A stretch of 64,000 bases of DNA from a bacterium (GTDB lineage Bacteria; Patescibacteriota; Minisyncoccia; UBA6257; UBA9933), in the NCBI GenBank assembly GCA_030693235.1, contig JAUYBE010000006.1:139601-203600 (forward strand). The letters are read 5' to 3'. This document shows, in pieces, positions 1-64,000 of the stretch. How positions within the stretch are numbered: the first letter of the stretch is position 1; each line of letters starts with the position of its first letter. The translations under genes and the position numbers were made by a program. Under the pieces are notes generated by a model. That model was not told where the DNA came from and did no database searches. It saw nothing but the letters and a program-made list of their open reading frames with translations.

Positions 1-576
1 GGGGCAACTGCCGTAGCATTGTCTGGTCACTCTCTGGTTATTATTGGCGGTGAAGCTGAGATACGATGTTTAAATCAAATACCTAAGGAATATTGTGCAG
101 TATTGTTATATCCCAAAAATATGAAATCTATTAGCGGAGTCACAGATATACGTCTTTATAGAAAAGGATTTCCTCTATTCAAAAATATGAGTACGGAGTG
201 GGGAGATATTAAAGAAAATATGTTAAAAACAAAGATCATACCAGCGGTTAAGAAAAACGATTATTCGGTTTTATTTAAGGCAATTAATATGTATACGATC
301 GGCGCTTATGGTGATATACCACAATATTTTAAATATCGCTGGGCATCTCATAATATTTTCTTTGACTCGTTTATATATAGCATTTTTTCAAAGCTTTTTG
401 GATCATTAAAAATCGATGAAAATTGTTTTTTTGTTTCTTCCGGGGGTCCACTTATTGTTATTATTACTAAACATTATAAAAAGGCGGTATACTTATTAGG
501 ATATCTAAAGAAAGATTTTATCATTAATAAAGTATCGCTTTATAAAAGGTCAAGCAATTTCCAATTATTAAGATAA
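1..576 (+). CDS. hypothetical protein (5'-truncated; ORF is open from the window edge in the same frame as the listed 19..576 ORF)
   Basis: No stop codon between nt 1 and 19 in this frame. No family motif recognised. Confidence 0.35.
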   Translation, partial: GATAVALSGHSLVIIGGEAEIRCLNQIPKEYCAVLLYPKNMKSISGVTDIRLYRKGFPLFKNMSTEWGDIKENMLKTKIIPAVKKNDYSVLFKAINMYTIGAYGDIPQYFKYRWASHNIFFDSFIYSIFSKLFGSLKIDENCFFVSSGGPLIVIITKHYKKAVYLLGYLKKDFIINKVSLYKRSSNFQLLR

Positions 577-677
577 TCTGTAGTTATTTTTTATTATCTC
601 CGTTTTCTTTTGAATAAAAAACAATCAATAATCTAATTAAATCGCCGAAGGCGCAAAAAAAGAAACGGTGGAGGCGA

Positions 678-729
678 GGGCGGGCAAAAATTCCTTCCCC
701 CCCCCAACCCCCTTCCTTTTTGCCCGCCC
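678..729. repeat. GC-rich hairpin: 13-bp perfect stem GGGCGGGCAAAAA/TTTTTGCCCGCCC with a poly-C loop
   Basis: Direct reading of inverted-repeat arms at 678-690 and 717-729. Loop is ttccttcccccccccaacccccttcc. Confidence 0.5.
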
Positions 730-1088
730 AAGCGAAAATTTATCAAAAGTCGTCGGCGGGATTTTCTTGAAAATGAGTTCTAACTTTGCAAAGCTTGGAA
801 TGTGCCAAAGGCACATGAGCCGATGTATAATGAGATTACAAATTGCCGGTGTAATGCAAAACCTTTTATCAATTTAATTCCCGAAGCTATGATCAAATAT
901 TTTATATATTGTAGAAAATCAAGTAAGGATTTGCTTTGCCCCGTCCGCATTGGGTTTGACGTTCCCCTCACTTCTGCTTTGCAGAAGCACCACGCTTTGC
1001 GTGGTGGCGCGTAGCGCGCGGGGGACGCTAGTCAGTGTCATTGGGATTTTGCTGGAAATAAGTCCGAACTTTTTGGTATAATGACCAC

Positions 1089-1122
1089 AAAAAAATTCCG
1101 AACAATTGTTCGGAATTTTTTT
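1089..1122. terminator. bidirectional intrinsic-terminator-like hairpin AAAAAAATTCCGAACAATTGTTCGGAATTTTTTT
   Basis: Perfect palindrome flanked by A-run and T-run, immediately downstream of the minus-strand tRNA-Pro. Confidence 0.55.
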
Positions 1123-1135
1123 GTTGCCTAAGTTT

Positions 1136-1206
1136 TCGGGCCGCCGGGATTCGAACCCGGAATAAATCCACCCCATGGACTCGTGCTGCCATTACACTAC
1201 AGCCCG
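1136..1206 (-). tRNA. tRNA-Pro (anticodon GGG)
   Basis: The reverse complement folds as a cloverleaf. Acceptor is CGGGCTG/CGGCCCG, the T-arm is CCGGGTTCGAATCCCGG, and the anticodon loop ATGGGGT gives GGG. Confidence 0.75.
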
Positions 1207-1214
1207 TAAATAGT

Positions 1215-1284
1215 TTTTAGTTATTAGTTTGCGGTTAATAGTTTCTAAGTTTTTAATTTTAGTTTTTAAACTATAACTAATAAC
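1215..1284. repeat. inverted repeat TTAGTTATTAGTT / AACTAATAACTAA (13-bp perfect arms)
   Basis: Direct reading. Lies between tRNA-Pro and the 3' end of rpmB (minus strand). Confidence 0.5.
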
Positions 1285-1323
1285 TAATTGACTAAAACCA
1301 ATGACCAAAAACTATAAATCGAC

Positions 1324-1506
1324 TTACGCCTTAGTAAGGCGTTTGATGCATTTCGCGCAAGCTATGACCCGTTTGCCCGAAGACGATTTGGTTTTCTGCA
1401 AATTCGGGTATTTTCTTTTTTTCGGCGTCGGGTTATAATTACCGCGAAGCTTTTTTCTAGCGGCTCTCATAATAGAACCTTTGCCGCAAATTTCACATTG
1501 TTTCAT
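1324..1506 (-). CDS. rpmB: 50S ribosomal protein L28 (zinc-ribbon type)
   Basis: 60 aa with CxxC...CxxC and a basic NP...KR...PNLQ core typical of bL28. Confidence 0.6.
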   Translation of the reverse strand: MKQCEICGKGSIMRAARKKLRGNYNPTPKKRKYPNLQKTKSSSGKRVIACAKCIKRLTKA

Positions 1507-1509
1507 AGA

Positions 1510-1541
1510 TTAGTATTTAGTATTTAGTATTTAGTATTTAG
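1510..1541. repeat. tandem repeat (TAGTATTT)x4 in the divergent promoter region
   Basis: Direct reading. Lies between the rpmB start (1506, minus) and the M50 protease start. Confidence 0.7.
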
Positions 1542-1549
1542 TGTCAAGT

Positions 1550-2155
1550 ATGGAACCGATTTATCTAAAATTATTTTTATACGTGGTCATCGTCCTTTCG
1601 GCGACTTTTCACGAATACGCTCATGGCTTTATCGCTTACAAACTCGGCGATTCAACCGCCAAAGACGCGGGCCGTCTGACTTTAAATCCTTTGGCGCATT
1701 TGGATTTAATGGGAACGGTTGTTATTCCGTTATTTTTATTATTTTACGGCGGAATATTTATCGGCTGGGCAAAACCAGTGCCTTATAATCCTTATAATTT
1801 AAGAGACCAAAAATACGGCTCGCTTAAAGTCGGCATTGCCGGACCGTCGGCGAATTTTTTAATCGCTTTAATTTTGGGGATGTTTATGCGGTTCGCTCCG
1901 ATCTCGCCGCCGTTTTTAATGGCGTTGTCCATTATCGTTTATATTAATATTTTTTTGGGTCTTTTTAATTTGCTTCCGTTCCCGCCGCTTGACGGTTCAA
2001 AGGTTTTTATGGACTTGTTCCCAAGAGCCCGTCATATCATAGAACAGATTGGTTTTTTTGGAATTTTCTTTGCTTTGCTTCTGGCTCTTTTTATTTTGCC
2101 GATTTTGGCGAAAAATCTTTTCTGGCTGATTACCGGCCAAGGATTCGGGATTTAA
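1550..2155 (+). CDS. site-2 protease family (M50) membrane zinc metalloprotease (start may be GTG at 1541)
   Basis: HEYAHG (HExxH) inside a transmembrane helix and multiple TM segments, typical of the small M50 proteases. Confidence 0.55.
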   Translation: MEPIYLKLFLYVVIVLSATFHEYAHGFIAYKLGDSTAKDAGRLTLNPLAHLDLMGTVVIPLFLLFYGGIFIGWAKPVPYNPYNLRDQKYGSLKVGIAGPSANFLIALILGMFMRFAPISPPFLMALSIIVYINIFLGLFNLLPFPPLDGSKVFMDLFPRARHIIEQIGFFGIFFALLLALFILPILAKNLFWLITGQGFGI

Positions 2156-2241
2156 CGCCTGTCCCGAATTTGCCAAAGATTGACAACCATTTTCTTATTT
2201 TGTTATTATACATTGGACTGTCGTTCAGTTATTTTTTATTT

Positions 2242-2653
2242 TATGCCCACAATCAGCCAATTAATTAAAAAGAGAAGAAAAAATACCAAGAAAAAAACCA
2301 AAGCGCCGGCAATGGGTTTGTATTTTAACACGCAGGACAATAAGCCGGTTTATTCAAATTCGCCTTTCAAGCGCGGCGTTTGTTTAAAAGTTTTTACGAC
2401 TACGCCGAAAAAGCCGAATTCGGCCATGCGAAAAGTCGCCCGGGTGCGTTTAACCAACGGCATGGAAGTGACGGCTTATATTCCCGGCGTTGGACACAGT
2501 CTTCAAGAGCATTCGATAGTTATGATAAGGGGCGGCAGAGTCAAGGATTTGCCGGGCGTTAAATATCACATTGTCCGGGGAGTGTTGGACGCCGGCGGCG
2601 TTGAAGGCAGAAAACAGGAAAGAAGCAAGTATGGGGCGAAGAAACCGAAGTAG
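2242..2653 (+). CDS. rpsL: 30S ribosomal protein S12
   Basis: [19 protein letters not shown]...[14 protein letters not shown] core. Start placed at [10 protein letters not shown]. Confidence 0.9.
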
Positions 2654-2732
2654 CTTTTAGGTTTTAGTTTTTAGGTTTTAGATAATAAATTTCTAACACC
2701 TAACACCTAACACTTAACACCTAATACCTAAC
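2654..2732. repeat. family A themed palindrome (TTTTAGG)n-loop-(CCTAACA)n abutting the rpsG start
   Basis: Direct reading. The 3' arm ends 1 nt before the TTG start at 2733. Confidence 0.8.
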
Positions 2733-3200
2733 TTGAGAAGAAAACGTAAATATAAAAAAATTCATCAACCCGACGTTCAATATAATAATATCGCTGTTTC
2801 GCGGTTTATTAACTATTTAATGAAAGGCGGTAAAAAATCCGTTGCCGAGAAATTATTTTACAAATCTTTTGCTAATATTCAAAAGGAAACTAAAACAGAG
2901 CCGCTTTCGATTTTCGAAAAAGCCCTTGAAAACGCCACGCCGCTTCTGGAAGTCGTGTCCAAGCGCGTTGGCGGCGCCAATTATCAGGTGCCTAGAGAAG
3001 TCAGGCCGGAAAGGAAATTTTTATTGGCTTGCCGTTGGATTATTGAAGCAGCTGCGTCAAAAAAAGGTAAACCAATGGCTCAAAAATTGGCCGAAGAATT
3101 AATCGCGGCGTCAAAGAACGAAGGCGCGGCTATAAAGAAAAAACAGAATGTTCATAGAATGGCGGAAGCAAACAGAGCCTTCGCGCATTTCGCCAGATAG
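2733..3200 (+). CDS. rpsG: 30S ribosomal protein S7 (TTG start)
   Basis: RRKRKYKKI...NYLMKGGKKSVAEKLFY matches the uS7 N-terminus. The first codon is ttg. Confidence 0.9.
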   Translation: MRRKRKYKKIHQPDVQYNNIAVSRFINYLMKGGKKSVAEKLFYKSFANIQKETKTEPLSIFEKALENATPLLEVVSKRVGGANYQVPREVRPERKFLLACRWIIEAAASKKGKPMAQKLAEELIAASKNEGAAIKKKQNVHRMAEANRAFAHFAR

Positions 3201-3202
3201 AT

Positions 3203-3275
3203 TAGTTTTTAGGTTTTAGTTTTTAGGTTTTAGATAAAAAAATCTAACACCTAACACCTAACACCTAACACCTAA
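3203..3275. repeat. family A themed palindrome abutting the fusA start
   Basis: Same motifs and orientation as 2654-2732. Ends 2 nt before the TTG start at 3278. Confidence 0.8.
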
Positions 3276-3277
3276 AA

Positions 3278-5428
3278 TTGCGTCAATATCCCTTAGAAAA
3301 ATATAGAAATATAGGAATAATAGCCCATATCGATGCCGGCAAAACAACCGTTTCCGAACGGGTTCTTTTTTATACCGGTGTTTCTCATAAAATCGGCGAG
3401 GTCCATGAGGGAGAGGCGATTATGGATTGGATGGAACAGGAAAAAGAAAGGGGAATCACCATCACCGCGGCGGCCACTACTTGTTTTTGGATGCCGACGT
3501 ATCGTCGGCCGCAGAATTACGCGGACTTGACGCGGACCGACGCGGAAGAAATCAAAAAAAAATATGAACATAGGATTAACATTATTGATACGCCCGGCCA
3601 TATCGATTTCACGGTTGAAGTTCAACGTTCATTAAGGGTGCTTGACGCTGCGGTTGTTATTTTTGACGGCGTGGCCGGCGTTGAACCGCAGTCCGAAACC
3701 GTCTGGCATCAGGCGGATAAATTTAAAGTGCCGCGAATTTGTTTTATCAATAAATTGGACCGGATAGGCGCTAATTTTGAGAAATCGTTTCTTTCAATCC
3801 AGGAAAGATTGAATCCCAACGCGATTGTCGTTCAAATACCGATAGGTCTGGAAGCAAATTTTGAAGGCATTATTGATTTGCTGGCAATGAAGGCTTTTTA
3901 TTTTGAAGGCGATCGCGGCGAAAAAATTATTGAAAAAGAAATACCAAACGAGTTAAAAGTTCAAAGTGAAAAGTTAAAAGTTCTATTAATTGAAAAAATC
4001 TCTGAAACCGACGAAAAATTGACGCAAAAATATCTTGAAGGAAAAGAAATCAGTTTTGAAGAACTTAAACAGGCGATGAGAAAAGCCACAATCAACAGTC
4101 AATTGGTTCCGGTTTTTTGCGGTTCGGCGTTGAAAAACAAAGGCGTTCAGTTGATGCTCGACGCCGTTTTGGATTATTTGCCTTCGCCGCTTGATTTGAA
4201 AGAAATCAAGCCGATTGAAGGAGCGCATCCGAAAACCGAAGAAAAAATTAATCGTCAACCGGCGGATAATGAACCGCTGGCGGCTTTGGCTTTTAAAATC
4301 GCCACAGACCCTTATGTCGGCAGCCTCACCTTCGTCAGAGTTTACAGCGGCGTTCTTAAGAGGGGATCTTACGTTCTGAATTCATCAAAGGGCAATCAGG
4401 AAAGAATCGGCCGGATTGTCCGAATGCACGCCAATCAACGGGAAGAAGTCGAGGAAATGTATGCCGGCGATTTGGGCGCGGCCGTAGGATTGAAAGGAAC
4501 TTCCACGGGCGATACTTTGTGCGATCCGGGCAATCCGATTGTTTTGGAAAAGATTATTTTCCCGGAGCCGGTGATTTCCGTCAGAATCGAGCCGAAAACG
4601 AAAGCCGATCAGGAAAAATTGGGTTTTGCCCTTCATAGATTATCAGAAGAAGATCCGACTTTCCGCATTAGCGGCGACCCCGATACCGGCGAGACGATTA
4701 TTTCCGGTATGGGCGAACTTCATTTGGAAATTATTATTGACCGGGCGAAAAGGGAATTTGGAGTTGAAGCGGATATCGGCAGGCCTCAGGTCGCTTATAA
4801 AGAAACTGTCAACGCCGAGTCCGAAGCTGAGGGTAGATATATCAAGCAATCCGGCGGTCGAGGTCAGTACGGCCATGTTTGGTTAAACGTTAAGTCATTG
4901 GAAAGGGGGAAAGGATTCGTCTTTGTCAATAAAATAAAAGGCGGTATTATTCCCCAGGAATTTATTCCGGCGGTTGAAAAAGGCGTTAAAGAAGCGTTAA
5001 GTAAGGGAATTTTAGCCGGTTATCCGATTGTTGATATTGAGGTGAAACTTTATGACGGTTCTTTTCATGAAGTTGACTCGTCGGAAATCGCTTTTAAAAT
5101 CGCCGGCGCGATGGCTTTTTTGGAAGCGGCAAAAAGAGCCAAGCCGGTGATTTTGGAACCGGTGATGAAAATTCAGGTAATCGCGCCTTTGGAATTTTTA
5201 GGCGACGTTACCGGCGATCTCAATGCCAAGCGCGGAAGGATTGAAAATATTTCAGATAGGGTTAATATTAAAGTGATAGATGTTAAAGTGTCCCTGGCTG
5301 AAATGTTCGGTTACGCGACCAAGTTGCGGTCAATGACTCAGGGCAGAGGAACCTTTACGATGGAATTCGACCATTATGAAGAAGTGCCATCAAATATTGC
5401 CCAGTTGATTATTGAAGGGAAGAAATGA
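3278..5428 (+). CDS. fusA: elongation factor G (TTG start)
   Basis: [17 protein letters not shown]-domain; 716 aa translational GTPase. Confidence 0.95.
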
Positions 5429-5436
5429 TAATAATT

Positions 5437-5508
5437 ATGTGTCATTGCGAACGAAGTGAAGCAATCTATATGTGAGATTGCCGCGGGCTTCGCCCTCGCA
5501 ATGACAGT
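5437..5508. repeat. family C palindrome GTCATTGCGA...TCGCAATGAC
   Basis: Arms gtcattgcgaacgaagtgaagcaatct / agattgccgcgggcttcgccctcgcaatgac. Lies between fusA and rplM. Confidence 0.7.
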
Positions 5509-5514
5509 TATTCA

Positions 5515-5856
5515 ATGCAATACACCATCGATGCCACAAATAAAAAATTGGGAAGATTGGCTTCTGAAATAGCCGTAATTTTGCAAGGCAAAAAAAGTCC
5601 GAAATACGAACCGCGACTGGAAGGCGAGGATAAAGTGTTTATCAAAAATATCAATAATCTGGAAGTTAGCGGCAAGAAAATGAAACAAAAAATTTATTAT
5701 CGCCATACGACTCAGGTCGGCCACTTAAAAGAACAAACTTTGGAGATGCTTTGGCAAAAAAAGGGTCCGGCGGAAGTTTTGCGCCGAGCTGTGCTTCATA
5801 TGTTGCCGAAGAATAGATTAAAAATTAAGAGGATAAAAAGGCTAATAATAGAATGA
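5515..5856 (+). CDS. rplM: 50S ribosomal protein L13
   Basis: IDATNKKLGRLASEIA...YYRHT...LP pattern of uL13. Confidence 0.8.
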   Translation: MQYTIDATNKKLGRLASEIAVILQGKKSPKYEPRLEGEDKVFIKNINNLEVSGKKMKQKIYYRHTTQVGHLKEQTLEMLWQKKGPAEVLRRAVLHMLPKNRLKIKRIKRLIIE

Positions 5857-6284
5857 CTAAACCAATTGAAAAAATCGAAAAAATGTCTGAAAAAAAAGAG
5901 CGTTATTTTGAAGCGGTTGGCAGGCGAAAAACAGCCGTGGCGCGAGTAAGGCTTTTTACAAAAAAAATCGGCATTGAGATTAACGATAAAAATCTCAGCG
6001 ATTATTTTCCGATTCTGCGTCTTCGAAAAACAGTTGAGGCTCCTTTGGAAAAAATGAAAATTGCCGATAAATTGGGAGCGGTTGTTAAAGTTAAGGGCGG
6101 CGGGATTATGGCCCAAGCCGAGGCTATTCAGCTTGGCATTGCTCGGGCTTTGATTAAATTCAATGCTGAATTTAGAAAACGGCTTCGTCGCGTTGATATG
6201 CTCACTCGCGATTCGCGAATGGTTGAGCGAAAAAAATATGGTTTGAAAAAAGCAAGGCGGGCGCCGCAGTGGAAGAAGAGATAA
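5853..6284 (+). CDS. rpsI: 30S ribosomal protein S9
   Basis: GRRKTAVARV... and a C-terminal KKYGLKKARRAPQWKKR. Confidence 0.9.
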   Translation: MTKPIEKIEKMSEKKERYFEAVGRRKTAVARVRLFTKKIGIEINDKNLSDYFPILRLRKTVEAPLEKMKIADKLGAVVKVKGGGIMAQAEAIQLGIARALIKFNAEFRKRLRRVDMLTRDSRMVERKKYGLKKARRAPQWKKR

Positions 6285-6295
6285 CAATAAAATTA

Positions 6296-6360
6296 ACCTA
6301 ATTATTCTAATTTCTAATTTCTAAATTAGGTCAATTAGAAATTAGGTCAATTAGAAATTT
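6296..6360. repeat. themed palindrome (TCTAATT)n / (AATTAGAAATTAGG)n
   Basis: Direct reading of inverted tandem motifs downstream of rpsI. Confidence 0.6.
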
Positions 6361-6367
6361 AAAGGCG

Positions 6368-6910
6368 ATGCTTTCTCTAAAATTTATAATAGGTCTTTTA
6401 ATCCTAATTCTTTCCTTCCATATATTAACTACTATCAATCATTGGTATTGGACTTATCCCTGGCTTGATATACCAATGCATTTTCTTGGCGGTTTTTGGG
6501 TGGCGATGGTGTTCTTGTATTTTTGGCGCTCTGCCCATATTTCTATCGGCGCCGGGCGTTTGTCGACTCCAGCGGTCGACACCGCCCTACGCTCTCGGTT
6601 TGCCGACTCCAACTTTGTCGGAGACCAAGCTCGGCGAACCTCCGAGAGTTGCCGTACGAAACACGGGAAGATCGCTAATTCGTTTATTTTGTTGATTTTA
6701 GTGTTGAGTTTTGTGGCTCTAATCGGCGTTTTCTGGGAATTTTATGAATTTCTTTACGATGTTTTAATTTCCAGCCGCGGTTATTCGGGGTTTGCGCGAT
6801 TGGGCGCCGCCGACATGATAGGAGATTTATTTTTTGACCTTTTAGGCGGCTTGACGTTTTTGATAATTTGCCGCATAATGAATTTAAATAATAATAAAAC
6901 AATACAATAA
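6368..6910 (+). CDS. hypothetical membrane protein with an internal GC-rich segment
   Basis: Multiple hydrophobic helices. No family recognised. Confidence 0.4.
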   Translation: MLSLKFIIGLLILILSFHILTTINHWYWTYPWLDIPMHFLGGFWVAMVFLYFWRSAHISIGAGRLSTPAVDTALRSRFADSNFVGDQARRTSESCRTKHGKIANSFILLILVLSFVALIGVFWEFYEFLYDVLISSRGYSGFARLGAADMIGDLFFDLLGGLTFLIICRIMNLNNNKTIQ

Positions 6911-6915
6911 ACAAT

Positions 6916-8154
6916 ATGAAACAATCTAAACTTTTTATCAAAACCAAACGCGAGGCGCCGAAAGACGAAGAGGCGATTAACGCTAGATTACTGATACGGG
7001 CGGGTTTTATCGATAAATTAATGGCGGGAGTTTACACTTTTTTGCCGTTAGGATTAAGAACGCTTAAAAAAATTGAAAATATTATTCGCGAAGAAATGAA
7101 CAAAGCCGGCGGACAGGAAGTTTTAATGCCCGGTCTTCAGCCGAAAGAAAATTGGGTAAAAACCGGAAGATGGGATTCTATGGATGATCTTTATAAAATT
7201 AAGGACGCAAGCGGAAGAGAGTTTGCTTTGGGTCCGACGCACGAAGAAGTGGTTTTCCCCTTACTTAAAAATGTCATTTTTTCTTATAAAGACCTGCCTC
7301 TTTATGTTTATCAAATTCAAAATAAATTCAGGATGGAATTAAGGGCAAAATCCGGCCTTTTGCGCGGAAGAGAATTTTTAATGAAAGATTTTTATTCTTT
7401 CCATACCGACGAAAAAGACAGAGATGATTATTATGATTTTATGGCGAAAGTTTATAAAAATATTTTTGACATACTAGGTATAGGAGATAAAACACACTAT
7501 ACGCTTGCCTCCGGCGGAACATTTTCCAAATATTCCCATGAATTTCAAACTGTCACCGATGCGGGCGAAGATACAATACATATTTGCTGTAAATGCGAAA
7601 TGGCCATAAATGACGATATTATAAAAGAAAATAAATCCTGTCCAAAATGCGGCGAATCAAGTTTTAGCCCAAAAAAGGCCATAGAAGTTGGGAATATTTT
7701 TAAATTAAAAGAAAAATTCGCCGATGATTTCGGATTGAAATTTAAAGATAAAGATGGAATGGAGAAAACGGTTATAACCGGCTGTTATGGAATCGGTCTT
7801 GGTCGGTTGATGGGAGCCGTTGTAGAGTCAAGCTATGATGAAAAAGGAATGATTTGGCCGGAATCAATCGCGCCGTTTCAAGTTCATTTAATCAGACTAA
7901 CGACAAACGACAAACGACAAACGATTTTTGCGGATAAAATTTATAATGCTTTACAAAAATCCGGCGTTGAAGTATTATACGACGACCGCGAAGATATTGG
8001 CGCCGGCGAGAAATTCGCCGATGCGGATTTAATCGGAATTCCATGGCGGGCCGTTGTCAGTGAAAGAACAGGAAATAAGATTGAGATTAAAAAAAGAAAT
8101 GAGAAGAAAACAAGACTGGTGAGCGAGAAAGAATTTATTAAGACACTAAAATGA
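6916..8154 (+). CDS. proS: prolyl-tRNA synthetase (short form without editing domain; Cys4 insertion)
   Basis: REAPKDEEAINARLLIRAGFI...GVYTFLPLGLR class II motifs. CCKCE...CPKCG insertion. Confidence 0.85.
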   Translation: MKQSKLFIKTKREAPKDEEAINARLLIRAGFIDKLMAGVYTFLPLGLRTLKKIENIIREEMNKAGGQEVLMPGLQPKENWVKTGRWDSMDDLYKIKDASGREFALGPTHEEVVFPLLKNVIFSYKDLPLYVYQIQNKFRMELRAKSGLLRGREFLMKDFYSFHTDEKDRDDYYDFMAKVYKNIFDILGIGDKTHYTLASGGTFSKYSHEFQTVTDAGEDTIHICCKCEMAINDDIIKENKSCPKCGESSFSPKKAIEVGNIFKLKEKFADDFGLKFKDKDGMEKTVITGCYGIGLGRLMGAVVESSYDEKGMIWPESIAPFQVHLIRLTTNDKRQTIFADKIYNALQKSGVEVLYDDREDIGAGEKFADADLIGIPWRAVVSERTGNKIEIKKRNEKKTRLVSEKEFIKTLK

Positions 8155-9191
8155 TTTTCGATTATTTCAAAAAAGACATCGGCATAGATTTGGGAACCGC
8201 CAATTCTTTGGTTTATGTCAAAGATCGGGGAATTGTTGTCAGCGAGCCTTCGGTGGTGGCGGTGAACAATAAAACCGGCCAGGTATTGGCGATAGGCGAA
8301 GAAGCCAAGAAAATGATCGGCAGGACGCCGGCGCATATTTCGGTAATTCGGCCGTTGGTAAACGGAGTTGTTTCCGATTTTGAAATTACCCAGGAAATTC
8401 TCCGTCATTTTTTGAAAAAAATAAATAATAATCGGATTTTTAATTATTGTCGGGTAGTTATCGGCGTTCCCACCAATCTTACCGAAGTGGAAAGAAAATC
8501 CGTGGAAGACGCGGCAATTTCCGCCGGCGCCGCCAAGGTTTATCTTATTGAAGAGCCGATTGCGGCGATTTTGGGCGCCCGTTTGCCGATTAATGAGCCG
8601 ATTTCCAGTATGATTGTGGATATCGGAGGCGGCACTGTTGATATCGCCGTTATTTCCATGGGCGGAATCGTGACGGCCAGAAGTTTGAAAATCGCCGGCG
8701 ATAAATTAAACGACGATATCATTAAATTCGTTCGCGATGAATTTAAATTGATAATCGGCGAGCCGACGGCCGAAGAACTGAAAATCACCATTGGTTCGGC
8801 GGTTCCCATCGAAGAAAAAATGGAATTGGCGGTTCGCGGTCGGGATATAGCTACCGGATTGCCCCGAGAAATTATCGTTAAGGGAAATCATGTTCGAACG
8901 GCGATAAATCGTTCTTTGGGGTCAATGATAAGCGCGATAAAAGAAATAATTGAAAAAACCCCGCCGGAATTGGTTGGTGATATTTTAAAAACAGGCATTT
9001 ATCTTTGCGGCGGCGGAAGTTTGCTGAAAGGAATCGATCAGTTGATTGAAAAAGAAATTTCAGTTAAAGCTTCGATGATTGAGGACCCTTTGACTTGCGT
9101 TGCCAGGGGAACGGGGATTGCGTCGGAAAATATTCAATATTATTCAAAATATTTTGTTGACAATTTAAAACCGATGGAGATAAATATATAA
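8151..9191 (+). CDS. mreB: rod shape-determining protein MreB
   Basis: IGIDLGTANSLVYV... actin-like ATPase motifs; 346 aa. Confidence 0.85.
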   Translation: MIFDYFKKDIGIDLGTANSLVYVKDRGIVVSEPSVVAVNNKTGQVLAIGEEAKKMIGRTPAHISVIRPLVNGVVSDFEITQEILRHFLKKINNNRIFNYCRVVIGVPTNLTEVERKSVEDAAISAGAAKVYLIEEPIAAILGARLPINEPISSMIVDIGGGTVDIAVISMGGIVTARSLKIAGDKLNDDIIKFVRDEFKLIIGEPTAEELKITIGSAVPIEEKMELAVRGRDIATGLPREIIVKGNHVRTAINRSLGSMISAIKEIIEKTPPELVGDILKTGIYLCGGGSLLKGIDQLIEKEISVKASMIEDPLTCVARGTGIASENIQYYSKYFVDNLKPMEINI

Positions 9192-9192
9192 C

Positions 9193-9387
9193 ATGGGTGG
9201 AGTACCGGTAAAACATCATACTAAATCAAAAGTTGGAAGGCGGCGGTCTCATCTTGCTTTGAAGCCGGCCCGGATTTTTGTTTGTCAGAATTGCAGTCAT
9301 CCGATTTTACCGCATCGACTTTGCGGCAATTGCGGAAATTATAAAGGGAAAATAATAAAAAAACCGAAATTGAAAATTAAGAAATAA
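9193..9387 (+). CDS. rpmF: 50S ribosomal protein L32
   Basis: VPVKHHTKSKVGRRRSHLALK... C..C...C..C bL32 pattern. Confidence 0.8.
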   Translation: MGGVPVKHHTKSKVGRRRSHLALKPARIFVCQNCSHPILPHRLCGNCGNYKGKIIKKPKLKIKK

Positions 9388-9394
9388 CATAGCC

Positions 9395-9474
9395 TGTCAT
9401 TTAGCTCGTTCCATAGTTTTACAATAAATTTCGCGGCAATTGCGGAACATATGAGGGGAAATAAAAAATAATGG
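9395..9474. repeat. intergenic segmental duplication: a copy of the nusB 5' end followed by a copy of the rpmF 3' end
   Basis: catttagctcgttccatagttttacaat occurs at 9398 and 9480. gcggcaattgcggaa...gggaaa(a)taa..aaa occurs at 9322 and 9433. Confidence 0.75.
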
Positions 9475-9887
9475 CAACCAGACATTTAGCTCGTTCCATA
9501 GTTTTACAATCGTTGTATGAATGGGATTTTTATAATCGCCAGGTTGATTTAACAAAAATAATTGAACGCAATTTAAAAGAATTCGGTCAGGGGATAGACG
9601 AACCGGAATTTGTTTGGCGGATTGTCAAAGGGGTAATTGAAAATTTTGAAAATTTAAATAAAATTATTGAGAAAGCGGCGCCGGAATGGCCGATTAACCA
9701 AATTTCCATCACCGACCGAAATATTTTACGGATTGGATTATATGAGTTATTATTTGCCGATCATAATGAAGTGCCGCCTAAGGTGGCGATTAACGAAGCG
9801 ATTGAATTGGCCAAAAACTATGGCGGTCCCAATTCAGGAAGATTTATTAATGGAGTTTTAGGAACAGTGTACAAAGAGCTTTCTTAA
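9471..9887 (+). CDS. nusB: transcription antitermination factor NusB
   Basis: 138 aa, [14 protein letters not shown]... NusB-like helical pattern. Confidence 0.7.
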
Positions 9888-10047
9888 AATTTTCAAGCCG
9901 ATAGGCGCTGAAAATTTTACTAGAAAGCCTTTACCCCTCACCTTCTCTATTGATAATTGTTTAATAATTATATAAGGTAGACGCAAGTCGGCTTCGCCTT
10001 ATAGACGTGGTAGGTGTAAATTTATTGGTGGAAAAGGTGGGGGGTGC

Positions 10048-10103
10048 TCAATGTGATAGTAAAATTTACTTCGCATTGGGCTCGTAAATTTTAATCACAT
10101 TGG
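10048..10103 (+). promoter_or_regulatory. hairpin in the rpsD leader ending 1 nt before the start codon
   Basis: Arms tcaatgtgatagtaaaatttac / gtaaattttaatcacattgg. Confidence 0.4.
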
Positions 10104-10104
10104 C

Positions 10105-10719
10105 ATGAAAAGATCTAAAGAAAAACTGGAACGTTCGTTGGGGATGAAGCTTTTTTTGAAAGCGGATCGTTGTAATTCGCCAAAATGCGCGATGGTCAGG
10201 CATCCTCAGCGTCCGGGTATGCATGGCGGAAAACGCCGGAGGGCGAAAACAGAATATGGCGATCAATTATTGGAAAAACAAAGAATAAGAGCAAGCTACG
10301 GGCTTCGGGAAAAACAACTGGCCCGCATTGTCGAAGAGTCTATGAAAAAAACGGGTTCAGTGGGCGAAGCGATTATCAGCTCTTTGGAGCGTCAGTTTTT
10401 CAATGTGATTTTTCGTCTGGGAATAGCGCCTTCACGGGTTGTTTCAAGACAATTTATCAGCCATGGTCATTTTTTGGTTAACGGTAAAAAAGTTACCATT
10501 CCTTCTTATTCGACTAAAATAGGAGACATAGTTTCCATTAAACCTTCTTCTCGCGAGCTCTTGATTTTTAAAGATTTGCCTGATAAGCTTAAAAAATACG
10601 AAACGCTGGAATGGCTTGATTTGGATAAAGAAAAACTGGAAGGCAAAGTAAAGTCCTTGCCGCGCGATATTGAAATTCCGTTTGATATAAATTTAGTGGT
10701 GGATTATTATTCTAAATGA
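10105..10719 (+). CDS. rpsD: 30S ribosomal protein S4
   Basis: SYGLREKQ...GHFLVNGKKVTIPSY... uS4 pattern. Confidence 0.9.
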   Translation: MKRSKEKLERSLGMKLFLKADRCNSPKCAMVRHPQRPGMHGGKRRRAKTEYGDQLLEKQRIRASYGLREKQLARIVEESMKKTGSVGEAIISSLERQFFNVIFRLGIAPSRVVSRQFISHGHFLVNGKKVTIPSYSTKIGDIVSIKPSSRELLIFKDLPDKLKKYETLEWLDLDKEKLEGKVKSLPRDIEIPFDINLVVDYYSK

Positions 10720-10790
10720 GTTTTTAGGTTTTAGTTTTTAGGTTTTAGATAAAAAAATCTAACACCTAACACCTAACACCTAACACCTAA
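10720..10790. repeat. family A themed palindrome abutting the rpoA start
   Basis: Same motif and orientation. Ends 4 nt before the GTG start at 10795. Confidence 0.8.
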
Positions 10791-10794
10791 AAAA

Positions 10795-11544
10795 GTGGAA
10801 TACACAAAACTTAGCGATGCCGTAAAAATTAAAAAAGTTTCTGAAACCGAACGCGAGGGCGTTTTTGAAATTGAAGGGCTTTATGCCGGTTATGGATTGA
10901 CTTTAGGCAATTCTTTGCGCCGCGTCCTTCTTTCTTCATTGCCGGGAGCCGCCATTACCCAAATAAAAATTAAAGGCGTGGAACACGAATTTTCAACAAT
11001 TCCCGGAGTATTGGAAGACGTTCTCGAGATAACCTCAAATCTTAAAAAAGTGCGCTTTCATTTTTACGCCGCCGAGCCCCAGATTTTAACTTTGAAAATC
11101 AAAGGAGAGAAAAAAGTCCTGGCCAAAGACATTAAAACAAACGCTCAAGTGGAAGTGGTTAATCCGGACGCTCATATTGCCACTCTTACAAGCAAGAATG
11201 CCGAAATTGATATGGAGATTATTGTGGAAAAGGGGCTTGGTTATGTTCCTGTGGAAGCCAGAAAAATCGAGAAATTGCCCGTTAAAACAATCGCTCTTGA
11301 CGCTATTTTTACGCCAGTGGTTAAAGTTAATTTTAACGTTGAAAATATGCGGGTTGGCGAACGCACCGACTACAACAGATTAAGACTTTTTATTGAAACC
11401 GACGGCAGTATTACGCCTTCAAGCGTTCTTCATAAATCTTGCAGTATTTTAAAAGACCACTTTGAAAAAATTTCGGCGCTCGAAATTAAAGGAATAGAAT
11501 CGAAAGCGGAACCGGCGGAGAAAAAAACGAAAAAGAAAAAGTAA
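10795..11544 (+). CDS. rpoA: DNA-directed RNA polymerase alpha subunit, N-terminal domain only (GTG start)
   Basis: alpha-NTD motifs (GYGLTLGNSLRRVLLSSLPGAAIT). Ends after 249 aa with a lysine tail. No alpha-CTD coding space remains before rplQ. Confidence 0.85.
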   Translation: MEYTKLSDAVKIKKVSETEREGVFEIEGLYAGYGLTLGNSLRRVLLSSLPGAAITQIKIKGVEHEFSTIPGVLEDVLEITSNLKKVRFHFYAAEPQILTLKIKGEKKVLAKDIKTNAQVEVVNPDAHIATLTSKNAEIDMEIIVEKGLGYVPVEARKIEKLPVKTIALDAIFTPVVKVNFNVENMRVGERTDYNRLRLFIETDGSITPSSVLHKSCSILKDHFEKISALEIKGIESKAEPAEKKTKKKK

Positions 11545-11642
11545 TTAGACGCGATGCGAAACAACAAATACATTCGAATGCCGCGAAAAATTAATTCGTA
11601 GCATTCGCATCTATTCGTAGTTTAGCATCGGGTAGCGAAGCG

Positions 11643-11993
11643 ATGAGACATTTAGTAAAAGGCCGAAAATTTCACAGAGGGAAAGGGCAACGAAACGCTC
11701 TTTTTAAAAGTTTAATCAATAATTTTATTTTAAAAGAAAAGATAGAAACAACCGAAGCCAAAGCTAAAGAAATTCGGCCTAAAATGGAAAAATTAATAAC
11801 TGCCGGAAAAAAGCGGAATTTAAGCGTTTTAAGGATATTGACAGAACAACTTCCCAAGAAAGCCGCTTTGAAAATCTATTACGAATTAAGTCCCCGCTAT
11901 CAAGAACGAAAAGGCGGTTATACCAGAATAACCAAAAGCGCTAAAACCAGAAAGAACGATGGAGCGAAGATGGCGGTGATAGAGTTTGTGTGA
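11643..11993 (+). CDS. rplQ: 50S ribosomal protein L17
   Basis: MRHLVKGRKFHRGKGQRNALFKSL... bL17 N-terminus. Confidence 0.85.
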   Translation: MRHLVKGRKFHRGKGQRNALFKSLINNFILKEKIETTEAKAKEIRPKMEKLITAGKKRNLSVLRILTEQLPKKAALKIYYELSPRYQERKGGYTRITKSAKTRKNDGAKMAVIEFV

Positions 11994-11997
11994 GGGG

Positions 11998-12040
11998 TTG
12001 ACAATTTTGTTGTTGACAATTAATATTAGATAATATAAAT
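11998..12040 (+). promoter_or_regulatory. candidate sigma70-type promoter(s) upstream of tuf
   Basis: TTGACA at 11998 with a 17-nt spacer and TAATAT. Second TTGACA at 12013 with TATAAA. Confidence 0.4.
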
Positions 12041-12063
12041 TTAAAAAGTCGCAATAATTAAAT

Positions 12064-12153
12064 TCATACGAAAATACGAAAACATACGAAATTACGAAAA
12101 CTAACTTTCGTACATTCGTACAATTTCGCACTTTCGTAAGAAAATTTCGTATG
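12064..12153. repeat. family B themed palindrome (TACGAAA)n / (TTTCGTA)n whose 3' arm includes the tuf ATG
   Basis: catacgaaaatacgaaaacatacgaaattacgaaaa ... tttcgtacattcgtacaatttcgcactttcgtaagaaaatttcgtATG. Confidence 0.8.
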
Positions 12154-13350
12154 GCAGAAAAAGCAAAATTTGAAAGAGTTAAGCCGCACATTAATGTTGG
12201 AACTATCGGTCATGTCGATCACGGCAAAACAACTTTAACCGCGGCCATCACTCATGTTCTTAAATTAAAAGGTCTTATCGCGAAAGAGGAGTCGGTTGAT
12301 CAAATCGATAACGCGCCGGAAGAGAAAGCCCGGGGCATTACTATCGCTTTGCATCACTCGGAATATGAATCCGAGAAACGGCATTACGCTCATATCGACG
12401 CTCCGGGACACGCCGATTACATTAAAAATATGATTACCGGCGCGGCTCAAATGGATGGCGCGGTTTTGGTAGTGGCGGCGACTGACGGTCCTATGCCTCA
12501 AACGCGCGAACACATTCTTTTGGCCCGTCAGGTTGGCGTGCCGTCTCTCGTTGTTTTTTTAAACAAAGTTGATATGGTTGATGACCCGGAATTGGTTAGC
12601 TTGGTGGAAGCCGAGGTAAGGGAACTTTTGAAGAAATATAATTTCCCGGGAGATGAAACTCCGATTATAAAAGGATCGGCTCTTAAGGCGCTGGAGGCGC
12701 AATCAGTCGATGACGAAGCGATTAAACCGATTTTGGAATTAATAAAAGCATTGGACGAATACATTCCCGAACCGACGCGAGAAATTGATAAGCCGTTTTT
12801 GATGCCGGTTGAAGATATTTTCTCGATTGAGGGTCGGGGAACCGTGGTAACCGGTCGGATTGAAAGGGGAATGGTTAAAATTAACGAGGAAATAGAAATT
12901 ATCGGTTTGAAACCCACTCAAAAAACGGTTGTAACGGGCATTGAAATGTTTAATAAGCTTCTTGACGAAGGCCGGGCCGGCGACAATGTCGGCATTTTAC
13001 TCCGCGGTCTTAAAAAGGAAGATGTTGAACGGGGTCAGGTTTTGGCGAAGCCGGGGAGCGTGACTCCTCACACAGAATTCGAAGCGGAAGTTTACGTACT
13101 TTCAAAAGAGGAAGGCGGCAGGCATACGCCATTCTTCAAAGGATATAAACCGCAACTTTATATTCGAACCACCGACGTTACCGGAGAAGTGATTTTACCG
13201 GAAGGCATTGAAATGGTAATGCCGGGCGATACAATTAATCTAAAAGTTAATTTAATCGCGCCGGTGGCTTTGGAAGAAAAACAGCGTTTTGCCATTCGTG
13301 AAGGAGGCAAGACTGTCGGCGCCGGAGCGGTAACGAAGATATTGAAGTAG
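12151..13350 (+). CDS. tuf: elongation factor Tu
   Basis: [20 protein letters not shown]-domain; 399 aa. Confidence 0.95.
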
Positions 13351-13359
13351 TCCCTTGTC

Positions 13360-13698
13360 ATGACAAAGAAAAAAGAAAAGGAAATTGAACATCAAACAAA
13401 GTTGCGTTTAAGAATAAAATCTTACGATCATAAATTGATTGATAGTTCTTCGCGGCAGATTATTGATATTGCGGTAAGACAGAACGCCGAAGTGATCGGA
13501 CCGGTTCTGTTACCGACGGATTTCAAGCGTTATACGGTTAATCGCTCAACTTTCGTCCATAAAGATTCAAGGGAACAGTTTGAATTGCGGGTTCATAAAC
13601 GCTTGATTGATATTTTAAATCCAAACCCAAAAATTATTGAAGCTTTGTCCAATCTCAATCTGCCGGCAGGCATTGACATTGAAATTAAAATGATATAA
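13360..13698 (+). CDS. rpsJ: 30S ribosomal protein S10
   Basis: [16 protein letters not shown]...IGPVLLPT uS10 pattern. Confidence 0.85.
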
Positions 13699-13790
13699 AA
13701 TTTTGCTTGGTGAGTGATGAGTTTTCCTTATCTTCAACTCTCCGATCTTGGTCGGAGAAGCGAAGAAATCTAAGGAAAGCCCTTCTAATT

Positions 13791-13822
13791 TTCCCCTCCG
13801 ACCTTGCGTCGGAGGGGTTTTT
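13791..13822 (+). terminator. intrinsic terminator (CCCCTCCGAC...GTCGGAGGGG + T-run) downstream of rpsJ
   Basis: 10-bp GC-rich stem followed by TTTTTTT. Confidence 0.6.
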
Positions 13823-13929
13823 TGATTTTAGCAACTCATACGCGATCGCGCAAAAAGTTGATAATACAATCTATTGGCATATACACTTGTAAATTTTCGC
13901 GCATTCTTTCATAATTAAATTGGCCGTTG

Positions 13930-14110
13930 ATTGGAGGCGTTTCAGCGGGCGGTAAAGAAGCGCACTCACTAAATAAAAAAAATTGGAGGTCACCATTTGC
14001 CGCTCGCTGAAACGCCTGCCCCGATTGACATAAATTTTATTATTTGTTATTCTTAACTCACTAAAAAGATTTAGCTTAAAAAATGAGGGGCTAAATCCCT
14101 CATTTTTATA
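13930..14110 (+). ncRNA. candidate structured RNA / leader between rpsJ and rplC, closed by a terminator-like hairpin
   Basis: Long-range inverted repeat ggaggcgtttcagcgggcgg / ccgctcgctgaaacgcctgcc. Terminator-like hairpin atgaggg..ccctcat plus T-rich tail at 14082-14108. Confidence 0.2.
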
Positions 14111-14129
14111 TTTTTATTAAAATAAAATT

Positions 14130-14759
14130 ATGGCATTCATTTTAGGCAAAAAATTAAAAATGTCGCAGATTTGGAAAGATGATGAAGTGATTCCGGTAAC
14201 GTTGATTCAAGCGGGACCGATAACGATAACGCAAATCAGGACAAAGGAAAAAGACGGTTATGAAGCGGTTCAGGTTGGATTCGGAACGAAAAAATTAAAG
14301 AACATCAAAAAACCGCAGCAAGGCCAATTTAAAAATTTGGGCAATTTTCAGCATGTCCGCGAATTTCGGATTAAACAATTACCAATTACCAGTTACCAGT
14401 TACCAAAAGTAGGCGATGTTTTGGATGTCAGTCAATTTGAAGACGGTGGCAAAGTAAAAATCAGCGGCTTAAATAAAGGTAAGGGATTTCAAGGAGTCGT
14501 TAAGCGCCACGGTTTTCATGGCGGACCGAAAACTCACGGCCAAAAAAATCGCCATCGAGCGCCCGGTTCAATTGGCGCCACGGCGCCGCAACGGGTAATG
14601 CCCGGGAAAAAAATGGCCGGTCGAATGGGACAGGAACGAATAACGGTTAAAAATTTAAAAATTGCCGGCGTGGATAAAGAAAACAATATTTTGATGATTA
14701 AAGGCGCGGTGCCGGGAATGAGGGGAACACTGTTGGAAATTAATCAGTATGACAGTTAA
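14130..14759 (+). CDS. rplC: 50S ribosomal protein L3
   Basis: GKGFQGVVKRHGFHGGPKTHGQKNRHRAPGSIG uL3 signature. Confidence 0.9.
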   Translation: MAFILGKKLKMSQIWKDDEVIPVTLIQAGPITITQIRTKEKDGYEAVQVGFGTKKLKNIKKPQQGQFKNLGNFQHVREFRIKQLPITSYQLPKVGDVLDVSQFEDGGKVKISGLNKGKGFQGVVKRHGFHGGPKTHGQKNRHRAPGSIGATAPQRVMPGKKMAGRMGQERITVKNLKIAGVDKENNILMIKGAVPGMRGTLLEINQYDS

Positions 14760-15375
14760 TTTATATAATCAAAAAAATGAAAAAGCAGGTGCGATAGATT
14801 TGCCAGATAGGATATTCGCGGTAAAATGGAATCCCGATTTGGTTCATCAGGCTTTGATGACTCAATTGGGAAATCGTCGCCAGCCGTTAGCTCACGCTAA
14901 GGGCAGAGGCGAGGTGTCCGGCGGCGGCAAAAAGCCTTGGAAACAAAAGGGCACCGGCCGAGCGAGGCACGGTTCTATTCGTTCGCCCATTTGGAAAGGC
15001 GGAGGCGTTACGCATGGTCCAAACAAAGAAAGGGTTTTCACCAAAAAAATAAATAAAAAAATGAACAGGTTGGCTATTTTTAGCGTTCTTTCCAGAAAAT
15101 TTAAGGACGGCGAGGTAAAAATAATTGAACAATTTGACAGAGACGCCCAAAAAACCGGAAAGTGGAAAGAAATTTTAAAAAATATCAGCGATTTAAGATC
15201 GCGAACGCTTCTTGTTTCCGCTTCCATTAACGGAAGCGTTCATCGAGCGGTTAGAAATATTGAAAAAGTTGACGCCATCGGTTCATTTTCTTTAAATGTT
15301 TACGACTTATTGAAAGCGAAAAATATTATTTTGGAAAAAGAATCAATAAAGGAAATGGAAAAACACTATAAATAA
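14749..15375 (+). CDS. rplD: 50S ribosomal protein L4
   Basis: Position after L3 and a KGRGEVSGGGKKPWKQKGTGRAR uL4 motif. Confidence 0.85.
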   Translation: MTVNLYNQKNEKAGAIDLPDRIFAVKWNPDLVHQALMTQLGNRRQPLAHAKGRGEVSGGGKKPWKQKGTGRARHGSIRSPIWKGGGVTHGPNKERVFTKKINKKMNRLAIFSVLSRKFKDGEVKIIEQFDRDAQKTGKWKEILKNISDLRSRTLLVSASINGSVHRAVRNIEKVDAIGSFSLNVYDLLKAKNIILEKESIKEMEKHYK

Positions 15376-15376
15376 T

Positions 15377-15664
15377 ATGAATACCAAACCATCATCATTG
15401 ATAAAGCAAGCGTGGATTACCGAAAAAGCCGGGGATTTATCGGGTTTTAACAAGTATATTTTTATCGTCGATAAAAAAGCCAATAAGTCGGAAACCAAAA
15501 AAGCGATTGAATCAATTTATGGAGTAAAAGTGAACGATGTCAATATTATAAATACCAAAGGCAAATCAAAAAGATTGGGCCGCAGTTTGGGAAAAACGTC
15601 GACTTATAAAAAAGCGATTGTAACATTGAAAGAAGGCCATAAAATTGATATTATGCCCGCGTAA
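15377..15664 (+). CDS. rplW: 50S ribosomal protein L23
   Basis: 95 aa; ITEKA...FIVDKKANKSETKKAIE pattern; operon position. Confidence 0.85.
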   Translation: MNTKPSSLIKQAWITEKAGDLSGFNKYIFIVDKKANKSETKKAIESIYGVKVNDVNIINTKGKSKRLGRSLGKTSTYKKAIVTLKEGHKIDIMPA

Positions 15665-15670
15665 AAATTT

Positions 15671-16492
15671 ATGAAAACTTATAAACCGACAACTCCATCA
15701 AGAAGGCAGATGACCACCGTTGATTACGGCGTTTTAAGCGCGGTTGAGCCGTTCAAGAGTTTAACTAAAAAACTGCAAAAACATTCGGGCAGAAACAACC
15801 AAGGCAGAATTACCATGAGGCATCAGGGCGGCGGCAATAAAAAACTTTACAGAATTATTGATTTCAAGCAAGATAAACTGGATGTTCCGGCAAAAATTGA
15901 AACGCTGGAATATGACCCTTATCGAACGGCTTTCATCGCCCTTTTGCTTTACCGCGACGGAGAGCGGCGCTATATTTTATGTTCAAAAAACATTAAAGTC
16001 GGCGATGAAATTATTGCTTCGGAAAACGCGGCTCTTAAAGAAGGGAACAGGTTGTTGTTGAAAAATATTCCGGTCGGTTATTTGGTTTACAATGTGGAAT
16101 TGAGCAAAGGCAAGGGCGGACAGTTGGCGAGAAGCGCTGGTTCTTACGCTGAAGTTTTGGCTCAAGAAAACGGTTTTACCAATTTAAAACTTTCTTCGGG
16201 AGAAATCCGGAAAATTCATTGGAATAATTTTGCTTCATTGGGACAGGTTTCAAATCCCGACCATAATTTGGTTACGATCGGCAAAGCCGGCCGTTCACGG
16301 CATTTGGGTATTCGACCGACGGTTCGGGGTTCGGCGATGAATCCTTGCGATCATCCTTACGGAGGCGGCGAGGGAAGAACGCAGCGCGGTACTCGGAAGC
16401 CGAAAACAAAATGGGGTAAAATTACGGGAGGCAGAAAAACGCGGAAGAAAAAGAAATTAAGCGGTAAATATATTATTAAGAAAAGGAAATAA
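15671..16492 (+). CDS. rplB: 50S ribosomal protein L2
   Basis: [16 protein letters not shown]...[13 protein letters not shown] uL2 signatures. Confidence 0.95.
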
Positions 16493-16494
16493 TT

Positions 16495-16794
16495 ATGAGC
16501 AGAAGTTCTAAAAAGGGTCCGTATGTTGATCCAAAATTATTAAAGAAAATAGCTAATCTGAAGCCGGGCGATAAGTCCGCTATTAAAACTTGGTCGCGTG
16601 ATTCGGAAATTTCACCGGAAATGGTCGGTTTTGTTTTTGCGGTTCATAATGGAAAAGATTTTATTACAGTGAGAATTGTCGAAGAAATGATTGGTCATCG
16701 GCTTGGAGAATTCTCGCCGACCAGAAAATTTACCAGGCACGGCGGTAAGATGCAGAAAGAATTGGAAAAGAAAACAACAGAAACAAAAAAATGA
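16495..16794 (+). CDS. rpsS: 30S ribosomal protein S19
   Basis: [12 protein letters not shown]...HNGKDFITV uS19 pattern with a short basic tail. Confidence 0.9.
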
Positions 16795-16798
16795 TATT

Positions 16799-17314
16799 AT
16801 GAAGACTCAAACAGCCAGATTAAAATATTTACATATCGCTCCGCGGAAAGCGCGGTTGGTCGCCAGTTCCTTGAAAGGCTTATCTGTCAATGAGGCCGAG
16901 GCTCAGCTTTTAATAAGTCCGAAAAGAGCAGGCGAACCGATTATCAAGCTTCTTCGGTCAGCGGTCGCTAATGCCAAGCACAACAGCCAATTGAACGCAG
17001 ATAATCTTTTTATCAAGGAAATCAGAGTAGACCAAGGACCGATGTTGAAAAGATTTTTGCCGAGGGCTATGGGTCGGGCAACGCCGCTTCAGAAGAAGAG
17101 CAGCCACATTACTTTGGTCTTGGCTGAATCGGAAAAATTAAAAGCGCCGCGTTTTAAAATCGTAAAACCCGAAAAAATTTCAAAGAAAGAAAAAATTGAA
17201 AAAATAAAAAAAGAAACAGATATTGAAAAGCCCAAAATAACGGAAAGAGATAAAATAAAACCAATTGAAAAACCCGGTTTTATGAAAAAGATGTTTAGAA
17301 GAAAAAGCATATAA
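16799..17314 (+). CDS. rplV: 50S ribosomal protein L22 with a long Lys/Glu-rich C-terminal extension
   Basis: uL22 core (LHIAPRKARLVASSLKG...). Start is placed at the internal ATG at 16799 because the listed 16691 start overlaps rpsS. Confidence 0.8.
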   Translation: MKTQTARLKYLHIAPRKARLVASSLKGLSVNEAEAQLLISPKRAGEPIIKLLRSAVANAKHNSQLNADNLFIKEIRVDQGPMLKRFLPRAMGRATPLQKKSSHITLVLAESEKLKAPRFKIVKPEKISKKEKIEKIKKETDIEKPKITERDKIKPIEKPGFMKKMFRRKSI

Positions 17315-17320
17315 ATAATT

Positions 17321-18007
17321 ATGGGACAAAAAATTAGACCAGATTCATTTAGAACGGGAATTACCAGAGGATGGTTGGCAAATTGGTTTCCCAAAAGATT
17401 GGATTTTAAAAATTCGCTGGAAGAAGACGTTCTAATCAGGGAAATTATTAAAGAAAAAATCAATGCCGCCGGCATCGATAAAATTTTAATAGAAAAAACG
17501 GGCAATAATAATTATCGAATTTTTATAAAAGCCAGCCGTCCGGGACTGATTATCGGCCGAGGAGGAAAAGGAATTGAGGAATTGACCAAATTATTGGAAA
17601 ACAAACTGATAAAATTAAGAGAAAAAAAAGGCGTTTCAAGTCCGATATCTTTAAGTTTAAATATTGAAGAATTGAAGCGTTCGGAAATTTCAGCCAATGT
17701 TATTGCTCAAAATATCGCTTGGGATTTGGAAAAACGGTTGCCTTTTCGGCGGATTATGAAAAAAACTTTAGAGCAAATTCTTCAGAATAAAGAAGTCCAA
17801 GGAGCAAAAATCAGACTTTCGGGACGATTGGGTGGAGCTGAAATCGCCAGAGACGAACATCTGGAAAAGGGGAAGTTGCCTCTTCAGACGCTTCGGGCGA
17901 ATATCGATTACGGCGAAGTAACCGCTTTTACGACTTTTGGAACCATAGGCGTAAAGGTTTGGATATATAAGGGCTTGGTCTGGAATTATAAGGCGGAGCC
18001 GCAATAA
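17321..18007 (+). CDS. rpsC: 30S ribosomal protein S3
   Basis: MGQKIRPDSFRTGITRGW... KH domain. Confidence 0.9.
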   Translation: MGQKIRPDSFRTGITRGWLANWFPKRLDFKNSLEEDVLIREIIKEKINAAGIDKILIEKTGNNNYRIFIKASRPGLIIGRGGKGIEELTKLLENKLIKLREKKGVSSPISLSLNIEELKRSEISANVIAQNIAWDLEKRLPFRRIMKKTLEQILQNKEVQGAKIRLSGRLGGAEIARDEHLEKGKLPLQTLRANIDYGEVTAFTTFGTIGVKVWIYKGLVWNYKAEPQ

Positions 18008-18145
18008 TTACAGTAACCAAACCTTACCCCGCACATATTTTGCGAAACTAATTTTGAATTAATAAATTAAAAAACCAATGATTAAATTTAAAAATAATAT
18101 AGATAAATTTTTATCGCTCCGCTCTAAAATTTATATAAAAATCGC

Positions 18146-18556
18146 ATGTTAATACCAAAAAAAGTTAAACATCGAAAATGGCAGAAAGGAAGATCGCTGA
18201 ACAGAAAAATTGAAACAAGAGGCACCACCTTGTCTTTTGGGAGTTTTGGGCTTCAGGCGTTGGAAAGCGACTGGATTAATTCGAGACAAATTGAAGCTTC
18301 CAGAAAAGCCATAACTCATTTTACCAAGAAAGGCGGCAAAATGTGGATAAGAATTTTTCCTGACAAGCCGATAACCAAGAAACCGCCGGAAGTTACCATG
18401 GGCGGCGGCAAAGGAGCGGTTGAGTATTATGTTTTTCCGGTAAAATCCGGAAGGATTTTATTTGAAATTGACGGAATCAATAAAGAATTAGCCGAAGAGG
18501 CTTTAAGAAGAGCCGGCCATAAATTACCCGTGAAAACAAGAATAATTTCAAAATGA
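18146..18556 (+). CDS. rplP: 50S ribosomal protein L16
   Basis: [16 protein letters not shown]... uL16 N-terminus. Confidence 0.9.
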
Positions 18557-18744
18557 AAAAACAAGAATTTCAACAATTTCAAAATAAGCCATTGATCGAG
18601 CTTCAAAAAGAATTATTGGACTATCGCGAGAAATTAAGAAAATTGAAGTTTGATTTGGCGCAGGGTAAAGTTAAAAATATTAAAGAAATAAACGGGACAA
18701 AGAAAATAATAGCGCGAATAATGACAATCATTAATATAAAGTAA
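18553..18744 (+). CDS. rpmC: 50S ribosomal protein L29
   Basis: 63 aa coiled helix; [24 protein letters not shown]. Confidence 0.8.
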
Positions 18745-18818
18745 TTGATAATTGCAAAATTGCTAATTGAAAGATTAATTTTTCAATCTTTAAATCAGCA
18801 ATCTTTCAATCATATTTT
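18745..18818. repeat. themed palindrome AATTGAAAGATT / AATCTTTCAATT (family G) before rpsQ
   Basis: gctaattgaaagattaa...ttcaatctttaaatcagcaatctttcaat. A related copy lies at 22600-22643. Confidence 0.55.
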
Positions 18819-19049
18819 ATGAAAAGAACACTACAAGGAACAATAGTTTCCGATAAAATGAATAAAACCAGAGTTGTGGCTGTAACGCGTCTTAAAAAAC
18901 ATCCGATATATCATAAATATTATAAAGTAACGCGGAAATTTAAGGCGCATGACGAAAAAAACGAATATAAGGCCGGAGAAAAAGTAATCATTGAAGAAAC
19001 AAGGCCGATCAGCAAAGATAAAAGATGGAGAATTATTGGGAAACAATAA
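18819..19049 (+). CDS. rpsQ: 30S ribosomal protein S17
   Basis: [18 protein letters not shown]...[27 protein letters not shown]. Confidence 0.85.
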
Positions 19050-19050
19050 G

Positions 19051-19118
19051 TTTTTAGGTTTTAGTTTTTAGGTTTTAGAGAATTTCTAACACCTAACACC
19101 TAACACCTAACACCTAAA
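19051..19118. repeat. family A themed palindrome abutting the rplN start
   Basis: Same motif and orientation. Ends 4 nt before the ATG at 19123. Confidence 0.8.
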
Positions 19119-19122
19119 TAAA

Positions 19123-19491
19123 ATGATTCAAGAACGTTCAATATTAAAAGTAGCCGATAATTCCGGAGCGAAAATAATCCGTTGTTTCAGGGTTTTGGGA
19201 GGAACGAGGCGCCGATACGCCGAAATCGGCGATATTATCGTTGCTTCGGTGCAAAAAGCCGAGCCCCGAAAACCGATTAAGAAAAAAGAAATAGTTAAGG
19301 CGGTAATTGTCAGGCAGAAAAAAACTTTTTGCCGTCGGGACGGTTCGTGCGTCAGATTCGATGAGAATGCCGCGGTTTTAATCGACGCTAAAAAAGAACC
19401 GCGAGCCACCAGAATTTTCGGACCGATTCCTCGGGAAATTAAAGAAAAAGGTTTCGAAAAAATAGCAACAATGGCGGAAGAAATAATATAA
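19123..19491 (+). CDS. rplN: 50S ribosomal protein L14
   Basis: MIQERSILKVADNSGAK... uL14 N-terminus. Confidence 0.9.
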   Translation: MIQERSILKVADNSGAKIIRCFRVLGGTRRRYAEIGDIIVASVQKAEPRKPIKKKEIVKAVIVRQKKTFCRRDGSCVRFDENAAVLIDAKKEPRATRIFGPIPREIKEKGFEKIATMAEEII

Positions 19492-19496
19492 ATCAC

Positions 19497-19535
19497 CGAA
19501 TAACGAATTTATACGAATATACGAATATGCGAATA
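19497..19535. repeat. tandem (TACGAATA)-type repeats that copy the first codons of rplX (ATGCGAATA)
   Basis: cgaataacgaatttatacgaatatacgaatATGcgaata. Confidence 0.6.
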
Positions 19536-19832
19536 AAAAAAGGAGACACAGTTAAAATAATTGCCGGTAAAGATAAAGGAAAATCAGCAAAGGTCTTAAA
19601 GGTTTTTCCGGTTAAAAACAAAATTTTGATTGACGGTTTGAATGTTTATAAAAAACACGTTAAACCGAAAAAGCAAGGAGAAAAAGGCCAAACGGTTTTG
19701 GTGCCACGGCCGATTTATGTTTCCAATGCGATGTTGGTTTGTTCGGGTTGCGGCAATTCCGTAAAAACCGGCTATCGTTTGGGTAATGAAAAAAAAGAGA
19801 GAATATGTAAGAAATGCGGAGCGGTAATATAA
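19527..19832 (+). CDS. rplX: 50S ribosomal protein L24 with a C-terminal CxxC...CxxC zinc-ribbon extension
   Basis: KOW motif (KKGDTVKIIAGKDKGK) plus CSGCG...CKKCG. Confidence 0.85.
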   Translation: MRIKKGDTVKIIAGKDKGKSAKVLKVFPVKNKILIDGLNVYKKHVKPKKQGEKGQTVLVPRPIYVSNAMLVCSGCGNSVKTGYRLGNEKKERICKKCGAVI

Positions 19833-20380
19833 TGAAATTTTTTATGGATAAATCAATAATTAAAAAAATAAAAGAAGAGTTGGGTTATAAAAATAATCTG
19901 GAAGCTCCGGTAATAGAAAAAATCGTTGTCGGTGTTGGCGTAGGAAGATTGTCGCAGCAACCTAATTTTGAAGAGAAAATTTTGCCGGAACTGATAAAAG
20001 ATCTTTCTTTGATTACCGGTCAGAAACCGGCCGTCTGCAAGGCAAAAAAATCAATTGCCGGTTTTAAGATTCGAATGGGGCAGATTGTCGGTTTAAAAAC
20101 CGTTCTTCGCCGCGGAAGAATGTATGATTTTCTTGAAAAATTGATTAAAATGGTTTTTCCGCGAGTTAGGGATTTTCAAGGGATTGATCTTAAAAACATG
20201 GATGCTCAAGGGAATTTGTCAGTCGGCTTGAAAGAGCATACTGTTTTTCCGGAAATCAATCCTGAAAATTCCAAAGTTGACTTTGGACTGGAAATTAGTA
20301 TTGTAATTAAGGCTAAAACAAAAGAAGAAGCGATAAAATTATACAGATTGTTGGGAATACCGTTAAAAAAACATGGCTAA
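19832..20380 (+). CDS. rplE: 50S ribosomal protein L5
   Basis: uL5 motifs (ITGQKP...GMDFGL...). The start is ambiguous (19814, 19832 or 19844). Confidence 0.85.
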
Positions 20381-20558
20381 AAAATCAGTAATCGCCAGAG
20401 CGAAAAAAACACCAAAGTATTCAACGCGAATTGTTAATCGTTGTTTTAAGTGCGGTCGAAAGCGCGGTTATCTTCGCGATTTCGGATTGTGCAGAATTTG
20501 TTTCAGAGAAATGGCATCAAAGGGCGAGATACCCGGGGTGAAGAAGGCATCATGGTAA
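20373..20558 (+). CDS. rpsZ: 30S ribosomal protein S14 type Z (zinc-binding, 61 aa)
   Basis: [23 protein letters not shown]. Confidence 0.85.
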
Positions 20559-20559
20559 A

Positions 20560-20705
20560 GAATAATTCGAGAATAAATTCTCGATTATTCTAATTAAGAA
20601 TTAAGAATGCAGAATTAAGAATTAAAATGAATAATTTAAAAAATATTAAAACGCTAATTCTGAATTTATAATTCTAAATTCTTAATTAGCGAAATGAAAT
20701 TTCGC
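20560..20705. repeat. hairpin GAATAATTCGAGA/TCTCGATTATTC, then a themed palindrome (AATTAAGAATT)n, then a GCGAAATgaaATTTCGC hairpin abutting the rpsH ATG
   Basis: Direct reading of the rpsZ-rpsH spacer. Confidence 0.6.
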
Positions 20706-20706
20706 T

Positions 20707-21087
20707 ATGTATACAGATTTATTAATAAAACTTAAAAACGCCCAGGCGGTAAAAAAAGAAAGCGTTAAAATCCATTATTCAAAAATGGATGAGCGGATTC
20801 TTGAAGTTTTAAAAGAAAATAATTATATAAAAGATTTTGATAAAAAAGGAAAAGGAACGAAGCGAGTGATGGAGATTGAATTAAAATATTACAACGAAGG
20901 AAAAGCGATAAGCGGAATTAAATTTATCAGTAAACCGTCGCGCCGAATTTATATCGGTTACAAAGATATCAGAGCCACAAAGCACGGTTATGGTTTGTCG
21001 GTTGTTTCAACGCCGAAAGGAATTATAACCGGCAAAGAGGCGAGGAAAATAAAAGTCGGCGGAGAGATGTTGTTTGAGATATGGTAA
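20707..21087 (+). CDS. rpsH: 30S ribosomal protein S8
   Basis: MYTDLLIKLKNAQ... uS8 pattern. Confidence 0.9.
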   Translation: MYTDLLIKLKNAQAVKKESVKIHYSKMDERILEVLKENNYIKDFDKKGKGTKRVMEIELKYYNEGKAISGIKFISKPSRRIYIGYKDIRATKHGYGLSVVSTPKGIITGKEARKIKVGGEMLFEIW

Positions 21088-21089
21088 GA

Positions 21090-21180
21090 GCATACGAAAA
21101 TACGAAAACATACGAAAAATACGAAAACTAACTTTCGTACATTCGTACAATTTCGTACTTTCGTAAGAAAACTTCGTATG
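21090..21180. repeat. family B themed palindrome whose 3' arm includes the rplF ATG
   Basis: gcatacgaaaatacgaaaacatacgaaaaatacgaaaa...tttcgtacattcgtacaatttcgtactttcgtaagaaaacttcgtATG. Confidence 0.8.
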
Positions 21181-21723
21181 AGTAAAATCGGCAAAAAACC
21201 AATAATTATTCCCGATAACGTCGAGTTTAAAATAAACGGCGGTTTTTTGGAATTAAAAGGCGCCAGCGGCGTTCTTAGTTTAAAAATTCTTCCTTATATA
21301 AAAGTTAAATCGGAAGACAAAACTATTTCATTTGCTCCGGAAAATGATTCAAAACAGGCCAGAGCCAATTGGGGAACTATAAGAGCGTTAACTTTTAATG
21401 CCGTTATCGGTGTTGCTCAGGGATTTAATAAAATTCTGGAAATTGAAGGCGTCGGTTTTAAAGCGAATATGGAAGGCGATATTTTAGTGTTGAATATAGG
21501 TTATTCTCATCCGGTAAAATTTGTCTCTCCGGAAGGCGTTAAAATTTCCGTTGAAAAAAATACCATTAAAGTTTCAGGAATCGATAAATCTCTAGTCGGC
21601 GAGACGGCGGCTAAAATAAGAGCTTTAAAGAAACCGGAACCGTATAAAGGGAAGGGTATTAAATATCAAGGTGAAGTAATCCGTCGAAAAGCCGGAAAGA
21701 AGGTGGCCGGAGCGGCTAAATAA
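21178..21723 (+). CDS. rplF: 50S ribosomal protein L6
   Basis: MSKIGKKPI.IP..V... two-domain uL6 pattern. Confidence 0.9.
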   Translation: MSKIGKKPIIIPDNVEFKINGGFLELKGASGVLSLKILPYIKVKSEDKTISFAPENDSKQARANWGTIRALTFNAVIGVAQGFNKILEIEGVGFKANMEGDILVLNIGYSHPVKFVSPEGVKISVEKNTIKVSGIDKSLVGETAAKIRALKKPEPYKGKGIKYQGEVIRRKAGKKVAGAAK

Positions 21724-21750
21724 ATGTAAAAATCAAATTAAATTTTATTC

Positions 21751-22119
21751 ATGACTAAAACCAAGGTATTAAATAAAATAAGAGAGCGAAGAAAGAAACG
21801 GACACGAGCAAAAATCCATGGAACCGCCGAAAAGCCGCGGCTTTCGGTTTTCCGGTCTAATCGTTATACTTATGTACAATTGATTGATGACGAAAAGGGA
21901 AAGACTTTGGTTGGCGCCTCCAGCAGAGAAATTAAAAAGTCAAAGATTAAAAGTCAAGAGTCAAAGGTTGCTTTGGCTGGGCAGTTAGGGGAATTGATTG
22001 CGAAAAAAGCCGTCGAAAAAGGCATTGGAAAAGCGGTTTTTAATCGGGGAAATTATAAATATCACGGTCGAGTCAAAGCCGTGGCGGAAGGGGCAAGAAA
22101 AGAAGGACTGCAATTATAA
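21751..22119 (+). CDS. rplR: 50S ribosomal protein L18
   Basis: [30 protein letters not shown]. Confidence 0.85.
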
Positions 22120-22129
22120 GTATTTTACT

Positions 22130-22603
22130 ATGCGAGAATTTAAAAAGAAAAGCGAATATAAGGAAAAAGTATTGGATATGCGTCGGGTTACGCGTGTGGT
22201 TGCCGGCGGCAAGCGATTTCGTTTTCGAGCGACCGTTATTATCGGCGATGAAAAAGGAAGAGTTGGCGTGGGGATAGCTAAGGGATTGGATGTCGCGCAA
22301 GCCATTGATAAAGCCAAAACAGACGCCAGAAAACATCTAATAACGGTTTTTTTGGAAAAACGAACTATTCCTTACGAATCTGAAGCGAAATTCAGCGCCG
22401 CGAAAGTTATTATTAAGCCCGCCAAGGCGGGTCATGGACTTAAAGCCGGCGGAGCGGTAAGACAAGTTTTGCTTTTAGCCGGGGTAAGAGACGCGACAGC
22501 AAAGTGTTTGGGCGGAACGAAAAATAAACTAACTAATGCGATGGCGACGATAGAAGCCCTGAAAAAATTAAAAAATTGCAAGATTGAAAAATTGAAAAAT
22601 TAA
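22130..22603 (+). CDS. rpsE: 30S ribosomal protein S5
   Basis: VTRVVAGGKRFRFRATVIIGDEKGRVGVGIAKG... Start is placed at the internal ATG at 22130 because the listed 21998 start overlaps rplR. Confidence 0.85.
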   Translation: MREFKKKSEYKEKVLDMRRVTRVVAGGKRFRFRATVIIGDEKGRVGVGIAKGLDVAQAIDKAKTDARKHLITVFLEKRTIPYESEAKFSAAKVIIKPAKAGHGLKAGGAVRQVLLLAGVRDATAKCLGGTKNKLTNAMATIEALKKLKNCKIEKLKN

Positions 22604-22643
22604 TCTTTAAATCTTTCAATTAGCAATCTTTCAATAGTTTTAT

Positions 22644-23060
22644 ATGCAACTTCATCAACTTAAGCCAACAACTAAATCAAAAAACAAAAAGCGTATTGGA
22701 CGCGGCGGTAAGCGCGGCACTTATTCTGGTCGAGGGCAAAAAGGCCAGAAATCGCGCGCTGGTCATGTCATTCGTCCCGCCGAGCGGGATTTAATTCAAC
22801 GGTTGCCGAAGCTTCGAGGGCATAAGTTTAAGTCGCTGAAAATAAAACCGATTGTTTTGAATTTGGGCAATTTAGAAAAAATGAAAGGCGACGTAATTAA
22901 TATGAAAACCATCCTGGAAGCGGGCTTGATTAGAAAGTCCGACAAAGAGGTTAAAATTTTAGGCAAAGGCGCGATTAAAAAGCCAATTAAAATTGAAGGA
23001 TTAAAAATTTCAAAAAGCGCCAAGAAAAAAATAGAATCCGCCGGCGGCAGTGTTTCGTGA
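22644..23060 (+). CDS. rplO: 50S ribosomal protein L15
   Basis: KKRIGRGGKRGTYSGRGQKGQKSRAG... uL15. Confidence 0.85.
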   Translation: MQLHQLKPTTKSKNKKRIGRGGKRGTYSGRGQKGQKSRAGHVIRPAERDLIQRLPKLRGHKFKSLKIKPIVLNLGNLEKMKGDVINMKTILEAGLIRKSDKEVKILGKGAIKKPIKIEGLKISKSAKKKIESAGGSVS

Positions 23061-23098
23061 ATTATGAATTATGAATAATGAATTAAGTTTTAAATTTC
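23059..23098. repeat. tandem (GAATTAT)x3 repeats resembling the secY start (ATGAATAAG)
   Basis: tgaattatgaattatgaataatgaattaagttttaaatttcATGaataag. Confidence 0.55.
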
Positions 23099-24367
23099 AT
23101 GAATAAGTTTCTTCAAATCTTCAAAATCAAAGAATTGCGCAATAAAATTTTAGTGGTGGCTTTTTTGTTGCTGTCTTTCCGCGCTTTGGCGGTAATTCCC
23201 GTTCCCGGCGTTGATATTTTGCGCTTAAAGGAGTTTTTCGCCTCCAATCAATTATTCGGTTTTTTGAATCTTTTTTCCGGCGGCGCTTTGGCTAATTTAT
23301 CAATTGTTATGTTGGGGGTGGCTCCTTACATTACAGCCACCATTATTATGCAGCTTTTGACAATGATTTTCCCGAAATTGAAAGCGATGTATCACGAAGA
23401 AGGCGCTGTCGGCAAAGCGAAATTTAATCGTTATTCTCGCTACTTGACCGTTCCTTTGGCAGGTCTTCAATCGTACGGTTTTTTAAATCTTTTGATTTCT
23501 CAAGGAGCGTTGCCGGTTTTAGGGTTATTTGATTTAATAAGAAATGTCGTTATTATTTCCGCTGGTTCCATAATTTTGGTTTGGCTCGGGGAATTAATAA
23601 CCGAACAAAAAATTGGCAATGGTATTTCTTTGATTATTTTTGCCGGCATTGTCAGCGGTTTGCCAACAACTGTTTGGCAGGCAATTACCGCCTATGATCC
23701 GGCGATTTTGCCGACTTATATTGTTTTTATTATTGTGGCGATTTTAGTAATTGCCGGTGTGGTTTTTATTAACGAAGGGGAGAGAAAAATTCCGATTGCT
23801 TACGCCAAGCGCGTCAGGGGAATGAAAATGTACGGCGGCTCCTCGAGTTATTTGCCGCTCAAAGTCAATCAAGCCGGCGTGATTCCCATAATTTTTGCCA
23901 TTTCTATTTTGCTTTTTCCGCAATTTTTCGCGCAGGCAGTGTCGATTTTTTCCAAAGATTTATCTCTTAAGCTTATTGATTTGGTTAATAATGTTTTTAA
24001 TAATCTATATCTTTACAGTTTGTTTTATTTCGGATTGGTGGTTATTTTTACTTATTTTTACACGGCCGTCACTTTTGATCCGAAAGAAATTTCAAAAAAT
24101 CTCCAACGCGCCGGCGGTTTTATTTCGGGTATCAGGCCGGGCGATTCAACTTCAGGTTTTCTTTCTAAAATCATTAGCCGCTTGACTCTTTCTGGAGCGA
24201 TATTTTTAGGATTGGTGGCAATTTTGCCGAATTTAACGCAGATGGTTACCGGTATTACTATTTTAACCATCGGCGGCACGGCGCTGTTGATTGTTGTTTC
24301 GGTGGCTTTGGAAACAATTAGGCAGATTAATTCGCAATTAGTGATGAGGGAGTATGAGGAAATATAG
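23099..24367 (+). CDS. secY: preprotein translocase subunit SecY
   Basis: 10-TM protein in the expected position after rplO. Confidence 0.9.
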   Translation: MNKFLQIFKIKELRNKILVVAFLLLSFRALAVIPVPGVDILRLKEFFASNQLFGFLNLFSGGALANLSIVMLGVAPYITATIIMQLLTMIFPKLKAMYHEEGAVGKAKFNRYSRYLTVPLAGLQSYGFLNLLISQGALPVLGLFDLIRNVVIISAGSIILVWLGELITEQKIGNGISLIIFAGIVSGLPTTVWQAITAYDPAILPTYIVFIIVAILVIAGVVFINEGERKIPIAYAKRVRGMKMYGGSSSYLPLKVNQAGVIPIIFAISILLFPQFFAQAVSIFSKDLSLKLIDLVNNVFNNLYLYSLFYFGLVVIFTYFYTAVTFDPKEISKNLQRAGGFISGIRPGDSTSGFLSKIISRLTLSGAIFLGLVAILPNLTQMVTGITILTIGGTALLIVVSVALETIRQINSQLVMREYEEI

Positions 24368-24460
24368 TAAAAGTTAAAAGTTCATAAAGTTCATAAAGTT
24401 TATAAAGTCGCGGATTAAAACACTTTATAACATTATAACTTTCAACTTTATAAACTAATA
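24368..24460. repeat. themed palindrome (AAGTTCATAAAGTT)n / (ACTTTATAA)n before adk
   Basis: aagttcataaagttcataaagtttataaagt ... actttataacattataactttcaactttataaact. Confidence 0.6.
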
Positions 24461-25198
24461 ATGATAGCAATCATAATGTATGGTCCTCCGGGCTCCGGTA
24501 AAGGAACTCAGGCTAAGCTTTTAGCCGATAAATTCGGGTTGATTCATTTTGACACAGGGAAATACATTGAACGAGTTGTTCACAATTCAAAAAATAAAAA
24601 AAATAAAATAATTCAAAAACAGCGCGAATTATTTGATTCCGGAATTTTATGCGATCCTTCTTGGGTTTTTAAAATTGTAAGCGAAAAAACTCGCCAGTTG
24701 GTTAAAATTGGTTTTGGTATTGTCTTTAGCGGCTCCCCCCGGACGTTTTACGAAACCTTTGGCATAAAACACGAAACAGACGCGAAAATTAAAAAAAACA
24801 CGAAACAGACGCGAAAATTAACAAGGGGTTTAATTGATATTTTAGAAAAATATTACGGCAAGAAAAATGTTTTTGTTTTTAATATTGATATTTCCGATAA
24901 AAATTCAATCAAAAGAAACGGCAATCGTTTAATGTGCTCGGTTTGCGGGACTCAGATATTAAATAAAGTTTTAAAGTTTAAAAGTTTAAAAGTTTCAAAG
25001 TGTCCGTTTTGCGGCGGAAAACTTTATCGCCGGACATTAGACAAACCGGAAATCATTAAAGTAAGATTAAAAGAATATCGGGAAAGAACATTGCCGATTC
25101 AAAAAGAATTGAAAAAACGCGGTTATAAAATTATTGATATTAATGGCGAGTCCTTGCCGGAAAAAGTTCATAAAAAAATATCTTCTTATTTAACTTAG
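24461..25198 (+). CDS. adk: adenylate kinase (zinc-LID type) carrying repeat-derived insertions
   Basis: GPPGSGKGTQA P-loop. CSVCG...CPFCGG LID. Internal 29-nt direct repeat and an AAGTTTAAAAGTT array. Confidence 0.8.
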   Translation: MIAIIMYGPPGSGKGTQAKLLADKFGLIHFDTGKYIERVVHNSKNKKNKIIQKQRELFDSGILCDPSWVFKIVSEKTRQLVKIGFGIVFSGSPRTFYETFGIKHETDAKIKKNTKQTRKLTRGLIDILEKYYGKKNVFVFNIDISDKNSIKRNGNRLMCSVCGTQILNKVLKFKSLKVSKCPFCGGKLYRRTLDKPEIIKVRLKEYRERTLPIQKELKKRGYKIIDINGESLPEKVHKKISSYLT

Positions 25199-25199
25199 A

Positions 25200-25964
25200 A
25201 TGGTCAATACTTATTCTTTTTCTGAAATTAAAAAAATCGTCTTAGCCGGCAAAATTTTGGCGAAAATTTTGGAAACCGTTAAAAAAGAAGTAAAAGTCGG
25301 AGTTAGTTTAAGACATTTAGATAGATTAGCTTTTCAGCTTGCTAAAAAATACAAAGCCAGACCTGCTTTTTTGGGTTATCAACCGGATAACGCCTCAAAA
25401 CCGTTTGGCGGCTCAATTTGCGCTTCGATTAACGACGTAATTGTTCACGGTTTGCCTTCGGATTATAAACTTCAAAACGGCGATGTTTTGAAAATTGATT
25501 TTGGAATTGAGTACCAAAGTTTTTTTGCTGACGCCGCGATTACTATTGGTATTGACGAGATTTCCAAAGAAACAAAACATTTAATTGAAACAACCGAATC
25601 GGCTTTAAAAAAAGCGATTAAAATGGCGAAGCCGGGAAGAACTTTGGGCGATATCGGCTGGATTATTGAAAAAACCGCGGAGGATAACGGATTAAAAGTA
25701 ATAAAAGATTTAACCGGCCATGGTATCGGTAGAGAACTTCACGAAGACCCCGTGATTTATAATTTTGGCAAAAAGGCAAGCGGGATTAAATTGGAACCAG
25801 GAATGGTTTTGGCAATTGAACCGATGTTCTCCATTGGTTCCGGAAAAATTATCCAACGTCCGGACGAAAGTTGGGCGACAGAAGACGGCTCTTTATCGGC
25901 TCATTTTGAGCATACAATCGCGATTACCGAAAAGGGATCACAGATATTAACCATTAACAATTGA
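25200..25964 (+). CDS. map: methionine aminopeptidase type I
   Basis: Pita-bread fold motifs with D, D, H, E, E metal ligand positions. Confidence 0.85.
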   Translation: MVNTYSFSEIKKIVLAGKILAKILETVKKEVKVGVSLRHLDRLAFQLAKKYKARPAFLGYQPDNASKPFGGSICASINDVIVHGLPSDYKLQNGDVLKIDFGIEYQSFFADAAITIGIDEISKETKHLIETTESALKKAIKMAKPGRTLGDIGWIIEKTAEDNGLKVIKDLTGHGIGRELHEDPVIYNFGKKASGIKLEPGMVLAIEPMFSIGSGKIIQRPDESWATEDGSLSAHFEHTIAITEKGSQILTINN

Positions 25965-26001
25965 CTATTAACCATTGACCGCATAGAATATTCTTATTAA
26001 A

Positions 26002-26751
26002 ATGAAACCTTATCTTTCCGTCATCATTCCTGCTTATAACGAGGCCAAGCGTTTGCCGCTGACTTTAATTGATATTGACAAGCATCTTAAAAGCGCGGAT
26101 TTTTCTTATGAAATTATTGTTGTTGATAATAATTCCACCGATGCCACGCCGGCAGTCGTTGAAAGATTTTCGCATTTGATTGAAAATTTAAAATTAATAG
26201 AATGTCATATTCCGGGCAAAGGAGCGGCGGTAAAAAAGGGGATGCTTGAAGCAAAGGGTGAAATCCGGATTTTCACGGATGCGGATAATTCCACTTCAAT
26301 CGACCAATTCAATAAAATGATTCCTTATTTTTGTAGAAGCGGAACTACGCGGAATAAAATAGGATATGATATCGTAATCGGTTCCCGAGACATTGAAGGC
26401 GCTAAATTAATTCCATCTCAACCATGGTATAAAAGGCTGGCGGGCAATCTTGGCAATTTATTTATTCAATTTATGCTTTTGCCCGGAATTTGGGATACCC
26501 AGTGCGGTTTTAAAGCGTTTACCGAAGAAGCGGCCGAGAAAATTTTTCCCTTAATAAAAATCAGCCGTTGGGGGTTTGACGTTGAAATTTTGGCTTTGGC
26601 GAAAAAATTCGGCTATAAAATTAAAGAAATTCCCGTTGTCTGGGTGAATAATCCGTTTTCGTATGTCAAAGCATCGGCGTATATTCAGGTTTTGTTGGAA
26701 GTGGTGAAAATAAAATGGTGGATAATAACAAATAAATATAAAATAAAATAA
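26002..26751 (+). CDS. family 2 glycosyltransferase (dolichyl/polyprenyl-phosphate sugar synthase-like)
   Basis: SVIIPAYNEA...VVDNNSTD... GT2 N-terminal motifs. Confidence 0.7.
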   Translation: MKPYLSVIIPAYNEAKRLPLTLIDIDKHLKSADFSYEIIVVDNNSTDATPAVVERFSHLIENLKLIECHIPGKGAAVKKGMLEAKGEIRIFTDADNSTSIDQFNKMIPYFCRSGTTRNKIGYDIVIGSRDIEGAKLIPSQPWYKRLAGNLGNLFIQFMLLPGIWDTQCGFKAFTEEAAEKIFPLIKISRWGFDVEILALAKKFGYKIKEIPVVWVNNPFSYVKASAYIQVLLEVVKIKWWIITNKYKIK

Positions 26752-26753
26752 TT

Positions 26754-27209
26754 ATGCAACATCATCTTACCAAAGAAGGTTTAGAGGAATTAAAAAAGGA
26801 ATTGGAGTCTTTTAAAAAAGAAGGCCGTCAGGAAATTGCCGAACGATTAAAACGCGCCAAAGAATACGGCGACCTTTCGGAGAATTCGGAATACGCTGAT
26901 GCCAAAGAATCCCAAACCAAACTTGAAAGCCGGATTTTTGAATTGGAAAAAATAATCAGAAACGCGGTTTTGATTAAAAAGAGCGTCTATAAAGACAAGG
27001 TAAATATTGGCTCAACTATTGAAGTTCAAAAAGGAAGTAAGATGTTTAAATACACGATTGTCGGTTCAAAAGAAGCGCGGCCGGAAGCGAATTTAATTTC
27101 CAACGAGTCGCCGTTGGGCAAAGCGTTTTTGGGCGGAAAAATCGGAGACAAAGTTGAGATTAATACGCCTAATGGAGAAGTTGATTATAAAATAATAAAA
27201 ATAGAGTAG
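26754..27209 (+). CDS. greA: transcription elongation factor GreA
   Basis: YGDLSENSEYADAKE motif; 151 aa. Confidence 0.8.
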   Translation: MQHHLTKEGLEELKKELESFKKEGRQEIAERLKRAKEYGDLSENSEYADAKESQTKLESRIFELEKIIRNAVLIKKSVYKDKVNIGSTIEVQKGSKMFKYTIVGSKEARPEANLISNESPLGKAFLGGKIGDKVEINTPNGEVDYKIIKIE

Positions 27210-27210
27210 C

Positions 27211-28569
27211 ATGCTCGAAGACATTATTAAAGAAAGACAGTGTAAGTTGGAAAACCTTATTCAGGCGGGCATTGACCCTTATCCGTCAAAAATTAGGCGA
27301 ACGCTTTCCGTCGCCGAAGCTCTTAAAAAATTCAATCAATTATCGGCCGCTAAAAAATCGATTTTTCTCGTCGGCAGGATAATCGGTTTGCGTGACCAGG
27401 GCAACCTGATTTTTATTGATATAAAAGATGGGAGCGGATCGGCCTCAAAGGGGAATGAAGGCAAAATTCAAGCCGTTCTTAAAAAAAATAATCTTGCGAA
27501 TTTTAAAGTTCTGAAGCAAAATTTGGATATCGGCGATTTTTTGGAAATCGGCGGTCCGCTTTTTAAAACTTTAAAAGGCGAAAAAAGCGTTGATGTAAAA
27601 AAAGCCGAAATTATTGTTAAAAGCTTGCGGCCATTGCCGAGTCAGTGGCACGGACTTAAAGACGTTGAAGAACGATATCGTAAGCGGTATTTGGATATCA
27701 TCTTAAATCCGCAAATAAAAGAAAGCATACAGAAGCGCTCGGAAATCGTTCAAAAAATAAGAACCGATTTGTCAAAAGACGGTTTTTTGGAGGTGGAAAC
27801 GCCAATTTTACAATCTTTGGCCGGCGGCGCTTTGGCGCGGCCCTTTATCACCCATCACAACGCTTTAAACTGCGATTTTTATTTGAGAATCGCGCCCGAG
27901 CTTTATTTAAAAAGACTATTGGTTGCCGGTTTTGAAAAAATTTTTGAAATCGGACGGGTTTTTAGAAACGAGGGCATTGATCGGGAACACAACCCTGAAT
28001 TTACCATGCTGGAACTTTACTGGGCTTATCAGAATTGGGAAGGATTAATGAAATTTACAGAAAAACTTCTTAAAAAATTTATTCCCGGAAAATGGGAGAA
28101 AATCACTTACGGACAAGTTATTAAAAAATATACCAAACGCGACCTTAAAGATTTAAAGCCGGAAGAGATTGACGAAATTTTTAAAAAAGAAGCACGGCCG
28201 AAAATCATTAAACCGACCTTTGTCACTCATTACCCGAAATCAATTTCGCTTTTGGCGAAGTCTTGTTCGGATAATCCTGAATTGACTGAAAGATTTCAGT
28301 TGATAGTGGATGGTATGGAAATCGTTAATGGTTTTTCCGAATTAAACGACCCGATAGATCAGCGCGAGCGAATGAAGGAGCAAGAAAAAAAATATCATAA
28401 GGGCGACAAGGAAGCTTCGCGGCTGGACGAAGATTTTTTGGAGGCGATTGAATATGGTATGCCGCCGGCGGCCGGTCTCGGCATCGGCATAGATCGCACG
28501 GTCTCTTTAATTACCAAAAACCGCAACATCAAAGAAGTAATCATATTTCCGACATTAAAGCCAAAATAA
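27211..28569 (+). CDS. lysS: lysyl-tRNA synthetase (class II)
   Basis: FEIGRVFRNEGIDREHNPEFTMLELYWAY motif 2/3 region. Confidence 0.85.
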   Translation: MLEDIIKERQCKLENLIQAGIDPYPSKIRRTLSVAEALKKFNQLSAAKKSIFLVGRIIGLRDQGNLIFIDIKDGSGSASKGNEGKIQAVLKKNNLANFKVLKQNLDIGDFLEIGGPLFKTLKGEKSVDVKKAEIIVKSLRPLPSQWHGLKDVEERYRKRYLDIILNPQIKESIQKRSEIVQKIRTDLSKDGFLEVETPILQSLAGGALARPFITHHNALNCDFYLRIAPELYLKRLLVAGFEKIFEIGRVFRNEGIDREHNPEFTMLELYWAYQNWEGLMKFTEKLLKKFIPGKWEKITYGQVIKKYTKRDLKDLKPEEIDEIFKKEARPKIIKPTFVTHYPKSISLLAKSCSDNPELTERFQLIVDGMEIVNGFSELNDPIDQRERMKEQEKKYHKGDKEASRLDEDFLEAIEYGMPPAAGLGIGIDRTVSLITKNRNIKEVIIFPTLKPK

Positions 28570-28570
28570 T

Positions 28571-29833
28571 ATGTTAGATATTAATTTTATCCGTCAAAAT
28601 TCGGAAGAAGTCAAAAAAGGCGTTGCCGCCAAAAATGTAAATCCTCAATTAGTGGATGATTTTTTGGTTTTGGATAATGAATGGCGAGAGTTGGTCAAAG
28701 AAACCGATGATTTGCGGGCAGAACAGAAGAAGCTTTCCGAAGAGCGTAAAATCAATGAAGCAAAAGAATTAAAAAATAAAATTCAAAATCTGGAAGAAAG
28801 ATTGAAGCAAGTTGAAACCGAACGTCAGAAAATTTTATACCAATTGCCGAATTTGCCGTTAGAAGACGTACCGGTAGGCAAAAATGAAAGCGAAGATATT
28901 GTTTTACGCGAAGTGGGTGAAAAGTTAAGCTTTGACTTTGAACCGAAAGATTATTTGGAGCTCGCCGAAAAATTGGATTTAATTGACATTAAACGCGCTT
29001 CAAAAGTTTCAGGAAGCCGCTTCGGTTATTTAAAAAATCAAGCGGCGCTTTTGGAATTCGCTTTGATTAAATTAGCATTAGACACAGCGGCCAAACATGG
29101 ATTTACGCCGATTATTCCGCCGGTGATGATTAAAGAAGAAATGATGAAAGGAATGGGATATATTCAAAGTTCAATGTTAGACGAGGAAGTTTATTTTTTA
29201 AGAGACGATGATTTGGTTTTGGTTGGAACTTCCGAGCAGTCTCTCGGCCCGATGCATAGCGATGAGATTTTTGAAGAAAAAGATTTGCCCAAAAGATATG
29301 TGGCTTTTTCAACCTGTTTTCGCCGCGAAGCTGGTTCTTATGGAAAAGACACCAAAGGCATTTTAAGGGTTCATCAATTTGATAAAATAGAAATGTTTAT
29401 ATTTTCACTTCCAGAAAATTCATTAAAAGAACATCTGTTAATGCTGAAAATTGAGGAAGAATTAATGCGGGAATTAGGAATCCCTTATCGGGTTGTTCAG
29501 CTTTGCACGGGCGATATAGCTCAGCCGTCGGCTTCCACTTATGATATTGAGGCGTGGCTACCGGGCCAAAACAACGGCAAGGGCCAGTATCGTGAAACTC
29601 ACTCCACTTCCAATTGCACCGATTTCCAAGCCCGAAGATTAAATATCCGTTATAAACCCCTAAAACCTAAAACCCAAAACCTAAAACCTAATTACGTTCA
29701 CACCCTAAACGGCACCGCTTTCGCAATTGGCAGAATGCTTATCGCCATCATTGAAAATTACCAACAAAAAGACGGTTCGGTTTTAATGCCGAAAGTTTTG
29801 CAAAAGTACTTAGGATTCAAGAAAATTGAATAA
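28571..29833 (+). CDS. serS: seryl-tRNA synthetase carrying an in-frame family-A-like repeat insertion
   Basis: N-terminal coiled coil plus class II core (TCFRREAGSYG...HTLNGTAFAIGRMLIAIIENYQ). Confidence 0.85.
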   Translation: MLDINFIRQNSEEVKKGVAAKNVNPQLVDDFLVLDNEWRELVKETDDLRAEQKKLSEERKINEAKELKNKIQNLEERLKQVETERQKILYQLPNLPLEDVPVGKNESEDIVLREVGEKLSFDFEPKDYLELAEKLDLIDIKRASKVSGSRFGYLKNQAALLEFALIKLALDTAAKHGFTPIIPPVMIKEEMMKGMGYIQSSMLDEEVYFLRDDDLVLVGTSEQSLGPMHSDEIFEEKDLPKRYVAFSTCFRREAGSYGKDTKGILRVHQFDKIEMFIFSLPENSLKEHLLMLKIEEELMRELGIPYRVVQLCTGDIAQPSASTYDIEAWLPGQNNGKGQYRETHSTSNCTDFQARRLNIRYKPLKPKTQNLKPNYVHTLNGTAFAIGRMLIAIIENYQQKDGSVLMPKVLQKYLGFKKIE

Positions 29834-29894
29834 TCCACGCGACTCGAAGGAGATTTTGGAAATTATCCAACAAGAAAATTAGACGAATAAATTT

Positions 29895-30593
29895 ATGAAA
29901 ATTGATTACTGGCAAATTTTAAAAGCGACGTGGCCAATAGTAAAAGAGCTGTGGCCACTTTTGGTTATTCTTCTCGCCATTCTGATTATCAGATTATTTT
30001 TTTACTGGCTCGATTTAGAAATAAATAATTGGCGCATTAGACAAAAATTTGCAAAAGGCGAAAAATGGCGATCCGATCAAGATTTAATTCGATGGTTACG
30101 CGGTATGAAACCATCAGAATTTGAAGAATATATCGCTGATCTATTTCGGAGGCTTGGTTATAAAACGGAAGCAACTGGCGGATCGCATGATGGAGGAGTG
30201 GATGTAATAGCTGAAAGGGATGGTAAGAAACACTATATTCAATGCAAAAAGTATTTCTCGGAACATCAGGTAGGTTCTCCGGAGGTGCGGGAATTTTATG
30301 GAGCGATTGCTGATCATTTGGTAAATGGCGAGGCTTGGTATATTACAACTAATAAATTCACGCCCGAGGCAGAAAATTTCGCGAAAGATAAGCCAATTAT
30401 TCTTATTAACTCATTTGATTTAATTAAATATATTCATCAAGCAGAAAATAAAGGATTTGATAGTAAGCCCCAAAATGAAACAAGTTTAAAATGTCCCGAA
30501 TGCGGCGGCGTTCTTGTAGAACGAGATGGAAAATTTGGTAAATTTTTAGGTTGCTCAAATTATCCTAAGTGCGCGTATACGCAAAAGATTTAG
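29895..30593 (+). CDS. membrane-anchored Mrr-like restriction endonuclease domain fused to a C-terminal topoisomerase-type C4 zinc ribbon
   Basis: N-terminal TM helix. FRRLGY...GGSHDGGVDVIAE...YIQCKKY (PD-(D/E)xK Mrr_cat-like). CPECGG...CSNYPKC. Confidence 0.5.
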   Translation: MKIDYWQILKATWPIVKELWPLLVILLAILIIRLFFYWLDLEINNWRIRQKFAKGEKWRSDQDLIRWLRGMKPSEFEEYIADLFRRLGYKTEATGGSHDGGVDVIAERDGKKHYIQCKKYFSEHQVGSPEVREFYGAIADHLVNGEAWYITTNKFTPEAENFAKDKPIILINSFDLIKYIHQAENKGFDSKPQNETSLKCPECGGVLVERDGKFGKFLGCSNYPKCAYTQKI

Positions 30594-30732
30594 TTTTAAA
30601 AATTTCGCGGCCAATCAATATTTTCGAGAATGTCGAAATGTTTAGTAGTTTATTCCTTATGGTCTAATTCGCGCGAATAAGAGAATAGTTTCCCGCTTGT
30701 TTTAGGCGCTTTATAATTATAAAATTAAATCC

Positions 30733-31485
30733 ATGATCCAAAATGACATATATTTTAAAAAGATGAAAATAGTAATAAAAATAGGAAGCGCTGTTCTAAC
30801 TGATAGAAATTCGAAAATCAAAAAAGATGTTATTTTAAATATTACAAACCAAGTTTGTAAACTTATGAAAATAGGGCACAGCGTTTTGATTATTACGTCA
30901 GGAGCGATAGCGAGCTGTGGCAATAAAGCTTATCCGGAAAATCTAAAAGCAAGTATCGGTCAGCCAAAATTAATGAGTATTTATTCTAAGTTTTTTGGTG
31001 TTTTTAAGCAGGAAATAGCGCAATTTCTTTATACTCATCAAGATTTTAAGGACAAGAGGCGTGAATATGTGGGTAAAACCCTGAAAGAAGCCCTAAAAAG
31101 AGGTATTGTGCCAATAATCAATGCTAATGATGCGGTAACAAGCGAGGAAATCGACGCTTTGAAAGAATTTTCCGACAATGATATTTTGGCGCGCGATATC
31201 GCGTCGCTTGTTGATGCAGATATTCTTTTTATTCTCATTAAAGAGAAAGGCCTTATGAATTATAAAACAAAAAAGGTGATTTCAGAGATTAGTTTTAATC
31301 AGGCCAACCAATATATCAAAGATAATATTTTTTCCGGAAAAAGAGGGGGTATGAGAAGTAAGGTAAGAATAGCAAAACAACTGTGGCGTTCCGGCGTAAA
31401 AGTAAAACTTCTTCCCGGTTCTAAAAAAGATATTATTCTGAGATCCTTTGAAAACAAAAGAATTGGAACAATATTCAAACCTTAA
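30733..31485 (+). CDS. amino acid kinase family protein (glutamate 5-kinase-like, no PUA domain)
   Basis: IVIKIGSAVLTD...VLIITSGAIASCG resembles the ProB N-terminal motifs. Confidence 0.4.
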   Translation: MIQNDIYFKKMKIVIKIGSAVLTDRNSKIKKDVILNITNQVCKLMKIGHSVLIITSGAIASCGNKAYPENLKASIGQPKLMSIYSKFFGVFKQEIAQFLYTHQDFKDKRREYVGKTLKEALKRGIVPIINANDAVTSEEIDALKEFSDNDILARDIASLVDADILFILIKEKGLMNYKTKKVISEISFNQANQYIKDNIFSGKRGGMRSKVRIAKQLWRSGVKVKLLPGSKKDIILRSFENKRIGTIFKP

Positions 31486-31494
31486 AATTCAATT

Positions 31495-32361
31495 ATGAAA
31501 AGCAGCATATATTTTGACGAAAAATCGGAGCGGAGAAGAAAGCGGATGTTAAAAATCAAGATTTACGCGGGATTAGCGGCTTTTTTTGTTTTGCTCATCG
31601 GCGCGGGGTATTTGATCGTTTATTCTCCGCTATTTCAAATTAAAAACATTTCAATATTTCGGTCGTCCGACGACCGAAATTTGACATCGGACGTTCAGAA
31701 ATTAAAAGAAAATCTTAAAAATTTCTTTACCAACCAATCAAAAATTGCCGAATTTTTGGGCCCTGAAAATATTTTGATTTGGAAATCGGAAAAATCCGCT
31801 GAGTTTATAAAAAATTATCATCAAATCGCGGAATTGAAAATCGAAAAGCATTATTTGGGACGGGAAATAAAAATCAGCGTTTCGGAAAGAGAGCGATTTG
31901 GCATTTGGTGCTTCATAACGCGGAACTACGCGGAAGATAACGCGGAACTACGCGGAAATAGTCTGCGTGAGTCAGCATGCTGGTGGTTTGATAAAAAGGG
32001 TGTTATTTTTTCGGAAGCGTTGAAGGCGGAAGGGCAATTGATAAATAAAGTAGATGATTTTTCCGGCCGTTCCTTAAATCTCGGCGAACCGGTTCTTGAA
32101 GAAAAATTTCTTTCTAATTTGTTTAAAATTTTTGAAATTCTTGAAAAATCGGATTTGAAAATAAAATCGCTGAAATTGGAAAATCTTAAACTTCAAGAAG
32201 TTGTTACCGATTCGCCGTTAATGCCGAAAATCCATTTCAGCTTAAGAATTAATTCGGAATTCGCCTTAGCCGCTTTGGATTCCATCAAAAAAATCGGATT
32301 TAGTAAAATAGAGTATATCGATTTAAGAGTGGAGAATAGAGCATATTACAAACTTAAGTAA
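31495..32361 (+). CDS. hypothetical membrane-anchored protein, possibly FtsQ/DivIB-like (POTRA)
   Basis: Single N-terminal TM helix. IKISVSERERFGIWC resembles the POTRA beta-strand. Contains a tandem ACGCGGAA insertion. Confidence 0.25.
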   Translation: MKSSIYFDEKSERRRKRMLKIKIYAGLAAFFVLLIGAGYLIVYSPLFQIKNISIFRSSDDRNLTSDVQKLKENLKNFFTNQSKIAEFLGPENILIWKSEKSAEFIKNYHQIAELKIEKHYLGREIKISVSERERFGIWCFITRNYAEDNAELRGNSLRESACWWFDKKGVIFSEALKAEGQLINKVDDFSGRSLNLGEPVLEEKFLSNLFKIFEILEKSDLKIKSLKLENLKLQEVVTDSPLMPKIHFSLRINSEFALAALDSIKKIGFSKIEYIDLRVENRAYYKLK

Positions 32362-32365
32362 AATT

Positions 32366-34207
32366 TTATAGTTTGTAAATAAATATTGATTTACCCGCTT
32401 TAAAATCCGGCTGATACGGATTTTTTATTTCTTTCAGCCATTGGTATTCGTTTTCCGGACTTCTTGATTGGCCCGGATGAAGTTCGCCAAAAGCGTTTTG
32501 AAGAGTATTAATTGAAATCGCCAACCATCCAATATTTTCGTATTTCGGATTATTTTTCGATGATTGCCAATATTCAGCTTTATCTCCCAAATAATATTTC
32601 GGGTTGCCGCCGCCGAAATAATCAATGGCGATCTTTTTTATGTCATTGTTATAGTCATTGTCATTGTTTCTATCATTCACCCATTTAGCTAGTCGTTTCA
32701 AATCCTGACCCCAGTCGTAGTTAGAATCCACGGCGTAACGATAACCGTTATTTGTTCCGCCGGCGAATTGGTTGAAATAAGAAAGAAAATGAGGATAAAC
32801 CAACAAGGTTTCGGCAAAATACCAAACCATTAAAACGGCGATTAAAATTTTTTTAGTTTTTGCTTTTTTGCCATTAATCCATTTTTTAATCGCGCCGGCA
32901 GTTAAGATATAAATAAACGGCATTGTCGGCAGAATATGCCGAATACCGATATTCAACGGACTTTTAATACTGTAAAGCCAATAGAAAATCACAAATGAAA
33001 TCATTGCGAATTCGGCGAAATGAAGACCGAGATAGTCCATTAAACGACATTTGACATTTGACACTTGACATTTGACATTTTTAACAATTCTCCAAGAAGC
33101 AAAAATAAAAGCAAGAAGAATTAATATCAGCGACGGAATAGATTCTTTTAAAATAAAAAGTACTGGAAAATAATACCACCAACCAACTGCCGAAACTTCG
33201 CCCAAGAAATAACCGGTATTACCGCCGGATGAACGTTGCATCACCATTAAAACGCCGAGCATATATTCTCCAAGCGGCCTTAAAATTTTATTATTGGCCA
33301 TCCAAATATTAATTTCCGCCAAACATCGTAAATTCAGTTTACAGCTTTCCCAATTTGCGTCCGGGCCGCCGGCAAAAGAAGCTAAAGTGAATTTTGTGTC
33401 GGCAAACTGTTTTTCAATCGGATAATTAATCGTAAACAAGAAATAAACCGCGTAGACCAAGGCGTAGCCGATAATAAAAATCAATAAAAGCGCTTTAATA
33501 TAATGAAAAGCTTTATTTTGCTGTTTGTCGTAATAAATTTTCCAGATATAAAAAATAACGATTAAAAATATAAAAAACGGAATTAAAAGCACGGCAGAAA
33601 ATTTCATCAATTGGGCGACGCCGAAAGCCAAGCCGGCGAAAATTAAATATTTTTGCGACGGCCCAAGGAGAAATTTTACAAAATAATAAGTGGCGATGAA
33701 TATTCCCAGAGCCGCGCCGAGGTCAGTAGTAACATAATGGCCGTGAGCAAGTACGGTCGGAGAAAGGGAAAAGAGAAAAGCGGGAAACAGCGCCCACCAG
33801 CGGCCCATAAGTTCTTTTCCCCAAATATAAATAAAAATTATTAAGAGGAGAGTTAAAAGCATCGGGCCCAAACGCGACCACTGGATAATTTTATCGGCGT
33901 CGTTTCCGGATTCATATAAAAATTGGTTGCCGGCTTCCCATTGGCCGTTAATGTCATTTTGCCAAGCGGATTTGTCAGTCGGAAAATTCAACTTGTGAAA
34001 TAATAACGGCAAAGCGGCTAAAGTTTTTACCAAAGGCGGATGTTCGGGATTTAAACGATAATCCAGATATTTGACGTAGCCGTAGCCGGCCGGAATGTGC
34101 GCCAGTTCATCCATTGTGGCCGATTCCTGGAGAGAGGCGTTGAGCATCAAAAAAAATGACGCTGAAACAATCGCGGCCAACAAAAGCCAATTAATGTATT
34201 TATTCAT
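32366..34207 (-). CDS. GT-C fold membrane glycosyltransferase (GT39 / ArnT / PMT_2-like)
   Basis: About 12 TM helices. An N-terminal MDELAH first-loop acidic motif. Contains tandem CATTTGACA and TCATTG arrays. Confidence 0.55.
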   Translation of the reverse strand: MNKYINWLLLAAIVSASFFLMLNASLQESATMDELAHIPAGYGYVKYLDYRLNPEHPPLVKTLAALPLLFHKLNFPTDKSAWQNDINGQWEAGNQFLYESGNDADKIIQWSRLGPMLLTLLLIIFIYIWGKELMGRWWALFPAFLFSLSPTVLAHGHYVTTDLGAALGIFIATYYFVKFLLGPSQKYLIFAGLAFGVAQLMKFSAVLLIPFFIFLIVIFYIWKIYYDKQQNKAFHYIKALLLIFIIGYALVYAVYFLFTINYPIEKQFADTKFTLASFAGGPDANWESCKLNLRCLAEINIWMANNKILRPLGEYMLGVLMVMQRSSGGNTGYFLGEVSAVGWWYYFPVLFILKESIPSLILILLAFIFASWRIVKNVKCQVSNVKCRLMDYLGLHFAEFAMISFVIFYWLYSIKSPLNIGIRHILPTMPFIYILTAGAIKKWINGKKAKTKKILIAVLMVWYFAETLLVYPHFLSYFNQFAGGTNNGYRYAVDSNYDWGQDLKRLAKWVNDRNNDNDYNNDIKKIAIDYFGGGNPKYYLGDKAEYWQSSKNNPKYENIGWLAISINTLQNAFGELHPGQSRSPENEYQWLKEIKNPYQPDFKAGKSIFIYKL

Positions 34208-34228
34208 ACTAATGTTATAATTATAACA

Positions 34229-34552
34229 ATGATTTTAAAATTCGCAAAAGAAATTTCGTGGACGAAACACGCTCAAGCAAAGATGAGATTTTACGGATTA
34301 TCCGAGCAAAGGGTGCGTCGAGTTTTAAATTCGCCGAAAAGAACAGAGGAGGGGATTGCGCCGAATACCGTAGCGATGATGCAGCCCGCTTTAATTAAAA
34401 CTAAAGATGGCAAACAAACCTGGAGCCAGGAAATTTGGGTAATGGTTCAAAAGTTGAAAATTATAAGCGTTTGGAGATATCCGGGACGGACAAAACCCGG
34501 CGAGCCGCTGCCGGTCGATATTTTATCGGAAATAAAAGAATCGTTATTTTAA
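34229..34552 (+). CDS. DUF4258-like small protein (putative toxin-like)
   Basis: WTKHAQAKMRFYGLSEQRVRRVL resembles the DUF4258 tkHA..rM.eRgIs.eeV..vl N-terminal signature. Confidence 0.35.
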   Translation: MILKFAKEISWTKHAQAKMRFYGLSEQRVRRVLNSPKRTEEGIAPNTVAMMQPALIKTKDGKQTWSQEIWVMVQKLKIISVWRYPGRTKPGEPLPVDILSEIKESLF

Positions 34553-34822
34553 GTCTCTCCAGCGCGAAGGGTCGTTTAATTTTTTCCTTCTTTCTTCTTC
34601 AAATTCTTTTTTGGCGCGCACCACTCCGGTTGAATGATCAGATTCCGGAGCAAATTCTACTTTCTTTTTTGTTTCTATGGTTTCCTCGGGATCTTTTATT
34701 TCTTGAGGGTTTTTAAATTTTTCTTTTTCAAACATATTATAAAATACTTGAACGACCTTTATTATTTTTATATAATAACGCAAAAAGCGATTAACGTCAA
34801 CAAATATGGTATAATTATAATT

Positions 34823-35833
34823 ATGAAACTATCCATCGGTATTGTTGGTTTGCCGAATGTCGGCAAGTCAACGCTTTTTAAAATTTTAACCAAACAGGAA
34901 GTTAATATCGCCAATTATCCTTTTGCCACGATTGACCCGAATGTCGGGGTGGTGACAGTGCCGGACGAACGGCTGAAAAAATTAGCGAAATTAAGCAACT
35001 CTAAAAAAATCGTTCCGGCTATCGTAGAATTTTATGATATTGCCGGCCTGGTTAAAGGCGCGAACAAAGGCGAGGGTTTAGGCAATCAATTTTTAAGCCA
35101 TATCCGAGAAACAAACGCTATTATTCACATTGTTCGTTGTTTTAAAGCTTCAGAAATTATTCATGTTGAAAATGAAGTCAATCCTTTAAAGGATTTGAAA
35201 ATTATCAACACAGAATTGATTTTGAAAGATTTGGAAACCGTTGAAAAAAGATTTATCAGTCTTGAAAAAGAAATCAGAACCGGCGATAAACAGAAAATCA
35301 AAGATTTGGAAATCTTGAAAACAGTCAAAGAAAATTTAAATAAAAATATTTTGCCGATTAATTCGGGAGAAATCGCCGCCGAGCCGGCTGTAAAAGAATT
35401 GAATTTATTAACAGCCAAACCGCAGATTTATCTGTTGAACGGTGGCGAAGAAGATGTTGATTCGGAACTTAAAGAAAAAATTAAATCTTTAGGCGCCGAT
35501 TATTTAATCATTAATCTATCGACGTCCGACGTCGATAATATTGATAAGTTGATTAAAAAAGCTTATGAAATTTTAGGTTTAATCAGTTTCTTAACTACCG
35601 GCGAAGACGAGACGCGGGCTTGGACAATTAAAAAAGGCATCAAAGCGCCGCAGGCCGCCGGCGAAATTCATACGGATTTCGAAAAAAAATTCATTAAAGC
35701 AGAGGTGATTGAATGGAGCCGATTATTGGAAGTCGGAAGTTGGCAGCAGGCCAAGCAAAAGGGCCTTATTCGTTTGGAAGGCAAAGAATATATTATTCAA
35801 GATGGCGATGTCGTGGTGATAAAACATGGTTAG
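34823..35833 (+). CDS. ychF: ribosome-binding ATPase YchF (start placed at MKLSIGIVGLPNVGKST)
   Basis: G1 GLPNVGKST, G3 DIAGLV, TGS-like C-terminus. Confidence 0.85.
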   Translation: MKLSIGIVGLPNVGKSTLFKILTKQEVNIANYPFATIDPNVGVVTVPDERLKKLAKLSNSKKIVPAIVEFYDIAGLVKGANKGEGLGNQFLSHIRETNAIIHIVRCFKASEIIHVENEVNPLKDLKIINTELILKDLETVEKRFISLEKEIRTGDKQKIKDLEILKTVKENLNKNILPINSGEIAAEPAVKELNLLTAKPQIYLLNGGEEDVDSELKEKIKSLGADYLIINLSTSDVDNIDKLIKKAYEILGLISFLTTGEDETRAWTIKKGIKAPQAAGEIHTDFEKKFIKAEVIEWSRLLEVGSWQQAKQKGLIRLEGKEYIIQDGDVVVIKHG

Positions 35834-35911
35834 AATCACAAAATATAACACTTTTTAATAATTACTATGATATCAAACGATCGTGTGATATCATAGTAAT
35901 GCGTTTTTATT

Positions 35912-37480
35912 TTAATTTAAAATAACCACATACCCATTCTCCAGGATTTGATTTTTTTGTTCGGGTAAAATATAGAAGAGATTTTTCTCTTTTTGTTTTT
36001 CCGGAGTGAAAGTGTCGGTAATGAACATTACGGTTTGCGCCGGCATTGGGATACCGCGGACGTCAACACCGCCGGCTTCAACGATAACGTATTTTGGCGT
36101 TTCTTTCGGCAGAGAATTTAATTCGCGGCCGATTTGAACGTAATCGGCGGAAAAAGCTCCTTGAACATTGTAATTTTGTCCCCATTTAATGAAATAAGTA
36201 TTGTAGGCCTCAAACACAAGAATAGAAAGCAGAAAGTAAAAAGTAGAAAGTAAAAAAATTTTTATTCGTATATTCGTAAATATTCGTAATTTCGTAAATT
36301 GTTCGTAAAGCCAAACACCGCCAAAACCGGCTAAAATAAAAATTGGCGGAATCATTATAATCGCGCGGAGAGCGTGCGGCATACCTTCGTTGGAAACAAC
36401 AACTGGAAGAGCGGCGATAATTAGCCAAGCGAATAAAATTAAGAATGGTAATTTTGGGAAGTCCGACTTCCTTAATATTGATTTGGTTCCCAAAATAGTT
36501 CCTATTATAAATAAAATTCCGACCGGCCAAAAAAGTTCCGGTTTGCCCGCGTAATTATGGCGCCAATTATAATCGCCGCTGAAATTAAACATTCCGGCGG
36601 TCTTTAAAATATTAACTGTTAAATCTTTAATCGGGGCAGGAGAATTGAAAACAGAAATTTGGGTTGTTCGCCCGAAGAAATCCTGAGGGTTTTGCAGAAA
36701 ATATAATCCCAATGGCGCGGCAACAATAATAGCTATTAGAATATAGCCACTAGCCACTAGTAGTATTTTTTTACGAATTTGCCAATTTTTATTTCCGAAC
36801 CAGTAGTAAAATAAAATTGTTAAAATTAAAAGCGGCGTGGCGCGATAGGCGATATAAGTGTGAAAACCAAAACCATAGAAAATTCCACCAAACAAAGAAA
36901 AAAGTATAGCTCGCCCCTGTCCAGTCAACTGGACAAGGGATTGATTATTTTGATTATTTGGAGCGGTAGATTTTAACTTATTAAGAGACGCTAAAAGAAA
37001 ATATATTCCCCAGACAAGAAAGAATGGCGCCATTATCGCGCGAAAACCGATACGGGAAAAAAGAATATGCCAAAAGCTCACGGCGAGAAGAAAAGATGAA
37101 AGTAGGGCGATAAACTCCGCCTGCCTGTCTGGCGGGCGGAGTTTAAACAACTCTCTTGTTAAAAAATACGTTCCCAATACCGTTAAAATTCCGAACACCG
37201 CTGCTACGCTTCTCGGTACCCACGGTTCGTGGCCAAATTTAACAATAAAAAATCCGATGATATTCGGCCAAAGCCCTTCGCGGCCGTTATTTTCCGGATA
37301 AAAAACTTTTAAATTTCCGGTTTCCCACGCCTCTACGCCATTATTGGCGTAAATTGCTTCGTCGGGATAAAGTCCGGGCGGCAGTTCGACGATATTGTAT
37401 AAACGCAGAAAAGAGGCTATAATTAGAATAACAAAAACTATTAACCATTGACTTTTGACTATTGACGATAATTTGCTCAT
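35912..37480 (-). CDS. GT-C fold membrane glycosyltransferase (GT39 / ArnT / PMT_2-like), second copy
   Basis: LPPGLYPDEAIYANNG first-loop DE motif and many TM helices. Contains internal TACGAAA-family repeats and GC-rich palindromes. Confidence 0.6.
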   Translation of the reverse strand: MSKLSSIVKSQWLIVFVILIIASFLRLYNIVELPPGLYPDEAIYANNGVEAWETGNLKVFYPENNGREGLWPNIIGFFIVKFGHEPWVPRSVAAVFGILTVLGTYFLTRELFKLRPPDRQAEFIALLSSFLLAVSFWHILFSRIGFRAIMAPFFLVWGIYFLLASLNKLKSTAPNNQNNQSLVQLTGQGRAILFSLFGGIFYGFGFHTYIAYRATPLLILTILFYYWFGNKNWQIRKKILLVASGYILIAIIVAAPLGLYFLQNPQDFFGRTTQISVFNSPAPIKDLTVNILKTAGMFNFSGDYNWRHNYAGKPELFWPVGILFIIGTILGTKSILRKSDFPKLPFLILFAWLIIAALPVVVSNEGMPHALRAIIMIPPIFILAGFGGVWLYEQFTKLRIFTNIRIKIFLLSTFYFLLSILVFEAYNTYFIKWGQNYNVQGAFSADYVQIGRELNSLPKETPKYVIVEAGGVDVRGIPMPAQTVMFITDTFTPEKQKEKNLFYILPEQKNQILENGYVVILN

Positions 37481-37497
37481 AAATTTATTTTAACATT

Positions 37498-37908
37498 ATG
37501 GAAACAAATCAGCAAAATTTTGAACATAGTATTTTGGAAGCGGATATTGAGAGATTAAGCAAGGAAATCGCCGAAAAGCGAAATTTATTGGAGCATAAAA
37601 ATTTATCGGAACGAGAATTGATAAAAAAATCGCTTGAGCCGATGATTAGGCAAATACCCGTTAATAACCTGCAACCGACGACCGACGACCAACAACAAAT
37701 CAGTAATCAAGTTTTGCCAAACTATCTCAAAGATTCGCCATTAGAAATCAAGCTTCAGGTGGAAAAATTGATTTATTTAGCTTTTCATCATGGAATTATT
37801 AAAGTTGCCAAAGAAGCTCAAAAAAACGGCGGTTTTGTTTTAGACGCTTTTCACGACGCTTTGACGGATAAACTTCACGAGGAATTAAAAAAGAGAAAGT
37901 TGATATAA
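37498..37908 (+). CDS. hypothetical protein
   Basis: 136-aa ORF with no recognised motif. Immediately upstream of the large ATPase. Confidence 0.3.
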   Translation: METNQQNFEHSILEADIERLSKEIAEKRNLLEHKNLSERELIKKSLEPMIRQIPVNNLQPTTDDQQQISNQVLPNYLKDSPLEIKLQVEKLIYLAFHHGIIKVAKEAQKNGGFVLDAFHDALTDKLHEELKKRKLI

Positions 37909-37929
37909 TCGCGAATATTTACGAATTTG

Positions 37930-37998
37930 GAAGTGTCATTGCGAGGGCGAAGCCCGTGGCAATCTCATTAGATTGCTTCGCCTGCGGCTCGCAATGAC
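37930..37998. repeat. family C palindrome GTCATTGCGAGGGCGAAGCCC...GGCTCGCAATGAC
   Basis: One arm is near-identical to an arm of the 5437-5508 copy. Ends 9 nt before the ATG at 38008. Confidence 0.7.
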
Positions 37999-38007
37999 GA
38001 TATTATT

Positions 38008-40341
38008 ATGAATATTTATTTAATTTTAGGAATAGCCGCCGCCTTTTTTATTGTTTTTGTTTTATTTTTGATATTCAAAAATCTTCGCCAAAAACGGTTG
38101 GCGCAAGCTCTTAATTTAAAACTTCTTTTAATTCGTTTATCGCAAAAACAACTTAAAGATTTTTCCTCCGAAGGCAAATCGGGTTCGGATTGGAAGGACG
38201 AAATTAATCTTTCAGCCCAGCTTTTCGGAATTTTAGCCGGATTAAAATCGCCGTTTGTTTTTGAGACAGCGGTTCATCATATCGGCGAGGAAATTCATTT
38301 TTACTGCGCGGTGCCGAGAGAATCAATCGAATTTGTCAGCCGGCAAATCGAAGGTTTGTGGGAAGAAGCGTCTATTGAGCCGATCGACGATTATAATATT
38401 TTTAATTCCGCCGCCGGCGCCGCCACTTCCGGAGTTTATCTCAAACAAAAACTGTTTTACGCTTTGCCGATTCGCGCTTATGTTGAAGCCAATATTGACA
38501 CCTTCAGTCCTCTTTTAAGCGGACTTTCAAAAATCAATGAAATAGGCGAAGGCGCGGCAATTCAGTTATTAATCAGGCCTGCGCCATTATCGGCAAAAAA
38601 ATCGATTTTACAGATGATTGATAATCTTAAAAAGGGAGCAAAAATAGACGATATTCTTAAAGCCAACTCGCTCAAATTTAAAGACATTAAAAAAGCCGTT
38701 AATCCTGAAAAAGAAAAATTGGAAAGAGTGATCGACGATGAATCGATTAAGGCTCTGGAACTAAAAATTTCCAAGCCGCTTTTGTCGGTTAATTTAAGGG
38801 TTCTGGTTTCTAGCGCCAGTCAATACCAAACGGACGCTATTTTGGAAAGCATTGTCGGCGGTTTTTCGCAGTTCAGCGCGCCGCGCCGGAATGAATTAAA
38901 AATTATTAAGCCTCGAAATCCCAAAAACCTGATTTATCAATTCTCTTTCCGCGAATTCGACGACAGCCAATCAATGATTTTAAATACGGAAGAATTGGCC
39001 AGTTTATTCCATTTGCCGTCTTCAAGCACGGAAATTCCAAAAATTAAATGGCTTAAATCCAAAGAAGCCGTAAGCCCGCTGAATTTGCCGAAATCCGGAA
39101 TTTTAATCGGAGAAACGTCTTTCCGCGGCGAACGCAAGCCTGTTTATCTTACCGAAGACGACCGTAGACGGCATATTTATATCATCGGCCAGACCGGCAC
39201 CGGAAAATCAACTTTAATGACCAATATGGTCGTCGATGACATTAAAAACGGCAAAGGAGTCGCCATTATCGACCCGCACGGCGATTTGATTGAAAAAATT
39301 TTGGGCGTGATTCCCGAGGAGCGAGGCGACGACGTAATTATTTTCGACCCTTCGGATATTCGGCGGCCGCTGGGGATGAATATGTTGGAATATGATTTCA
39401 ACAAGCCGGAAGAAAAAACCTTTATCGTCAACGAAATGTTTAATATTCTGGACAAACTTTACGATATGAAAACCGTCGGCGGACCGATGTTTGAACAGTA
39501 TACTAAAAACGCGATTTTATTGTTGATGGAAGACGCAATTAACGAGCTCGCCACCTTAATGGATATTCCGCGAGTTTTTACGGATGTTGATTTTCGAAAT
39601 GAAAAATTATCGCGCATTAAAAATCCGGTAGTCATTGATTTTTGGGAAAAAGAAGCGGCTAAGGCAACCGGCGAGCATTCTTTGGCGAATATGGCGCCCT
39701 ATATTACTTCCAAATTCAACAATTTTATCGCCAACGATTACGTCAGGCCGATTATTAGCCAAACAAAATCAGCTTTTGATTTTAGAAAAGTGATGGACGA
39801 AGGAAAAATTTTATTGGTTAATTTGTCAAAAGGCAAAATAGGGGATATCAATGCCAATTTATTGGGAATGATTATTACTGGAAAAATTTTAATGGCGGCT
39901 TTAAGTCGGGTTGATACGCCGGAGGACCAACGCCGAGATTTTAATCTTTATATTGACGAGTTTCAGAATTTTACCACCGATTCAATCTCCACGATTTTAT
40001 CCGAAGCTCGAAAATACCGGCTTAGTTTGATAATGGCTCATCAGTTTATCGCTCAATTGACGGAAAAAATCCGCGACGCGGTTTTCGGCAATGTAGGTTC
40101 TATTATCAGTTTTCGGGTTGGGCCGACGGACGCGGAATTTTTAGTCAAACAATTCGCGCCGGTTTTTAACGAAAATGATTTGGTCAATATTGACAATTTC
40201 AACGCTTACGCCAAAATTCTCATTAACGGTCAGACTTCCAAGCCGTTTAATATTAAAACTTTACTGCCGGAAAAAGGCAATAAAGAAATAGGCGATAAAA
40301 TCAAAGAATTGTCTCGCCTGAAATACGGTAGCAAAATATGA
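38008..40341 (+). CDS. membrane-anchored TraG/TraD/VirD4-like (HerA/FtsK superfamily, DUF87-type) P-loop ATPase
   Basis: N-terminal TM helix. Walker A IIGQTGTGKST. IIDPHGDL. Walker B LYIDEFQNF. RKYRLSLIMAHQ. Confidence 0.5.
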   Translation: MNIYLILGIAAAFFIVFVLFLIFKNLRQKRLAQALNLKLLLIRLSQKQLKDFSSEGKSGSDWKDEINLSAQLFGILAGLKSPFVFETAVHHIGEEIHFYCAVPRESIEFVSRQIEGLWEEASIEPIDDYNIFNSAAGAATSGVYLKQKLFYALPIRAYVEANIDTFSPLLSGLSKINEIGEGAAIQLLIRPAPLSAKKSILQMIDNLKKGAKIDDILKANSLKFKDIKKAVNPEKEKLERVIDDESIKALELKISKPLLSVNLRVLVSSASQYQTDAILESIVGGFSQFSAPRRNELKIIKPRNPKNLIYQFSFREFDDSQSMILNTEELASLFHLPSSSTEIPKIKWLKSKEAVSPLNLPKSGILIGETSFRGERKPVYLTEDDRRRHIYIIGQTGTGKSTLMTNMVVDDIKNGKGVAIIDPHGDLIEKILGVIPEERGDDVIIFDPSDIRRPLGMNMLEYDFNKPEEKTFIVNEMFNILDKLYDMKTVGGPMFEQYTKNAILLLMEDAINELATLMDIPRVFTDVDFRNEKLSRIKNPVVIDFWEKEAAKATGEHSLANMAPYITSKFNNFIANDYVRPIISQTKSAFDFRKVMDEGKILLVNLSKGKIGDINANLLGMIITGKILMAALSRVDTPEDQRRDFNLYIDEFQNFTTDSISTILSEARKYRLSLIMAHQFIAQLTEKIRDAVFGNVGSIISFRVGPTDAEFLVKQFAPVFNENDLVNIDNFNAYAKILINGQTSKPFNIKTLLPEKGNKEIGDKIKELSRLKYGSKI

Positions 40342-40345
40342 CTAC

Positions 40346-40418
40346 GCCGGAGTAGCTCAGTTGGTAGAGCAATGCTTTCGTAAAGCAGAGGTCGCGAGTT
40401 CGAATCTCGCCTCCGGCT
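40346..40418 (+). tRNA. tRNA-Thr (anticodon CGU)
   Basis: GCCGGAG acceptor, GCTCAGTTGGTAGAGC D-arm, anticodon loop TTCGTAA, GCGAGTTCGAATCTCGC T-arm. Confidence 0.8.
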
Positions 40419-40419
40419 C

Positions 40420-41280
40420 ATGATTAAAAAAGCCATTATTCCGGTTGCCGGGTTAGGAACAAGATTTTTGCCGGCGACAAAAGCTCAGCCAAAAGAAATG
40501 TTGCCGATTATAGATAAGCCGGTGATTCAGTATTTGGTTGAAGAAGCGGTTAAATCGGGGATTATCGATATTATTTTTGTTACCGGACGAGGCAAGCGGG
40601 CGATTGAAGACCATTTTGATTACGCGCCGGAACTGGAATCCCGCCTGCTTCAAAAAAATAAAGAAGATGTTTTTAAAAAAGTGAGAGCGATTTCCGAGTT
40701 GGCGAATTTTGCTTATGTCAGGCAAAAATCGCCTAAGGGCGATGGCGATGCTTTGCTTTGCGCCGATCATTTAATTAACGATGAGCCGGTGGCCGTTCTT
40801 TTTGGAGACGATGTTGTTGACGGCAAAATGCCTTGTCTTTCGCAAATGATTAAAGTTTTTGAGAAATATAAAGATTGCGTAGTCGCTCTTGAAGAAGTGC
40901 CGAGACAGGAAGTTAAGCATTACGGCGTCGTTAAGGCGGTTAAAATTTCCGAACAAATTTTTGAAATTCAAGACATTATTGAAAAACCGAATCCCAAAGA
41001 AGCGCCGTCTAATTTAACCATTGTCGGCAAATATATTCTTATTCCCGAAGTTTTTGAGGAATTAAAAAAGATTAAGCAGATAGAAAAAGGGGAACTTAAA
41101 CTGGCTGACGCTTTAAAATCTTTATTAAAAAAACGTCCGATTTACGGATATAAATTTGAAGGCAAGAGATATGATTGCGGAAGCAAAATCGGTTTTTTGA
41201 AAGCAACAGTTGATTTTGCTTTAAAACACCCGGAAGTAAAAAAAGATTTTAAAAAATATTTAAAGAGTTTAAAAATATAA
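40420..41280 (+). CDS. galU: UTP--glucose-1-phosphate uridylyltransferase
   Basis: KAIIPVAGLGTRFLPATKAQPKEMLPIIDKP signature. Confidence 0.85.
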   Translation: MIKKAIIPVAGLGTRFLPATKAQPKEMLPIIDKPVIQYLVEEAVKSGIIDIIFVTGRGKRAIEDHFDYAPELESRLLQKNKEDVFKKVRAISELANFAYVRQKSPKGDGDALLCADHLINDEPVAVLFGDDVVDGKMPCLSQMIKVFEKYKDCVVALEEVPRQEVKHYGVVKAVKISEQIFEIQDIIEKPNPKEAPSNLTIVGKYILIPEVFEELKKIKQIEKGELKLADALKSLLKKRPIYGYKFEGKRYDCGSKIGFLKATVDFALKHPEVKKDFKKYLKSLKI

Positions 41281-41323
41281 AATTATTGATTTTTCAATAA
41301 ATCTGTGTTAATATTTGATTCAT

Positions 41324-42386
41324 ATGAACGAAAATCCATTACAACGACTCGAAGAATTGAAAGAGCTTGCCCGGCGCTTAGCCGGGCGGCTTTGACGTTG
41401 AGACAAAGAGAAATCGCGTTAAAGAGATTGAATACGAATTTTCCGACCCTGATTTTTGGAAGAACAGGGAAATTGCCGACGCTAAAATAAAGGAAGTCGG
41501 CGAGTTAAATGAATTAGTAAAAAAATTTGATGAAATTGAAAAAAAATTGGCGGTTCCGTTAGATAGGCAGGCGGAAATATTACTTAAAGAAATTCAATCC
41601 AAACTTCGCAAGCTGGAAATTGAAAATTTATTTACCGGAAAATACGACAAGGGCCCGGCGATTGTTTCAGTTTTTGCCGGCGCCGGAGGACAGGATGCCG
41701 AAGATTGGGCCGGAATGCTTTATGAGATGTATGTGAAATTCAGCGAACAACGCGGCTGGAAAACAAAAATTATTCACGAAAGTTTTGGCGATTTTCAGTC
41801 AAGAACCGGCCGTCATCTGATTAAAGATATTGCTTTGGAAATTAAAGGCGATTACGCTTACGGTTATTTGAAAAAAGAAGCCGGCGTTCATCGCTTGGTA
41901 AGAATTTCGCCTTTTTCAGCGGAAAAGAAAAGGCATACTTCTTTCGCGTTGGTTGAAATTTTGCCGGAATTGAGCGAAATAAAAGAAGACGAATTCAAGA
42001 TTCCCGAAGAAGATTTGAAAATTGAATTTTTCCGTTCCAGCGGTCCGGGCGGCCAGAACGTCAATAAAGTTGAAACTGCCGTAAGAATAGTCCATACTCC
42101 GACCGGTTTATCGGCGAGCTCCCAAGTCGAACGCTCCCAATCCCAGAACCGCGAACGGGTTATGAATTTGCTTAAAGCCAAATTGATAAAACTAATGGAA
42201 GAAAGCCGGATAAAAGAATTAGGCCAGTTGCGAACCAAAGTAAAGCCGGAATGGGGGAATCAAATCCGTTCTTACGTGCTTCATCCGTATAAAATGGTAA
42301 AAGACCACAGAACAGGCGTTGAAACAAGCCGGGCAGAGGAAGTTTTAGAAGGAGATATTGATATGTTTGTGGAAAGTGAGGTATAA
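41324..42386 (+). CDS. prfB: peptide chain release factor 2 with programmed +1 frameshift (frame 0 41324-41392, then +1 frame 41394-42386)
   Basis: MNENPLQRLEELKELARRLAGRL then CTT TGA C at 41390-41396. The downstream frame has SPF and GGQ motifs. The listed ORF 41305..41490 is a frame artefact. Confidence 0.85.
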
Positions 42387-42395
42387 TATAAAAGC

Positions 42396-43088
42396 ATGAT
42401 TATCTTCCAAAACGTTTCCAAATTCTATAATAATAACAGCCATCAAACAACGGCTTTGGAGGACGCCAGTTTTACCATTAATTCCAAAGAGTTTGTTTCT
42501 CTTGTCGGAAAATCCGGAGCCGGCAAATCAACAATCGTTAAATTATTGATTGCCGAAGAAAAACCGACTAATGGCCGAGTTATTTTCGGCTCTTACGACG
42601 TTAATAAAATAAAGCAGCATGAATTGCCGCAACTTAGGCGCCGTATCGGCGTTATTTTTCAAGATTTTCGGCTTTTACCTAATAAAACGTCTTTTGAAAA
42701 CGTCGCTTTCGCCTTGGAAGCCGCGGGACGGCTTCAATCGGATATTGAAGAATTTGTTCCTCAAGCTCTGGAAATGGTCGGTTTGAAAGACAAAATGTTT
42801 AATTTTCCCAAAGAACTTTCCGGCGGCGAAAAACAAAGAGTGGCAATCGCCCGGGCGATGATTAATCATCCGGATATGATTATCGCGGATGAACCGACCG
42901 GCAATCTTGACCCGATAAACGCTTGGGAAATTATTAAATTATTGATTAAAATTAATGAATTGGGAACAACCGTGCTTTTAGCCACTCATAACAAAGAGAT
43001 CATCAATTATCTTGAAAGAAGAGTTATTAATTTGGAAAACGGCCGGATTACAAGAGATGAAGAGAAGGGGAAATACATATTAGTATAA
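42396..43088 (+). CDS. ftsE: cell division ATP-binding protein FtsE
   Basis: ABC ATPase with GKSGAGKST, LSGGEKQRVAIARA and DEPTGNLD. Confidence 0.85.
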   Translation: MIIFQNVSKFYNNNSHQTTALEDASFTINSKEFVSLVGKSGAGKSTIVKLLIAEEKPTNGRVIFGSYDVNKIKQHELPQLRRRIGVIFQDFRLLPNKTSFENVAFALEAAGRLQSDIEEFVPQALEMVGLKDKMFNFPKELSGGEKQRVAIARAMINHPDMIIADEPTGNLDPINAWEIIKLLIKINELGTTVLLATHNKEIINYLERRVINLENGRITRDEEKGKYILV

Positions 43089-43094
43089 AATTAA

Positions 43095-44003
43095 ATGTTA
43101 ACAACGTTATTTCGCATAATTAAAAACGGTTTTCTCAGTTTTTGGCGGAACGGCTGGCTTTCAATGGCAACGCTTTCCATTATTATTCTGGCTTTGTTGG
43201 TTTTTGAAGGAATAATAATTTTTAATATTTTAACCAAAACCGCTTTAACCGCTCTTCAGGATAAAATAGATATCAGTATTTATTTTAAAACCAACACTCC
43301 GGAAGACGAGATATTGAAAACGAAAAAATCTCTGGAAACATTGGCCGAGGTTAAAAATATAGAATACATTCCCCGCGACAAAGCTCTGGAAATTTTTAAA
43401 GAGCGGCACAAAAACGATTCTGCTATTTCTCAATCGCTTGAAGAGCTTCAAGATAATCCGCTTTTGGCTTCGTTAAACATCAAGGCTCATAATCCGAAAG
43501 AATACGTTATAATCTCCGGTCATCTTGACGAGGCGAGTTTTAAAGGCTGGTTTGAAAAAGTCACTTACGCCCAGAACGCGGTGGTGATTGAAAGATTGGG
43601 ACGCATTATTGATACGGCTCAAAAAGGCGGTTTGATTCTGATTATTTTTATCGCTCTTATCGCGGTGCTTGTGACTTTTAACACCATTAGATTGGCGATT
43701 TATTCCAATCGGGAAGAAATCGGAATAATGCGCTTAGTGGGCGCTTCCAATTCTTTTATCAGAGGCCCTTATGTGGTGGAAGGAATAATTTACGGTACGA
43801 TAGCCGGAATTATAAGCATTGCCATTGCCGGCCCTGTTATTTATTTCGCTTCGCCTTATATTAAAATTTTCATCCCGGAAATAAATCTTTGGTCTTATTT
43901 CGCTTCGCATTTATTCACTTTTCTGGGTTATCAATTGCTTTTCGGAATCGGTTTGGGAATTATTTCTTCAAGCATCGCGATAAGCAAATATCTCAGAATT
44001 TAA
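43095..44003 (+). CDS. ftsX: cell division permease FtsX
   Basis: 4-TM FtsX-like permease directly downstream of ftsE. Confidence 0.8.
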   Translation: MLTTLFRIIKNGFLSFWRNGWLSMATLSIIILALLVFEGIIIFNILTKTALTALQDKIDISIYFKTNTPEDEILKTKKSLETLAEVKNIEYIPRDKALEIFKERHKNDSAISQSLEELQDNPLLASLNIKAHNPKEYVIISGHLDEASFKGWFEKVTYAQNAVVIERLGRIIDTAQKGGLILIIFIALIAVLVTFNTIRLAIYSNREEIGIMRLVGASNSFIRGPYVVEGIIYGTIAGIISIAIAGPVIYFASPYIKIFIPEINLWSYFASHLFTFLGYQLLFGIGLGIISSSIAISKYLRI

Positions 44004-45706
44004 ATCTTGTGGTTTATCCTTGCCATCATTTCCAAGTCTTTATTTTTTAATTGTTCCAAGATTTGCAAAGTCGGATCAATGGCAATGCTTCTTCCTAAAT
44101 ATTGACCCGAAGTGAAATGGGGAAGCAGCGCGTAATCAACTCCTTGCTCGTAAAGAATTTCCGCTTCTTTTTCGTCTTGGGCTCTTATAATCACTTTTAT
44201 TTTATTCCGATTTTTTAATGAGTTGAGTTCGGAAAGCAGCGTTAAGTTGTCTTCAAAATCAGGGCTTGTCGAAATAATCAAACGGGCTTCGTTAAAATTG
44301 GCTCTTTCAAAAATTTCCGCGTCACCGATGTCGCCGAAGACATAATCAAAGCCGTGTTTTCTTAATTGGCTGATTATTTCGGGGTCAAAATCAATAATTA
44401 AAAGATCGTCTTTGGGAAGATGAAAAGCGATGCTTTGCCCCAAGCGATGAAAGCCGATTAAAATTACCGGTTTCTTGAATTGTTTAATCAGGGAGTCGTT
44501 TTCTTTTATATTTTTTCTTTCAAATAAAGAAAGAAAGCCGCTTAATCGTTTGAAAATTTTGTTTGCATGAATAATCATATAAGTTGAAAGAATAATGGTA
44601 ATAATGCCGACGGCCGTAATTAAAGAAACCACTTTTTCGTTTAAATGTCCGAGTTTAAATCCGAGAGCCGCCAGAATCAAACTGAATTCTGAAATTTGGG
44701 CCACTGTCAATCCGCACATAAAACTTGTTCTTTTGCGATAACCCATAATTCCCATAATGATTAAAACAATCAAAGGATTGCCGATTAGAACAAAAAGCGA
44801 AAACACTATAATTTGAACGGTTATGCCGGAAAGATTGGAAAAAATAAGCGAGGAACCCAAAATAACGAAGAAAATTAAAATAAAGAAATCTCTTAATGAT
44901 TTTATTTTGGCGGAAATCTGGAAATGTTCGGAAGAATTGGCTAACGCCAAACCGGCCAGAAATCCGCCGATTTCAATGGAAAAACCAAACTTTGTCGTAA
45001 GCGTGGCTATGCCAAAGCACCAAGCAAGACTTGTCAAAAAAAGAAGTTCCTGGGAGCTGGCGATTTTGTTAAAAATCAGAGGAAGAATTTTTCTTCCCAA
45101 ATAAAGCATAGCGACAAAAAGCGCGACTCCTTTCATAATTGTAAAAACGGCGCCGCTTAAAACGATTTTTTCTCCGCCGATTCCCGCTAAGAAAATCAAA
45201 AGCAAGATTGCCGCAAAATCCTGAACCAAAAGAAATCCGATGCTGATTTTTCCATAAAGACTGTTGATGTCTTTTTTCTCGGAAAGCAATTTAACAATGA
45301 TGATGGTGCTGGAAAAAGTCAGGGCAATGGCGATATAGGCCGATTGAATATAATTAAAGTTAAAAAATGTCGCGATAAAAAAACCGATAAGAGCCGTAAA
45401 AATAATCTGGCCGATACCGGCTATAAGCGAAATTTTTCCGACTAATCTCAAAGAAGAATAATTGATTTCCAGACCGACTAAAAAAAGCAAAAACATTATG
45501 CCCAATTCGGAAAAAGTCTTAAAAAGCTCTTTATTGTCCAAATGGAAAAAACCAAAGATGCCAATAATGATACCGGTAAAAATATAAGCCAGAATAATCG
45601 GCTGTTTTAGCTGCCGGCTTATAATCCCCAAGCCGGCGGCGATGAGAATGACAATCGCTAATTCAAAAAATCCCGTGGACATAAAATAATTATAGCAGAT
45701 TGACAA
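44000..45706 (-). CDS. monovalent cation:proton antiporter (CPA2/KefB-like) with a C-terminal RCK/TrkA-N domain
   Basis: About 12 TM helices followed by a Rossmann ILIGFHRLGQ segment. Confidence 0.7.
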   Translation of the reverse strand: MSICYNYFMSTGFFELAIVILIAAGLGIISRQLKQPIILAYIFTGIIIGIFGFFHLDNKELFKTFSELGIMFLLFLVGLEINYSSLRLVGKISLIAGIGQIIFTALIGFFIATFFNFNYIQSAYIAIALTFSSTIIIVKLLSEKKDINSLYGKISIGFLLVQDFAAILLLIFLAGIGGEKIVLSGAVFTIMKGVALFVAMLYLGRKILPLIFNKIASSQELLFLTSLAWCFGIATLTTKFGFSIEIGGFLAGLALANSSEHFQISAKIKSLRDFFILIFFVILGSSLIFSNLSGITVQIIVFSLFVLIGNPLIVLIIMGIMGYRKRTSFMCGLTVAQISEFSLILAALGFKLGHLNEKVVSLITAVGIITIILSTYMIIHANKIFKRLSGFLSLFERKNIKENDSLIKQFKKPVILIGFHRLGQSIAFHLPKDDLLIIDFDPEIISQLRKHGFDYVFGDIGDAEIFERANFNEARLIISTSPDFEDNLTLLSELNSLKNRNKIKVIIRAQDEKEAEILYEQGVDYALLPHFTSGQYLGRSIAIDPTLQILEQLKNKDLEMMARINHKI

Positions 45707-45728
45707 TCGAGCCGCAAATCTTATAATT
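45701..45728 (+). promoter_or_regulatory. candidate sigma70-type promoter (TTGACA-16nt-TATAAT) for the ABC-F gene
   Basis: ttgacaatcgagccgcaaatctTATAAT. Confidence 0.45.
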
Positions 45729-45738
45729 AATAATCTAG

Positions 45739-45774
45739 ATGAATAAATGCCCCCTCAGGGGAGTTTTTTTATGA
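45739..45774 (+). promoter_or_regulatory. candidate 11-codon leader uORF (MNKCPLRGVFL) overlapping a GC hairpin plus T7 run; its stop overlaps the ABC-F ATG (ATGA)
   Basis: atgaataaatgccccctcaggggagtttttttATGA read directly. Confidence 0.3.
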
Positions 45775-47243
45775 CAGAACACCTTAATGAGAAAAAAACA
45801 ACCGGAAACGTTATTTTGCGATTTGATAATGTTTCTTTTAATCACGGCATTAAACCGATTTTTAATGAGGTCAGTTTTGGCGTTCGCGAAGGAGCGAAAA
45901 TAACAGTGATGGGCCAAAACGGCGCCGGCAAAAGCACTTTATTCGGCCTTATAATGTCCGTTCATAATCCGGAAGAGGGCAATATCCATATTCAAAAAGG
46001 ATTGACTATCAGCCAAGCAACGCAGGTGATGCCTCGCGAAAAACTTGATTTTTCAGTCCGAGAATTTTTTCAAAGCGCCTTTGCTGAAAAGGTATACAAT
46101 ATTGATCCGCGAATAAAAGAAGTCTTGGAAGTTGTTCGTCTGGTTGCTCCATTTGAGAAAAAAATCAGCGATTTTTCCGGAGGACAACAAGCTCGCTTGT
46201 TATTGGCGTACGCGCTTATTCAAAAGCCGGATATTTTATTGCTTGACGAGCCGACCAATAATTTAGACAAGCAGGGGATAGAGTATTTAACGAAATTTTT
46301 GATTGAATACGCGAAAACTTGTTTGGTTATTTCGCACGACGCTAAATTTTTAAATTCTTTCACGCACGGCGTTTTATATATTGATTCCCGTACGCGTAAA
46401 ATAGAATACTATGTCGGCGATTATTTTGATGTGGTTGCCGAGATAACGGCCAGAATAGAGCGCGATCGCATGAAAAATGTCCGCTTGGAGCGGGATATTT
46501 CCAATCGCAAAGAGCAAGCTAATTTTTTCGCCCAAAAAGGAGGACATATGCGCGATGTCGCCAAAAAAATGAATAAAAAAATAAAAGAGTTGGAAGGGCA
46601 GTTGGTTGAAACTCGCAAGGATGACAAGACGATTCGCGATTTTATTATTCCGGCGACAATTTTTTCCGAACCGGTGGCAACCATTAATTCAGTTTCAATA
46701 ATACATAATCATAAGCCGACGGCTAAAAAAGTCGGCGTTGTTTTAAAAAAAAGAGAGCGGCTATTGATAAGCGGCCCGAATGGCATTGGCAAAACTTTCT
46801 TTTTGGAGAGTATGGTGAACGGCTCGGCAAAAGGCGTTTCTCTGCTCAAGGAAGCGGTTATCGGTTATTATCGACAGGATTTTTCCGGCCTTGATATGAA
46901 TGCTTCGGTGTACGAAACGCTGTCCGACGTTATGAAAACCGGCTCTGACGAACAGCTTCGTTCAGTGGCGGCGCAGTTTTTATTAACAAGCGAGATTCTG
47001 AATAATAAAGTTAAATCGCTTTCCGAGGGGCAAAAGGGTCTGCTTTGTTTCGCGCAATTCGCGCTTCAACATCCGGCGCTTTTAATACTTGACGAACCGA
47101 CCAATCATATCAATTTTCGCCACTTGCCGGTTATAGCGCGGGCGCTTAATAAATACGAAGGCGCCATGATTCTCATTTCCCATATGAGCGAATTTATTGA
47201 TGAAGTGAAAGTCACGCAAACTCTTGATCTCGGGGCGCTGTGA
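45771..47243 (+). CDS. ABC-F family ATPase (two tandem ABC domains, no TMD)
   Basis: Two Walker A sites (GQNGAGKST, GPNGIGKT) and two signature motifs. Alternative start at 45747. Confidence 0.8.
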   Translation: MTEHLNEKKTTGNVILRFDNVSFNHGIKPIFNEVSFGVREGAKITVMGQNGAGKSTLFGLIMSVHNPEEGNIHIQKGLTISQATQVMPREKLDFSVREFFQSAFAEKVYNIDPRIKEVLEVVRLVAPFEKKISDFSGGQQARLLLAYALIQKPDILLLDEPTNNLDKQGIEYLTKFLIEYAKTCLVISHDAKFLNSFTHGVLYIDSRTRKIEYYVGDYFDVVAEITARIERDRMKNVRLERDISNRKEQANFFAQKGGHMRDVAKKMNKKIKELEGQLVETRKDDKTIRDFIIPATIFSEPVATINSVSIIHNHKPTAKKVGVVLKKRERLLISGPNGIGKTFFLESMVNGSAKGVSLLKEAVIGYYRQDFSGLDMNASVYETLSDVMKTGSDEQLRSVAAQFLLTSEILNNKVKSLSEGQKGLLCFAQFALQHPALLILDEPTNHINFRHLPVIARALNKYEGAMILISHMSEFIDEVKVTQTLDLGAL

Positions 47244-47245
47244 TT

Positions 47246-48208
47246 TTATTTTTCCGATTTTATTTTATTTAAAATCTTTTTTACTTTTTCCAAACTATTT
47301 TCGTCAAGGATAGAAATGGGAAAGGTGCTCTTGTTTATTTTTTTCAGCTCTTTTAATTTTTCCGCGAGCGATTTTTCGTTAATCATATCGCTCTTGCTTA
47401 GAAACACATATTCCGGTTTTTTTATAAGTTCTTTGCTATGCGTTTCAAGTTCTTTTTTTATTATCGCGTAATCTTTCGCCGGATTTTCCGATTCCGCGGA
47501 AATTAAATGAAAAAGAATTTTCGTGCGTTCAATATGGCGGAGGAATTTTATGCCCAAGCCCTTGCCAACGGACGCGCCTTCAATGAGCCCGGGAACATCC
47601 GCGATAATAAGTTCGTAATACGCTCCCAAATTCGGTTCTAAAGTCGTGAAAGGATAGTTCGCGACTTTGCTTTTCGCTTTCGTAAGTTCGTTTAACAAGC
47701 TGGATTTTCCGGCATTCGGCAAACCGATAAGTCCGACATCTGCGATAAGTTTGAGTTCTAATCTGACGGTAGAATATTCGCCCGACAGGCCTTCTTGAAA
47801 TTGCTTTGGACTGGTGTTGGTCGAAGAGCGAAAATGAAAATTTCCTTTTCCGCCGAAACCGCCTTTTACGACAAGAATTCTCTCGCCGATTTTTAACACT
47901 TCCGCAGTCTCATTCATTTCTATTTTATGAATTACCGTTCCGACCGGAACTTTTAAAACAACGTCGCTTCCATCGGAACCGTCGTTAAATTGCGCCCTTC
48001 CGTCCGCGCCGTCTTTCGCTTTAATATCTTTTTTATTCCTGAATTGGCCGAGAGCGTTTAAATCCGGAACGCCCTCAAAAAAAACACTGCCGCCTTTGCC
48101 GCCGCTTCCGCCTGTCGGACCCAGGCTCATCATATTTTTATTAAAAGCCACTGCGCCTCTCCCGCCATTGCCAGCGCTGACTTTGATTGTTACGTCGTCG
48201 ATTAGCAT
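47246..48208 (-). CDS. obg: GTPase Obg
   Basis: MLIDDVTIKVSAGNGGRGAVAFNK Obg fold, then the G domain GLIGLPNAGKSSL. Confidence 0.85.
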   Translation of the reverse strand: MLIDDVTIKVSAGNGGRGAVAFNKNMMSLGPTGGSGGKGGSVFFEGVPDLNALGQFRNKKDIKAKDGADGRAQFNDGSDGSDVVLKVPVGTVIHKIEMNETAEVLKIGERILVVKGGFGGKGNFHFRSSTNTSPKQFQEGLSGEYSTVRLELKLIADVGLIGLPNAGKSSLLNELTKAKSKVANYPFTTLEPNLGAYYELIIADVPGLIEGASVGKGLGIKFLRHIERTKILFHLISAESENPAKDYAIIKKELETHSKELIKKPEYVFLSKSDMINEKSLAEKLKELKKINKSTFPISILDENSLEKVKKILNKIKSEK

Positions 48209-48260
48209 ATAAAAATTTACTTAGACATTATAAATTTTTTTGAGGATTTAGAATAGGGGG

Positions 48261-48896
48261 CTAAGCGAATAACTCATCCAATGAATGAATTATTGCGGTG
48301 GCGTATTCTTTTAAATCGAATTTGTGTTCTTTTCTATTAAGATAAATAAAATCAACTCCTGTGTTTTTGGCATAATAAGCGTCTTCACTGCTGTTTCCCA
48401 CGTATACGGTTTCCTCCGGTTTTAAACAAAGTTGCTCGAGCGTGTGATGAAAACTTGACGGATCGGGCTTTTCGCTAAATTCGCTGTCCGCGATGGAAAA
48501 ATAAAAATCATGCGGAGCGCCGTTTAATTTTTTTATTTCTATTTGCGCTATTTTACGGGGAGCTCCCGTGATAATAGAGATTGTTTTACCCAAATCTTTT
48601 AATTTTCTGAATGTCGGTTCCGCGTCTTCATACGCTTGCGTATGAGCTGAACGCTGTTCCGGCGTATCTATAATATGAAAAAGTTCCCAAAATTTATCGG
48701 GGTTTAAATTAAAATGATTTTTTATGATTTCGCTTCTTCCTGATTCAAACCAAAATCTATCAATAACAAATTCATCCGCTATATTCCCGCCAAGCTGTTT
48801 TATTACCACAGGCACGACTCTGTGCCTGTATTCAGGCATTGTATGTATTAACGTGCCGTCTAAATCAAAAGAAATGTGTTTATATTTATTAATCAT
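48261..48896 (-). CDS. HAD superfamily hydrolase
   Basis: ISFDLDGTLI motif I. GNSSED. Confidence 0.6.
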   Translation of the reverse strand: MINKYKHISFDLDGTLIHTMPEYRHRVVPVVIKQLGGNIADEFVIDRFWFESGRSEIIKNHFNLNPDKFWELFHIIDTPEQRSAHTQAYEDAEPTFRKLKDLGKTISIITGAPRKIAQIEIKKLNGAPHDFYFSIADSEFSEKPDPSSFHHTLEQLCLKPEETVYVGNSSEDAYYAKNTGVDFIYLNRKEHKFDLKEYATAIIHSLDELFA

Positions 48897-48927
48897 AATA
48901 ACCGATCTTGAATAAATTTACGAATTT

Positions 48928-49599
48928 TCATTTTTTGATCACTAAAGATAAAGTTTTATCAAAATCTCTATTTTTTTTCCAAGATTTTTCAATTAATCGT
49001 CTTAATTTATTATGCGGAGCGCGGCCATAATCCGGGAAAAATAAAAATTTATCAAATTCTAAATTGAGTAAAACCGTGAATGCTTCTTTTATGTCCCAAA
49101 TTTTATTTTCTGAAAGTCCGCTATTTTCACATTTTTCCCAATAATATTTATGGAACATAAAATGCATTAGCTCGTGCATGGCTGTGTCAATTGCTATGTA
49201 TTTATTGCTAAACATTTTGACCGCAAACCATTCTTCTTTTATTTTATAACCAAACTTATCGGCAGAAGATAATACTCCTTTAACTGATTTATGGGGAAAT
49301 CGGTGTTTATGTACTTGTTCCAGTTTTTTAATAAAATCCTTTTCAATTTTTAACCACTCTTTGTTTATATCTTGAGCAAGAGATTTTAATTGCCTTTCTT
49401 TTTTATAAAGATATTCAATATTTTTTCTTATAACATTTTTTCTCTTTATTAGGGGTAATTTTAATAAATTTTCATTTGCTGGGATTATTTGTTGCGGAAA
49501 CCCCCGATCTATATTTCTTTTATATGCATTTAAAGCAATTAGATGATTTTCAATGTCTAAATTTTTATCAATAACAAATTTAATTATTTGTTTTTTCAT
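48928..49599 (-). CDS. hypothetical protein with an HExxH motif (MHELMHF)
   Basis: AT-rich 223-aa ORF with a candidate zincin-like motif. Confidence 0.3.
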   Translation of the reverse strand: MKKQIIKFVIDKNLDIENHLIALNAYKRNIDRGFPQQIIPANENLLKLPLIKRKNVIRKNIEYLYKKERQLKSLAQDINKEWLKIEKDFIKKLEQVHKHRFPHKSVKGVLSSADKFGYKIKEEWFAVKMFSNKYIAIDTAMHELMHFMFHKYYWEKCENSGLSENKIWDIKEAFTVLLNLEFDKFLFFPDYGRAPHNKLRRLIEKSWKKNRDFDKTLSLVIKK

Positions 49600-49607
49600 A
49601 AAGTTGG

Positions 49608-49678
49608 CTGCGGGGCTAGGAATCGGACCTAGATTTAGAGATTCAAAGTCTCTCGTGCTACCATTACACTACCCCGCA
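49608..49678 (-). tRNA. tRNA-Gln (anticodon UUG)
   Basis: The reverse complement is TGCGGGGTAGTGTAATGGTAGCACGAGAGACTTTGAATCTCTAAATCTAGGTCCGATTCCTAGCCCCGCAG. Anticodon loop is CTTTGAA. Confidence 0.7.
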
Positions 49679-50353
49679 ATTTCCCAAAATACCTTCTATC
49701 CAACCGCTAATTTTTCTGTTTAAATTAGTACTTTTGTTCACTAATATCCTTACTAATCCATAATAATTCTCATTCGTATTTTTTCTTTTCGTATTAACTT
49801 TGTTTCTTTTAAAATATACATATTTAAATTTATTTTGTGAAGCTTTAGTGATTTTTGACCAGTACTGGATGGAATCAACTACTTTATTTTTAGAATTTTC
49901 GTGTATGTAAATTTCATACTTTATATCATTTTCCGGTATTTTTAATATTTTACGCAACCATTCCATAAAAACTTTTATCATCATTGGATCGGAATTGCTA
50001 AAAGTTACTCCTTGACTAATATTATGCGGTTTTGATTTACTGCCTTCAGCCCAATATAAAGAAACTCCTATTAGCCATAATTCTCTATTTGAAATGTTTT
50101 TTATTTCCGAAATAGCTTTATTTTTAATGAGCCGGACTATTTCAATCCTTTTATTTCTTTTGGCGATAGCCCCGCGTTGCATACTAGCCAATTTCTTTTC
50201 TGTCAATCTTTGTTTTTGTTTTTTAGACAAACCAACCGATCTTAGCCATAAAGAAAGCGTTGATTTAGCAACCGGAATTTGTTTTAAAATTTCAGAATAA
50301 GAAAAACCCAACTTTCTTAAATTTATTGCCTTTTCTTTTGCTGTGGCTTTCAT
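49664..50353 (-). CDS. HTH plus LAGLIDADG-like protein (candidate homing-endonuclease-like); its 3' end overlaps the tRNA-Gln 5' end
   Basis: N-terminal HTH-like FSYSEILKQIPVAKSTLSLWLR. LIGVSLYWAEGSK resembles LAGLIDADG. The last codons (CGVV*) are encoded by tRNA acceptor/D-arm sequence. Confidence 0.3.
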   Translation of the reverse strand: MKATAKEKAINLRKLGFSYSEILKQIPVAKSTLSLWLRSVGLSKKQKQRLTEKKLASMQRGAIAKRNKRIEIVRLIKNKAISEIKNISNRELWLIGVSLYWAEGSKSKPHNISQGVTFSNSDPMMIKVFMEWLRKILKIPENDIKYEIYIHENSKNKVVDSIQYWSKITKASQNKFKYVYFKRNKVNTKRKNTNENYYGLVRILVNKSTNLNRKISGWIEGILGNCGVV

Positions 50354-50408
50354 ATGAACAACGATGATATATGTAAATTATATTATATCGTTGTTCGAAA
50401 ATCAATCA

Positions 50409-51515
50409 TTATTTCAAATTTTCTATAATTGCCACTTCCAGCGGCACGATTGCGAACGGACTATAACGCATTTCAGTGTAAGCTTCAATCAGCGATTTAA
50501 TCAATCTAACGGTTTTTTCCGCGTCAATCGCTTGGCTGTGTTTTTTAATGGTTTTCATTTCTTGGTCGGTCAGTTCGCGGGAAAAATGATTTTCCAGTTC
50601 CGGAGAAAATTTTAAAGCCAAAACTCGGCGGAAATAATGGATTAAATCTTTATTGAGCTGGGTAAGATTATAACCGCCTTCGTTAATCTTGGAAAGATAT
50701 TCCAATCCGGCCGCCAAATCGCGATTTATCAGCAATTCCGCCAGTTTGGATGTTTTTGAAAAAGAAACGGAGCCGATAATTTCTTCAACATCGTTAATGT
50801 CTATTTGTTTTCCGGATTTTAGCGAAGCAATCTGATCTAAAAGCGATTCGGCGTCGCGCATGCTTCCGCCGCCCGCTTCGGCGATTAATTCAACGGCTTC
50901 ATCGCTGATTTTAATGCTTTCCGTTTCGGAGATGCTTTTCAGTTTTTCGGCTATTGTCTTAAGCGCCAGTCTTTTGAAATGAAATCTTTGAGTTCGGGAA
51001 ATAATCGTCGCCGGCATTTTTTCGGCTTCGGTGGTTACCAAAATTAAAATCGCGTGAGCCGGCGGTTCTTCTAAAGTTTTCAAAAGAGCGTTAAAAGCGT
51101 CTTTGGTCAATTGGTGGGCTTCGTCAATAATATAAACTTTATAATGATACGCGGCAGGGGAGACGCGAATGCTTTCTTTGATGTCGCGGATTTCATCAAT
51201 GCCTCGATTGGAAGCGGCGTCAATTTCAATAACGTCCATTGCAGAACCCTTGTCAATTTCCAAACAAGCTTGGCATTCATTGCACGGTTCGCCGAGTTTT
51301 TTAAAAGCCGCGTCGCTAAATCGCTTTTGGCAATTGGCGATTTTGGCGATAATTCTGGCGGTGGTGGTTTTACCCGAACCTTTCGGTCCGTAAAACAAAT
51401 AAGCGTGAGCCAAACGGTCAAGCCGTCCCGCGTTTTTTAAAAGTTCCGAGACTGCTTCTTGTCCCAGAAGATCGGATAAGATTTTGGGCCGATATTTGCG
51501 ATAAATAGCCAGCAT
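50409..51515 (-). CDS. dnaX: DNA polymerase III subunit gamma/tau (short form)
   Basis: FYGPKGSGKTTTARIIAK..C..C zinc module and SRC/clamp-loader motifs. Confidence 0.85.
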   Translation of the reverse strand: MLAIYRKYRPKILSDLLGQEAVSELLKNAGRLDRLAHAYLFYGPKGSGKTTTARIIAKIANCQKRFSDAAFKKLGEPCNECQACLEIDKGSAMDVIEIDAASNRGIDEIRDIKESIRVSPAAYHYKVYIIDEAHQLTKDAFNALLKTLEEPPAHAILILVTTEAEKMPATIISRTQRFHFKRLALKTIAEKLKSISETESIKISDEAVELIAEAGGGSMRDAESLLDQIASLKSGKQIDINDVEEIIGSVSFSKTSKLAELLINRDLAAGLEYLSKINEGGYNLTQLNKDLIHYFRRVLALKFSPELENHFSRELTDQEMKTIKKHSQAIDAEKTVRLIKSLIEAYTEMRYSPFAIVPLEVAIIENLK

Positions 51516-51519
51516 TTGT

Positions 51520-51590
51520 TTAGGTGTTAGGTGTTTAGGTGTTAGGTGTTAGTTAATTTCTAAAACCTAAAAGCTAAAACCTAAAAGCTT
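51520..51590. repeat. family A themed palindrome in reverse orientation, abutting the dnaX start on the minus strand
   Basis: gtttaggtgttaggtgtttaggtgttaggtgttag...ctaaaacctaaaagctaaaacctaaaagc. Orientation relative to the downstream gene is as for the other copies. Confidence 0.8.
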
Positions 51591-51656
51591 AAATTACATT
51601 TTACATTAAAACATCCACCCTTGACAAGTTTTGGCAGTCTGCTATCCTCTTAATAT

Positions 51657-52124
51657 ATGAGTAGATACGCAGTCTTGGTACTGCCTTTTTTTATAGTAAG
51701 CGTTATATCAATCGAACCGCTTATTACCAATAGTTCCGGAGGCTCCATAGCAGAAAATTTCAGCCAAGAACCCACTGCCGAGTTTTTAGCCCAGAATTAT
51801 CCGGTTTTGAAAGATACTCAAAACGAAGCTAAAAAAACCGAAATTGTCAAAACATTAATCACGGCTTATTCAAGTACGGTTGATCAAACAGACGATACTC
51901 CTTTTATTACCGCTTCCGGCAGTTATGTCAGACCGGGAATCGTGGCGGCTAATTTTTTGCCTTTCGGCGCCACAATCCGGATACCGGGAATTTTCGGCAA
52001 TCAAATTTTTGTCGTCGAAGACCGGCTCCATAAAAAAAACAACGACCGAATAGACATTTGGATGCCGACAGAAAAAGAAGCTTTGGAATTCGGCGTTAAA
52101 ATCAGCGAAATAGAAATTCTCTAA
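51657..52124 (+). CDS. 3D-domain protein (MltA/YuiC-like, cell-wall-associated)
   Basis: N-terminal signal/TM; AYSSTVDQTDDTPFITASG...RIDIWM 3D-domain pattern. Confidence 0.6.
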   Translation: MSRYAVLVLPFFIVSVISIEPLITNSSGGSIAENFSQEPTAEFLAQNYPVLKDTQNEAKKTEIVKTLITAYSSTVDQTDDTPFITASGSYVRPGIVAANFLPFGATIRIPGIFGNQIFVVEDRLHKKNNDRIDIWMPTEKEALEFGVKISEIEIL

Positions 52125-52127
52125 ACA

Positions 52128-52853
52128 TTGTACCAATTACAACTTGAAAAATTTTCCGGACCGATTGAAAAACTTCTGGAACTGATCGAGAGGAAAAAAT
52201 TGGAAATCACCGAATTAAATTTAGCCGACGCAACGGCTGATTTTTTAAATTACGTTAAAAGGATTGAAAATATAGAACCGCGTCTTTTGGCGGATTTCGT
52301 GGTAATAGCCGCCAAACTTTTACTTATCAAATCAAAAGCGCTTCTGCCGAATCTTCAATTAACCGAAGAGGAAGAAAAAGACATAAAAGATTTGGAAAAC
52401 CGCCTCAAAATTTACCGGCAATTCAAGCCGGCGATTGACCATCTTAAAGAATTGTCGGAACGGAACGGAGTCTCGATTTCCCAGCCGCTCTTCAGCCGCC
52501 GACCGATAATTTTTTATCCGTCGGAAAATATTAAAATCGGCGAATTGCATAAAGCCATCAAAGGAATTTTTGACAACTTTAAACAATTTCAAAACGAGAC
52601 CAAAATAATCAAATCTTCGCTTATTACTTTGGAGGAAAAAATCGAGGAGATTATAAATCGGCTGAACGCGGACTCACGCAGACTTGACGCGGACTCGCGC
52701 GGAAAAATTGGTTTTGATGAATTAATAAGGGGAAAACCGCGTTCGGAAATTATTGTTTTGTTTTTAGCCTTACTTCATCTATTGGCAAAGCAATCGATAA
52801 GGGTTGAGCAAAAAGAAAAATTTTCTGATATAATTATTACTAAACAACCATGA
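52128..52853 (+). CDS. scpA: segregation and condensation protein A
   Basis: Kleisin-like ScpA pattern. Directly upstream of scpB. Confidence 0.7.
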   Translation: MYQLQLEKFSGPIEKLLELIERKKLEITELNLADATADFLNYVKRIENIEPRLLADFVVIAAKLLLIKSKALLPNLQLTEEEEKDIKDLENRLKIYRQFKPAIDHLKELSERNGVSISQPLFSRRPIIFYPSENIKIGELHKAIKGIFDNFKQFQNETKIIKSSLITLEEKIEEIINRLNADSRRLDADSRGKIGFDELIRGKPRSEIIVLFLALLHLLAKQSIRVEQKEKFSDIIITKQP

Positions 52854-53377
52854 CTATGACCAATGACAAAATTACGGCCGCTATTGAAGCGATTCTTTTC
52901 GTCTACGGCGAGCCGATGGAAATAAAACGAATAGCCGATATTTTGAAAGTTGAAGAAAACACCGTAGATGAAGCATTGAAAGAGCTTGAGAGCGGATATT
53001 TGGCGGAAAACAGGGGATTAAAGCTGATTTTTAACAGTCGGCAGGTCCAATTGGCGACCAAGCCCGATTTCGCCGATTTTCTAGAAAATTTTATCAAAGA
53101 AGAATTTAAGGAGAATTTAACTCCCGCTTCTTTGGAAACGCTTTCGCTTATCGCTTATTTGGGACCGCTTTCCCGCGTTCAAATAGAGTATCATCGCGGA
53201 GTTAATTCCAGTTTTATTTTAAGAAATTTATTAATCCGCGGTTTGATTGAGCGTTTTCCTAATCCTCAAAAAGGCAATGTTTATCTTTACCAACCGAGCT
53301 TTGATTTGTTAAAATATTTGGGAATATCAAAAATCGAAAAACTGCCGGAGTATGAGAAGTTTAAGACTATAATATAA
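52850..53377 (+). CDS. scpB: segregation and condensation protein B
   Basis: AAIEAILFVYGEPMEIKRIADIL winged-helix pattern. Confidence 0.75.
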   Translation: MTMTNDKITAAIEAILFVYGEPMEIKRIADILKVEENTVDEALKELESGYLAENRGLKLIFNSRQVQLATKPDFADFLENFIKEEFKENLTPASLETLSLIAYLGPLSRVQIEYHRGVNSSFILRNLLIRGLIERFPNPQKGNVYLYQPSFDLLKYLGISKIEKLPEYEKFKTII

Positions 53378-53447
53378 GTTTTTAGGTTTTAGTTTTTAGG
53401 TTTTAGTGAATTATCTAACACCTAACACCTAATACCTAACACCTAAA
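53378..53447. repeat. family A themed palindrome abutting the ATG at 53451
   Basis: Same motif and orientation. Ends 3 nt before the ATG. Confidence 0.8.
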
Positions 53448-53450
53448 TAA

Positions 53451-54617
53451 ATGCGCTTCCAAGCCTTAATTCTTTCATTAATTATTTTGATTTCGTTTTT
53501 AATAACCGGCGTTAATGGTTCGGCTTCGCTCACCATTTTAGCCGAAGAAAATCCGGCGCCTGAACCAATAGACACTTCGCCGTCTCTTTTCGCAAAAGAT
53601 TTTTATTCCGCTTTTAAAGAAAAAACAATTATTCTTGGAGAAAAAACTGCTCTGGCGAACCGTGATTTAGCGGAAAAAATAAATCAAAACATGGATTTTT
53701 TAAATCAAGCCGCGTCCGTCAATTTCGATAATTTTATTTTGAAATTAAATTCTCAGCCAGAGGCTGATCCGCCTCGGGCGGAAAAAAATAATTCCAAAGA
53801 CTACGCTTTAATCTCAGAAACGGGGATTGATTTGTCACCGTTAATTTGCGATTCGGAAATTCCTCAACTCGCGGTTAAAGCGGCTTTGGTAAAATATTTG
53901 AGTCCCTCGATGGATTCGGAACAGGTTATTTTTGAACTCAATCCCGGGAGCCGTTGGCCGATCGCTTCTTTGACAAAATTAATGACAAGCGTTATCGCCG
54001 CCGAGAAAATTGATTCGGACATTGATTCGGACAAGGAAATAACGATGAGCGCGAAAGCGGTTGCCACCGAAGGCGCAGCCGGAGGTTTTGGGGTTGGAGA
54101 AATTTATAAAACAGGCGATTTGATCAAGGCGATGCTTGTTTCTTCGAGCAATGACGCGGCGGCAGGCGTTATTGAAAATTTCGGCGAAAAAGAATTTATT
54201 GACGAGATGCAAAAAAAGGCGGCCGAGCTTAAAATGTTTCAAACCAGCTATCTGGAACCGACCGGTTTGTCTTTTATCAATCAATCAACAGCCAATGATT
54301 TGGCCAAATTAGTGAATTATGTGCGCCAAAATCATCCGGAATTGCTTGAAATTTCCCGCCAAAAAGAAGTGGAAATTTTTGAACTAAAATCAAAGAAAGC
54401 GAGAAAATTATTATCGGTGAATAGATTCGCCGGACAAACGGATTTTATCGGCGGGAAAACCGGCTATATTGAAGAATCAGGCCGCAATTTAGTCGCCCTT
54501 TTTGACATTAACGGCAAAATAATTTTAAGCATTGTGCTGGGCGCCGACGATTCTTTTAAAGAAACGGAGAAAATAAAAAGTTTTATTCAAAAATGTATCT
54601 CACCCACGCTTTTCTAA
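53451..54617 (+). CDS. D-alanyl-D-alanine carboxypeptidase (PBP5/DacA-like serine peptidase)
   Basis: Signal peptide. ASLTKLMT (SxxK), SSSND (SxN), GGKTGY (KTG). Confidence 0.7.
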   Translation: MRFQALILSLIILISFLITGVNGSASLTILAEENPAPEPIDTSPSLFAKDFYSAFKEKTIILGEKTALANRDLAEKINQNMDFLNQAASVNFDNFILKLNSQPEADPPRAEKNNSKDYALISETGIDLSPLICDSEIPQLAVKAALVKYLSPSMDSEQVIFELNPGSRWPIASLTKLMTSVIAAEKIDSDIDSDKEITMSAKAVATEGAAGGFGVGEIYKTGDLIKAMLVSSSNDAAAGVIENFGEKEFIDEMQKKAAELKMFQTSYLEPTGLSFINQSTANDLAKLVNYVRQNHPELLEISRQKEVEIFELKSKKARKLLSVNRFAGQTDFIGGKTGYIEESGRNLVALFDINGKIILSIVLGADDSFKETEKIKSFIQKCISPTLF

Positions 54618-55666
54618 TCGTAAAAATTTTAAGCTATTTTATTTTATCTTTCGCCGTTACTTTGGCTTTGGCGCCGATTTTGATTCGTTTTTTATACAAA
54701 TATCAATGCTGGAAAAAAAAACCCAGAGAACAAACTTTCGGCGGTGAAAAAACTCCGATTTTCACCAAACTTCATAGCGTTAAGGAAATAACGGTTCCGC
54801 GGATGGGCGGCATTTTAATTTGGGGAACGGTTTTGATTATCAGCGTCGGCGTTTTTATAGCTTCTCAAATTTTACCCGAAGACTCGGCTTTTAAAATAAA
54901 TTTTCTTTCCCGCTCGCAAACCTGGTTGCCTTTGTTCGTTTTGATTTCAGCTTCGCTCTTGGGATTGGTTGACGACATTCTGGTTATTAAAAACAAAGGT
55001 AAATACATCGGCGGCGGCATTAGATTTAAAGTCAGACTGGCGCTTATTTCTTTAATCGCTCTGGCCGGCGCCTGGTGGTTTTATTACAAACTTGAATGGT
55101 CAAGCATTTATATCCCTTTTTACGGCAATCTGGAAATCAATGGTTTGTATATTTTACTTTTCATATTAGTTGTTTTGGCCACTTTTTCCGGCGGGATTGT
55201 TGACGGCTTAGATGGTTTGGCAGCCGGCAGTCTTTTGCCGATTTTTTCCGCGTTCGGAGTAATTGCCTATACCAAAGGAATGTACGATTTGACAGTTTTA
55301 ATTACGATAATTTTAGGCGCTTTAGCGACCTATTTGTGGTTCAATATCCATCCGGCGAAATTTTATATGGGCGAGACCGGTATTATGGGATTAACCGTAA
55401 CTCTGGCGGTAATCGCTTTGCTCACCAACAGCGTTTTATTTCTGCCAATCATCGCTTTTGTTTTGGTCGTTGAATCCGGTTCGGTGATTTTACAATTGCT
55501 TTCCAAAAAAATCAGAGGCAAAAAAATATTTTTATCCGCGCCCATTCATCATCATTTTGAAGCGCTTGGTTGGCCGGAAACGCAAATAGTGATGAGATTC
55601 TGGATTGTTTCGGCGGTAATGAGCGGTTTGGGACTCGTATTGTTCTTTTTGAGCAAATTCCTTTAA
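54593..55666 (+). CDS. mraY: phospho-N-acetylmuramoyl-pentapeptide transferase
   Basis: 10-TM MraY with a DDxxD-like GLVDDILVI motif and HHHFE. Confidence 0.85.
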   Translation: MYLTHAFLIVKILSYFILSFAVTLALAPILIRFLYKYQCWKKKPREQTFGGEKTPIFTKLHSVKEITVPRMGGILIWGTVLIISVGVFIASQILPEDSAFKINFLSRSQTWLPLFVLISASLLGLVDDILVIKNKGKYIGGGIRFKVRLALISLIALAGAWWFYYKLEWSSIYIPFYGNLEINGLYILLFILVVLATFSGGIVDGLDGLAAGSLLPIFSAFGVIAYTKGMYDLTVLITIILGALATYLWFNIHPAKFYMGETGIMGLTVTLAVIALLTNSVLFLPIIAFVLVVESGSVILQLLSKKIRGKKIFLSAPIHHHFEALGWPETQIVMRFWIVSAVMSGLGLVLFFLSKFL

Positions 55667-55668
55667 TA

Positions 55669-55764
55669 TCATACGAAAGTGCGAAAATATACGAAATTAC
55701 GAAACATAAAAACAACTTCGTACATTCGTAAAATTTCGTATTTTCGTAAGAGATTTTTGTAATG
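55669..55764. repeat. family B themed palindrome ending in the ATG at 55762
   Basis: tcatacgaaagtgcgaaaatatacgaaattacgaaa...cttcgtacattcgtaaaatttcgtattttcgtaagagatttttgtaATG. Confidence 0.75.
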
Positions 55765-57198
55765 ACTATTCTTATCAAAAACATTCAGTTAATCGACGGC
55801 AGCGGCCGACCGGCGTTTAAAGCCGATGTTTTGGTAAAAAAAGAAAAAATTCACGCCATTGGAAATTTTCCGCGTTATCGGGCAAACGAGATTATTGACG
55901 GAATGGGCGCTTATCTTAGCCCGGGATTTATAGATATTAACACCGAATCAGACCATAATTTGACTCTTTTTTCCAATCCAGCTCAGCAGGACTTTTTACT
56001 TCAGGGAATAACAACTATTATCGGCGGTCAAGGAGGCGCTTCTTTGGCGCCGCTTATTTACGGCTCTTTGGAATCAATCAAGGAATGGGCGAACACAAGG
56101 AAAATTAATATCGATTGGCACACGGCCGCCGAATTTTTTAAAGTTATGGAGCGCCGGCGATTAGGCATAAATTTCGGCACTTTAGTCGGCCATCGCACCG
56201 TCAGGCAAGCTTTAATAGGCGATCCAAGAAAAGATTTGTCGCGCAATGAATCAAGAATTTTAAATTCAATTCTGGAAAAATCTTTAAAGGAAGGAGCTTT
56301 CGGATTTTCCAGCGGTTTGGATTACCCCCATAGCCGTCAAATTTCCTATAATGAAATTAAATCTTTGGCGGAAACAACGGCGAAACATAAGGGTGTTTAC
56401 GCGGCTCGTCTTCGCGATGAAAAAAGGGGACTGCTTTCTTCGGTTAAAGAAATTATTGAAATCGCCAAAGAAACCGGCGTTAAAGTTTTAATCAATAATT
56501 TAAAACCTTTAATCGGTTACAGGAAAGATTATGAAGCTGCTTTGGAATTAATCAGTAAAAACACCGATAAAGCCGATGTTTATTTTGACGCTTGTCTATC
56601 AGATACAAACGCAGTTTTAATTTATGAATTTTTGCCCGGCTGGGTTCGGAAAGCCGATTGTGAAACGATGTTAAAAGATATTCAAACTCCGGGATTAAAA
56701 GAGAAAATTTTAAAAGAAATGCCGCGAATCAAGGGAGAAGAAATTATTCTCAACGCTCCGGCTAATAAATATTTAGTCGGAAAATCATTGAAGGAATTCG
56801 CTCAAAATCGAAATTTAACCATTGGCGAAAGCTTGCTGGAATTGATGAAAATAACCGATTTTCGGGCGGTTGTTTCTTATAAAAATATTAGTTTTAAAAA
56901 AACCGTCCAATCTTTAACTCACGAACGGGCGATTGTGGCTTCAAAAAGCGCCGGCAAATTTTTGAAATTGGTTGAAAAAGAAAAAATTATGCCGATTGAA
57001 AAAGCGATTTATAAAATTACCGGCTTGCCAACCGCAAAATTGAAATTAAAAAACAGGGGATTGGTCAGAGAAGGTTATTCCGCCGATTTGGTTCTTTTTA
57101 GGGACGCGGAAATCAGGGAAGTGATTCTAAACGGAAAAAGAGTGGTGAAAGACGGAGAATTTCAAAATATTTTGGCGGGAAAGATTTTGAGACATTAA
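55762..57198 (+). CDS. amidohydrolase-family protein (D-aminoacylase-like) in the slot usually held by murD
   Basis: IKN..LIDGSG...ADVLV....I..IG...SPGFID TIM-barrel amidohydrolase N-terminus. Confidence 0.65.
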   Translation: MTILIKNIQLIDGSGRPAFKADVLVKKEKIHAIGNFPRYRANEIIDGMGAYLSPGFIDINTESDHNLTLFSNPAQQDFLLQGITTIIGGQGGASLAPLIYGSLESIKEWANTRKINIDWHTAAEFFKVMERRRLGINFGTLVGHRTVRQALIGDPRKDLSRNESRILNSILEKSLKEGAFGFSSGLDYPHSRQISYNEIKSLAETTAKHKGVYAARLRDEKRGLLSSVKEIIEIAKETGVKVLINNLKPLIGYRKDYEAALELISKNTDKADVYFDACLSDTNAVLIYEFLPGWVRKADCETMLKDIQTPGLKEKILKEMPRIKGEEIILNAPANKYLVGKSLKEFAQNRNLTIGESLLELMKITDFRAVVSYKNISFKKTVQSLTHERAIVASKSAGKFLKLVEKEKIMPIEKAIYKITGLPTAKLKLKNRGLVREGYSADLVLFRDAEIREVILNGKRVVKDGEFQNILAGKILRH

Positions 57199-57202
57199 TC
57201 AG

Positions 57203-57264
57203 GTTTTAGGTTGTAGGTTTTAGGTTTTAGAACCTAACACCTAACACCTAACACCTAACACCTA
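57203..57264. repeat. family A themed palindrome ending 0 nt before the ftsW ATG
   Basis: ggttttaggttgtaggttttaggttttagaacctaacacctaacacctaacacctaacacctaATG. Confidence 0.8.
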
Positions 57265-58383
57265 ATGAAAAAAGCAGGTCATCATCCGGATTATGTTTTT
57301 ATTTCTTTTATTGTTTTATTGGCGGTTTTCGGTTTGGTAATGCTTTCTTCGGCTTCTTCGGATCTCGGTAAAATTAAATTCAACGACACCTATTATTATC
57401 TTAAACATCAATTGCTTTACGGATTAAGTTTCGGGCTGGCGGGTTTTTTGATAGCCAGTTTGATTCATTACCGTTTCTGGCAGAAATTGGCGGTGCCGCT
57501 TCTTCTTATAAGCGTTTTTGCTTTGGTTTTGGTTTTTACGCCATTGGGATTTACCCATTCCAGCGCCAATCGTTGGCTCAATCTCGGTCCCTTTTCGGTT
57601 CAACCGGCCGAGCTTTTGAAATTTTCTTTTATTATTTATTTAAGTGCCTGGTTAAGTTCGAAAAAAGAAAGTTCGGGCAGGCGGAAAAGTTTTTCAACCG
57701 GTTATTTGCCGTTTTTGATTATTTCCGGATTGGTGGCTTTTTTGATTATTATGCAACCGGCCACTACCACGGTCGCCATTATTATGGCCGCCGGTCTTAT
57801 TGTGTATTTCGTAAGCGGCGCCCGATTGTCTTTTGTTTTCGGAACGATATTCTTGGGATTATTGGGCTTGACTTTAGTTATAACGACTTCTCCTTATCGC
57901 TTGGAACGGGCGGAAACTTATATCAAAACTTTATTTAGTTCCGAAACAATTGACACCCGAAAAGAAGGTTATCATCTTGATAAAGCTTTGACGCTAATCG
58001 GTTCTGGAGGACTGACAGGCGTCGGTTTCGGCAAATCAATTGCTAAATTTAAAAATCTTCCCGAACCTATCGGCGATTCGATTTTCGCGGTCATCGCAGA
58101 AGAGCTCGGTTTCATCGGAGCCCTGATTTTAATCGCGACTTTTATCGCGTTTTTCATAAGAGGAATTATGATTGCCAAAAAATCGCGCGACCAATTCGCC
58201 GTTCTGACGGTCGTCGGATTTATTTCTATTATTATTATTCAAACTTTTATTCATATCGCCGCCAATTCGGGGTTATTGCCGTTGACCGGCGTTACTCTGC
58301 CTTTCATCAGCTACGGCGGCACTTCTTTGGCGATTTTTTTGACGATGACAGGGGTTGTTGTTAATATATCAAAGTATACATGA
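57265..58383 (+). CDS. ftsW: SEDS-family peptidoglycan polymerase FtsW/RodA
   Basis: 10-TM SEDS protein between mraY and murG. Confidence 0.85.
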   Translation: MKKAGHHPDYVFISFIVLLAVFGLVMLSSASSDLGKIKFNDTYYYLKHQLLYGLSFGLAGFLIASLIHYRFWQKLAVPLLLISVFALVLVFTPLGFTHSSANRWLNLGPFSVQPAELLKFSFIIYLSAWLSSKKESSGRRKSFSTGYLPFLIISGLVAFLIIMQPATTTVAIIMAAGLIVYFVSGARLSFVFGTIFLGLLGLTLVITTSPYRLERAETYIKTLFSSETIDTRKEGYHLDKALTLIGSGGLTGVGFGKSIAKFKNLPEPIGDSIFAVIAEELGFIGALILIATFIAFFIRGIMIAKKSRDQFAVLTVVGFISIIIIQTFIHIAANSGLLPLTGVTLPFISYGGTSLAIFLTMTGVVVNISKYT

Positions 58384-59531
58384 TTCGCATTCTATTCACC
58401 GGCGGCGGGACCGGCGGACATATTTATCCGATCTTGGCCGTTGCCGAAGAGTTAAAACTTAAATTTATCGAAGGTTCGGAAATTGACCTGCGCTATCTCG
58501 GTTCTCCGGAATCTTTTCGCGGACTGTTGGAAAACAACGGCATCAAAGTTTCCAAAATTATCTCGGCGAAATTAAGGCGTTATTTCGATTTGCGAAATTT
58601 TATTGAAATTCCGTTTTTATTCCCTTTAAGCGTTATCCAGGCTGTTTGGAAAGTTTTTTGGATTATGCCCGATGTTTTGTTTTCCAAGGGCGGTCCGGGT
58701 TCATTGCCGGTTGTTTTGGCTTGCAAGTTTTATCGCGTTCCGATTATCATTCACGATTCCGACACCGTGCCGGGATTGGCCAATAAATTGGCGGCTCGGT
58801 TCGCCAATCGCATCGCTGTTTCTTTTGCTTCGGCAGCTGATATTTTTATCGCGAAAAATCCCAAACTGGAAAATAAAATCGCTTTAATCGGCAATCCGAT
58901 AAGAAATTCGCTGATAAGCGGCGAAATTCTGGATAAAGAAACCGCCAAGAAAATTTTCGGTTTTAATCCGAAAAAGCCGGTCATTTTGATAATTTGCGGT
59001 TCTCAAGGCGCGGCAAAAATCAACGATTTTATGATAGAAACAGCCGGAGAATTAATTAAAGATTTCCAAATCCTCCATCAAACGGGAATAAAAAATTTTA
59101 AAAACGTTAAACAAGAATTGGATAGTATTCTAAAAAATTATCCCGCGGAAGAAAAAGCCAATTACAAAACATTTCCTTATTTTGAAAAAGATTTGAAAGA
59201 CGCCTATACGGCCGCTGATTTGGTTATTTCCCGCGCTTCCGGCGGTTCAATTTTTGAAATCGCCGCGTTCGCTAAGCCATCGATTTTAATTCCTTTGCCT
59301 TCCGAAGTGGTCGGCGCTCATCAGATTAAAAACGCTTATGAATACGCGAAAAACGGCGCCGCCGTTATTATCGAGCAGGAAAATCTCAAACCCGATATTT
59401 TTTTATTCCAGCTTAAAAAATTGTTTTCCGAACCGGAAAAATTAAATAGAATGTCTCAAGCCGCGAAAAGTTTTTCCAAACCCGAAGCGGCGAGAATTAT
59501 CGCCGAAGAAATAATAAGATTAACGAGCTAA
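58380..59531 (+). CDS. murG: undecaprenyldiphospho-muramoylpentapeptide beta-N-acetylglucosaminyltransferase
   Basis: ILFTGGGTGGHIYPILAV GT28 N-terminal motif. Confidence 0.85.
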   Translation: MIRILFTGGGTGGHIYPILAVAEELKLKFIEGSEIDLRYLGSPESFRGLLENNGIKVSKIISAKLRRYFDLRNFIEIPFLFPLSVIQAVWKVFWIMPDVLFSKGGPGSLPVVLACKFYRVPIIIHDSDTVPGLANKLAARFANRIAVSFASAADIFIAKNPKLENKIALIGNPIRNSLISGEILDKETAKKIFGFNPKKPVILIICGSQGAAKINDFMIETAGELIKDFQILHQTGIKNFKNVKQELDSILKNYPAEEKANYKTFPYFEKDLKDAYTAADLVISRASGGSIFEIAAFAKPSILIPLPSEVVGAHQIKNAYEYAKNGAAVIIEQENLKPDIFLFQLKKLFSEPEKLNRMSQAAKSFSKPEAARIIAEEIIRLTS

Positions 59532-61301
59532 TGGTTGCTTTCTAAGGCGGACGTTTTGCGGAGTGATTTCCAAATATTCGTCATCCGCCATAACTTCAAG
59601 GCCGCGTTCAATCGTAAGCGTGAAAGGCGGCGTAAGTTCTATGGCTTCGTCATTGCGCGAAGAACGCGTATTTGTAAGTTGTTTGCCTTTTATCGGATTC
59701 ACTTTCATTTCTTCTCCTTTGGAAGTGTTGCCGATAACCATTCCTTCGTACACTTCGGCGCCGGGACCGATATAAAGCGCGCCGCGTTCTTGCAAATTCC
59801 AAAGCGCGTAGCCCAAAGCTTTGCCGGCCGACATTGAAATCATTGAACCGGTCGGTTTTTTGTTAATATCTCCGGCATAAGACCTAAATTCGATGAAGCG
59901 GGACGAAAGAATCCCTTCACCTTTAGTGTCTATGACAAATTGGTTCCGATACCCGAGAAGTCCCCGCGTCGGACCTTCGAACGAAAGTCGCATAGTCGCG
60001 TCGCGTTGAAACATATTTTTTAAAACAAAGCCGCGGTTGCTAAGACGCTCAATCACCACGCCTTGATATTCTTTCGGAATGTCCGCGAGCGCTTCTTCAA
60101 ACGGTTCGTGTTTTGCTCCGTCTATTTCGCGAATAATGACTTGCGGCTGGGAAACCTGAAGTTCATATCCCGCCCGCCGCATATTTTCAAGCAAAATAGC
60201 GATATGAAGTTCGCCGCGTCCGGAAACGCGGAAATTGTCCGGTGATGAAAAATCAACTTTTAACCCGACATTTACTTCAAGTTCGCGTTCAAGATATTCG
60301 CGCAATTGTCTTGAAGTCACGTATTTCCCCTCGCGTCCGGCGAACGGAGAATTATTCACCAAAAAATTAAGGCAAATTGTCGCTTCGTCAATCGCGATCG
60401 CCGGCAACGATTCAGCATTGGAATCAGTTGTCACGGTTTCACCGATATCGATATTGGGAAGACCGGCAATAAGAATAATATCGCCAGCCACCGCTTCACT
60501 CGCTTCTATTCTTTCCAAGCCGTTAAAAGTGAAAATCTTCGCGATTTTACCTGAACGAATTTCTTTATTTTGTTTTTTTATAAAAACATTCGCGCCTGCC
60601 GTCGCGACGCCTTCATATACGCGTCCTATCGCGAGACGCCCCATAAAATTATCGTATGCTAAATTAAACGGTTGAAATCGTAAAGGTTTTTGCGAAAGCG
60701 CTTCGGAAGACGAAGACGGTATGTGATTAAGAATCGTATCAAGAAGGGGAGTGAGGTCTTTTGATTCATCGGTAAGTTTGAGTTTCGCGATGCCTTCGCG
60801 ACCTATTGAATAAACAACGGGGAAATTCGCCTGCTCGTCGCCCGCGCCAAGTTCAAGAAAAAGTTCAAGCGTTTGTTCTTCCGTCAACGCCGGATCGGCG
60901 GCCGGCTTGTCGATTTTATTGATTACCACAATCGGCTTAAGGCCGAGTTCGAGAGATTTTTTTAACACGAAACGGGTTTGCGGCATCGGACCTTCTTGAC
61001 TGTCCACCACCAAAAGCACAGAATCGATGGAGCGCAAAACGCGTTCCACTTCCGAACCGAAATCGGCGTGGCCCGGCGTGTCCACGATGTTAATTTTAGT
61101 CACGGCTCGTCCCGAATCAGCCGAAGGATAAAAAACAGCCGCGTTTTTTGAATAAATCGTAATACCGCGCTCAAGTTCAAGCGCGTTGGAATCCATAGAA
61201 ACGCCCTCCTTAGCAACGCCCGTCTGGCGCAAAAGCGCGTCGGTCAAAGCAGTTTTGCCATGGTCAACGTGAGCGATTATAGCGATATTTCTGATTTCCA
61301 T
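59520..61301 (-). CDS. typA: translational GTPase TypA/BipA
   Basis: IRNIAIIAHVDHGKTAL; 593 aa with EF-G-like domains. Confidence 0.9.
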   Translation of the reverse strand: MEIRNIAIIAHVDHGKTALTDALLRQTGVAKEGVSMDSNALELERGITIYSKNAAVFYPSADSGRAVTKINIVDTPGHADFGSEVERVLRSIDSVLLVVDSQEGPMPQTRFVLKKSLELGLKPIVVINKIDKPAADPALTEEQTLELFLELGAGDEQANFPVVYSIGREGIAKLKLTDESKDLTPLLDTILNHIPSSSSEALSQKPLRFQPFNLAYDNFMGRLAIGRVYEGVATAGANVFIKKQNKEIRSGKIAKIFTFNGLERIEASEAVAGDIILIAGLPNIDIGETVTTDSNAESLPAIAIDEATICLNFLVNNSPFAGREGKYVTSRQLREYLERELEVNVGLKVDFSSPDNFRVSGRGELHIAILLENMRRAGYELQVSQPQVIIREIDGAKHEPFEEALADIPKEYQGVVIERLSNRGFVLKNMFQRDATMRLSFEGPTRGLLGYRNQFVIDTKGEGILSSRFIEFRSYAGDINKKPTGSMISMSAGKALGYALWNLQERGALYIGPGAEVYEGMVIGNTSKGEEMKVNPIKGKQLTNTRSSRNDEAIELTPPFTLTIERGLEVMADDEYLEITPQNVRLRKQPLAR

Positions 61302-61315
61302 ATGATTTTATAATT

Positions 61316-61345
61316 TTGTCATTGCGAGCGAAGCGAAGCAATCCC
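61316..61345. repeat. family C element GTCATTGCGAGCGAAGCGAAGCAATCC (single arm/short form) upstream of typA
   Basis: Direct reading. Shares the GTCATTGCGAG...GCAATC core with copies at 5437 and 37930. Confidence 0.65.
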
Positions 61346-61545
61346 TATAAAAAATAGGCCTGCTTGGCCAAGAAACTTAAAATAAAAGTTTATAATATTA
61401 AAGGTTTTTAGTCAATATTAGTGGCCGTAGAATCCGCGGCCTTTTTTGTCTGGAATTGTATAAAGGGTTATGCCGTTATTTTGGCAAAATTCAACCACTT
61501 CTATTTCGCAATCTTCAAGGTCGTCATGCTTTGTTCTTTAATCTA

Positions 61546-62652
61546 CTATCGTACGCCGAGCGAGAAACCCTCAAATACAATATTTTTCGGTTTTATAATA
61601 ACCTTTTTGTCGTTCGATGATTTTGTAATATTTCCAGCTATCCAAGCTTTAAGATTATTATTTTTGGCTATCAACACAACTTTTTCCGCATCTTTTTCCG
61701 GAACATAGATCGCAAAACCGGCACCCATATTAAAATTACCATACATCTCTTTATCATCAGCTTGGCTATGTTGTTGTATGAACTCAAAAACCGGATGAGA
61801 CACTAGTATATTTTCTATAGTATAAATAAATGGTTTTGTGGCTCGCATAAGTTTTCTCCAACCATGCCCGGTGATATTTACCGTGTAATGGATATTAATT
61901 TCATTATTTAAGCAATCTTCAATTAATGGCACGTAAATAATAGTCTGATCAAGAAGCGTTTCTCCGTAAGTCCGGCCATCCTCAAGCTTTGTTAAATAGC
62001 CATCCGGAAGATTTTCCGCAATTTTTCTCGCAAGAGTTAAGCCATTAGCATGAATGCCAGAACTTTCAATCAAAACAATAACATCTCCATCTTGAATATC
62101 AGCAGTAATAATTCTTTCTTTTGGTTGGATTATACCAACCGCCGATCCGCTTATAACCGCAGTTTCAGGATAAACTATATCTTTTAAGGTCGGTGTTTCG
62201 CCGCCGCCCCATACGCATTTAGATAAATTACAGGCGTGCTCCCATCCATCTATTAAATCTTTTGATAATTTTTCATTATTGAACCAATTTGAATTTCCCA
62301 CGGCAAGATGCATAGCCACTGATATTGGCAACGCGCCCAAAGTAATAAGATCATTAACAATCGCAGCAACTGCATCCTGTGCGATGTTTTTATAAAAAGA
62401 TTTTCCGGTAAGCTTATACATTTTGTCGGCAACAATATTTTTTGTTCCCAATCCTTCTTCCACGTGAGCAATATAACTATTTGGCGTTTCAATAAGATAA
62501 ACGCTTTCTCCTCGGCTCATCGGCAATTCTTTAAAATTAAAACGTTCTATATTTTTAGAGGTATTTTGAGCTGCTTTTTGAGCAAATCTTTTAAACGGAT
62601 CCATTGAGTTGTAATCAACGCCCGAACCGGAATAAGTCAACTTGTTATCCAT
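61546..62652 (-). CDS. purM: phosphoribosylformylglycinamidine cyclo-ligase (AIR synthase, PurM family)
   Basis: SGSGVDYN...FNMGAGFAIYV PurM-family pattern. Start is placed at MDNKLT, so the 86-aa N-terminal extension in the ORF track is probably not translated. Confidence 0.6.
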   Translation of the reverse strand: MDNKLTYSGSGVDYNSMDPFKRFAQKAAQNTSKNIERFNFKELPMSRGESVYLIETPNSYIAHVEEGLGTKNIVADKMYKLTGKSFYKNIAQDAVAAIVNDLITLGALPISVAMHLAVGNSNWFNNEKLSKDLIDGWEHACNLSKCVWGGGETPTLKDIVYPETAVISGSAVGIIQPKERIITADIQDGDVIVLIESSGIHANGLTLARKIAENLPDGYLTKLEDGRTYGETLLDQTIIYVPLIEDCLNNEINIHYTVNITGHGWRKLMRATKPFIYTIENILVSHPVFEFIQQHSQADDKEMYGNFNMGAGFAIYVPEKDAEKVVLIAKNNNLKAWIAGNITKSSNDKKVIIKPKNIVFEGFSLGVR

Positions 62653-62678
62653 ATAACGATAATATAACATATATAATA

Positions 62679-64000
62679 TATGGCGCAAAGAATTGACATA
62701 GCGTATAAAATCGACGATGCGAGGGGCAATGCTAAGAAGGGAAATTTTGAGGCACTTGGTATTTCGGGAAATATAAAGGACGTAAGAATAGTCGATTCTT
62801 ATACTATTAATGAAAGTTTTTCTAAACAGCAGCTTTGCAAAATAGCCGGCGCGCTTTCTAATCCGCTTATTGAAGAATTTTCCATTAATAAGTCTTGGGC
62901 TCCCAAACATTTTGATTGGGTTGTTGAAACTGGGTATTTGCCCGGCGTCACCGACAATGTCGGCGCGACGGCTCGTGAAACGATAAAAGATTTATTAAAG
63001 AAAAAATTCGGCAAAAATACAGGAGTCTATTTTTCCCAATCTTTATTTATTTCCGGGAAAATTTCTCAAAAAGACATTGAAATTATTGCCAATAGTCTTT
63101 ACAACCCGCTTATTCAAAGAGCGCAAATAAAAAATTTTGCCCGGTTTAAAAAAGATCGCGGTATGACCGTAATGGTGCCAAAAGTAAAATTACAACAAAA
63201 GCCATCTGTCGATTATGTGAACGTAAACGTTAGCGATGAAGAGTTAAAAACAATCGGAGAAAAAGGGATTAAAAATTCCGACGGAACGCGAAGGGGGCCG
63301 CTTGCCATGGATCTTGAATACATGAAAGTTATTCAAGCTTATTTTAATAAATTGGGCCGTCAGCCGACAGACGTTGAATTAGAATCTATAGCTCAGACAT
63401 GGTCGGAACATTGTAAGCACACGATTTTCGCCAATCCAATTGATGATATTCCGGACGGATTATTTAATTATTACATTAAAAGGGCAACTGATTTAATTCG
63501 TAAAAGAAGGGGCAAAAAGGACATTTGCGTATCTGTTTTTAAAGACAATTCCGGCGCCATAAATTTTGACGATGATTATTTAATTACCCACAAAGTTGAA
63601 ACACATAATAGTCCCTCTGCCCTTGATCCGTTCGGAGGGGCAATAACCGGCATTGTAGGAGTAAATAGAGATGCCATCGGATTTGGTATGGGCGCTAAAC
63701 CAATAATCAATACATACGGATTTTGCTTCGGCGAACTAAATGATAAAAGGCCTCTTTATAGAGACGCTGCTAAGACTAATAAAATGCTATTGCCAAAGCG
63801 GATTATGGAAGGGGTTATTTCCGGTGTTAACGTGGGTGGAAATTGTTCCGGCATACCAACTTCTCTTGGTTTTTTATTTTTTGACCAGACGTATCGCGGG
63901 AAGCCGCTTGTTTTTGTAGGCACTGCCGGCCTTATTCCTAAAAAATCGCATAATAAGTCTCTGTATGAAAAACGTGCTTTGCCTGGCGATCTTATAGTTA
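62679..64000 (+). CDS. purL: phosphoribosylformylglycinamidine synthase (large PurL type with an N-terminal PurS-like domain), 3'-truncated by the window edge
   Basis: ATG at 62679. The ORF stays open to nt 64000. AQTWSEHCKHTIF PurL signature. Two PurS-like segments precede it. Not in the ORF track because it has no in-window stop. Confidence 0.65.

What the first reader, a model, noticed from the sequence alone, without database searches (positions are those of the whole stretch)
2654..2732. Family A themed hairpins (TTTTAGG)n-loop-(CCTAACA)n placed exactly at start codons of highly expressed genes
Eight copies occur in fixed orientation relative to the downstream gene, each ending 0-6 nt before its start codon. 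They are 2654-2732 (rpsG, TTG), 3203-3275 (fusA, TTG), 10720-10790 (rpoA, GTG), 19051-19118 (rplN), 53378-53447 (the PBP gene), 57203-57264 (ftsW), and 51520-51590 inverted for minus-strand dnaX. One half-copy sits inside serS. The arms pair imperfectly with regular U·C mismatches in the mRNA sense, so the opposite strand does not fold equivalently. The 5' arm carries repeated AGGU (SD-like) and the 3' arm carries ACCUAA (anti-SD-like). No conventional SD fits between the 3' arm and the start. The hairpin may bring an SD-like element at the stem base next to the start codon, as a discontinuous or structured RBS. It may instead be an RNase processing or stabilising site between operon segments. 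I do not recognise this element as a described family.
Basis: partly seen in the sequence, partly recalled or inferred. Interest (0 to 1): 0.75.

Follow-up and report, generated by a model that had tools for sequence, protein, structure and literature searches.

The report
Heptamer-repeat hairpin elements at gene junctions
The "themed hairpins" are real: about 70-base palindromic inserts built from 7-base repeats fill the gap between one gene's stop and the next gene's start in a tiny Patescibacteria genome that uses no Shine-Dalgarno sites, but close relatives lack them at the same junctions, so they look like REP-like insertion elements, not ribosome-binding sites.

Summary
All seven full copies and the half copy are at the stated coordinates. 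Each fills a stop-to-start gap and ends 0-4 nt before a start codon. Orthologues confirm the TTG starts of rpsG and fusA; the rpoA GTG start is less certain.

The SD/anti-SD reading fails. This genome shows almost no SD motifs, and a related Wolfebacteria 16S lacks CCUCC. The antisense strand folds at least as well as the sense strand.

Relatives with 75-88% identical DNA have 5 nt or overlapping genes at the same junctions. Others carry a hairpin of a different repeat theme, or the same variant one junction away. Gaps are either compact (mostly under 20 nt) or about 50-100 nt hairpins, as insertion elements give.

The same (TTTTAGG)n/(CCTAACA)n element, mismatch included, occurs in other Patescibacteria, Quinella, Cytophagales, Nitrospinota, Desulfarculaceae and a cyanobacterium. 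Orientation relative to transcription is biased (24:4 in low-GC contigs, 42:16 overall), not fixed.

Best reading: a hairpin-forming version of known intergenic heptamer repeats that behaves like REP or MITE elements. It folds out of the mRNA, so SD-independent initiation continues. A positive role in coupling or mRNA stability is not excluded. The mobilisation route and the conserved mismatch are unexplained.

The parts
2654..2732 (+). Family A hairpin, rpsL stop (TAG 2651-2653) to rpsG start (TTG 2733)
   Evidence: (sense -17.2 kcal/mol, z -3.9). Orthologue L001 has a 5-nt gap and an ATG start.
3203..3275 (+). Family A hairpin, rpsG stop (TAG 3198-3200) to fusA start (TTG 3278)
   Evidence: Identical over its whole length, loop included, to the 10720 copy. 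L001 and L003 have gaps of 5 and 4 nt.
10720..10790 (+). Family A hairpin, rpsD stop (TGA 10717-10719) to rpoA start (GTG 10795)
   Evidence: L045 has an A copy with a different loop and an ATG start; L088 has a 19-nt gap.
19051..19118 (+). Family A hairpin, rpsQ stop (TAA 19048-19050) to rplN start (ATG 19123)
   Evidence: At the same junction L007 and L023 carry hairpins of other themes; L098 and L083 carry A-like ones.
53378..53447 (+). Family A hairpin, scpB stop (TAA 53375-53377) to D-Ala-D-Ala carboxypeptidase start (ATG 53451)
   Evidence: L027 has the same arms and loop but 21 nt fewer; L053 has a 39-nt unrelated gap.
57203..57264 (+). Family A hairpin (variant GGTTGTAGG, loop AGAACC), upstream gene stop (TAA 57196-57198) to ftsW start (ATG 57265)
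   Evidence: L053 has no hairpin here (-1 nt, reading CATTACACCTAATG) but carries a near-identical variant at the next junction, ftsW|murG.
51520..51593 (-). Family A hairpin in the 5' leader of dnaX (ATG 51515-51513), inside a divergent 141-nt intergenic region
   Evidence: A promoter-like TTGTCA-18-TAAAAT ends at 51598, so the predicted transcript start is about at the hairpin's first base.
29659..29691 (.). Half copy, (CCTAAAA)n, in frame inside serS; it encodes a variable loop
   Evidence: Orthologues have a same-length loop of unrelated sequence.
12063..12142 (+). Same class, family B hairpin (ATACGAAA)n/(TTTCGTAC)n in the tuf leader
   Evidence: (-24.8 kcal/mol, z -5.8)
21091..21165 (+). 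Family B hairpin, rpsH|rplF junction
   Evidence: sense -25.1, antisense -35.0 kcal/mol
55669..55751 (+). Family B hairpin, mraY-like gene to next gene; L053 has -4 nt at this junction
   Evidence: -29.8 kcal/mol, z -6.0
18742..18811 (+). Family C hairpin (TAATTGA)n/(CAATCTTT)n before rpsQ
22562..22635 (+). Family C-like hairpin before rplO; its 5' arm overlaps the end of the upstream ORF. Relatives carry family A here
6298..6354 (+). Tandem-repeat hairpin (TTCTAAT)n/(AATTAG..)n after rpsI
   Evidence: (I2)
20592..20687 (+). Tandem-repeat hairpin (AATTAAG)n/(AATTCTA)n before rpsH
24370..24449 (+). Tandem-repeat hairpin (AAAGTTCAT)n/(ACTTTATAAC)n after secY
   Evidence: z -3.6
1211..1314 (.). 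Tandem-repeat inverted arrays (TAGTTTT)n/(AACTAAT)n next to tRNA-Pro

Best explanation
Family A is one family of a wider class. These are short (about 60-100 nt), dispersed, imperfect palindromes whose arms are tandem heptanucleotide repeats. They are a hairpin-forming version of the intergenic heptamer repeats already known from cyanobacteria, Beggiatoaceae and Xanthomonas, and in genome dynamics they behave like REP or MITE elements.

Shown: they are gained, lost, replaced and resized at gene junctions on the time scale that separates genomes with 75-88% DNA identity. The genes they precede do not need them.

Inferred mechanism: they are co-transcribed with the operon. The two arms pair, so the inserted 70 nt loops out. 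The upstream stop codon (or the transcript 5' end) and the next start codon stay a few nucleotides apart at the base of the stem. In this organism initiation is SD-independent: there is no SD, start regions are A-rich and G-poor, genes are tightly coupled or overlapping, and some genes look leaderless. A self-folding insert is therefore close to invisible to translation and survives exactly at stop/start junctions. Versions that keep the mRNA G-poor and the hairpin meltable are the ones retained.

The element is not an SD-type ribosome-binding site. Any positive effect on coupling or mRNA end protection would be secondary and is not shown.
For: - The element is real and non-random.
- It forms a moderately stable interrupted helix and the start codon is left unpaired.
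- Filled versus empty junctions. rpsL|rpsG and rpsG|fusA are 5/5 nt in L001, which has 88% DNA identity to the window. They are -4/+4 nt in L003. L002 carries hairpins of another theme at both.
- rplV|rpsC is 6 nt in the window but holds an A copy in L007. The ftsW-proximal A variant sits one junction over in L053.
- Most co-directional gaps are either compact (overlapping to about 20 nt) or hairpins of about 50-100 nt. A few longer gaps hold other sequence.
- Many themes share one architecture, in the window and in relatives.
- The window copies at 3203 and 10720 are identical, loop included.
- The same element occurs in 24 loci of species-representative genomes from several phyla and in 118 metagenome loci with GC 0.31-0.68.
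- No SD is used. G is 10% at -10..-1 and at +4..+15, against 22% in coding sequence. A relative's 16S has no CCUCC.
- Sense-strand mismatches take the G-poor option: T.C 178 against G.A 60, and A.C 45 against G.T 20. The sense fold is weaker than the antisense fold in 10 of 10 oriented window hairpins and in 20 of 28 elements of other themes, p=0.005.
- Precedent: heptamer repeats just upstream of start codons, with forward bias, in SD-less gaps including ribosomal-protein operons (PMC4679880). Heptamer repeats whose length varies between close relatives, some arranged as inverted pairs (PMC4692102).
Against: - No transposase, target-site duplication or other mobilisation signature was found.
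- Arms are near-identical between loci and between genomes. The scpB|dacA copy matches L027 in arms and loop although the flanks are 79% identical. That requires active spread, gene conversion or sequence-specific selection.
- Copies sit flush against start codons even where the upstream side is free: dnaX in the window, and L004, L010, L017, L022, L069, L090 and L116. A purely passive model does not predict this.
- The T.C-mismatch version outnumbers both perfectly paired versions, about 58 against 18 and 16, in unrelated phyla. This is unexplained.
- Orientation counts are not phylogenetically independent.
- No transcript or expression data exist.
Confidence: 0.45

Rival explanations
1. Intercistronic mRNA processing or stabilising hairpin, like REP elements or selective RNA processing and stabilisation. 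The stem protects the upstream segment from 3' exonucleases and the downstream segment from 5'-end-dependent decay, setting protein ratios within operons.
For: The elements sit at operon junctions and in 5' leaders. The predicted dnaX promoter puts the transcript start at the first base of the hairpin. Folds are significantly stable compared with shuffles. Intergenic stem-loops with this role are documented in Clostridium cellulolyticum (PMC4423207 and PMC10311766; only their abstracts were seen). Arm sequence is more conserved than the flanks.
Against: Close relatives lack the hairpin at the same junctions of the same conserved operons. The sense RNA is usually the weaker fold, and A.C is preferred to G.U, the opposite of selection for a stable RNA stem. 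There is no U-tract and no transcript data.
Confidence: 0.2
2. Positive translational coupling device for an SD-less ribosome. The stem juxtaposes stop and start, so a terminating ribosome melts the lower stem, exposes the G-free, CA-rich 3' arm and the start codon, and reinitiates across the hairpin in a shunt-like way. Alternatively, the helix docks where the SD-anti-SD helix normally sits.
For: Stop and start both lie 0-6 nt from the stem base. The genome lacks SDs and relies on overlapping or adjacent genes. The helix is imperfect and meltable. Three of the seven downstream genes use TTG or GTG where orthologues have ATG.
Against: Copies in 5' leaders have no upstream cistron (dnaX; tuf in L017). 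Hairpin-free junctions work in relatives. Other themes share no sequence. Quinella and L083 carry the element in reverse, followed by a normal SD. Nothing has been tested.
Confidence: 0.12
3. Binding array for a protein that reads heptad units on RNA or single-stranded DNA. This could be a post-transcriptional regulator, as proposed for TAACTGA repeats, or the enzyme that mobilises the element.
For: There is strict 7-nt periodicity. The mismatch and the 8+6-nt substructure of the 5' arm are conserved across genomes. The same unit occurs across phyla. MacGregor 2015 made a parallel proposal.
Against: Dozens of unrelated themes share the architecture, so no single sequence-specific reader explains the class. 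No candidate protein was identified.
Confidence: 0.1
4. One reading: a structured or discontinuous RBS. SD-like AGGU in the 5' arm is brought next to the start codon, and the ACCUAA 3' arm acts as an anti-SD mimic.
For: AGGU and ACCU motifs are present, and the hairpin abuts the start codon.
Against: SD motifs are essentially absent genome-wide. A related 16S lacks CCUCC. Families B and C and others have no AGG/CCU core. Orthologues lack the hairpin. In SD-using Quinella the element is followed by a separate genuine SD.
Confidence: 0.03
5. DNA-level role or by-product only: replication-slippage hot spot, cruciform or supercoiling site, recombination site or contingency locus. The transcript structure would be irrelevant.
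For: Heptamer repeats are the most over-represented long simple repeats in many bacteria and are attributed to polymerase slippage (Mrazek 2007, as cited). Unit number varies between relatives. Regular mismatches would protect a long palindrome from hairpin-cleaving nucleases; this is inference.
Against: Orientation follows the transcription direction, including the flipped dnaX copy inside a minus-strand block. Placement is tied to start codons.
Confidence: 0.1

Closest known systems
Intergenic TAACTGA heptamer direct repeats of Beggiatoaceae, cyanobacteria and Bacteroidetes (MacGregor 2015, PMC4679880)
   Same: Both have 7-nt units that carry stop codons. Both lie within a few nucleotides upstream of start codons, mostly in forward orientation, in gaps without an SD, including ribosomal-protein operons. 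Both have a patchy cross-phylum distribution and unknown function.
   Different: The TAACTGA repeats are direct repeats with no predicted structure. Here two different heptamers form inverted arrays that pair. The sequence and the host phyla differ, and many themes coexist here.
Cyanobacterial STRR repeats, long simple sequence repeats, and the GGGAATC / GGGGA(T/C)T repeats of Xanthomonas and Nostoc (Rehm 2015, PMC4692102; Mrazek 2007 and Mazel 1990 as cited there)
   Same: Both are intergenic heptamer arrays whose length and sequence vary between close relatives at the same junction. Occasional inverted pairs are reported.
   Different: Those repeats are G-rich and can form quadruplexes, are not flush with start codons, and are not consistently hairpins.
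REP / BIME / REPIN elements mobilised by RAYT transposases (PMC3116915 and PMC3733652; only abstracts seen)
   Same: Both are dispersed imperfect palindromes in intergenic parts of operons. Both are co-transcribed, occur as several families per genome, and show filled and empty sites between relatives. Copies stay similar to each other.
   Different: The elements here have no GTAG or CGTC tag. Their arms are tandem heptads, they are AT-rich, and no RAYT was seen. The host is a small Patescibacteria genome.
MITEs such as Neisseria Correia elements
   Same: Both are short non-autonomous inverted-repeat inserts next to gene starts that are transcribed into hairpins.
   Different: From my own knowledge, Correia elements have defined terminal inverted repeats and a TA target-site duplication. 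No duplication is evident here, and the internal heptad structure is not a MITE feature.
Intercistronic stem-loops of selective RNA processing and stabilisation (Clostridium cellulolyticum cip-cel operon; PMC4423207)
   Same: This is a possible way of working: a stem-loop between cistrons that tunes segment stability.
   Different: Those are single-locus structures, not a dispersed repeat family. No processing data exist here.

Membership tests
Any Rfam family | Match to a curated covariance model at its gathering score | tested here: not met
   The window gives only 3 tRNAs. A permissive scan of 2600-3350 gives only miRNA-hairpin noise at 17-22 bits, against gathering scores of 66-91.
Long simple sequence repeats / intergenic heptamer repeats (Mrazek 2007; STRR; TAACTGA class) | Tandem copies of a 5-11 nt unit, longer than chance, located between genes | tested here: met
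   TRF finds period 7 with 3.9-5.7 copies per arm. The motif counts are 23 and 26 matches against 0.01 and 0.45 expected. All full copies are intergenic.
Long simple sequence repeats / intergenic heptamer repeats | Copy number and sequence vary between close relatives at the same locus | tested here: met
   scpB|dacA is 73 nt in the window and 52 nt in L027. At rpsD|rpoA the loop and unit number differ from L045.
REP / REPIN | Imperfect palindrome of 20-40 bp with a conserved GTAG or CGTC tag at one end | tested here: not met
   The 5' flanks read GTAG, ATTAG, TGAG, TAAG, TAAG, TCAG and AAGC. There is no constant tag, and the arms are about 30 nt of heptads.
REP / REPIN | A RAYT (Y1 transposase) gene in the genome | tested here: inconclusive
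   None appears among 30 window ORFs scanned with Pfam. The rest of the genome could not be retrieved.
MITE (IS-derived) | Terminal inverted repeats plus a target-site duplication at filled versus empty sites | tested here: not met
   The arms act as inverted repeats. Eight filled/empty comparisons show no duplication beyond what the repeat unit itself supplies.
Shine-Dalgarno ribosome-binding site | Purine-rich motif complementary to the 16S CCUCC tail, 5-10 nt upstream of the start, used genome-wide | tested here: not met
   Only 5 of 67 start regions contain any SD 4-mer. A Wolfebacteria 16S tail lacks CCUCC. The 16S of this genome itself was not available.
Intrinsic terminator | GC-rich stem followed by a U-tract | tested here: not met
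   The arms are AT-rich and are followed by an A-rich spacer and the start codon. The consensus scan around the dnaX copy reports no terminator at the element.
TIGR stem-loop arrays (TIGR-Tas) | Clustered arrays of stem-loops carrying box C / box D motifs and two spacers, next to a Tas (Nop-domain) gene | tested here: not met
   The copies are solitary and dispersed at housekeeping gene junctions. No spacer-like unique sequence lies between the heptad arms. The definition comes from PMC12045711. No Nop-domain hit appears among the ORFs scanned.

The most novel reading that the evidence does not exclude
In Patescibacteria that have lost SD/anti-SD pairing, heptad-repeat hairpins are a selected translational coupling module. 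The stem brings the upstream stop codon (or the mRNA 5' end) next to the following start codon. Ribosomes then reinitiate across a looped-out 70-nt insert, a bacterial analogue of ribosome shunting, or the helix docks where the SD-anti-SD helix would normally sit. The deliberately mismatched, G-poor sense strand keeps the stem meltable.
Probability: 0.12. Interest if true: 0.85.

Novelty: new variant of a known kind. Interest (0 to 1): 0.55.

Why it matters
If these are insertion elements, genomes of about 1 Mb that are thought to be streamlined tolerate dozens of them inside their most conserved operons. That would mark out the rules of SD-independent translation: which inserts are invisible to a ribosome that relies on coupling and on unstructured, G-poor start regions.

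The class also joins scattered reports of unexplained heptamer repeats next to start codons (Beggiatoaceae, Nostoc, Xanthomonas) to a clear, testable architecture. That architecture has filled and empty sites, a conserved mismatch and a cross-phylum family.

On the practical side, these inserts will mislead gene callers and RBS models for Patescibacteria. They are also convenient strain-level markers. If instead they turn out to be coupling or stability modules, they would be a new kind of translational signal.

Tried and rejected
- The repeat finder with an 8-nt seed missed the elements, because a mismatch falls every 7 nt. I replaced it with TRF plus my own arm-pairing script.
- Rfam at gathering and at permissive thresholds found nothing.
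- Literal sequence searches of the literature returned only bisulfite primers.
- Searches for Patescibacteria together with hairpin, palindrome or SD terms found no prior description.
- TIGR-Tas arrays were considered and rejected.
- I tried to extend to the rest of the source genome with the look-up of encoding contigs. Four proteins, including the 100%-identical S7, were not on record, so no genome-wide count exists for this genome.
- I looked for target-site duplications at eight filled/empty pairs. None was convincing. One empty site in L053 keeps a solo CACCTAA unit.
- G-avoidance next to the start codon cannot explain the G-arm-first, C-arm-second polarity, because that polarity is unchanged by reverse complementation. 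Only the choice of mismatch (T.C against G.A, A.C against G.T) distinguishes the strands.
- A terminator reading was rejected because there is no U-tract.
- The viral collection gave a single, unrelated hit.
- I did not build a covariance model. The repeat arms align ambiguously, and the pattern and TRF searches had already recovered the family.

Full report
OBSERVATION

The window comes from a Patescibacteria genome close to Candidatus Wolfebacteria. Its S7 protein is 100% identical to one from an NCBI MAG and 78-85% identical to named Wolfebacteria proteins. The arm motifs occur 23 and 26 times, against 0.01 and 0.45 expected from shuffles. TRF reports period-7 arrays for every arm.

Pfam confirms the flanking genes: rpsL, rpsG, fusA, rpsD, rpoA, rpsQ, rplN, scpB, a D-Ala-D-Ala carboxypeptidase, ftsW, dnaX, and serS for the half copy. 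Each element begins 0-6 nt after the upstream stop and ends 0-4 nt before the start. Orthologues that begin with ATG at the same codon and have the same N-termini confirm the TTG starts of rpsG and fusA. The rpoA GTG is the first in-frame start codon, and L045 has ATG at the matching position.

In register, each 14 nt of stem has 11 Watson-Crick pairs and 3 U.C mismatches, as read directly from the sequence. The 5' arm is really TTTTAGG alternating with TTTTAGT. RNAfold gives -17 to -27 kcal/mol for the sense strand (z -3.9 to -6.8) and leaves the start codon unpaired. The antisense strand folds at -22 to -31.

WHAT SURROUNDS IT

Family A is not alone. The same window holds hairpins of identical architecture but other repeat units. 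These are (ATACGAAA)n/(TTTCGTAC)n at the tuf leader, at rpsH|rplF and after the mraY-like gene; (TAATTGA)n/(CAATCTTT)n before rpsQ and before rplO; and others at 6298, 20592, 24370 and 1211.

The genome has essentially no Shine-Dalgarno sites. Only 5 of the 67 start regions listed contain any SD 4-mer. Start regions are A-rich and G-poor: G is 10% at -10..-1 and at +4..+15, against 22% in coding sequence. Many genes overlap or lie 1-10 nt apart. Several appear leaderless. The only 16S gene I could reach, from a Wolfebacteria MAG that also carries family A, ends ...GUGCGUGGACCAAUUAAUAAAAAA, with no CCUCC in the following 700 nt. The lack of an SD after the hairpin is therefore the rule in this genome, and the SD/anti-SD resemblance of the arms has no partner to act on.

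COMPARATIVE EVIDENCE

I fetched syntenic loci through S7 homologues and through motif scans. I then located each orthologous junction with tblastn. The result is a pattern of filled and empty sites:

- rpsL|rpsG and rpsG|fusA are 79 and 77 nt (family A) in the window. They are 5 and 5 nt in L001 (88% DNA identity) and -4 and +4 nt in L003. L002 has 90- and 75-nt hairpins of a different theme.
- rplV|rpsC is 6 nt in the window but a 75-nt A copy in L007.
- rplW|rplB, rplC|rplD, rplM|rpsI and dacA|mraY are compact in the window. In relatives they are filled with hairpins of other themes.
- The junction before ftsW is filled in the window and -1 nt in L053. L053 instead carries a near-identical A variant (GGTTGTGGG, loop AGAACC) at the next junction, ftsW|murG, which is -4 nt in the window.
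- rpsD|rpoA (with L045) and scpB|dacA (with L027) are the junctions where a close relative shares an A copy, with different loop or unit numbers. Distant lineages also carry A-like hairpins at rpsL|rpsG (L113) and rpsQ|rplN (L098, L083).
- Most co-directional gaps are either compact (overlapping to about 20 nt) or hairpins of about 50-100 nt.

This is how insertion elements behave. It shows the hairpin is not needed to express these genes. No target-site duplication is evident, and no transposase was found among 30 ORFs scanned.

DISTRIBUTION

An exact 28-base pattern for the element hit 24 loci in species-representative genomes. The hosts were Wolfebacteria, Yanofskybacteria, Harrisonbacteria, other Patescibacteria, a Quinella MAG (9 contigs), Cytophagales, Nitrospinota, Desulfarculaceae and Geminocystis.

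A degenerate pattern hit 118 metagenome loci with GC 0.31-0.68. In the TRF-based tally of 111 unique A-type elements, the T.C-mismatch form is about three times as common as either perfectly paired form (58 against 18 and 16).

My TRF-based detector found 183 tandem-repeat hairpins in the held loci, about 70 of them with other themes. Genomes that carry family A usually carry other families too.

ORIENTATION AND PLACEMENT

Relative to flanking genes, mismatch-type elements are forward in 24 cases and reverse in 4 in contigs with GC of 0.42 or less (binomial p=2e-4). The counts are 10 to 9 at intermediate GC, 8 to 3 at high GC, and 42 to 16 overall. These counts are not phylogenetically independent.

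In Quinella, and in the GC-0.61 contig L083, the element is mostly reversed and is followed by a genuine SD. At least eight forward copies are within 22 nt of a start codon although no gene ends within about 190 nt upstream. For dnaX, a promoter-like site places the transcript start at the first base of the hairpin.

STRAND ASYMMETRY

Across oriented elements of all themes, sense-strand mismatches favour the G-poor alternative: T.C 178 against G.A 60, and A.C 45 against G.T 20. Accordingly, the sense RNA folds less stably than the antisense RNA in 10 of 10 oriented window hairpins. The same holds in 20 of 28 elements of other themes (means -21.6 and -26.2 kcal/mol, Wilcoxon p=0.005).

Selection for a maximally stable RNA stem would prefer G.U to A.C, so this argues against a pure stabiliser role. 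It fits the genome-wide avoidance of G around start codons. The polarity of a G-bearing 5' arm and a C-bearing 3' arm is unchanged by reverse complementation, so it does not explain the orientation bias.

INTERPRETATION

The best-supported reading (about 0.45) is this. These are dispersed, REP- or MITE-like palindromic elements built from heptanucleotide repeats. They are co-transcribed, and their self-pairing loops the insert out. Stop codon (or 5' end) and start codon therefore stay adjacent, and SD-independent initiation proceeds as it does at hairpin-free junctions. That explains several findings:

- only hairpin-forming inserts occupy these junctions;
- they are flush at both ends;
- themes are interchangeable;
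- relatives do without them.

The turnover and the lack of SDs are shown. The fold-out tolerance mechanism is inferred.

This reading does not explain four things: the near-identity of arms between loci and genomes, the excess of the mismatched form, start-flush placement where upstream space is free, and how the elements spread. These points keep functional rivals alive. The rivals are an intercistronic stabiliser or processing site (0.2), a selected coupling or shunt module (0.12), a heptad-reading protein site (0.1) and a DNA-level role (0.1). The SD-like RBS idea is left at about 0.03.

COMPARISON WITH KNOWN SYSTEMS

The closest described phenomenon is the TAACTGA heptamer direct repeats found just upstream of start codons in Beggiatoaceae, cyanobacteria and Bacteroidetes (PMC4679880). 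Other relatives are the heptamer repeats of Nostoc and Xanthomonas (PMC4692102; bioRxiv 10.1101/2022.06.06.494920).

In dynamics the elements resemble REP/REPIN elements and MITEs. They fail those families' defining tests: no GTAG or CGTC tag, no target-site duplication, and no RAYT seen. TIGR stem-loop arrays of Patescibacteria (PMC12045711) are clustered, carry box C/D motifs and are linked to Tas genes, so they are a different thing.

I found no description of inverted heptad-array hairpins at stop/start junctions, or of this sequence. I rate it a new variant of a known kind, of moderate interest.

Noticed in passing
window 29659-29691: The (CCTAAAA)n half copy sits in frame in a variable surface loop of SerRS (KPLKPKTQNLKPN). 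Orthologues in L058 and L011 have a same-length loop of unrelated sequence (RSQKLDVKGQGLE), so the repeat replaced the loop sequence without changing its length.
   Followed up: partly
L024 1187-2751 (same sequence in L065): The 16S rRNA of a Wolfebacteria MAG ends ...GUGCGUGGACCAAUUAAUAAAAAA, with no CCUCC anti-SD within 700 nt downstream. A family A element lies 12 nt upstream of the 16S 5' end in reverse orientation.
   Followed up: partly
window 5429-5514, 37909-38007, 61302-61345: A different GC-rich palindromic repeat (GTCATTGCGAgcGAAGC...GCAATGAC) fills other gaps, for example fusA|rplM. L001 has a heptamer hairpin at that junction, and L002 and L003 have 5-7 nt.
   Followed up: partly
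window 9888-10104; L045 (junctions g8151|g9471 and rpoA|rplQ): An intergenic element of about 215 nt ends ...AATCACATTGGC directly at the rpsD ATG. L045 has two copies at other junctions, each again ending ...CATTGGC-ATG. This is a second kind of insert that supplies the sequence immediately upstream of a start codon.
   Followed up: no
window 32366(-)/34229(+), 59520(-), 51657(+): TATAAT-like hexamers lie only about 7-12 nt before the ATG; one divergent gene pair is separated by 21 nt. This suggests leaderless mRNAs.
   Followed up: partly
window 2733, 3278, 10795: Three of the seven genes behind a family A hairpin start with TTG or GTG, while orthologues have ATG at the same codon: rpsG and fusA in hairpin-free L001, and rpoA in L045, which itself carries an A copy. 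Non-ATG starts also follow the element in L022, L088, L113 and L116.
   Followed up: partly
L053, junction before ftsW: The empty junction reads CATTACACCTAATG. It contains one solo CACCTAA unit that adds two codons to the upstream gene. This may be a footprint of a lost hairpin, or a seed for one.
   Followed up: no
window 36223-36309: Two direct-repeat arrays (TAGAAAG and TATTCGTA units) lie inside ORF 35912-37480(-), which has no Pfam hit. They do not form a hairpin (z +0.96).
   Followed up: partly
window 48900-50400: A low-GC block (0.33, with reversed GC skew) next to tRNA-Gln holds two minus-strand ORFs without Pfam hits. It may be a small foreign island.
   Followed up: no
L136, tuf|rpsJ junction: A relative has only a direct heptamer array, TAG AATTTAG AAATTAG (CGAGTAG)x4, with no inverted partner. 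Direct-repeat and hairpin forms therefore coexist in this lineage.
   Followed up: no

What the first reader, a model, noticed from the sequence alone, without database searches (positions are those of the whole stretch)
7899..7924. Short in-frame tandem repeats inside several conserved genes (proS, scpA, FtsQ-like, PBP)
proS has (ACGACAA)x3 at 7899-7924, giving TTNDKRQT. scpA has GACGCGGACTC repeats at 52665-52705, giving NADSRRLDADSRGK. The FtsQ-like gene has (ACGCGGAA/CTACGCGGAA) at 31917-31958, and the same CGGAACTACGCGGAA 15-mer also appears in the GT2 gene at 26340-26354. The PBP gene has (ATTGATTCGGAC)x2 at 54009-54032, giving IDSDIDSD. Together with serS and adk, this shows a genome-wide tendency for microsatellite-like, in-frame expansions in housekeeping proteins.
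Basis: seen in the sequence. Interest (0 to 1): 0.5.

Follow-up and report, generated by a model that had tools for sequence, protein, structure and literature searches.

The report
Short-period repeat arrays inside essential genes
A small groundwater bacterium of the Patescibacteria carries many 7-11-base tandem repeat arrays, the same kind that forms hairpins between its genes, inside surface loops of essential proteins; they are DNA-level passengers, not protein repeats and not fast-changing microsatellites.

Summary
Coding regions hold 12 arrays with TRF score >=50, against 0.95 in codon-shuffled controls. "Microsatellite-like in-frame expansion" fits only part of this. 16 of 22 coding arrays have periods that are not multiples of 3 (7, 8, 10, 11, 29). 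ACGCGGA units are read in all three frames. Three arrays (proS, serS, second fusA) add no length relative to orthologues. The fusA loop, GT2, adk, scpA, FtsQ-like and PBP arrays are real insertions of 4-22 aa in loops. The two arrays testable in close strains were stable: proS is invariant in 8 variants, and the fusA array is identical at 91% nt identity. Over deeper divergence the proS linker holds different heptamers in the same register (0.87 identity within an array, 0.45 between lineages), a concerted-evolution pattern. The larger phenomenon is intergenic. About half of the spacers >=40 nt hold hairpins whose arms are heptamer arrays. These are absent from orthologous spacers of an 80% relative and carry compensatory changes in a 91% strain. 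The closest analogues are cyanobacterial STRR/heptameric repeats and in-frame Rickettsia palindromic elements. I class this as a new variant of a known kind, of moderate interest.

The parts
7895..7924 (+). proS: heptamer array (GACAAAC/AAACGAC) x4.3 encoding LTTNDKRQT. It lies in the beta1-alpha1 linker at the start of the anticodon-binding domain.
   Evidence: TRF; frame; Pfam. No length change relative to the clade's array-bearing homologues. Other heptamers occupy the same register in L082, L094, L096, L103, L108 and L147.
3519..3546 (+). fusA array 1: (ACGCGGAnnn) x3 encoding [10 protein letters not shown]. It is an insertion in the hypervariable loop between ATTCFW and INIIDT.
   Evidence: Identical in strain L172.
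3951..3982 (+). fusA array 2: (AGTTAAA) x4.6 encoding [11 protein letters not shown] in the G' region. No length change. One deviating unit removes an in-frame TAA.
   Evidence: In L172 the same site carries a 30-nt double mini-hairpin insertion.
14376..14406 (+). rplC (L3): (CAATTAC) x4.4 in a length-variable loop.
24766..24821 (+). adk: perfect 29-mer x1.9. The two copies are read in different frames (KHETDAKIKK / NTKQTRKLT). This is an insertion of 16-22 aa.
24965..25001 (+). adk LID region: (AAAGTTTA) x4.6, about +2 aa. Its only deviation from the consensus unit removes an in-frame TAA.
26335..26364 (+). GT2: 8-aa insertion (CRSGTTRNKI against NE) containing the ACGCGGA-family 15-mer CGGAACTACGCGGAA.
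29653..29691 (+). serS: (CCTAAAA) x4.7 encoding PLKPKTQNLKP. The unit is the complement of the family-A hairpin left arm. Same loop length as relative L090. The single deviating unit (CCCAAAA) removes an in-frame TAA.
31915..31975 (+). FtsQ-like: perfect 22-mer x2 (four ACGCGGA units read in all three frames), followed by an inverted unit GTCTGCGTGAGTC. It is an insertion in a beta-hairpin loop.
   Evidence: The orthologous L090 insert folds with z -2.0.
33046..33080 (-). PMT-family glycosyltransferase: (AAATGTC) x5, +4 aa. L090 carries a different array (CTAAAAG-type) at the same site.
52666..52703 (+). scpA: ACGCGGACTC-type units (21-nt super-period) encoding NADSRRLDADSRG, about +11 aa relative to the closest relatives.
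54009..54033 (+). PBP (S11 DD-carboxypeptidase): perfect 12-nt tandem duplication, +4 aa (IDSD). This is the one clean codon-unit duplication.
53753..53782 (+). PBP: two adjacent 15-nt GC-rich mini-hairpins (TCAGCCAGAGGCTGA, TCCGCCTCGGGCGGA) read in frame (SQPEADPPRAE). They lie within an insertion absent from L084.
   Evidence: Same architecture as the L172 fusA insertion.
3202..3275 (+). Representative family-A intergenic hairpin: (TTTTAGG/TTTTAGT)n, loop, (CTAACAC)n. Other copies are at 2651-2732, 10719-10790, 19049-19117, 53377-53446 and 57199-57265, plus 51517-51593 on the minus strand.
   Evidence: Fold z -2.8 to -4.9. Absent from the orthologous spacers of L084. Compensatory changes in L172.
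21091..21165 (+). Representative family-B intergenic hairpin: (ATACGAAA)n, loop, (TTTCGTAC)n. Other copies are at 12065-12140 and 55670-55750.
   Evidence: Fold z -6.7 and -7.2. The 55670 copy separates two genes that overlap by ATGA in L084.

Best explanation
The in-gene repeats are the coding-region share of a lineage-wide class of short-period (7-11 nt) tandem arrays. The same building blocks, paired as inverted arrays, form hairpins in about half of this genome's larger intergenic spacers.

Shown:
- The arrays are nucleotide-level objects. Their periods are mostly not multiples of 3, and the same unit is read in two or three frames.
- They sit only in loops and linkers that tolerate any sequence.
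- Some are insertions and some simply occupy a loop of unchanged length.
- Where it could be tested (proS, fusA array 1), they are stable between close strains.
- At deeper divergence the same site holds different units that are homogeneous within each array.
- They deviate from the perfect repeat where a stop codon would otherwise fall in frame.

Inferred:
- The arrays arise by slipped-strand duplication and/or by copying or insertion of arms of the dispersed hairpin families.
- They are then homogenised by slippage or gene conversion among units (concerted evolution).
- Selection acts only to keep the frame open, remove stops, limit loop length and avoid stable mRNA structure.
- The encoded peptides probably have no function of their own.

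The PBP 12-mer is a plain recent tandem duplication and needs nothing more.
For: - Non-random excess of arrays in coding and intergenic sequence.
- 16 of 22 coding arrays have non-3n periods.
- ACGCGGA units are read in all three frames in fusA, FtsQ-like, scpA and GT2. The adk 29-mer copies are read in two frames.
- Array sites are length-variable loops or linkers in orthologue alignments. In the FtsQ-like AlphaFold model the site is the only low-pLDDT internal loop.
- Units are shared with hairpins. The serS unit is the complement of the family-A arm. In L108 the proS unit GAAGTCA recurs in arrays at four other places within 7 kb, three of them in two intergenic hairpins.
- The FtsQ-like array has an inverted partner, and its L090 orthologue folds with z -2.0.
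- The same nucleotide motif AACGCGGACTCA occupies the same scpA site in relatives of 50-64% identity but is absent from 80-86% relatives.
- proS linker: 24.9% identity at offset 7 aa against 6-12% at other offsets; 147 matches against 56 expected, maximum 82 in 1000 shuffles. Seven lineages carry different heptamers in one register, with identity 0.87 within arrays, 0.45 between lineages and 0.56 in the flanks.
- Strain-level stability.
- Stop avoidance: 4 of 11 deviations fall in the 12 of 219 positions that would form in-frame stops. In serS and the adk LID array the only deviation is the stop-removing one.
- In-gene single-arm arrays are unstructured (z about 0) whereas the intergenic pairs give z -3 to -7.
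Against: - No step of the generating mechanism is observed directly.
- The window's proS unit AAACGAC has no second copy in the 64 kb, so a link to a hairpin family is shown for only some arrays.
- Concerted evolution of one old proS array cannot be fully separated from repeated independent origin. The window and L082 units are out of phase with each other and share little with the other five.
- The stop-avoidance statistic is partly circular, because the ORFs are open by definition.
- Strain-level stability was tested for only two arrays, and for proS in most variants only at the peptide level.
- Only 64 kb of this genome was examined, and all relatives are metagenome assemblies.
- A function for the arrays in mRNA or DNA is not excluded.
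Confidence: 0.6

Rival explanations
1. Pure local microsatellite behaviour. Each array arose on the spot by replication slippage of native sequence and keeps expanding and contracting in frame.
For: - The PBP 12-mer x2 is exactly this: a perfect duplicate, orthologues have one copy, and the unit is a multiple of 3.
- Homologue linker and loop lengths vary (proS linker 8-18 aa; FtsQ-like loop 0 to about 75 aa; scpA 0 to about 33 aa), so units are gained and lost over long times.
- The literature attributes the bacterial excess of heptameric repeats to polymerase slippage (PMC4692102).
Against: - The same units occur in unrelated genes and in intergenic hairpins.
- Inserts such as GT2, scpA and the adk 29-mer pair show no similarity to the orthologous native sequence.
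- No copy-number variation was seen among strain-level variants.
- Single-unit slippage of a 7-nt unit would frameshift an essential gene.
Confidence: 0.2
2. The arrays are functional nucleic-acid elements placed inside coding sequence. Examples would be binding sites for a protein or small RNA, or translation-pausing or mRNA-processing signals, selected for at these positions.
For: - Arrays recur at the same protein sites in different lineages with different units (proS, PMT, FtsQ-like, serS).
- The intergenic counterparts are clearly under structural selection, shown by compensatory changes in L172.
Against: - Unit sequences differ freely between lineages, so no sequence-specific partner is plausible.
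- The in-gene arrays have no predicted structure.
- Close relatives lack several of them without any visible compensation (scpA in L084, GT2 and adk in L090).
Confidence: 0.08
3. Protein-level selection for repeated or disordered peptides, as proposed for the amino-acid tandem repeats of Borg elements.
For: The arrays lie in exposed loops and add polar, low-complexity residues.
Against: - Periods are mostly not multiples of 3.
- The repeated DNA gives non-repeated peptides because the frame rotates.
- Peptides at one site differ completely between lineages.
Confidence: 0.03
4. Assembly or binning artefact in a metagenome-assembled genome.
For: Repeats are a known source of misassembly.
Against: - The same arrays appear in independent assemblies from other samples and pipelines: ENA Hainich contigs L081, NCBI L172 and the Logan proteins P0241 and P0382.
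- All the ORFs remain open.
Confidence: 0.01

Closest known systems
Heptameric simple-sequence repeats of bacteria, including the cyanobacterial STRR (short tandemly repeated repetitive) sequences and the Xanthomonas/Nostoc heptamers
   Same: - Units of 7 nt in tandem arrays of about 4-5 copies, with several unit families per genome.
- Mostly intergenic, close to gene ends, sometimes as inverted pairs.
- Over-representation ascribed to polymerase slippage (PMC4692102).
- From my own knowledge, STRR arrays also occur inside a functional gene (cyanobacterial RNase P RNA).
   Different: - The host is a Patescibacteria/Parcubacteria genome, not a cyanobacterium or a xanthomonad.
- The units are A/T-rich, not G-rich quadruplex formers.
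- Most intergenic arrays come as complementary pairs forming periodically mismatched hairpins.
- Arrays also sit inside essential protein-coding genes.
Rickettsia palindromic elements (RPE) and other MITEs inserted in frame into protein-coding genes
   Same: - Dispersed repeat families found both between genes and inside unrelated housekeeping genes.
- They insert without breaking the frame, at positions compatible with the fold (PMC10969869).
- Here: ACGCGGA units in four genes, the family-A unit in serS, and the GC-rich mini-hairpin pair in PBP (window), fusA (L172) and FtsQ-like (L090).
   Different: - RPEs are about 100-150 bp and encode a conserved peptide in one frame. These elements are 20-60 nt, internally tandem-repetitive, read in any frame and often single-armed.
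- No sequence relation to RPE was tested, and no transposase was identified.
REP/BIME and MITE-type intergenic hairpin repeats
   Same: - Multi-copy hairpins occupy spacers in operons.
- Presence or absence differs between related genomes.
- Orientation follows that of the genes.
   Different: - The stems are built from tandem 7-8-nt units with a regular mismatch every unit.
- The 3' arm ends 0-10 nt before the next start codon.
- Target-site duplication is unclear.
Phase-variable contingency loci (for example the Haemophilus and Neisseria repeat tracts)
   Same: Non-3n tandem units lie inside reading frames.
   Different: - The host genes are essential housekeeping genes.
- No copy-number polymorphism was seen among strains.
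- A frameshift here would be lethal, not regulatory.

Membership tests
Phase-variable SSR contingency locus | Tandem short units inside a reading frame or promoter | tested here: met
   TRF arrays of 7-11-nt units inside ORFs.
Phase-variable SSR contingency locus | Unit-number polymorphism among closely related strains | tested here: not met
   The proS linker peptide is invariant in 8 variants of >=90% identity, and the L081 DNA has the same copy number. fusA array 1 is identical in L172 at 91% nt identity. Only two arrays could be tested.
Phase-variable SSR contingency locus | Host gene is dispensable or surface-related, so that a frameshift acts as a switch | tested here: not met
   The hosts are proS, fusA, serS, adk, rplC, scpA and an FtsQ-like gene.
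Codon-unit amino-acid tandem repeats (Borg-type aaTR) | Unit length divisible by 3, giving repeated peptides | tested here: not met
   16 of 22 coding arrays are not 3n, and peptides rotate through the frames. Exception: the PBP 12-mer.
RPE-like in-frame palindromic element | Dispersed multi-copy family present in unrelated genes and in spacers | tested here: met
   ACGCGGA units occur in four genes. The family-A unit occurs in serS and in 7 spacers. The mini-hairpin pair occurs in PBP, L172 fusA and L090 FtsQ-like. Not shown for the proS unit.
RPE-like in-frame palindromic element | Element is palindromic (hairpin-forming) | tested here: inconclusive
   Met for the L172 fusA insert (z -4.4) and the L090 FtsQ-like insert (z -2.0). 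Not met for the proS, serS, scpA and adk arrays (z about 0) or the window's FtsQ-like array (z -0.8).
RPE-like in-frame palindromic element | Absent from orthologues (insertion polymorphism) | tested here: inconclusive
   Insertions: fusA array 1, GT2, adk 29-mer, scpA, FtsQ-like, PBP. No length change: proS, serS, fusA array 2.
RPE-like in-frame palindromic element | About 100-150 bp with a conserved encoded peptide | tested here: not met
   The elements are 20-60 nt and are read in different frames.
STRR / bacterial heptameric SSR | 7-nt units in tandem, several families, mainly intergenic | tested here: met
   Period 7 (or 14) dominates among the 30 intergenic or gene-edge arrays, and period 7 is also the commonest single period among coding arrays.
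STRR / bacterial heptameric SSR | Cyanobacterial host and STRR unit sequences | tested here: not met
   The host is a Patescibacteria MAG, and the units are unrelated A/T-rich heptamers.
MITE / REP | Insertion polymorphism at orthologous spacers | tested here: met
   Four hairpins in 51.5-57.3 kb are absent from syntenic L084.
MITE / REP | Target-site duplication and a cognate transposase | tested here: inconclusive
   The junctions show only a possible TAA repeat (scpB-PBP) and loosely similar 8-9-nt flanks (mraY junction). The few Pfam scans run show no transposase, but the window was not scanned completely and the rest of the genome was not available.

The most novel reading that the evidence does not exclude
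Parcubacteria-type genomes may carry a self-homogenising repeat system. In this reading, heptamer-unit hairpins with a conserved periodic U·C mismatch are placed directly in front of start codons in a genome without Shine-Dalgarno sequences. There they would act in mRNA processing, insulation or translation initiation. The same machinery or process would continuously overwrite tolerant loops of essential proteins, so that coding arrays evolve in concert with the genome's own hairpin families.
Probability: 0.25. Interest if true: 0.75.

Novelty: new variant of a known kind. Interest (0 to 1): 0.5.

Why it matters
Tandem arrays with periods that are not multiples of 3 are normally confined to switchable contingency genes, because losing or gaining one unit destroys the reading frame. 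Here they sit in essential genes (prolyl- and seryl-tRNA synthetases, EF-G, adenylate kinase, ribosomal protein L3). They persist across strains and are replaced by other arrays at the same site in sister lineages.

This gives a tractable case for studying how DNA-level repeat dynamics (slippage, conversion, spread of hairpin elements) shape protein loops in the reduced genomes of the Candidate Phyla Radiation.

It also matters in practice. Peptides such as TQINAD, NAELRG, ADSRG, TTNDKR or SAKGGSASGG in CPR proteins are translated repeat DNA, not motifs. They can mislead alignments, phylogenies and domain calls.

The associated intergenic hairpins, which show compensatory evolution, are candidates for an undescribed post-transcriptional element in these organisms.

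Tried and rejected
- Chance or composition: rejected by codon-preserving shuffles.
- Known RNA families: the Rfam gathering search found only three tRNAs.
- Intrinsic terminators: the heptamer hairpins are not called by the terminator scan. They lack G+C-rich stems and T tails, they occur between most genes of the ribosomal-protein operon, and a classical terminator exists elsewhere at 13793-13817.
- Hidden hairpin partners for the in-gene arrays: folding gave z about 0 for proS, serS, scpA and adk.
- Exact-protein look-up of the window's ProS: no record, and the best database hit is 93% although neighbouring proteins of the same NCBI MAG are present. This is unexplained. The gene may not be annotated as a protein in that record.
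- A second copy of the proS unit or of the adk 29-mer in the window: none found.
- Suspected large insertions or inteins in CPR EF-G genes (match spans of 2.6-3.0 kb): dropped. The ORFs themselves are about 2.1 kb. The long spans are most likely extra hits to the G domain of the adjacent tuf gene; this is an inference and was not checked further.
- Literature searches for a description of such repeats in Patescibacteria/CPR found nothing specific. This library does not cover all journals.
Full report
**What the window is**

The window is a compact (about 91% coding), 39% G+C stretch of a Patescibacteria (Parcubacteria-type) genome.
- It contains rpsL-rpsG-fusA, proS, the S10/spc ribosomal-protein operon, adk, map, a GT2 glycosyltransferase, serS, an FtsQ-like gene, scpA-scpB and an S11 DD-carboxypeptidase.
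- Several of its proteins are identical to entries of an NCBI metagenome-assembled genome (locus tags Q8N28_, contig of 228,450 nt).
- The closest EF-G among GTDB species representatives is only 72% identical, and its relatives are Parcubacteria, Wolfebacteria and Paceibacteria MAGs.

**Check of the observation**

- TRF extends the proS array to 7895-7924 (4.3 copies of a heptamer, 95% match).
- The FtsQ-like array is a perfect 22-mer x2.
- The PBP repeat is a perfect 12-mer x2.
- The 15-mer CGGAACTACGCGGAA is shared exactly by GT2 and the FtsQ-like gene. A search allowing up to 2 mismatches found 4 matches against 0.15 expected.
- The 'FtsQ-like' label is justified. There is no Pfam hit, but the AlphaFold model (pLDDT 87, pTM 0.74) matches E. 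coli and Yersinia FtsQ structures at E about 3e-7.

Against 40 controls in which codons were shuffled within each gene and bases within each spacer:

| Arrays | Observed | Expected |
|---|---|---|
| Coding, TRF score >=50 | 12 | 0.95 (maximum 3) |
| Coding, TRF score >=40 | 22 | 3.9 |
| Intergenic, TRF score >=50 | 20 | 0.08 |

The spacers make up only about 9% of the sequence. Array density is 0.52 per kb, against a median of 0.09 per kb in 80 related loci.

**The repeats are DNA-level, not peptide-level**

- Of the 22 coding arrays with score >=40, 16 have periods not divisible by 3 (7, 8, 10, 11, 13, 14, 16, 22, 29).
- The core ACGCGGA is read in all three frames within the FtsQ-like array and in different frames in fusA, scpA and GT2, giving TRNYAE, NAELRG, ADSRR and YADLTR.
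- The two perfect 29-nt copies in adk are translated in two frames.
- Idealised perfect arrays would contain in-frame stops in fusA array 2, serS, the adk LID array and ORF 35912-37480. In serS and the adk LID array the only deviation from the consensus unit is the base that removes that stop. Overall, 4 of 11 deviations fall in the 12 of 219 positions that would form stops. This test is partly circular, because the ORFs are open by definition.

**Expansion or not: orthologue tests**

| Array | Length relative to orthologues |
|---|---|
| fusA array 1 | about +14 aa, in the hypervariable loop between ATTCFW and INIIDT |
| GT2 | +8 aa |
| adk 29-mer pair | +16 aa vs L090; about 22 aa vs all solved adenylate kinases |
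| scpA | about +11 aa vs the five closest homologues (79-86% identity) |
| FtsQ-like | loop between FGIWC and CWWFDK, 0 to about 75 aa in 59 homologues |
| PBP | +4 aa, a clean duplication of native sequence |
| PMT | +4 aa |
| rplC | a few aa, in a variable loop |
| proS | none vs the clade's array-bearing homologues |
| serS | none vs L090; +4 aa vs Aquifex SerRS |
| fusA array 2 | none |

In the FtsQ-like AlphaFold model the array region is the only low-confidence internal loop.

**Stability and turnover**

At strain level:
- Eight ProS variants of >=90% mutual identity all read RLTTNDKRQTIF.
- Contig L081 (92% nt identity) has the same four units with one substitution.
- L172 (91% nt identity) has fusA array 1 unchanged although the flanks differ.

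At greater distance the arrays turn over.
- The 83%-identical ProS of L082 has (AAATCTC) x4.6 at the orthologous position, with the same linker length.
- Across 91 distinct homologue linkers, amino-acid identity at offset 7 is 24.9% against 6-12% at other offsets. That is 147 matches against 56 expected, with a maximum of 82 in 1000 shuffles.
- DNA from seven lineages shows a different heptamer in the same codon register in each: CGACAAA, CAAATCT, GGTGTCA, AATCTCA, GAAGTGA, GAAGTCA and GTAATCA.
- Unit identity is 0.87 within arrays, 0.45 between lineages and 0.56 in the flanks.
- More distant ProS (<=62% identity) have a non-repetitive xLGDDEKVKKEADK linker.
- This is the signature of concerted evolution of an old array, or of repeated replacement.
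- Other sites behave the same way. At the PMT site the window has (AAATGTC)n and L090 a CTAAAAG-type array. The FtsQ-like loop has ACGCGGA-type units in the window and L090 but (CAACGAC) x4 in L089. The serS loop has CCTAAAA units in the window and a degenerate GTTAGAN x4 in L090.

**Link to dispersed elements**

- The scpA insert is missing from the closest relatives. The same nucleotide motif AACGCGGACTCA sits at the same site in ScpA genes of 64% and 50% identity, with 2 and 3 units.
- The FtsQ-like array is followed by an inverted unit whose reverse complement equals a scpA unit. The longer orthologous insert in L090 folds as a hairpin (z -2.0).
- The serS unit is the complement of the left arm of the window's commonest intergenic hairpin.
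- In L108 the proS unit GAAGTCA recurs in arrays at four other places within 7 kb, three of them in two intergenic hairpins.
- A further element is a pair of 15-nt G+C-rich mini-hairpins (TCCGCCnnnGGCGGA). It is read in frame in the window's PBP (53753-53782). In the fusA of strain L172 it lies exactly within the array-2 site, as a strain-level insertion polymorphism that folds at -22.5 kcal/mol with z -4.4. By its peptide, it is also in L090's FtsQ-like gene and in one ProS linker.
- The window's own proS unit has no second copy in the 64 kb.

**The intergenic counterpart**

- 15 of 34 spacers of >=40 nt contain arrays with score >=40. Most of these are pairs of complementary arrays.
- Family A, (TTTTAGG/TTTTAGT)n - loop - (CTAACAC)n, has seven copies. 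Family B, (ATACGAAA)n - loop - (TTTCGTAC)n, has three. Several others are unique.
- As RNA they fold into long, regularly interrupted stems, with z -2.8 to -7.2. The single-arm arrays inside genes give z about 0.
- They follow the orientation of the genes; the one minus-strand copy lies before minus-strand dnaX.
- The 3' arm of family A ends 0-10 nt before a start codon at all seven sites.
- None of 74 genes has a Shine-Dalgarno match.
- They are not classical terminators.
- In the syntenic dnaX-murG region of an 80% relative (L084), four of these hairpins are simply absent. In one case the two genes overlap by ATGA there.
- In strain L172 the orthologous rpsG-fusA hairpin has TAGG changed to TAGC in the left units and CACC changed to CAGC in the right units. 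This is a compensatory change spread over all units of both arms. The periodic U·C mismatch is retained.
- Inverted array pairs of this kind, with lineage-specific units, occur in 21 of the 173 sequences held (about 1.95 Mb).

**Interpretation**

The best reading is that the in-gene repeats are passengers of a DNA-level repeat dynamic that is very active in this lineage.
- Arrays of 7-11-nt units arise by slippage and/or by copying of hairpin-family arms.
- They survive only in loops and linkers where any peptide of acceptable length is tolerated.
- They are kept open-reading and unstructured by selection.
- They are homogenised internally over time.

The mechanism of origin and homogenisation is inferred, not shown. 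The purely local microsatellite view explains the PBP duplication and the long-term length variation, but not the sharing of units between genes, the frame rotation or the strain-level stability. Protein-level selection and assembly artefacts are contradicted by the frame analysis and by independent assemblies.

**Comparison with known systems**

- An excess of heptameric repeats is documented in bacteria, notably cyanobacterial STRR and the Xanthomonas/Nostoc repeats. These are mostly intergenic and of unknown function (PMC4692102).
- In-frame insertion of dispersed palindromic elements into housekeeping genes is documented for Rickettsia RPEs and some MITEs (PMC10969869).
- The present case combines both in a Patescibacteria genome and differs in three ways: the hairpin stems are built from tandem units with a regular mismatch, arrays with non-3n periods lie inside essential genes, and there is array turnover or concerted evolution at fixed protein sites.
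- I found no description of this for CPR bacteria in the searchable library. That is not proof of absence.
- I rate it a new variant of a known kind, of moderate interest.

Noticed in passing
window 2651-2732, 3202-3275, 10719-10790, 19049-19117, 51517-51593(-), 53377-53446, 57199-57265; family B at 12065-12140, 21091-21165, 55670-55750; others at 1211-1314, 6305-6359, 18742-18812, 20592-20687, 22562-22635: About half of the spacers >=40 nt hold hairpins whose two arms are complementary tandem arrays of 7-8-nt units, with a regular mismatch (U·C in family A). RNA fold z is -2.8 to -7.2. The 3' arm of family A ends 0-10 nt before the next start codon. They are not terminator-like.
   Followed up: partly
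L172 535-608 compared with window 3202-3275: The orthologous rpsG-fusA hairpin in a strain of 91% nt identity has G>C in the left-arm units and C>G in the right-arm units. This is compensatory and is spread over all units, and the U·C mismatch is conserved. It indicates selection on the structure and concerted evolution of both arms.
   Followed up: partly
window 51516-57264 compared with L084 1383-8068: Four hairpins present in the window are absent from the same spacers of an 80% relative. At mraY/amidohydrolase the relative's genes overlap by ATGA where the window has a 95-nt hairpin spacer. The junctions give no clear target-site duplication.
   Followed up: partly
whole window (upstream of 74 called genes): No gene has a GGAG, GAGG or AGGA match at -16 to -5. 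Start codons are preceded by A/T-rich sequence, so this genome apparently does not use Shine-Dalgarno initiation.
   Followed up: partly
window 53753-53782; L172 fusA insertion; L090 FtsQ-like (peptide SAEGGSASGGK): A pair of 15-nt G+C-rich mini-hairpins (TCCGCCnnnGGCGGA type) is inserted in frame in different conserved proteins, in different reading frames. In fusA it is a strain-level presence/absence polymorphism.
   Followed up: partly
window 5441-5505, 37935-37998, 61318-61328, 59649-59659: Another inverted-repeat element with termini GTCATTGCGAG...CTCGCAATGAC (about 65 nt) lies 10-20 nt upstream of three start codons. There are 6 matches to the 11-mer against 0.6 expected.
   Followed up: no
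window 6916-8154 (proS): The window's ProS sequence is not in the protein collection (best hit 93%), although ScpA, EF-G, Adk, SerRS, GT2, PBP and the FtsQ-like protein of the same NCBI MAG are present. proS may not be annotated as a protein in that record.
   Followed up: no
window 38008-40341 and tRNA-Thr 40346-40419: A VirD4/TraG-type type IV coupling protein lies next to a tRNA gene. Relatives (L089, L090) have Bro-N-domain genes beside the same gene, so this may be part of an integrated mobile element.
   Followed up: no
window 35912-37480(-), arrays at 36223-36309 and 37437-37466: A 522-aa ORF without any Pfam match carries two adjacent single-arm arrays (TTACGAA-type, resembling family-B units, and TTTACTTTC-type) and a third array near its 5' end. 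The gene model was not verified.
   Followed up: no
L082 8009-8071: A perfect 30-nt unit x2.1 that is itself palindromic (AAATCCCCCACATATACATATGTGGGGGAT), TRF score 126, in a relative's contig.
   Followed up: no
window 13793-13817: A classical intrinsic terminator (10-bp G+C-rich stem followed by a T run) lies inside the S10-operon region. The organism therefore does use conventional terminators alongside the heptamer hairpins.
   Followed up: no

What the first reader, a model, noticed from the sequence alone, without database searches (positions are those of the whole stretch)
10795..11544. rpoA encodes only the alpha N-terminal domain
The ORF stops after 249 aa with a lysine-rich tail (…AEPAEKKTKKKK). 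Only about 100 nt separate it from rplQ, so the roughly 80-aa alpha-CTD, which binds UP elements and activators in model bacteria, is not encoded here. If genuine, this implies CTD-independent promoter recognition and regulation, or a separately encoded CTD.
Basis: partly seen in the sequence, partly recalled or inferred. Interest (0 to 1): 0.5.

Follow-up and report, generated by a model that had tools for sequence, protein, structure and literature searches.

The report
RNA polymerase alpha without its C-terminal domain
The rpoA gene here really does encode only the assembly half of the RNA polymerase alpha subunit, ending in a short lysine-rich tail; this is a conserved trait of a whole group of ultra-small (Patescibacteria/CPR) bacteria, not an error, and it has had only a one-line mention in the papers I could search.

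Summary
ORF 10795..11544 (+) encodes a 249-aa RpoA with the two N-terminal-domain Pfam families and no alpha-CTD. rplQ starts 98 nt later, and no frame of the gap can encode a CTD.

It is not an artefact. An independent assembly is 100% identical over 1144 bp. All 120 closest database homologues (233-280 aa) and all 80 species-level genomes recovered have the same short gene directly followed by rplQ. These include Wolfe-, Jorgensen-, Brenner-, Colwell-, Lipton- and Harrisonbacteria and Minisyncoccia.

A CTD profile finds nothing in any frame of the 64-kb window. A CTD gene elsewhere in the genome cannot be excluded: one relative carries an alpha-CTD fused to an M50 site-2 protease.

The replacement is conserved. 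It is a disordered tail of about 25 aa, acidic first and polybasic at the end (187/198 tails). A few tails have AT-hook-like RGRP or RGRK motifs. Polybasic clusters are strongly associated with CTD loss (21/28 versus 9/95).

Best reading: this RNA polymerase works without alpha-CTD, and the basic tail possibly acts as a minimal non-specific contact with upstream DNA (inferred).

Loss of the CTD in Parcubacteria is stated in one sentence of a 2021 paper. I found no description of the tail.

The parts
10795..11544 (+). rpoA: a 249-aa RNA polymerase alpha subunit consisting of the N-terminal domain plus a short tail, with no alpha-CTD
   Evidence: PF01000 + PF01193; NF003519 at 285.6 bits covering positions 5-247 of 320. 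(E=2e-62 to PDB alpha chains). (120 homologues of 233-280 aa, none with PF03118).
10795..11487 (+). Folded alpha-NTD, residues 1-231 (dimerisation and beta/beta' assembly platform)
   Evidence: The AlphaFold2 model has pLDDT >90 over most of residues 11-228, and the last helix spans 208-228. The region aligns to E. coli alpha 14-243.
11488..11541 (+). Disordered C-terminal tail, residues 232-249 (KGIESKAEPAEKKTKKKK). A mixed/acidic spacer is followed by the polybasic cluster K243-K249 (nt 11521-11541).
   Evidence: pLDDT is about 50. It is the most basic C-terminal 10-mer of 76 window ORFs, tied with L32. The same architecture occurs in 187/198 relatives.
11545..11642 (+). 98-nt rpoA-rplQ spacer. 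It is too short for a CTD, has stops in all frames, and contains a long imperfect hairpin at 11549-11633.
   Evidence: Fold dG -33.9 kcal/mol, z -4.5.
11643..11993 (+). rplQ (ribosomal protein L17), the normal downstream neighbour of rpoA
   Evidence: PF01196, 95.6 bits. The same adjacency is seen in the related loci.
10105..10719 (+). rpsD (ribosomal protein S4), the normal upstream neighbour of rpoA
   Evidence: PF00163 + PF01479.

Best explanation
This is the genuine, intact rpoA of a Wolfebacteria-like member of the Paceibacteria (Parcubacteria, Patescibacteria/CPR).

In this clade the alpha subunit keeps the N-terminal domain, which dimerises and scaffolds beta and beta'. It has lost the roughly 70-85-aa C-terminal domain that binds UP elements and activators in model bacteria.

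The polymerase therefore most likely recognises promoters through sigma alone and cannot use alpha-CTD-dependent (class I type) activation. This fits a small genome with few regulators.

In place of linker plus CTD there is a conserved, disordered tail of about 20-30 aa. Its first half is acidic or neutral and it ends in a cluster of lysines, which in some relatives is an RGRP/RGRK AT-hook-like motif. I infer that this tail acts as a minimal, sequence-non-specific (or A/T-preferring) electrostatic contact with DNA upstream of the -35 element. In that role it would partly replace the non-specific upstream DNA contacts that alpha-CTD makes in E. coli.

Shown: the truncation, its conservation, the intact NTD fold, the disorder and charge pattern of the tail, and the association of polybasic clusters with CTD loss.
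Inferred: sigma-only promoter recognition, and DNA binding by the tail.
For: Truncation and context.

Not an error: the independent assembly is 100% identical.

Conservation:
- The 120 best homologues are 233-280 aa with PF01000 + PF01193 only. The named ones are Wolfebacteria, Paceibacterota or Patescibacteria.
- All 80 GTDB species-level loci (62-84% identity) have a short rpoA. Wherever rplQ was found on the same strand it follows within -4 to 227 nt.

Fold: the NTD model is confident and the tail is disordered.

No CTD in any frame of the 64-kb window.

Tail:
- Median length is 25-27 aa.
- 187/198 tails have >=4 K/R in the last 8 residues.
- Net charge is -1.6 in the first half and +5.8 in the second.
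- 13/198 carry RGR[KP] or GRP.
- Basic clusters persist in G+C-richer relatives with Ala-rich tails, for example L050, L064 and L070.

Controls:
- Within the window only RpoA and ribosomal protein L32 reach 6 K/R in the last 10 residues, out of 76 ORFs.
- Among 50%-identity representatives, a cluster of >=5 K/R in 8 residues occurs in 21/28 CTD-less tails against 9/95 linkers of CTD-bearing alphas (Fisher p 3.6e-11). Mean net charge is +2.7 against -2.1.
- More distant CTD-less representatives end in KKRGRPKKTE, KQKRGRPKKN and PKKRGRPKKQD.

Against: No experiment or structure shows that the tail touches DNA.

Lysine is a cheap residue in a 39% G+C genome, so part of the signal may be compositional.

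The Fisher test is not corrected for shared ancestry.

The window's own tail has no GRP core. The best AT-hook hit in a relative (P0155) scores 13.1 bits, below Pfam's cut-off of 17.4.

Some CTD-less relatives have acidic or very short tails: P0148, P0177, P0126, P0170, P0048 and P0090.

Absence of a CTD was tested only in 64 kb of this genome. One CTD hit in 854 kb of related loci is about what one orphan CTD gene per ~0.8-Mb genome would give, so a trans-encoded CTD is not excluded.
Confidence: 0.6

Rival explanations
1. The CTD has simply been lost and the tail is a functionless remnant of the interdomain linker. Its lysine richness would reflect A-rich codon bias. RNAP would make no alpha-mediated upstream contacts at all.
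For: The tail is about as long as the E. coli linker and ends where the CTD would begin. The tail sequence is poorly conserved and of low complexity. The genome is A+T-rich. A minority of relatives have very short or acidic tails.
Against: 187/198 tails end in a K/R cluster, with a consistent acidic-then-basic polarity. Linkers of CTD-bearing relatives are net acidic and rarely polybasic: 9/95 against 21/28. The cluster persists in Ala-rich tails of G+C-richer relatives. In the window such C-termini are otherwise seen on ribosomal proteins.
Confidence: 0.25
2. The CTD is supplied in trans. A separately encoded alpha-CTD domain, free-standing or fused to another protein, would lie elsewhere in the genome and do the CTD's job.
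For: One relative with a CTD-less RpoA (L076) encodes an M50 site-2 protease with a C-terminal alpha-CTD: PF02163 at 91.2 bits plus PF03118 at 42.7 bits, above the cut-off of 23.8. About 16 clusters share this architecture, including Candidatus Niyogibacteria. In L082 the CTD is called as a separate 114-aa ORF. In another Paceibacterota cluster rpoA occurs split into 220-aa and 84-aa ORFs. The sampling here is too thin to exclude one such gene per genome.
Against: There is no CTD in any frame of the 64-kb window, nor within +/-6 kb of rpoA in 79 of 80 related genomes. In L085 the fusion gene lies divergent from the small M50-rpsL-rpsG-fusA block. The window has that block (1541..5428), but upstream of it there are only tRNA-Pro and unrelated ORFs. 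A CTD that is membrane-anchored, or not tethered to the NTD, is unlikely to act as the canonical CTD does (inference).
Confidence: 0.1
3. The basic tail has another role unrelated to promoter DNA. Possibilities include binding nascent or ribosomal RNA, association with the nucleoid or with condensates, or contact with an acidic partner protein.
For: Acidic-basic block tails are generic interaction or condensation modules (general knowledge). Nothing here distinguishes DNA from RNA or protein as the partner.
Against: The tail emerges where the linker to the DNA-binding CTD normally emerges. RGRP/RGRK motifs, which recur at the very C-terminus in several lineages, are typical minor-groove DNA binders (general knowledge).
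Confidence: 0.1
4. It is an artefact or a pseudogene: a frameshift in the A-rich 3' end, a misassembly, or a decaying gene.
For: The tail coding region is A-rich, with runs of 5-7 A.
Against: No downstream frame could continue into a CTD. The independent assembly is identical. 120 homologues and 80 genomes have the same architecture. The NTD is under strong conservation and scores above the curated rpoA equivalog cut-offs.
Confidence: 0.01

Closest known systems
Canonical bacterial RNA polymerase alpha subunit (E. coli RpoA, 329 aa: NTD, flexible linker, CTD)
   Same: The NTD is homologous and complete: it aligns to E. coli residues 14-243, E 1.5e-46. The rpsD-rpoA-rplQ context is the same. 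It scores above the NCBIfam rpoA equivalog cut-offs.
   Different: The CTD (PF03118) is entirely missing. The protein stops after a linker-length tail that ends in seven residues, six of them lysine.
CTD-less alpha subunits already reported: 'Parcubacteria' (a one-sentence statement), the insect endosymbionts Hodgkinia and Tremblaya, and Euglena chloroplasts (PMC8321222)
   Same: The architecture is NTD-only in a reduced genome. Wolfebacteria belong to the Parcubacteria, so this gene falls inside that statement.
   Different: The paper gives no data for Parcubacteria. The main text of the reference it cites (PMC4508563) does not mention RNA polymerase. The conserved polybasic tail and its link to CTD loss are not described there.
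E. coli alpha(1-235) truncation used in vitro (Igarashi & Ishihama 1991 and Hayward et al. 1991, as cited in PMC8321222)
   Same: The extent is nearly the same. It shows that an NTD-only alpha can assemble core enzyme and support basal, activator-independent transcription.
   Different: That is a laboratory construct in an organism that needs the CTD. Here the truncation is the natural, conserved state and carries an added basic tail.
Archaeal Rpo3 (subunit D) and eukaryotic Rpb3/AC40
   Same: They are homologues of the alpha-NTD and have no alpha-CTD.
   Different: This protein is clearly of the bacterial type. The archaeal subunit D model NF001988 scores only 38.6 bits against a cut-off of 153.
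AT-hook / HMGA-type basic DNA-binding tails (Pfam PF02178; for example the C-terminal region of Myxococcus CarD, from my own knowledge)
   Same: It is a short disordered basic segment. Some relatives end in KRGRPKK, the AT-hook core with basic flanks.
   Different: The window's tail has no G-R-P core. The best relative scores 13.1 bits, below the cut-off of 17.4. No DNA binding has been shown.
Split or redeployed alpha-CTD in other Paceibacteria: the 220-aa + 84-aa split rpoA (HRV32416.1 / HRV32417.1) and the M50 protease-alphaCTD fusions
   Same: They are in the same phylum, and they show that the CTD can be separated from the NTD.
   Different: The window has neither an adjacent CTD ORF nor the fusion gene at the syntenic place.

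Membership tests
Bacterial RNAP alpha subunit (RpoA; TIGR02027 / NF003519) | N-terminal domain: Rpb3/Rpb11-type dimerisation domain interrupted by the RpoA insert domain | tested here: met
   PF01193 at 78.6 bits and PF01000 at 115.8 bits. The AF2 model is confident over residues 11-228.
Bacterial RNAP alpha subunit (RpoA; TIGR02027 / NF003519) | Whole-protein score above the curated equivalog cut-off | tested here: met
   NF003519 scores 285.6 against 277, and TIGR02027 scores 253.8 against 227.8. Only profile positions 5-247 of 320 are covered.
Bacterial RNAP alpha subunit (RpoA; TIGR02027 / NF003519) | C-terminal helix-hairpin-helix domain (alpha-CTD, PF03118) | tested here: not met
   No PF03118 at E<=1. 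The CTD HMM against six frames of the window gives a best E of 1.4. So it is an RpoA orthologue with a non-canonical, one-domain architecture.
Bacterial RNAP alpha subunit (RpoA; TIGR02027 / NF003519) | Position in the alpha operon between rpsD and rplQ | tested here: met
   rpsD is at 10105..10719 and rplQ at 11643..11993. The order is the same in relatives.
Naturally CTD-less alpha subunits (Parcubacteria, Hodgkinia/Tremblaya, Euglena plastids) | Stop codon at the end of the NTD or linker, conserved across the lineage rather than in a single sequence | tested here: met
   120/120 close homologues and 80/80 species-level genomes show it.
Naturally CTD-less alpha subunits (Parcubacteria, Hodgkinia/Tremblaya, Euglena plastids) | No alpha-CTD encoded anywhere in the genome | not testable with these tools
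   Only 64 kb of this genome and +/-6 kb around rpoA in relatives could be read. One relative does have a CTD on another protein.
AT-hook motif (PF02178) | G-R-P core flanked by K/R, scoring above the Pfam cut-off of 17.4 bits | tested here: not met
   The window tail is KKTKKKK with no GRP. Relatives with KRGRPKK exist, but P0155 scores only 13.1 bits. The tail may work like an AT hook; it is not filed as one.
Split rpoA (separate NTD and CTD ORFs) | A PF03118 ORF adjacent to the NTD ORF | tested here: not met
   rplQ follows after 98 nt, and there is no CTD in any frame.
Archaeal RNAP subunit D (Rpo3) | Score above the NF001988 cut-off | tested here: not met
   38.6 bits against a cut-off of 153.

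The most novel reading that the evidence does not exclude
In a large clade of Paceibacteria, and apparently in several other CTD-less Patescibacteria lineages, the alpha-CTD has been replaced by a minimal surrogate. This is a disordered acidic spacer that ends in a polybasic or AT-hook-like peptide, which tethers RNA polymerase non-specifically to (A/T-rich) DNA upstream of the promoter. This would be a simpler solution to the 'third promoter contact' and has not been described. Related lineages have meanwhile redeployed the alpha-CTD fold onto a membrane site-2 protease.
Probability: 0.35. Interest if true: 0.65.

Novelty: new member of a known kind. Interest (0 to 1): 0.42.

Why it matters
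The alpha-CTD is usually treated as a universal part of bacterial RNA polymerase. A 2025 preprint calls it 'ubiquitously present across all Bacteria'. It is the target of UP elements and of most class I activators.

A very large environmental radiation that lacks it shows that sigma-only promoter recognition is a stable natural state outside organelles and insect endosymbionts. It also predicts a much simpler regulatory logic in these episymbionts.

The conserved basic tail gives a concrete hypothesis that can be tested by reconstitution: how little is needed to replace the CTD's non-specific DNA contact.

For annotation, short rpoA genes in Patescibacteria should not be flagged as partial or frameshifted.

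Tried and rejected
1. Frameshift or hidden CTD. All frames of the 98-nt gap have stops, and no CTD appears in six frames of the window. Rejected.

2. Genome-scan query. I repeated it with the single protein.

3. Orphan CTDs. A search for relatives of the L076 CTD segment returned a single hit because of the word index, so it says nothing about how common orphan CTDs are.

4. Number of independent losses. A neighbour-joining tree of 135 representative NTDs gave a Fitch minimum of 28 state changes (the first attempt timed out). The tree is crude and midpoint-rooted, and about 11 'CTD-less' representatives have out-of-frame-looking tails (P0128, P0181, P0190, P0199, P0200, P0201, P0214, P0217, P0218, P0220, P0232). 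I therefore make no claim about the number of losses beyond 'probably more than one'.

5. Literature. Seven searches found only the one-sentence statement in PMC8321222. The main text of its cited source, PMC4508563, does not mention RNA polymerase.

6. Rfam. Nothing but tRNAs was found in the window or in six related loci.

7. UP-like A/T tracts. I considered testing for them upstream of predicted promoters and did not. Predicted promoters are only about 1.7 times the shuffled expectation, and A+T-rich intergenic DNA would confound the result.

Full report
**What is in the sequence.**
The ORF 10795..11544 (+) starts with GTG and encodes 249 aa ending ...AEPAEKKTKKKK. Pfam finds the two families that make up the alpha N-terminal domain, PF01000 (115.8 bits) and PF01193 (78.6 bits). 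It finds no alpha-CTD (PF03118), even at E<=1. The NCBIfam rpoA equivalog NF003519 is matched above its cut-off (285.6 against 277), but only over profile positions 5-247 of 320.

Against solved structures the protein aligns to E. coli alpha residues 14-243 and to full-length alphas of many bacteria, always through the NTD only. An AlphaFold2 model is confident over residues 11-228, with pLDDT mostly above 90. It is unstructured from about residue 231 onward, with pLDDT near 50.

rpsD lies upstream at 10105..10719. rplQ begins at 11643, 98 nt after the stop. All three frames of that gap carry stops.

**Not an artefact.**
A Logan assembly of sequencing run SRR13727537 (L001) carries exactly this protein. 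It is 100% identical to window 10768..11911, including the stop codon and the spacer.

The 120 best matches among 5.8 billion proteins are all 233-280 aa, with PF01000 + PF01193 only. Those that have names are Candidatus Wolfebacteria, Paceibacterota or Patescibacteria.

A scan of one genome per GTDB species returned 80 loci at 62-84% identity. They come from Wolfe-, Jorgensen-, Brenner-, Colwell-, Lipton- and Harrisonbacteria, Minisyncoccia, Paceibacterota and Parcubacteria. Many other records are titled 'uncultured Candidatus Saccharibacteria', which looks like a placeholder label. In every locus rpoA stops after a short tail, and wherever rplQ was found on the same strand it follows within -4 to 227 nt. 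The window therefore comes from a Wolfebacteria-like member of the Paceibacteria, and the truncation is a trait of that clade.

**How far the trait extends.**
I searched 1.84 billion cluster representatives (50% identity) with the window protein. Of the 150 best, 100 have an alpha-CTD, judged by a jackhmmer profile seeded with the E. coli CTD.

The nearest CTD-bearing relative is P0124 (326 aa, 56% identity in the NTD), from Candidatus Giovannonibacteria. After removing fragments and about 11 sequences whose tails look like out-of-frame translation, 28 representatives are CTD-less with low-complexity charged tails. They fall at several places in a rough neighbour-joining tree. The tree is too crude to count independent losses.

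**Is the CTD encoded elsewhere?**
A 63-position CTD profile built from those 100 sequences finds nothing in the six-frame translation of the 64-kb window: best E 1.4, 5.5 bits.

In the 854 kb of related loci it finds one hit, L076 (-) 9126..10151. This is a membrane M50 site-2 protease with motifs HEYGH and LDGGH and a C-terminal alpha-CTD. Pfam gives PF02163 at 91.2 bits and PF03118 at 42.7 bits, above the cut-off of 23.8. L076's own rpoA is of the short type.

About 16 protein clusters share this architecture, one of them named Candidatus Niyogibacteria. Closely related M50 proteins of about 250 aa lack the CTD. On one short contig the CTD is called as a separate 114-aa ORF that overlaps the upstream ORF by 4 nt.

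In L083, L085 and L086 the fusion gene lies next to a small (199-207 aa) M50 gene. In L085 that small gene is followed by rpsL, rpsG and fusA. The window has the same block: small M50 at 1541..2155, then rpsL, rpsG and fusA. Upstream of it, though, there are only tRNA-Pro and unrelated ORFs. The fusion gene is therefore absent at the syntenic place.

There is an important caveat. One hit in 854 kb is roughly what one orphan CTD gene per ~0.8-Mb genome would produce. These data therefore do not exclude a CTD gene elsewhere in this genome.

**The tail.**
I compared 198 tails from the close homologues and the species-level loci.
- The median length is 25 aa.
- 187 have at least 4 K/R in the last 8 residues, and 167 have at least 5.
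- The first half has a mean net charge of -1.6 and the second half +5.8.
- K (36%) and E (20%) dominate, and aromatic residues are almost absent.
- 13 carry RGRK, RGRP or GRP, for example KKRGRKKK, KKGRPKK and KKRGRPKKSA.

G+C-richer relatives with Ala-rich tails still keep a basic cluster, for example AKKRGARAKK and KKRAARAAKKAK.

Three more distant CTD-less representatives end in KKRGRPKKTE, KQKRGRPKKN and PKKRGRPKKQD. Pfam's AT_hook model gives P0155 only 13.1 bits against a cut-off of 17.4, so I call these AT-hook-like and not AT hooks.

Two controls support a real signal.
- Among 76 non-overlapping ORFs of the window, only RpoA and ribosomal protein L32 have 6 K/R in the last ten residues. 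The next three ORFs include ribosomal proteins such as S12.
- Among the representatives, a cluster of >=5 K/R within 8 residues occurs in 21/28 CTD-less tails but in only 9/95 linkers of CTD-bearing alphas (Fisher p 3.6e-11, Mann-Whitney p 7.6e-8). Mean net charge is +2.7 against -2.1. These tests ignore shared ancestry.

**Mechanism.**
It is established that the alpha-NTD alone supports core assembly and basal transcription. The CTD is needed for UP elements and activators (summarised in PMC8321222).

From that and the conservation shown here, I infer that this polymerase recognises promoters through sigma alone. Consensus-like TTGACA-17-TAATAT sites are present, for example ahead of tuf at 11998..12026. 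I also infer that it lacks alpha-CTD-dependent activation.

The tail leaves the NTD where the linker to the CTD normally does. It is disordered and ends in a basic cluster whose presence tracks CTD loss. From this I infer that it makes a non-specific, or A/T-preferring, electrostatic contact with upstream DNA. This would be analogous to the sequence-independent upstream contacts of the E. coli alpha-CTD (my own knowledge of Ross & Gourse 2005, not checked here). This last step is a hypothesis. I give it about 0.35-0.4.

**Comparison with what is known.**
Naturally CTD-less alphas are reported for Hodgkinia, Tremblaya and Euglena plastids. [quoted passage not shown] The main text of the paper it cites for this (PMC4508563) does not mention RNA polymerase.

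No other paper in the searchable library connects the alpha-CTD with CPR names. One 2025 preprint states that the CTD is ubiquitous in Bacteria.

So the core finding is a new member of a kind that is known but barely documented. I did not find the conserved polybasic tail or its association with CTD loss described anywhere.

**Verdict.**
The gene is real, conserved and biologically meaningful, but ordinary for its lineage. Interest is moderate. It would rise if the tail were shown to replace a CTD function, or if whole-genome searches confirmed that these bacteria have no alpha-CTD at all.

Noticed in passing
L076 (-) 9126..10151; also L083 7001..8038, L085 7001..8053, L082 210..554: An M50 site-2 protease is fused to a C-terminal RNA polymerase alpha-CTD domain (PF02163 + PF03118, both above Pfam cut-offs). 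L076's own RpoA lacks the CTD. About 16 clusters share the architecture, including Candidatus Niyogibacteria, while orthologues of about 250 aa lack the CTD. The fusion gene usually sits next to a second, small M50 gene. In L082 the CTD is called as a separate 114-aa ORF. Its function is unknown, and I know of no described membrane-tethered alpha-CTD.
   Followed up: partly
Protein cluster of P0127: HRV32416.1 (220 aa) and HRV32417.1 (84 aa): In another Paceibacterota lineage rpoA is full-length (309 aa) on some contigs. On several independent contigs it is split into an NTD ORF (220 aa) and a separate CTD ORF (55-84 aa). This is either a genuine split gene or a recurrent frameshift or in-frame stop.
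   Followed up: no
window 10724..10783, 11549..11633, 12063..12142: Three long imperfect hairpins lie in the spacers rpsD-rpoA and rpoA-rplQ and in the tuf leader. Each is built from its own short repeat (UUUUAGG/CCUAACA; UACGAAA/UUUCGUA) with regularly spaced mismatches. Their dG values are -21.9, -33.9 and -24.8 kcal/mol, with z scores of -3.3, -4.5 and -4.8. No U-run follows, so they are not classical intrinsic terminators. They may be processing or attenuation sites.
   Followed up: partly
L016 4198..4440, L031 6778..6885, L061 2944..3160, L069 3579..3790, L076 6757..6985: In relatives with a long (93-227 nt) rpoA-rplQ spacer, a conserved hairpin pairs with the rplQ start codon region (...CACUGGCAUG). 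10 of 24 predicted pairs show compensatory changes among only 5 sequences, and there is no Rfam match. This is a candidate L17 translational operator or leader. It is absent from the window.
   Followed up: partly
window 1541..32361: The gene order is unusual: small M50, rpsL, rpsG, fusA, rplM, rpsI, unknown, class-II aaRS, mreB, rpmF, nusB, rpsD, rpoA, rplQ, tuf, rpsJ ... rplO, secY, adk, map, glycosyltransferase, greA. rpsD-rpoA-rplQ therefore sit upstream of tuf and rpsJ instead of after map/infA/rpmJ/rpsM/rpsK, and rpsM and rpsK are not next to rpsD. The nusB-rpsD-rpoA-rplQ-tuf order is shared with L002.
   Followed up: partly
window 11998..12041: Two overlapping consensus -35 hexamers (TTGACA at 11998 and 12013), each with a plausible -10, lie directly after rplQ and ahead of the tuf leader hairpin. 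This may be a tandem promoter for tuf and the genes downstream of it.
   Followed up: no
P0121 (569 aa), P0123 (526 aa), P0150 (664 aa): These representative proteins have two alpha-NTD-matching stretches plus a CTD. They are either tandem-duplicated or fused rpoA genes, or gene-calling run-throughs.
   Followed up: no
Record titles of L003, L005, L006, L010, L013 and others: Many TPA 'binchicken' MAGs titled 'uncultured Candidatus Saccharibacteria bacterium' carry a Wolfebacteria-like rpoA (up to 80% identity) and Paceibacteria-type synteny. The organism label looks like a placeholder and should not be read as evidence that Saccharibacteria lack the CTD.
   Followed up: no
window 19..576 (+) and 6368..6910 (+): Two ORFs of 185 and 180 aa have no Pfam match. 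The second sits between rpsI and a class-II aminoacyl-tRNA synthetase gene.
   Followed up: no
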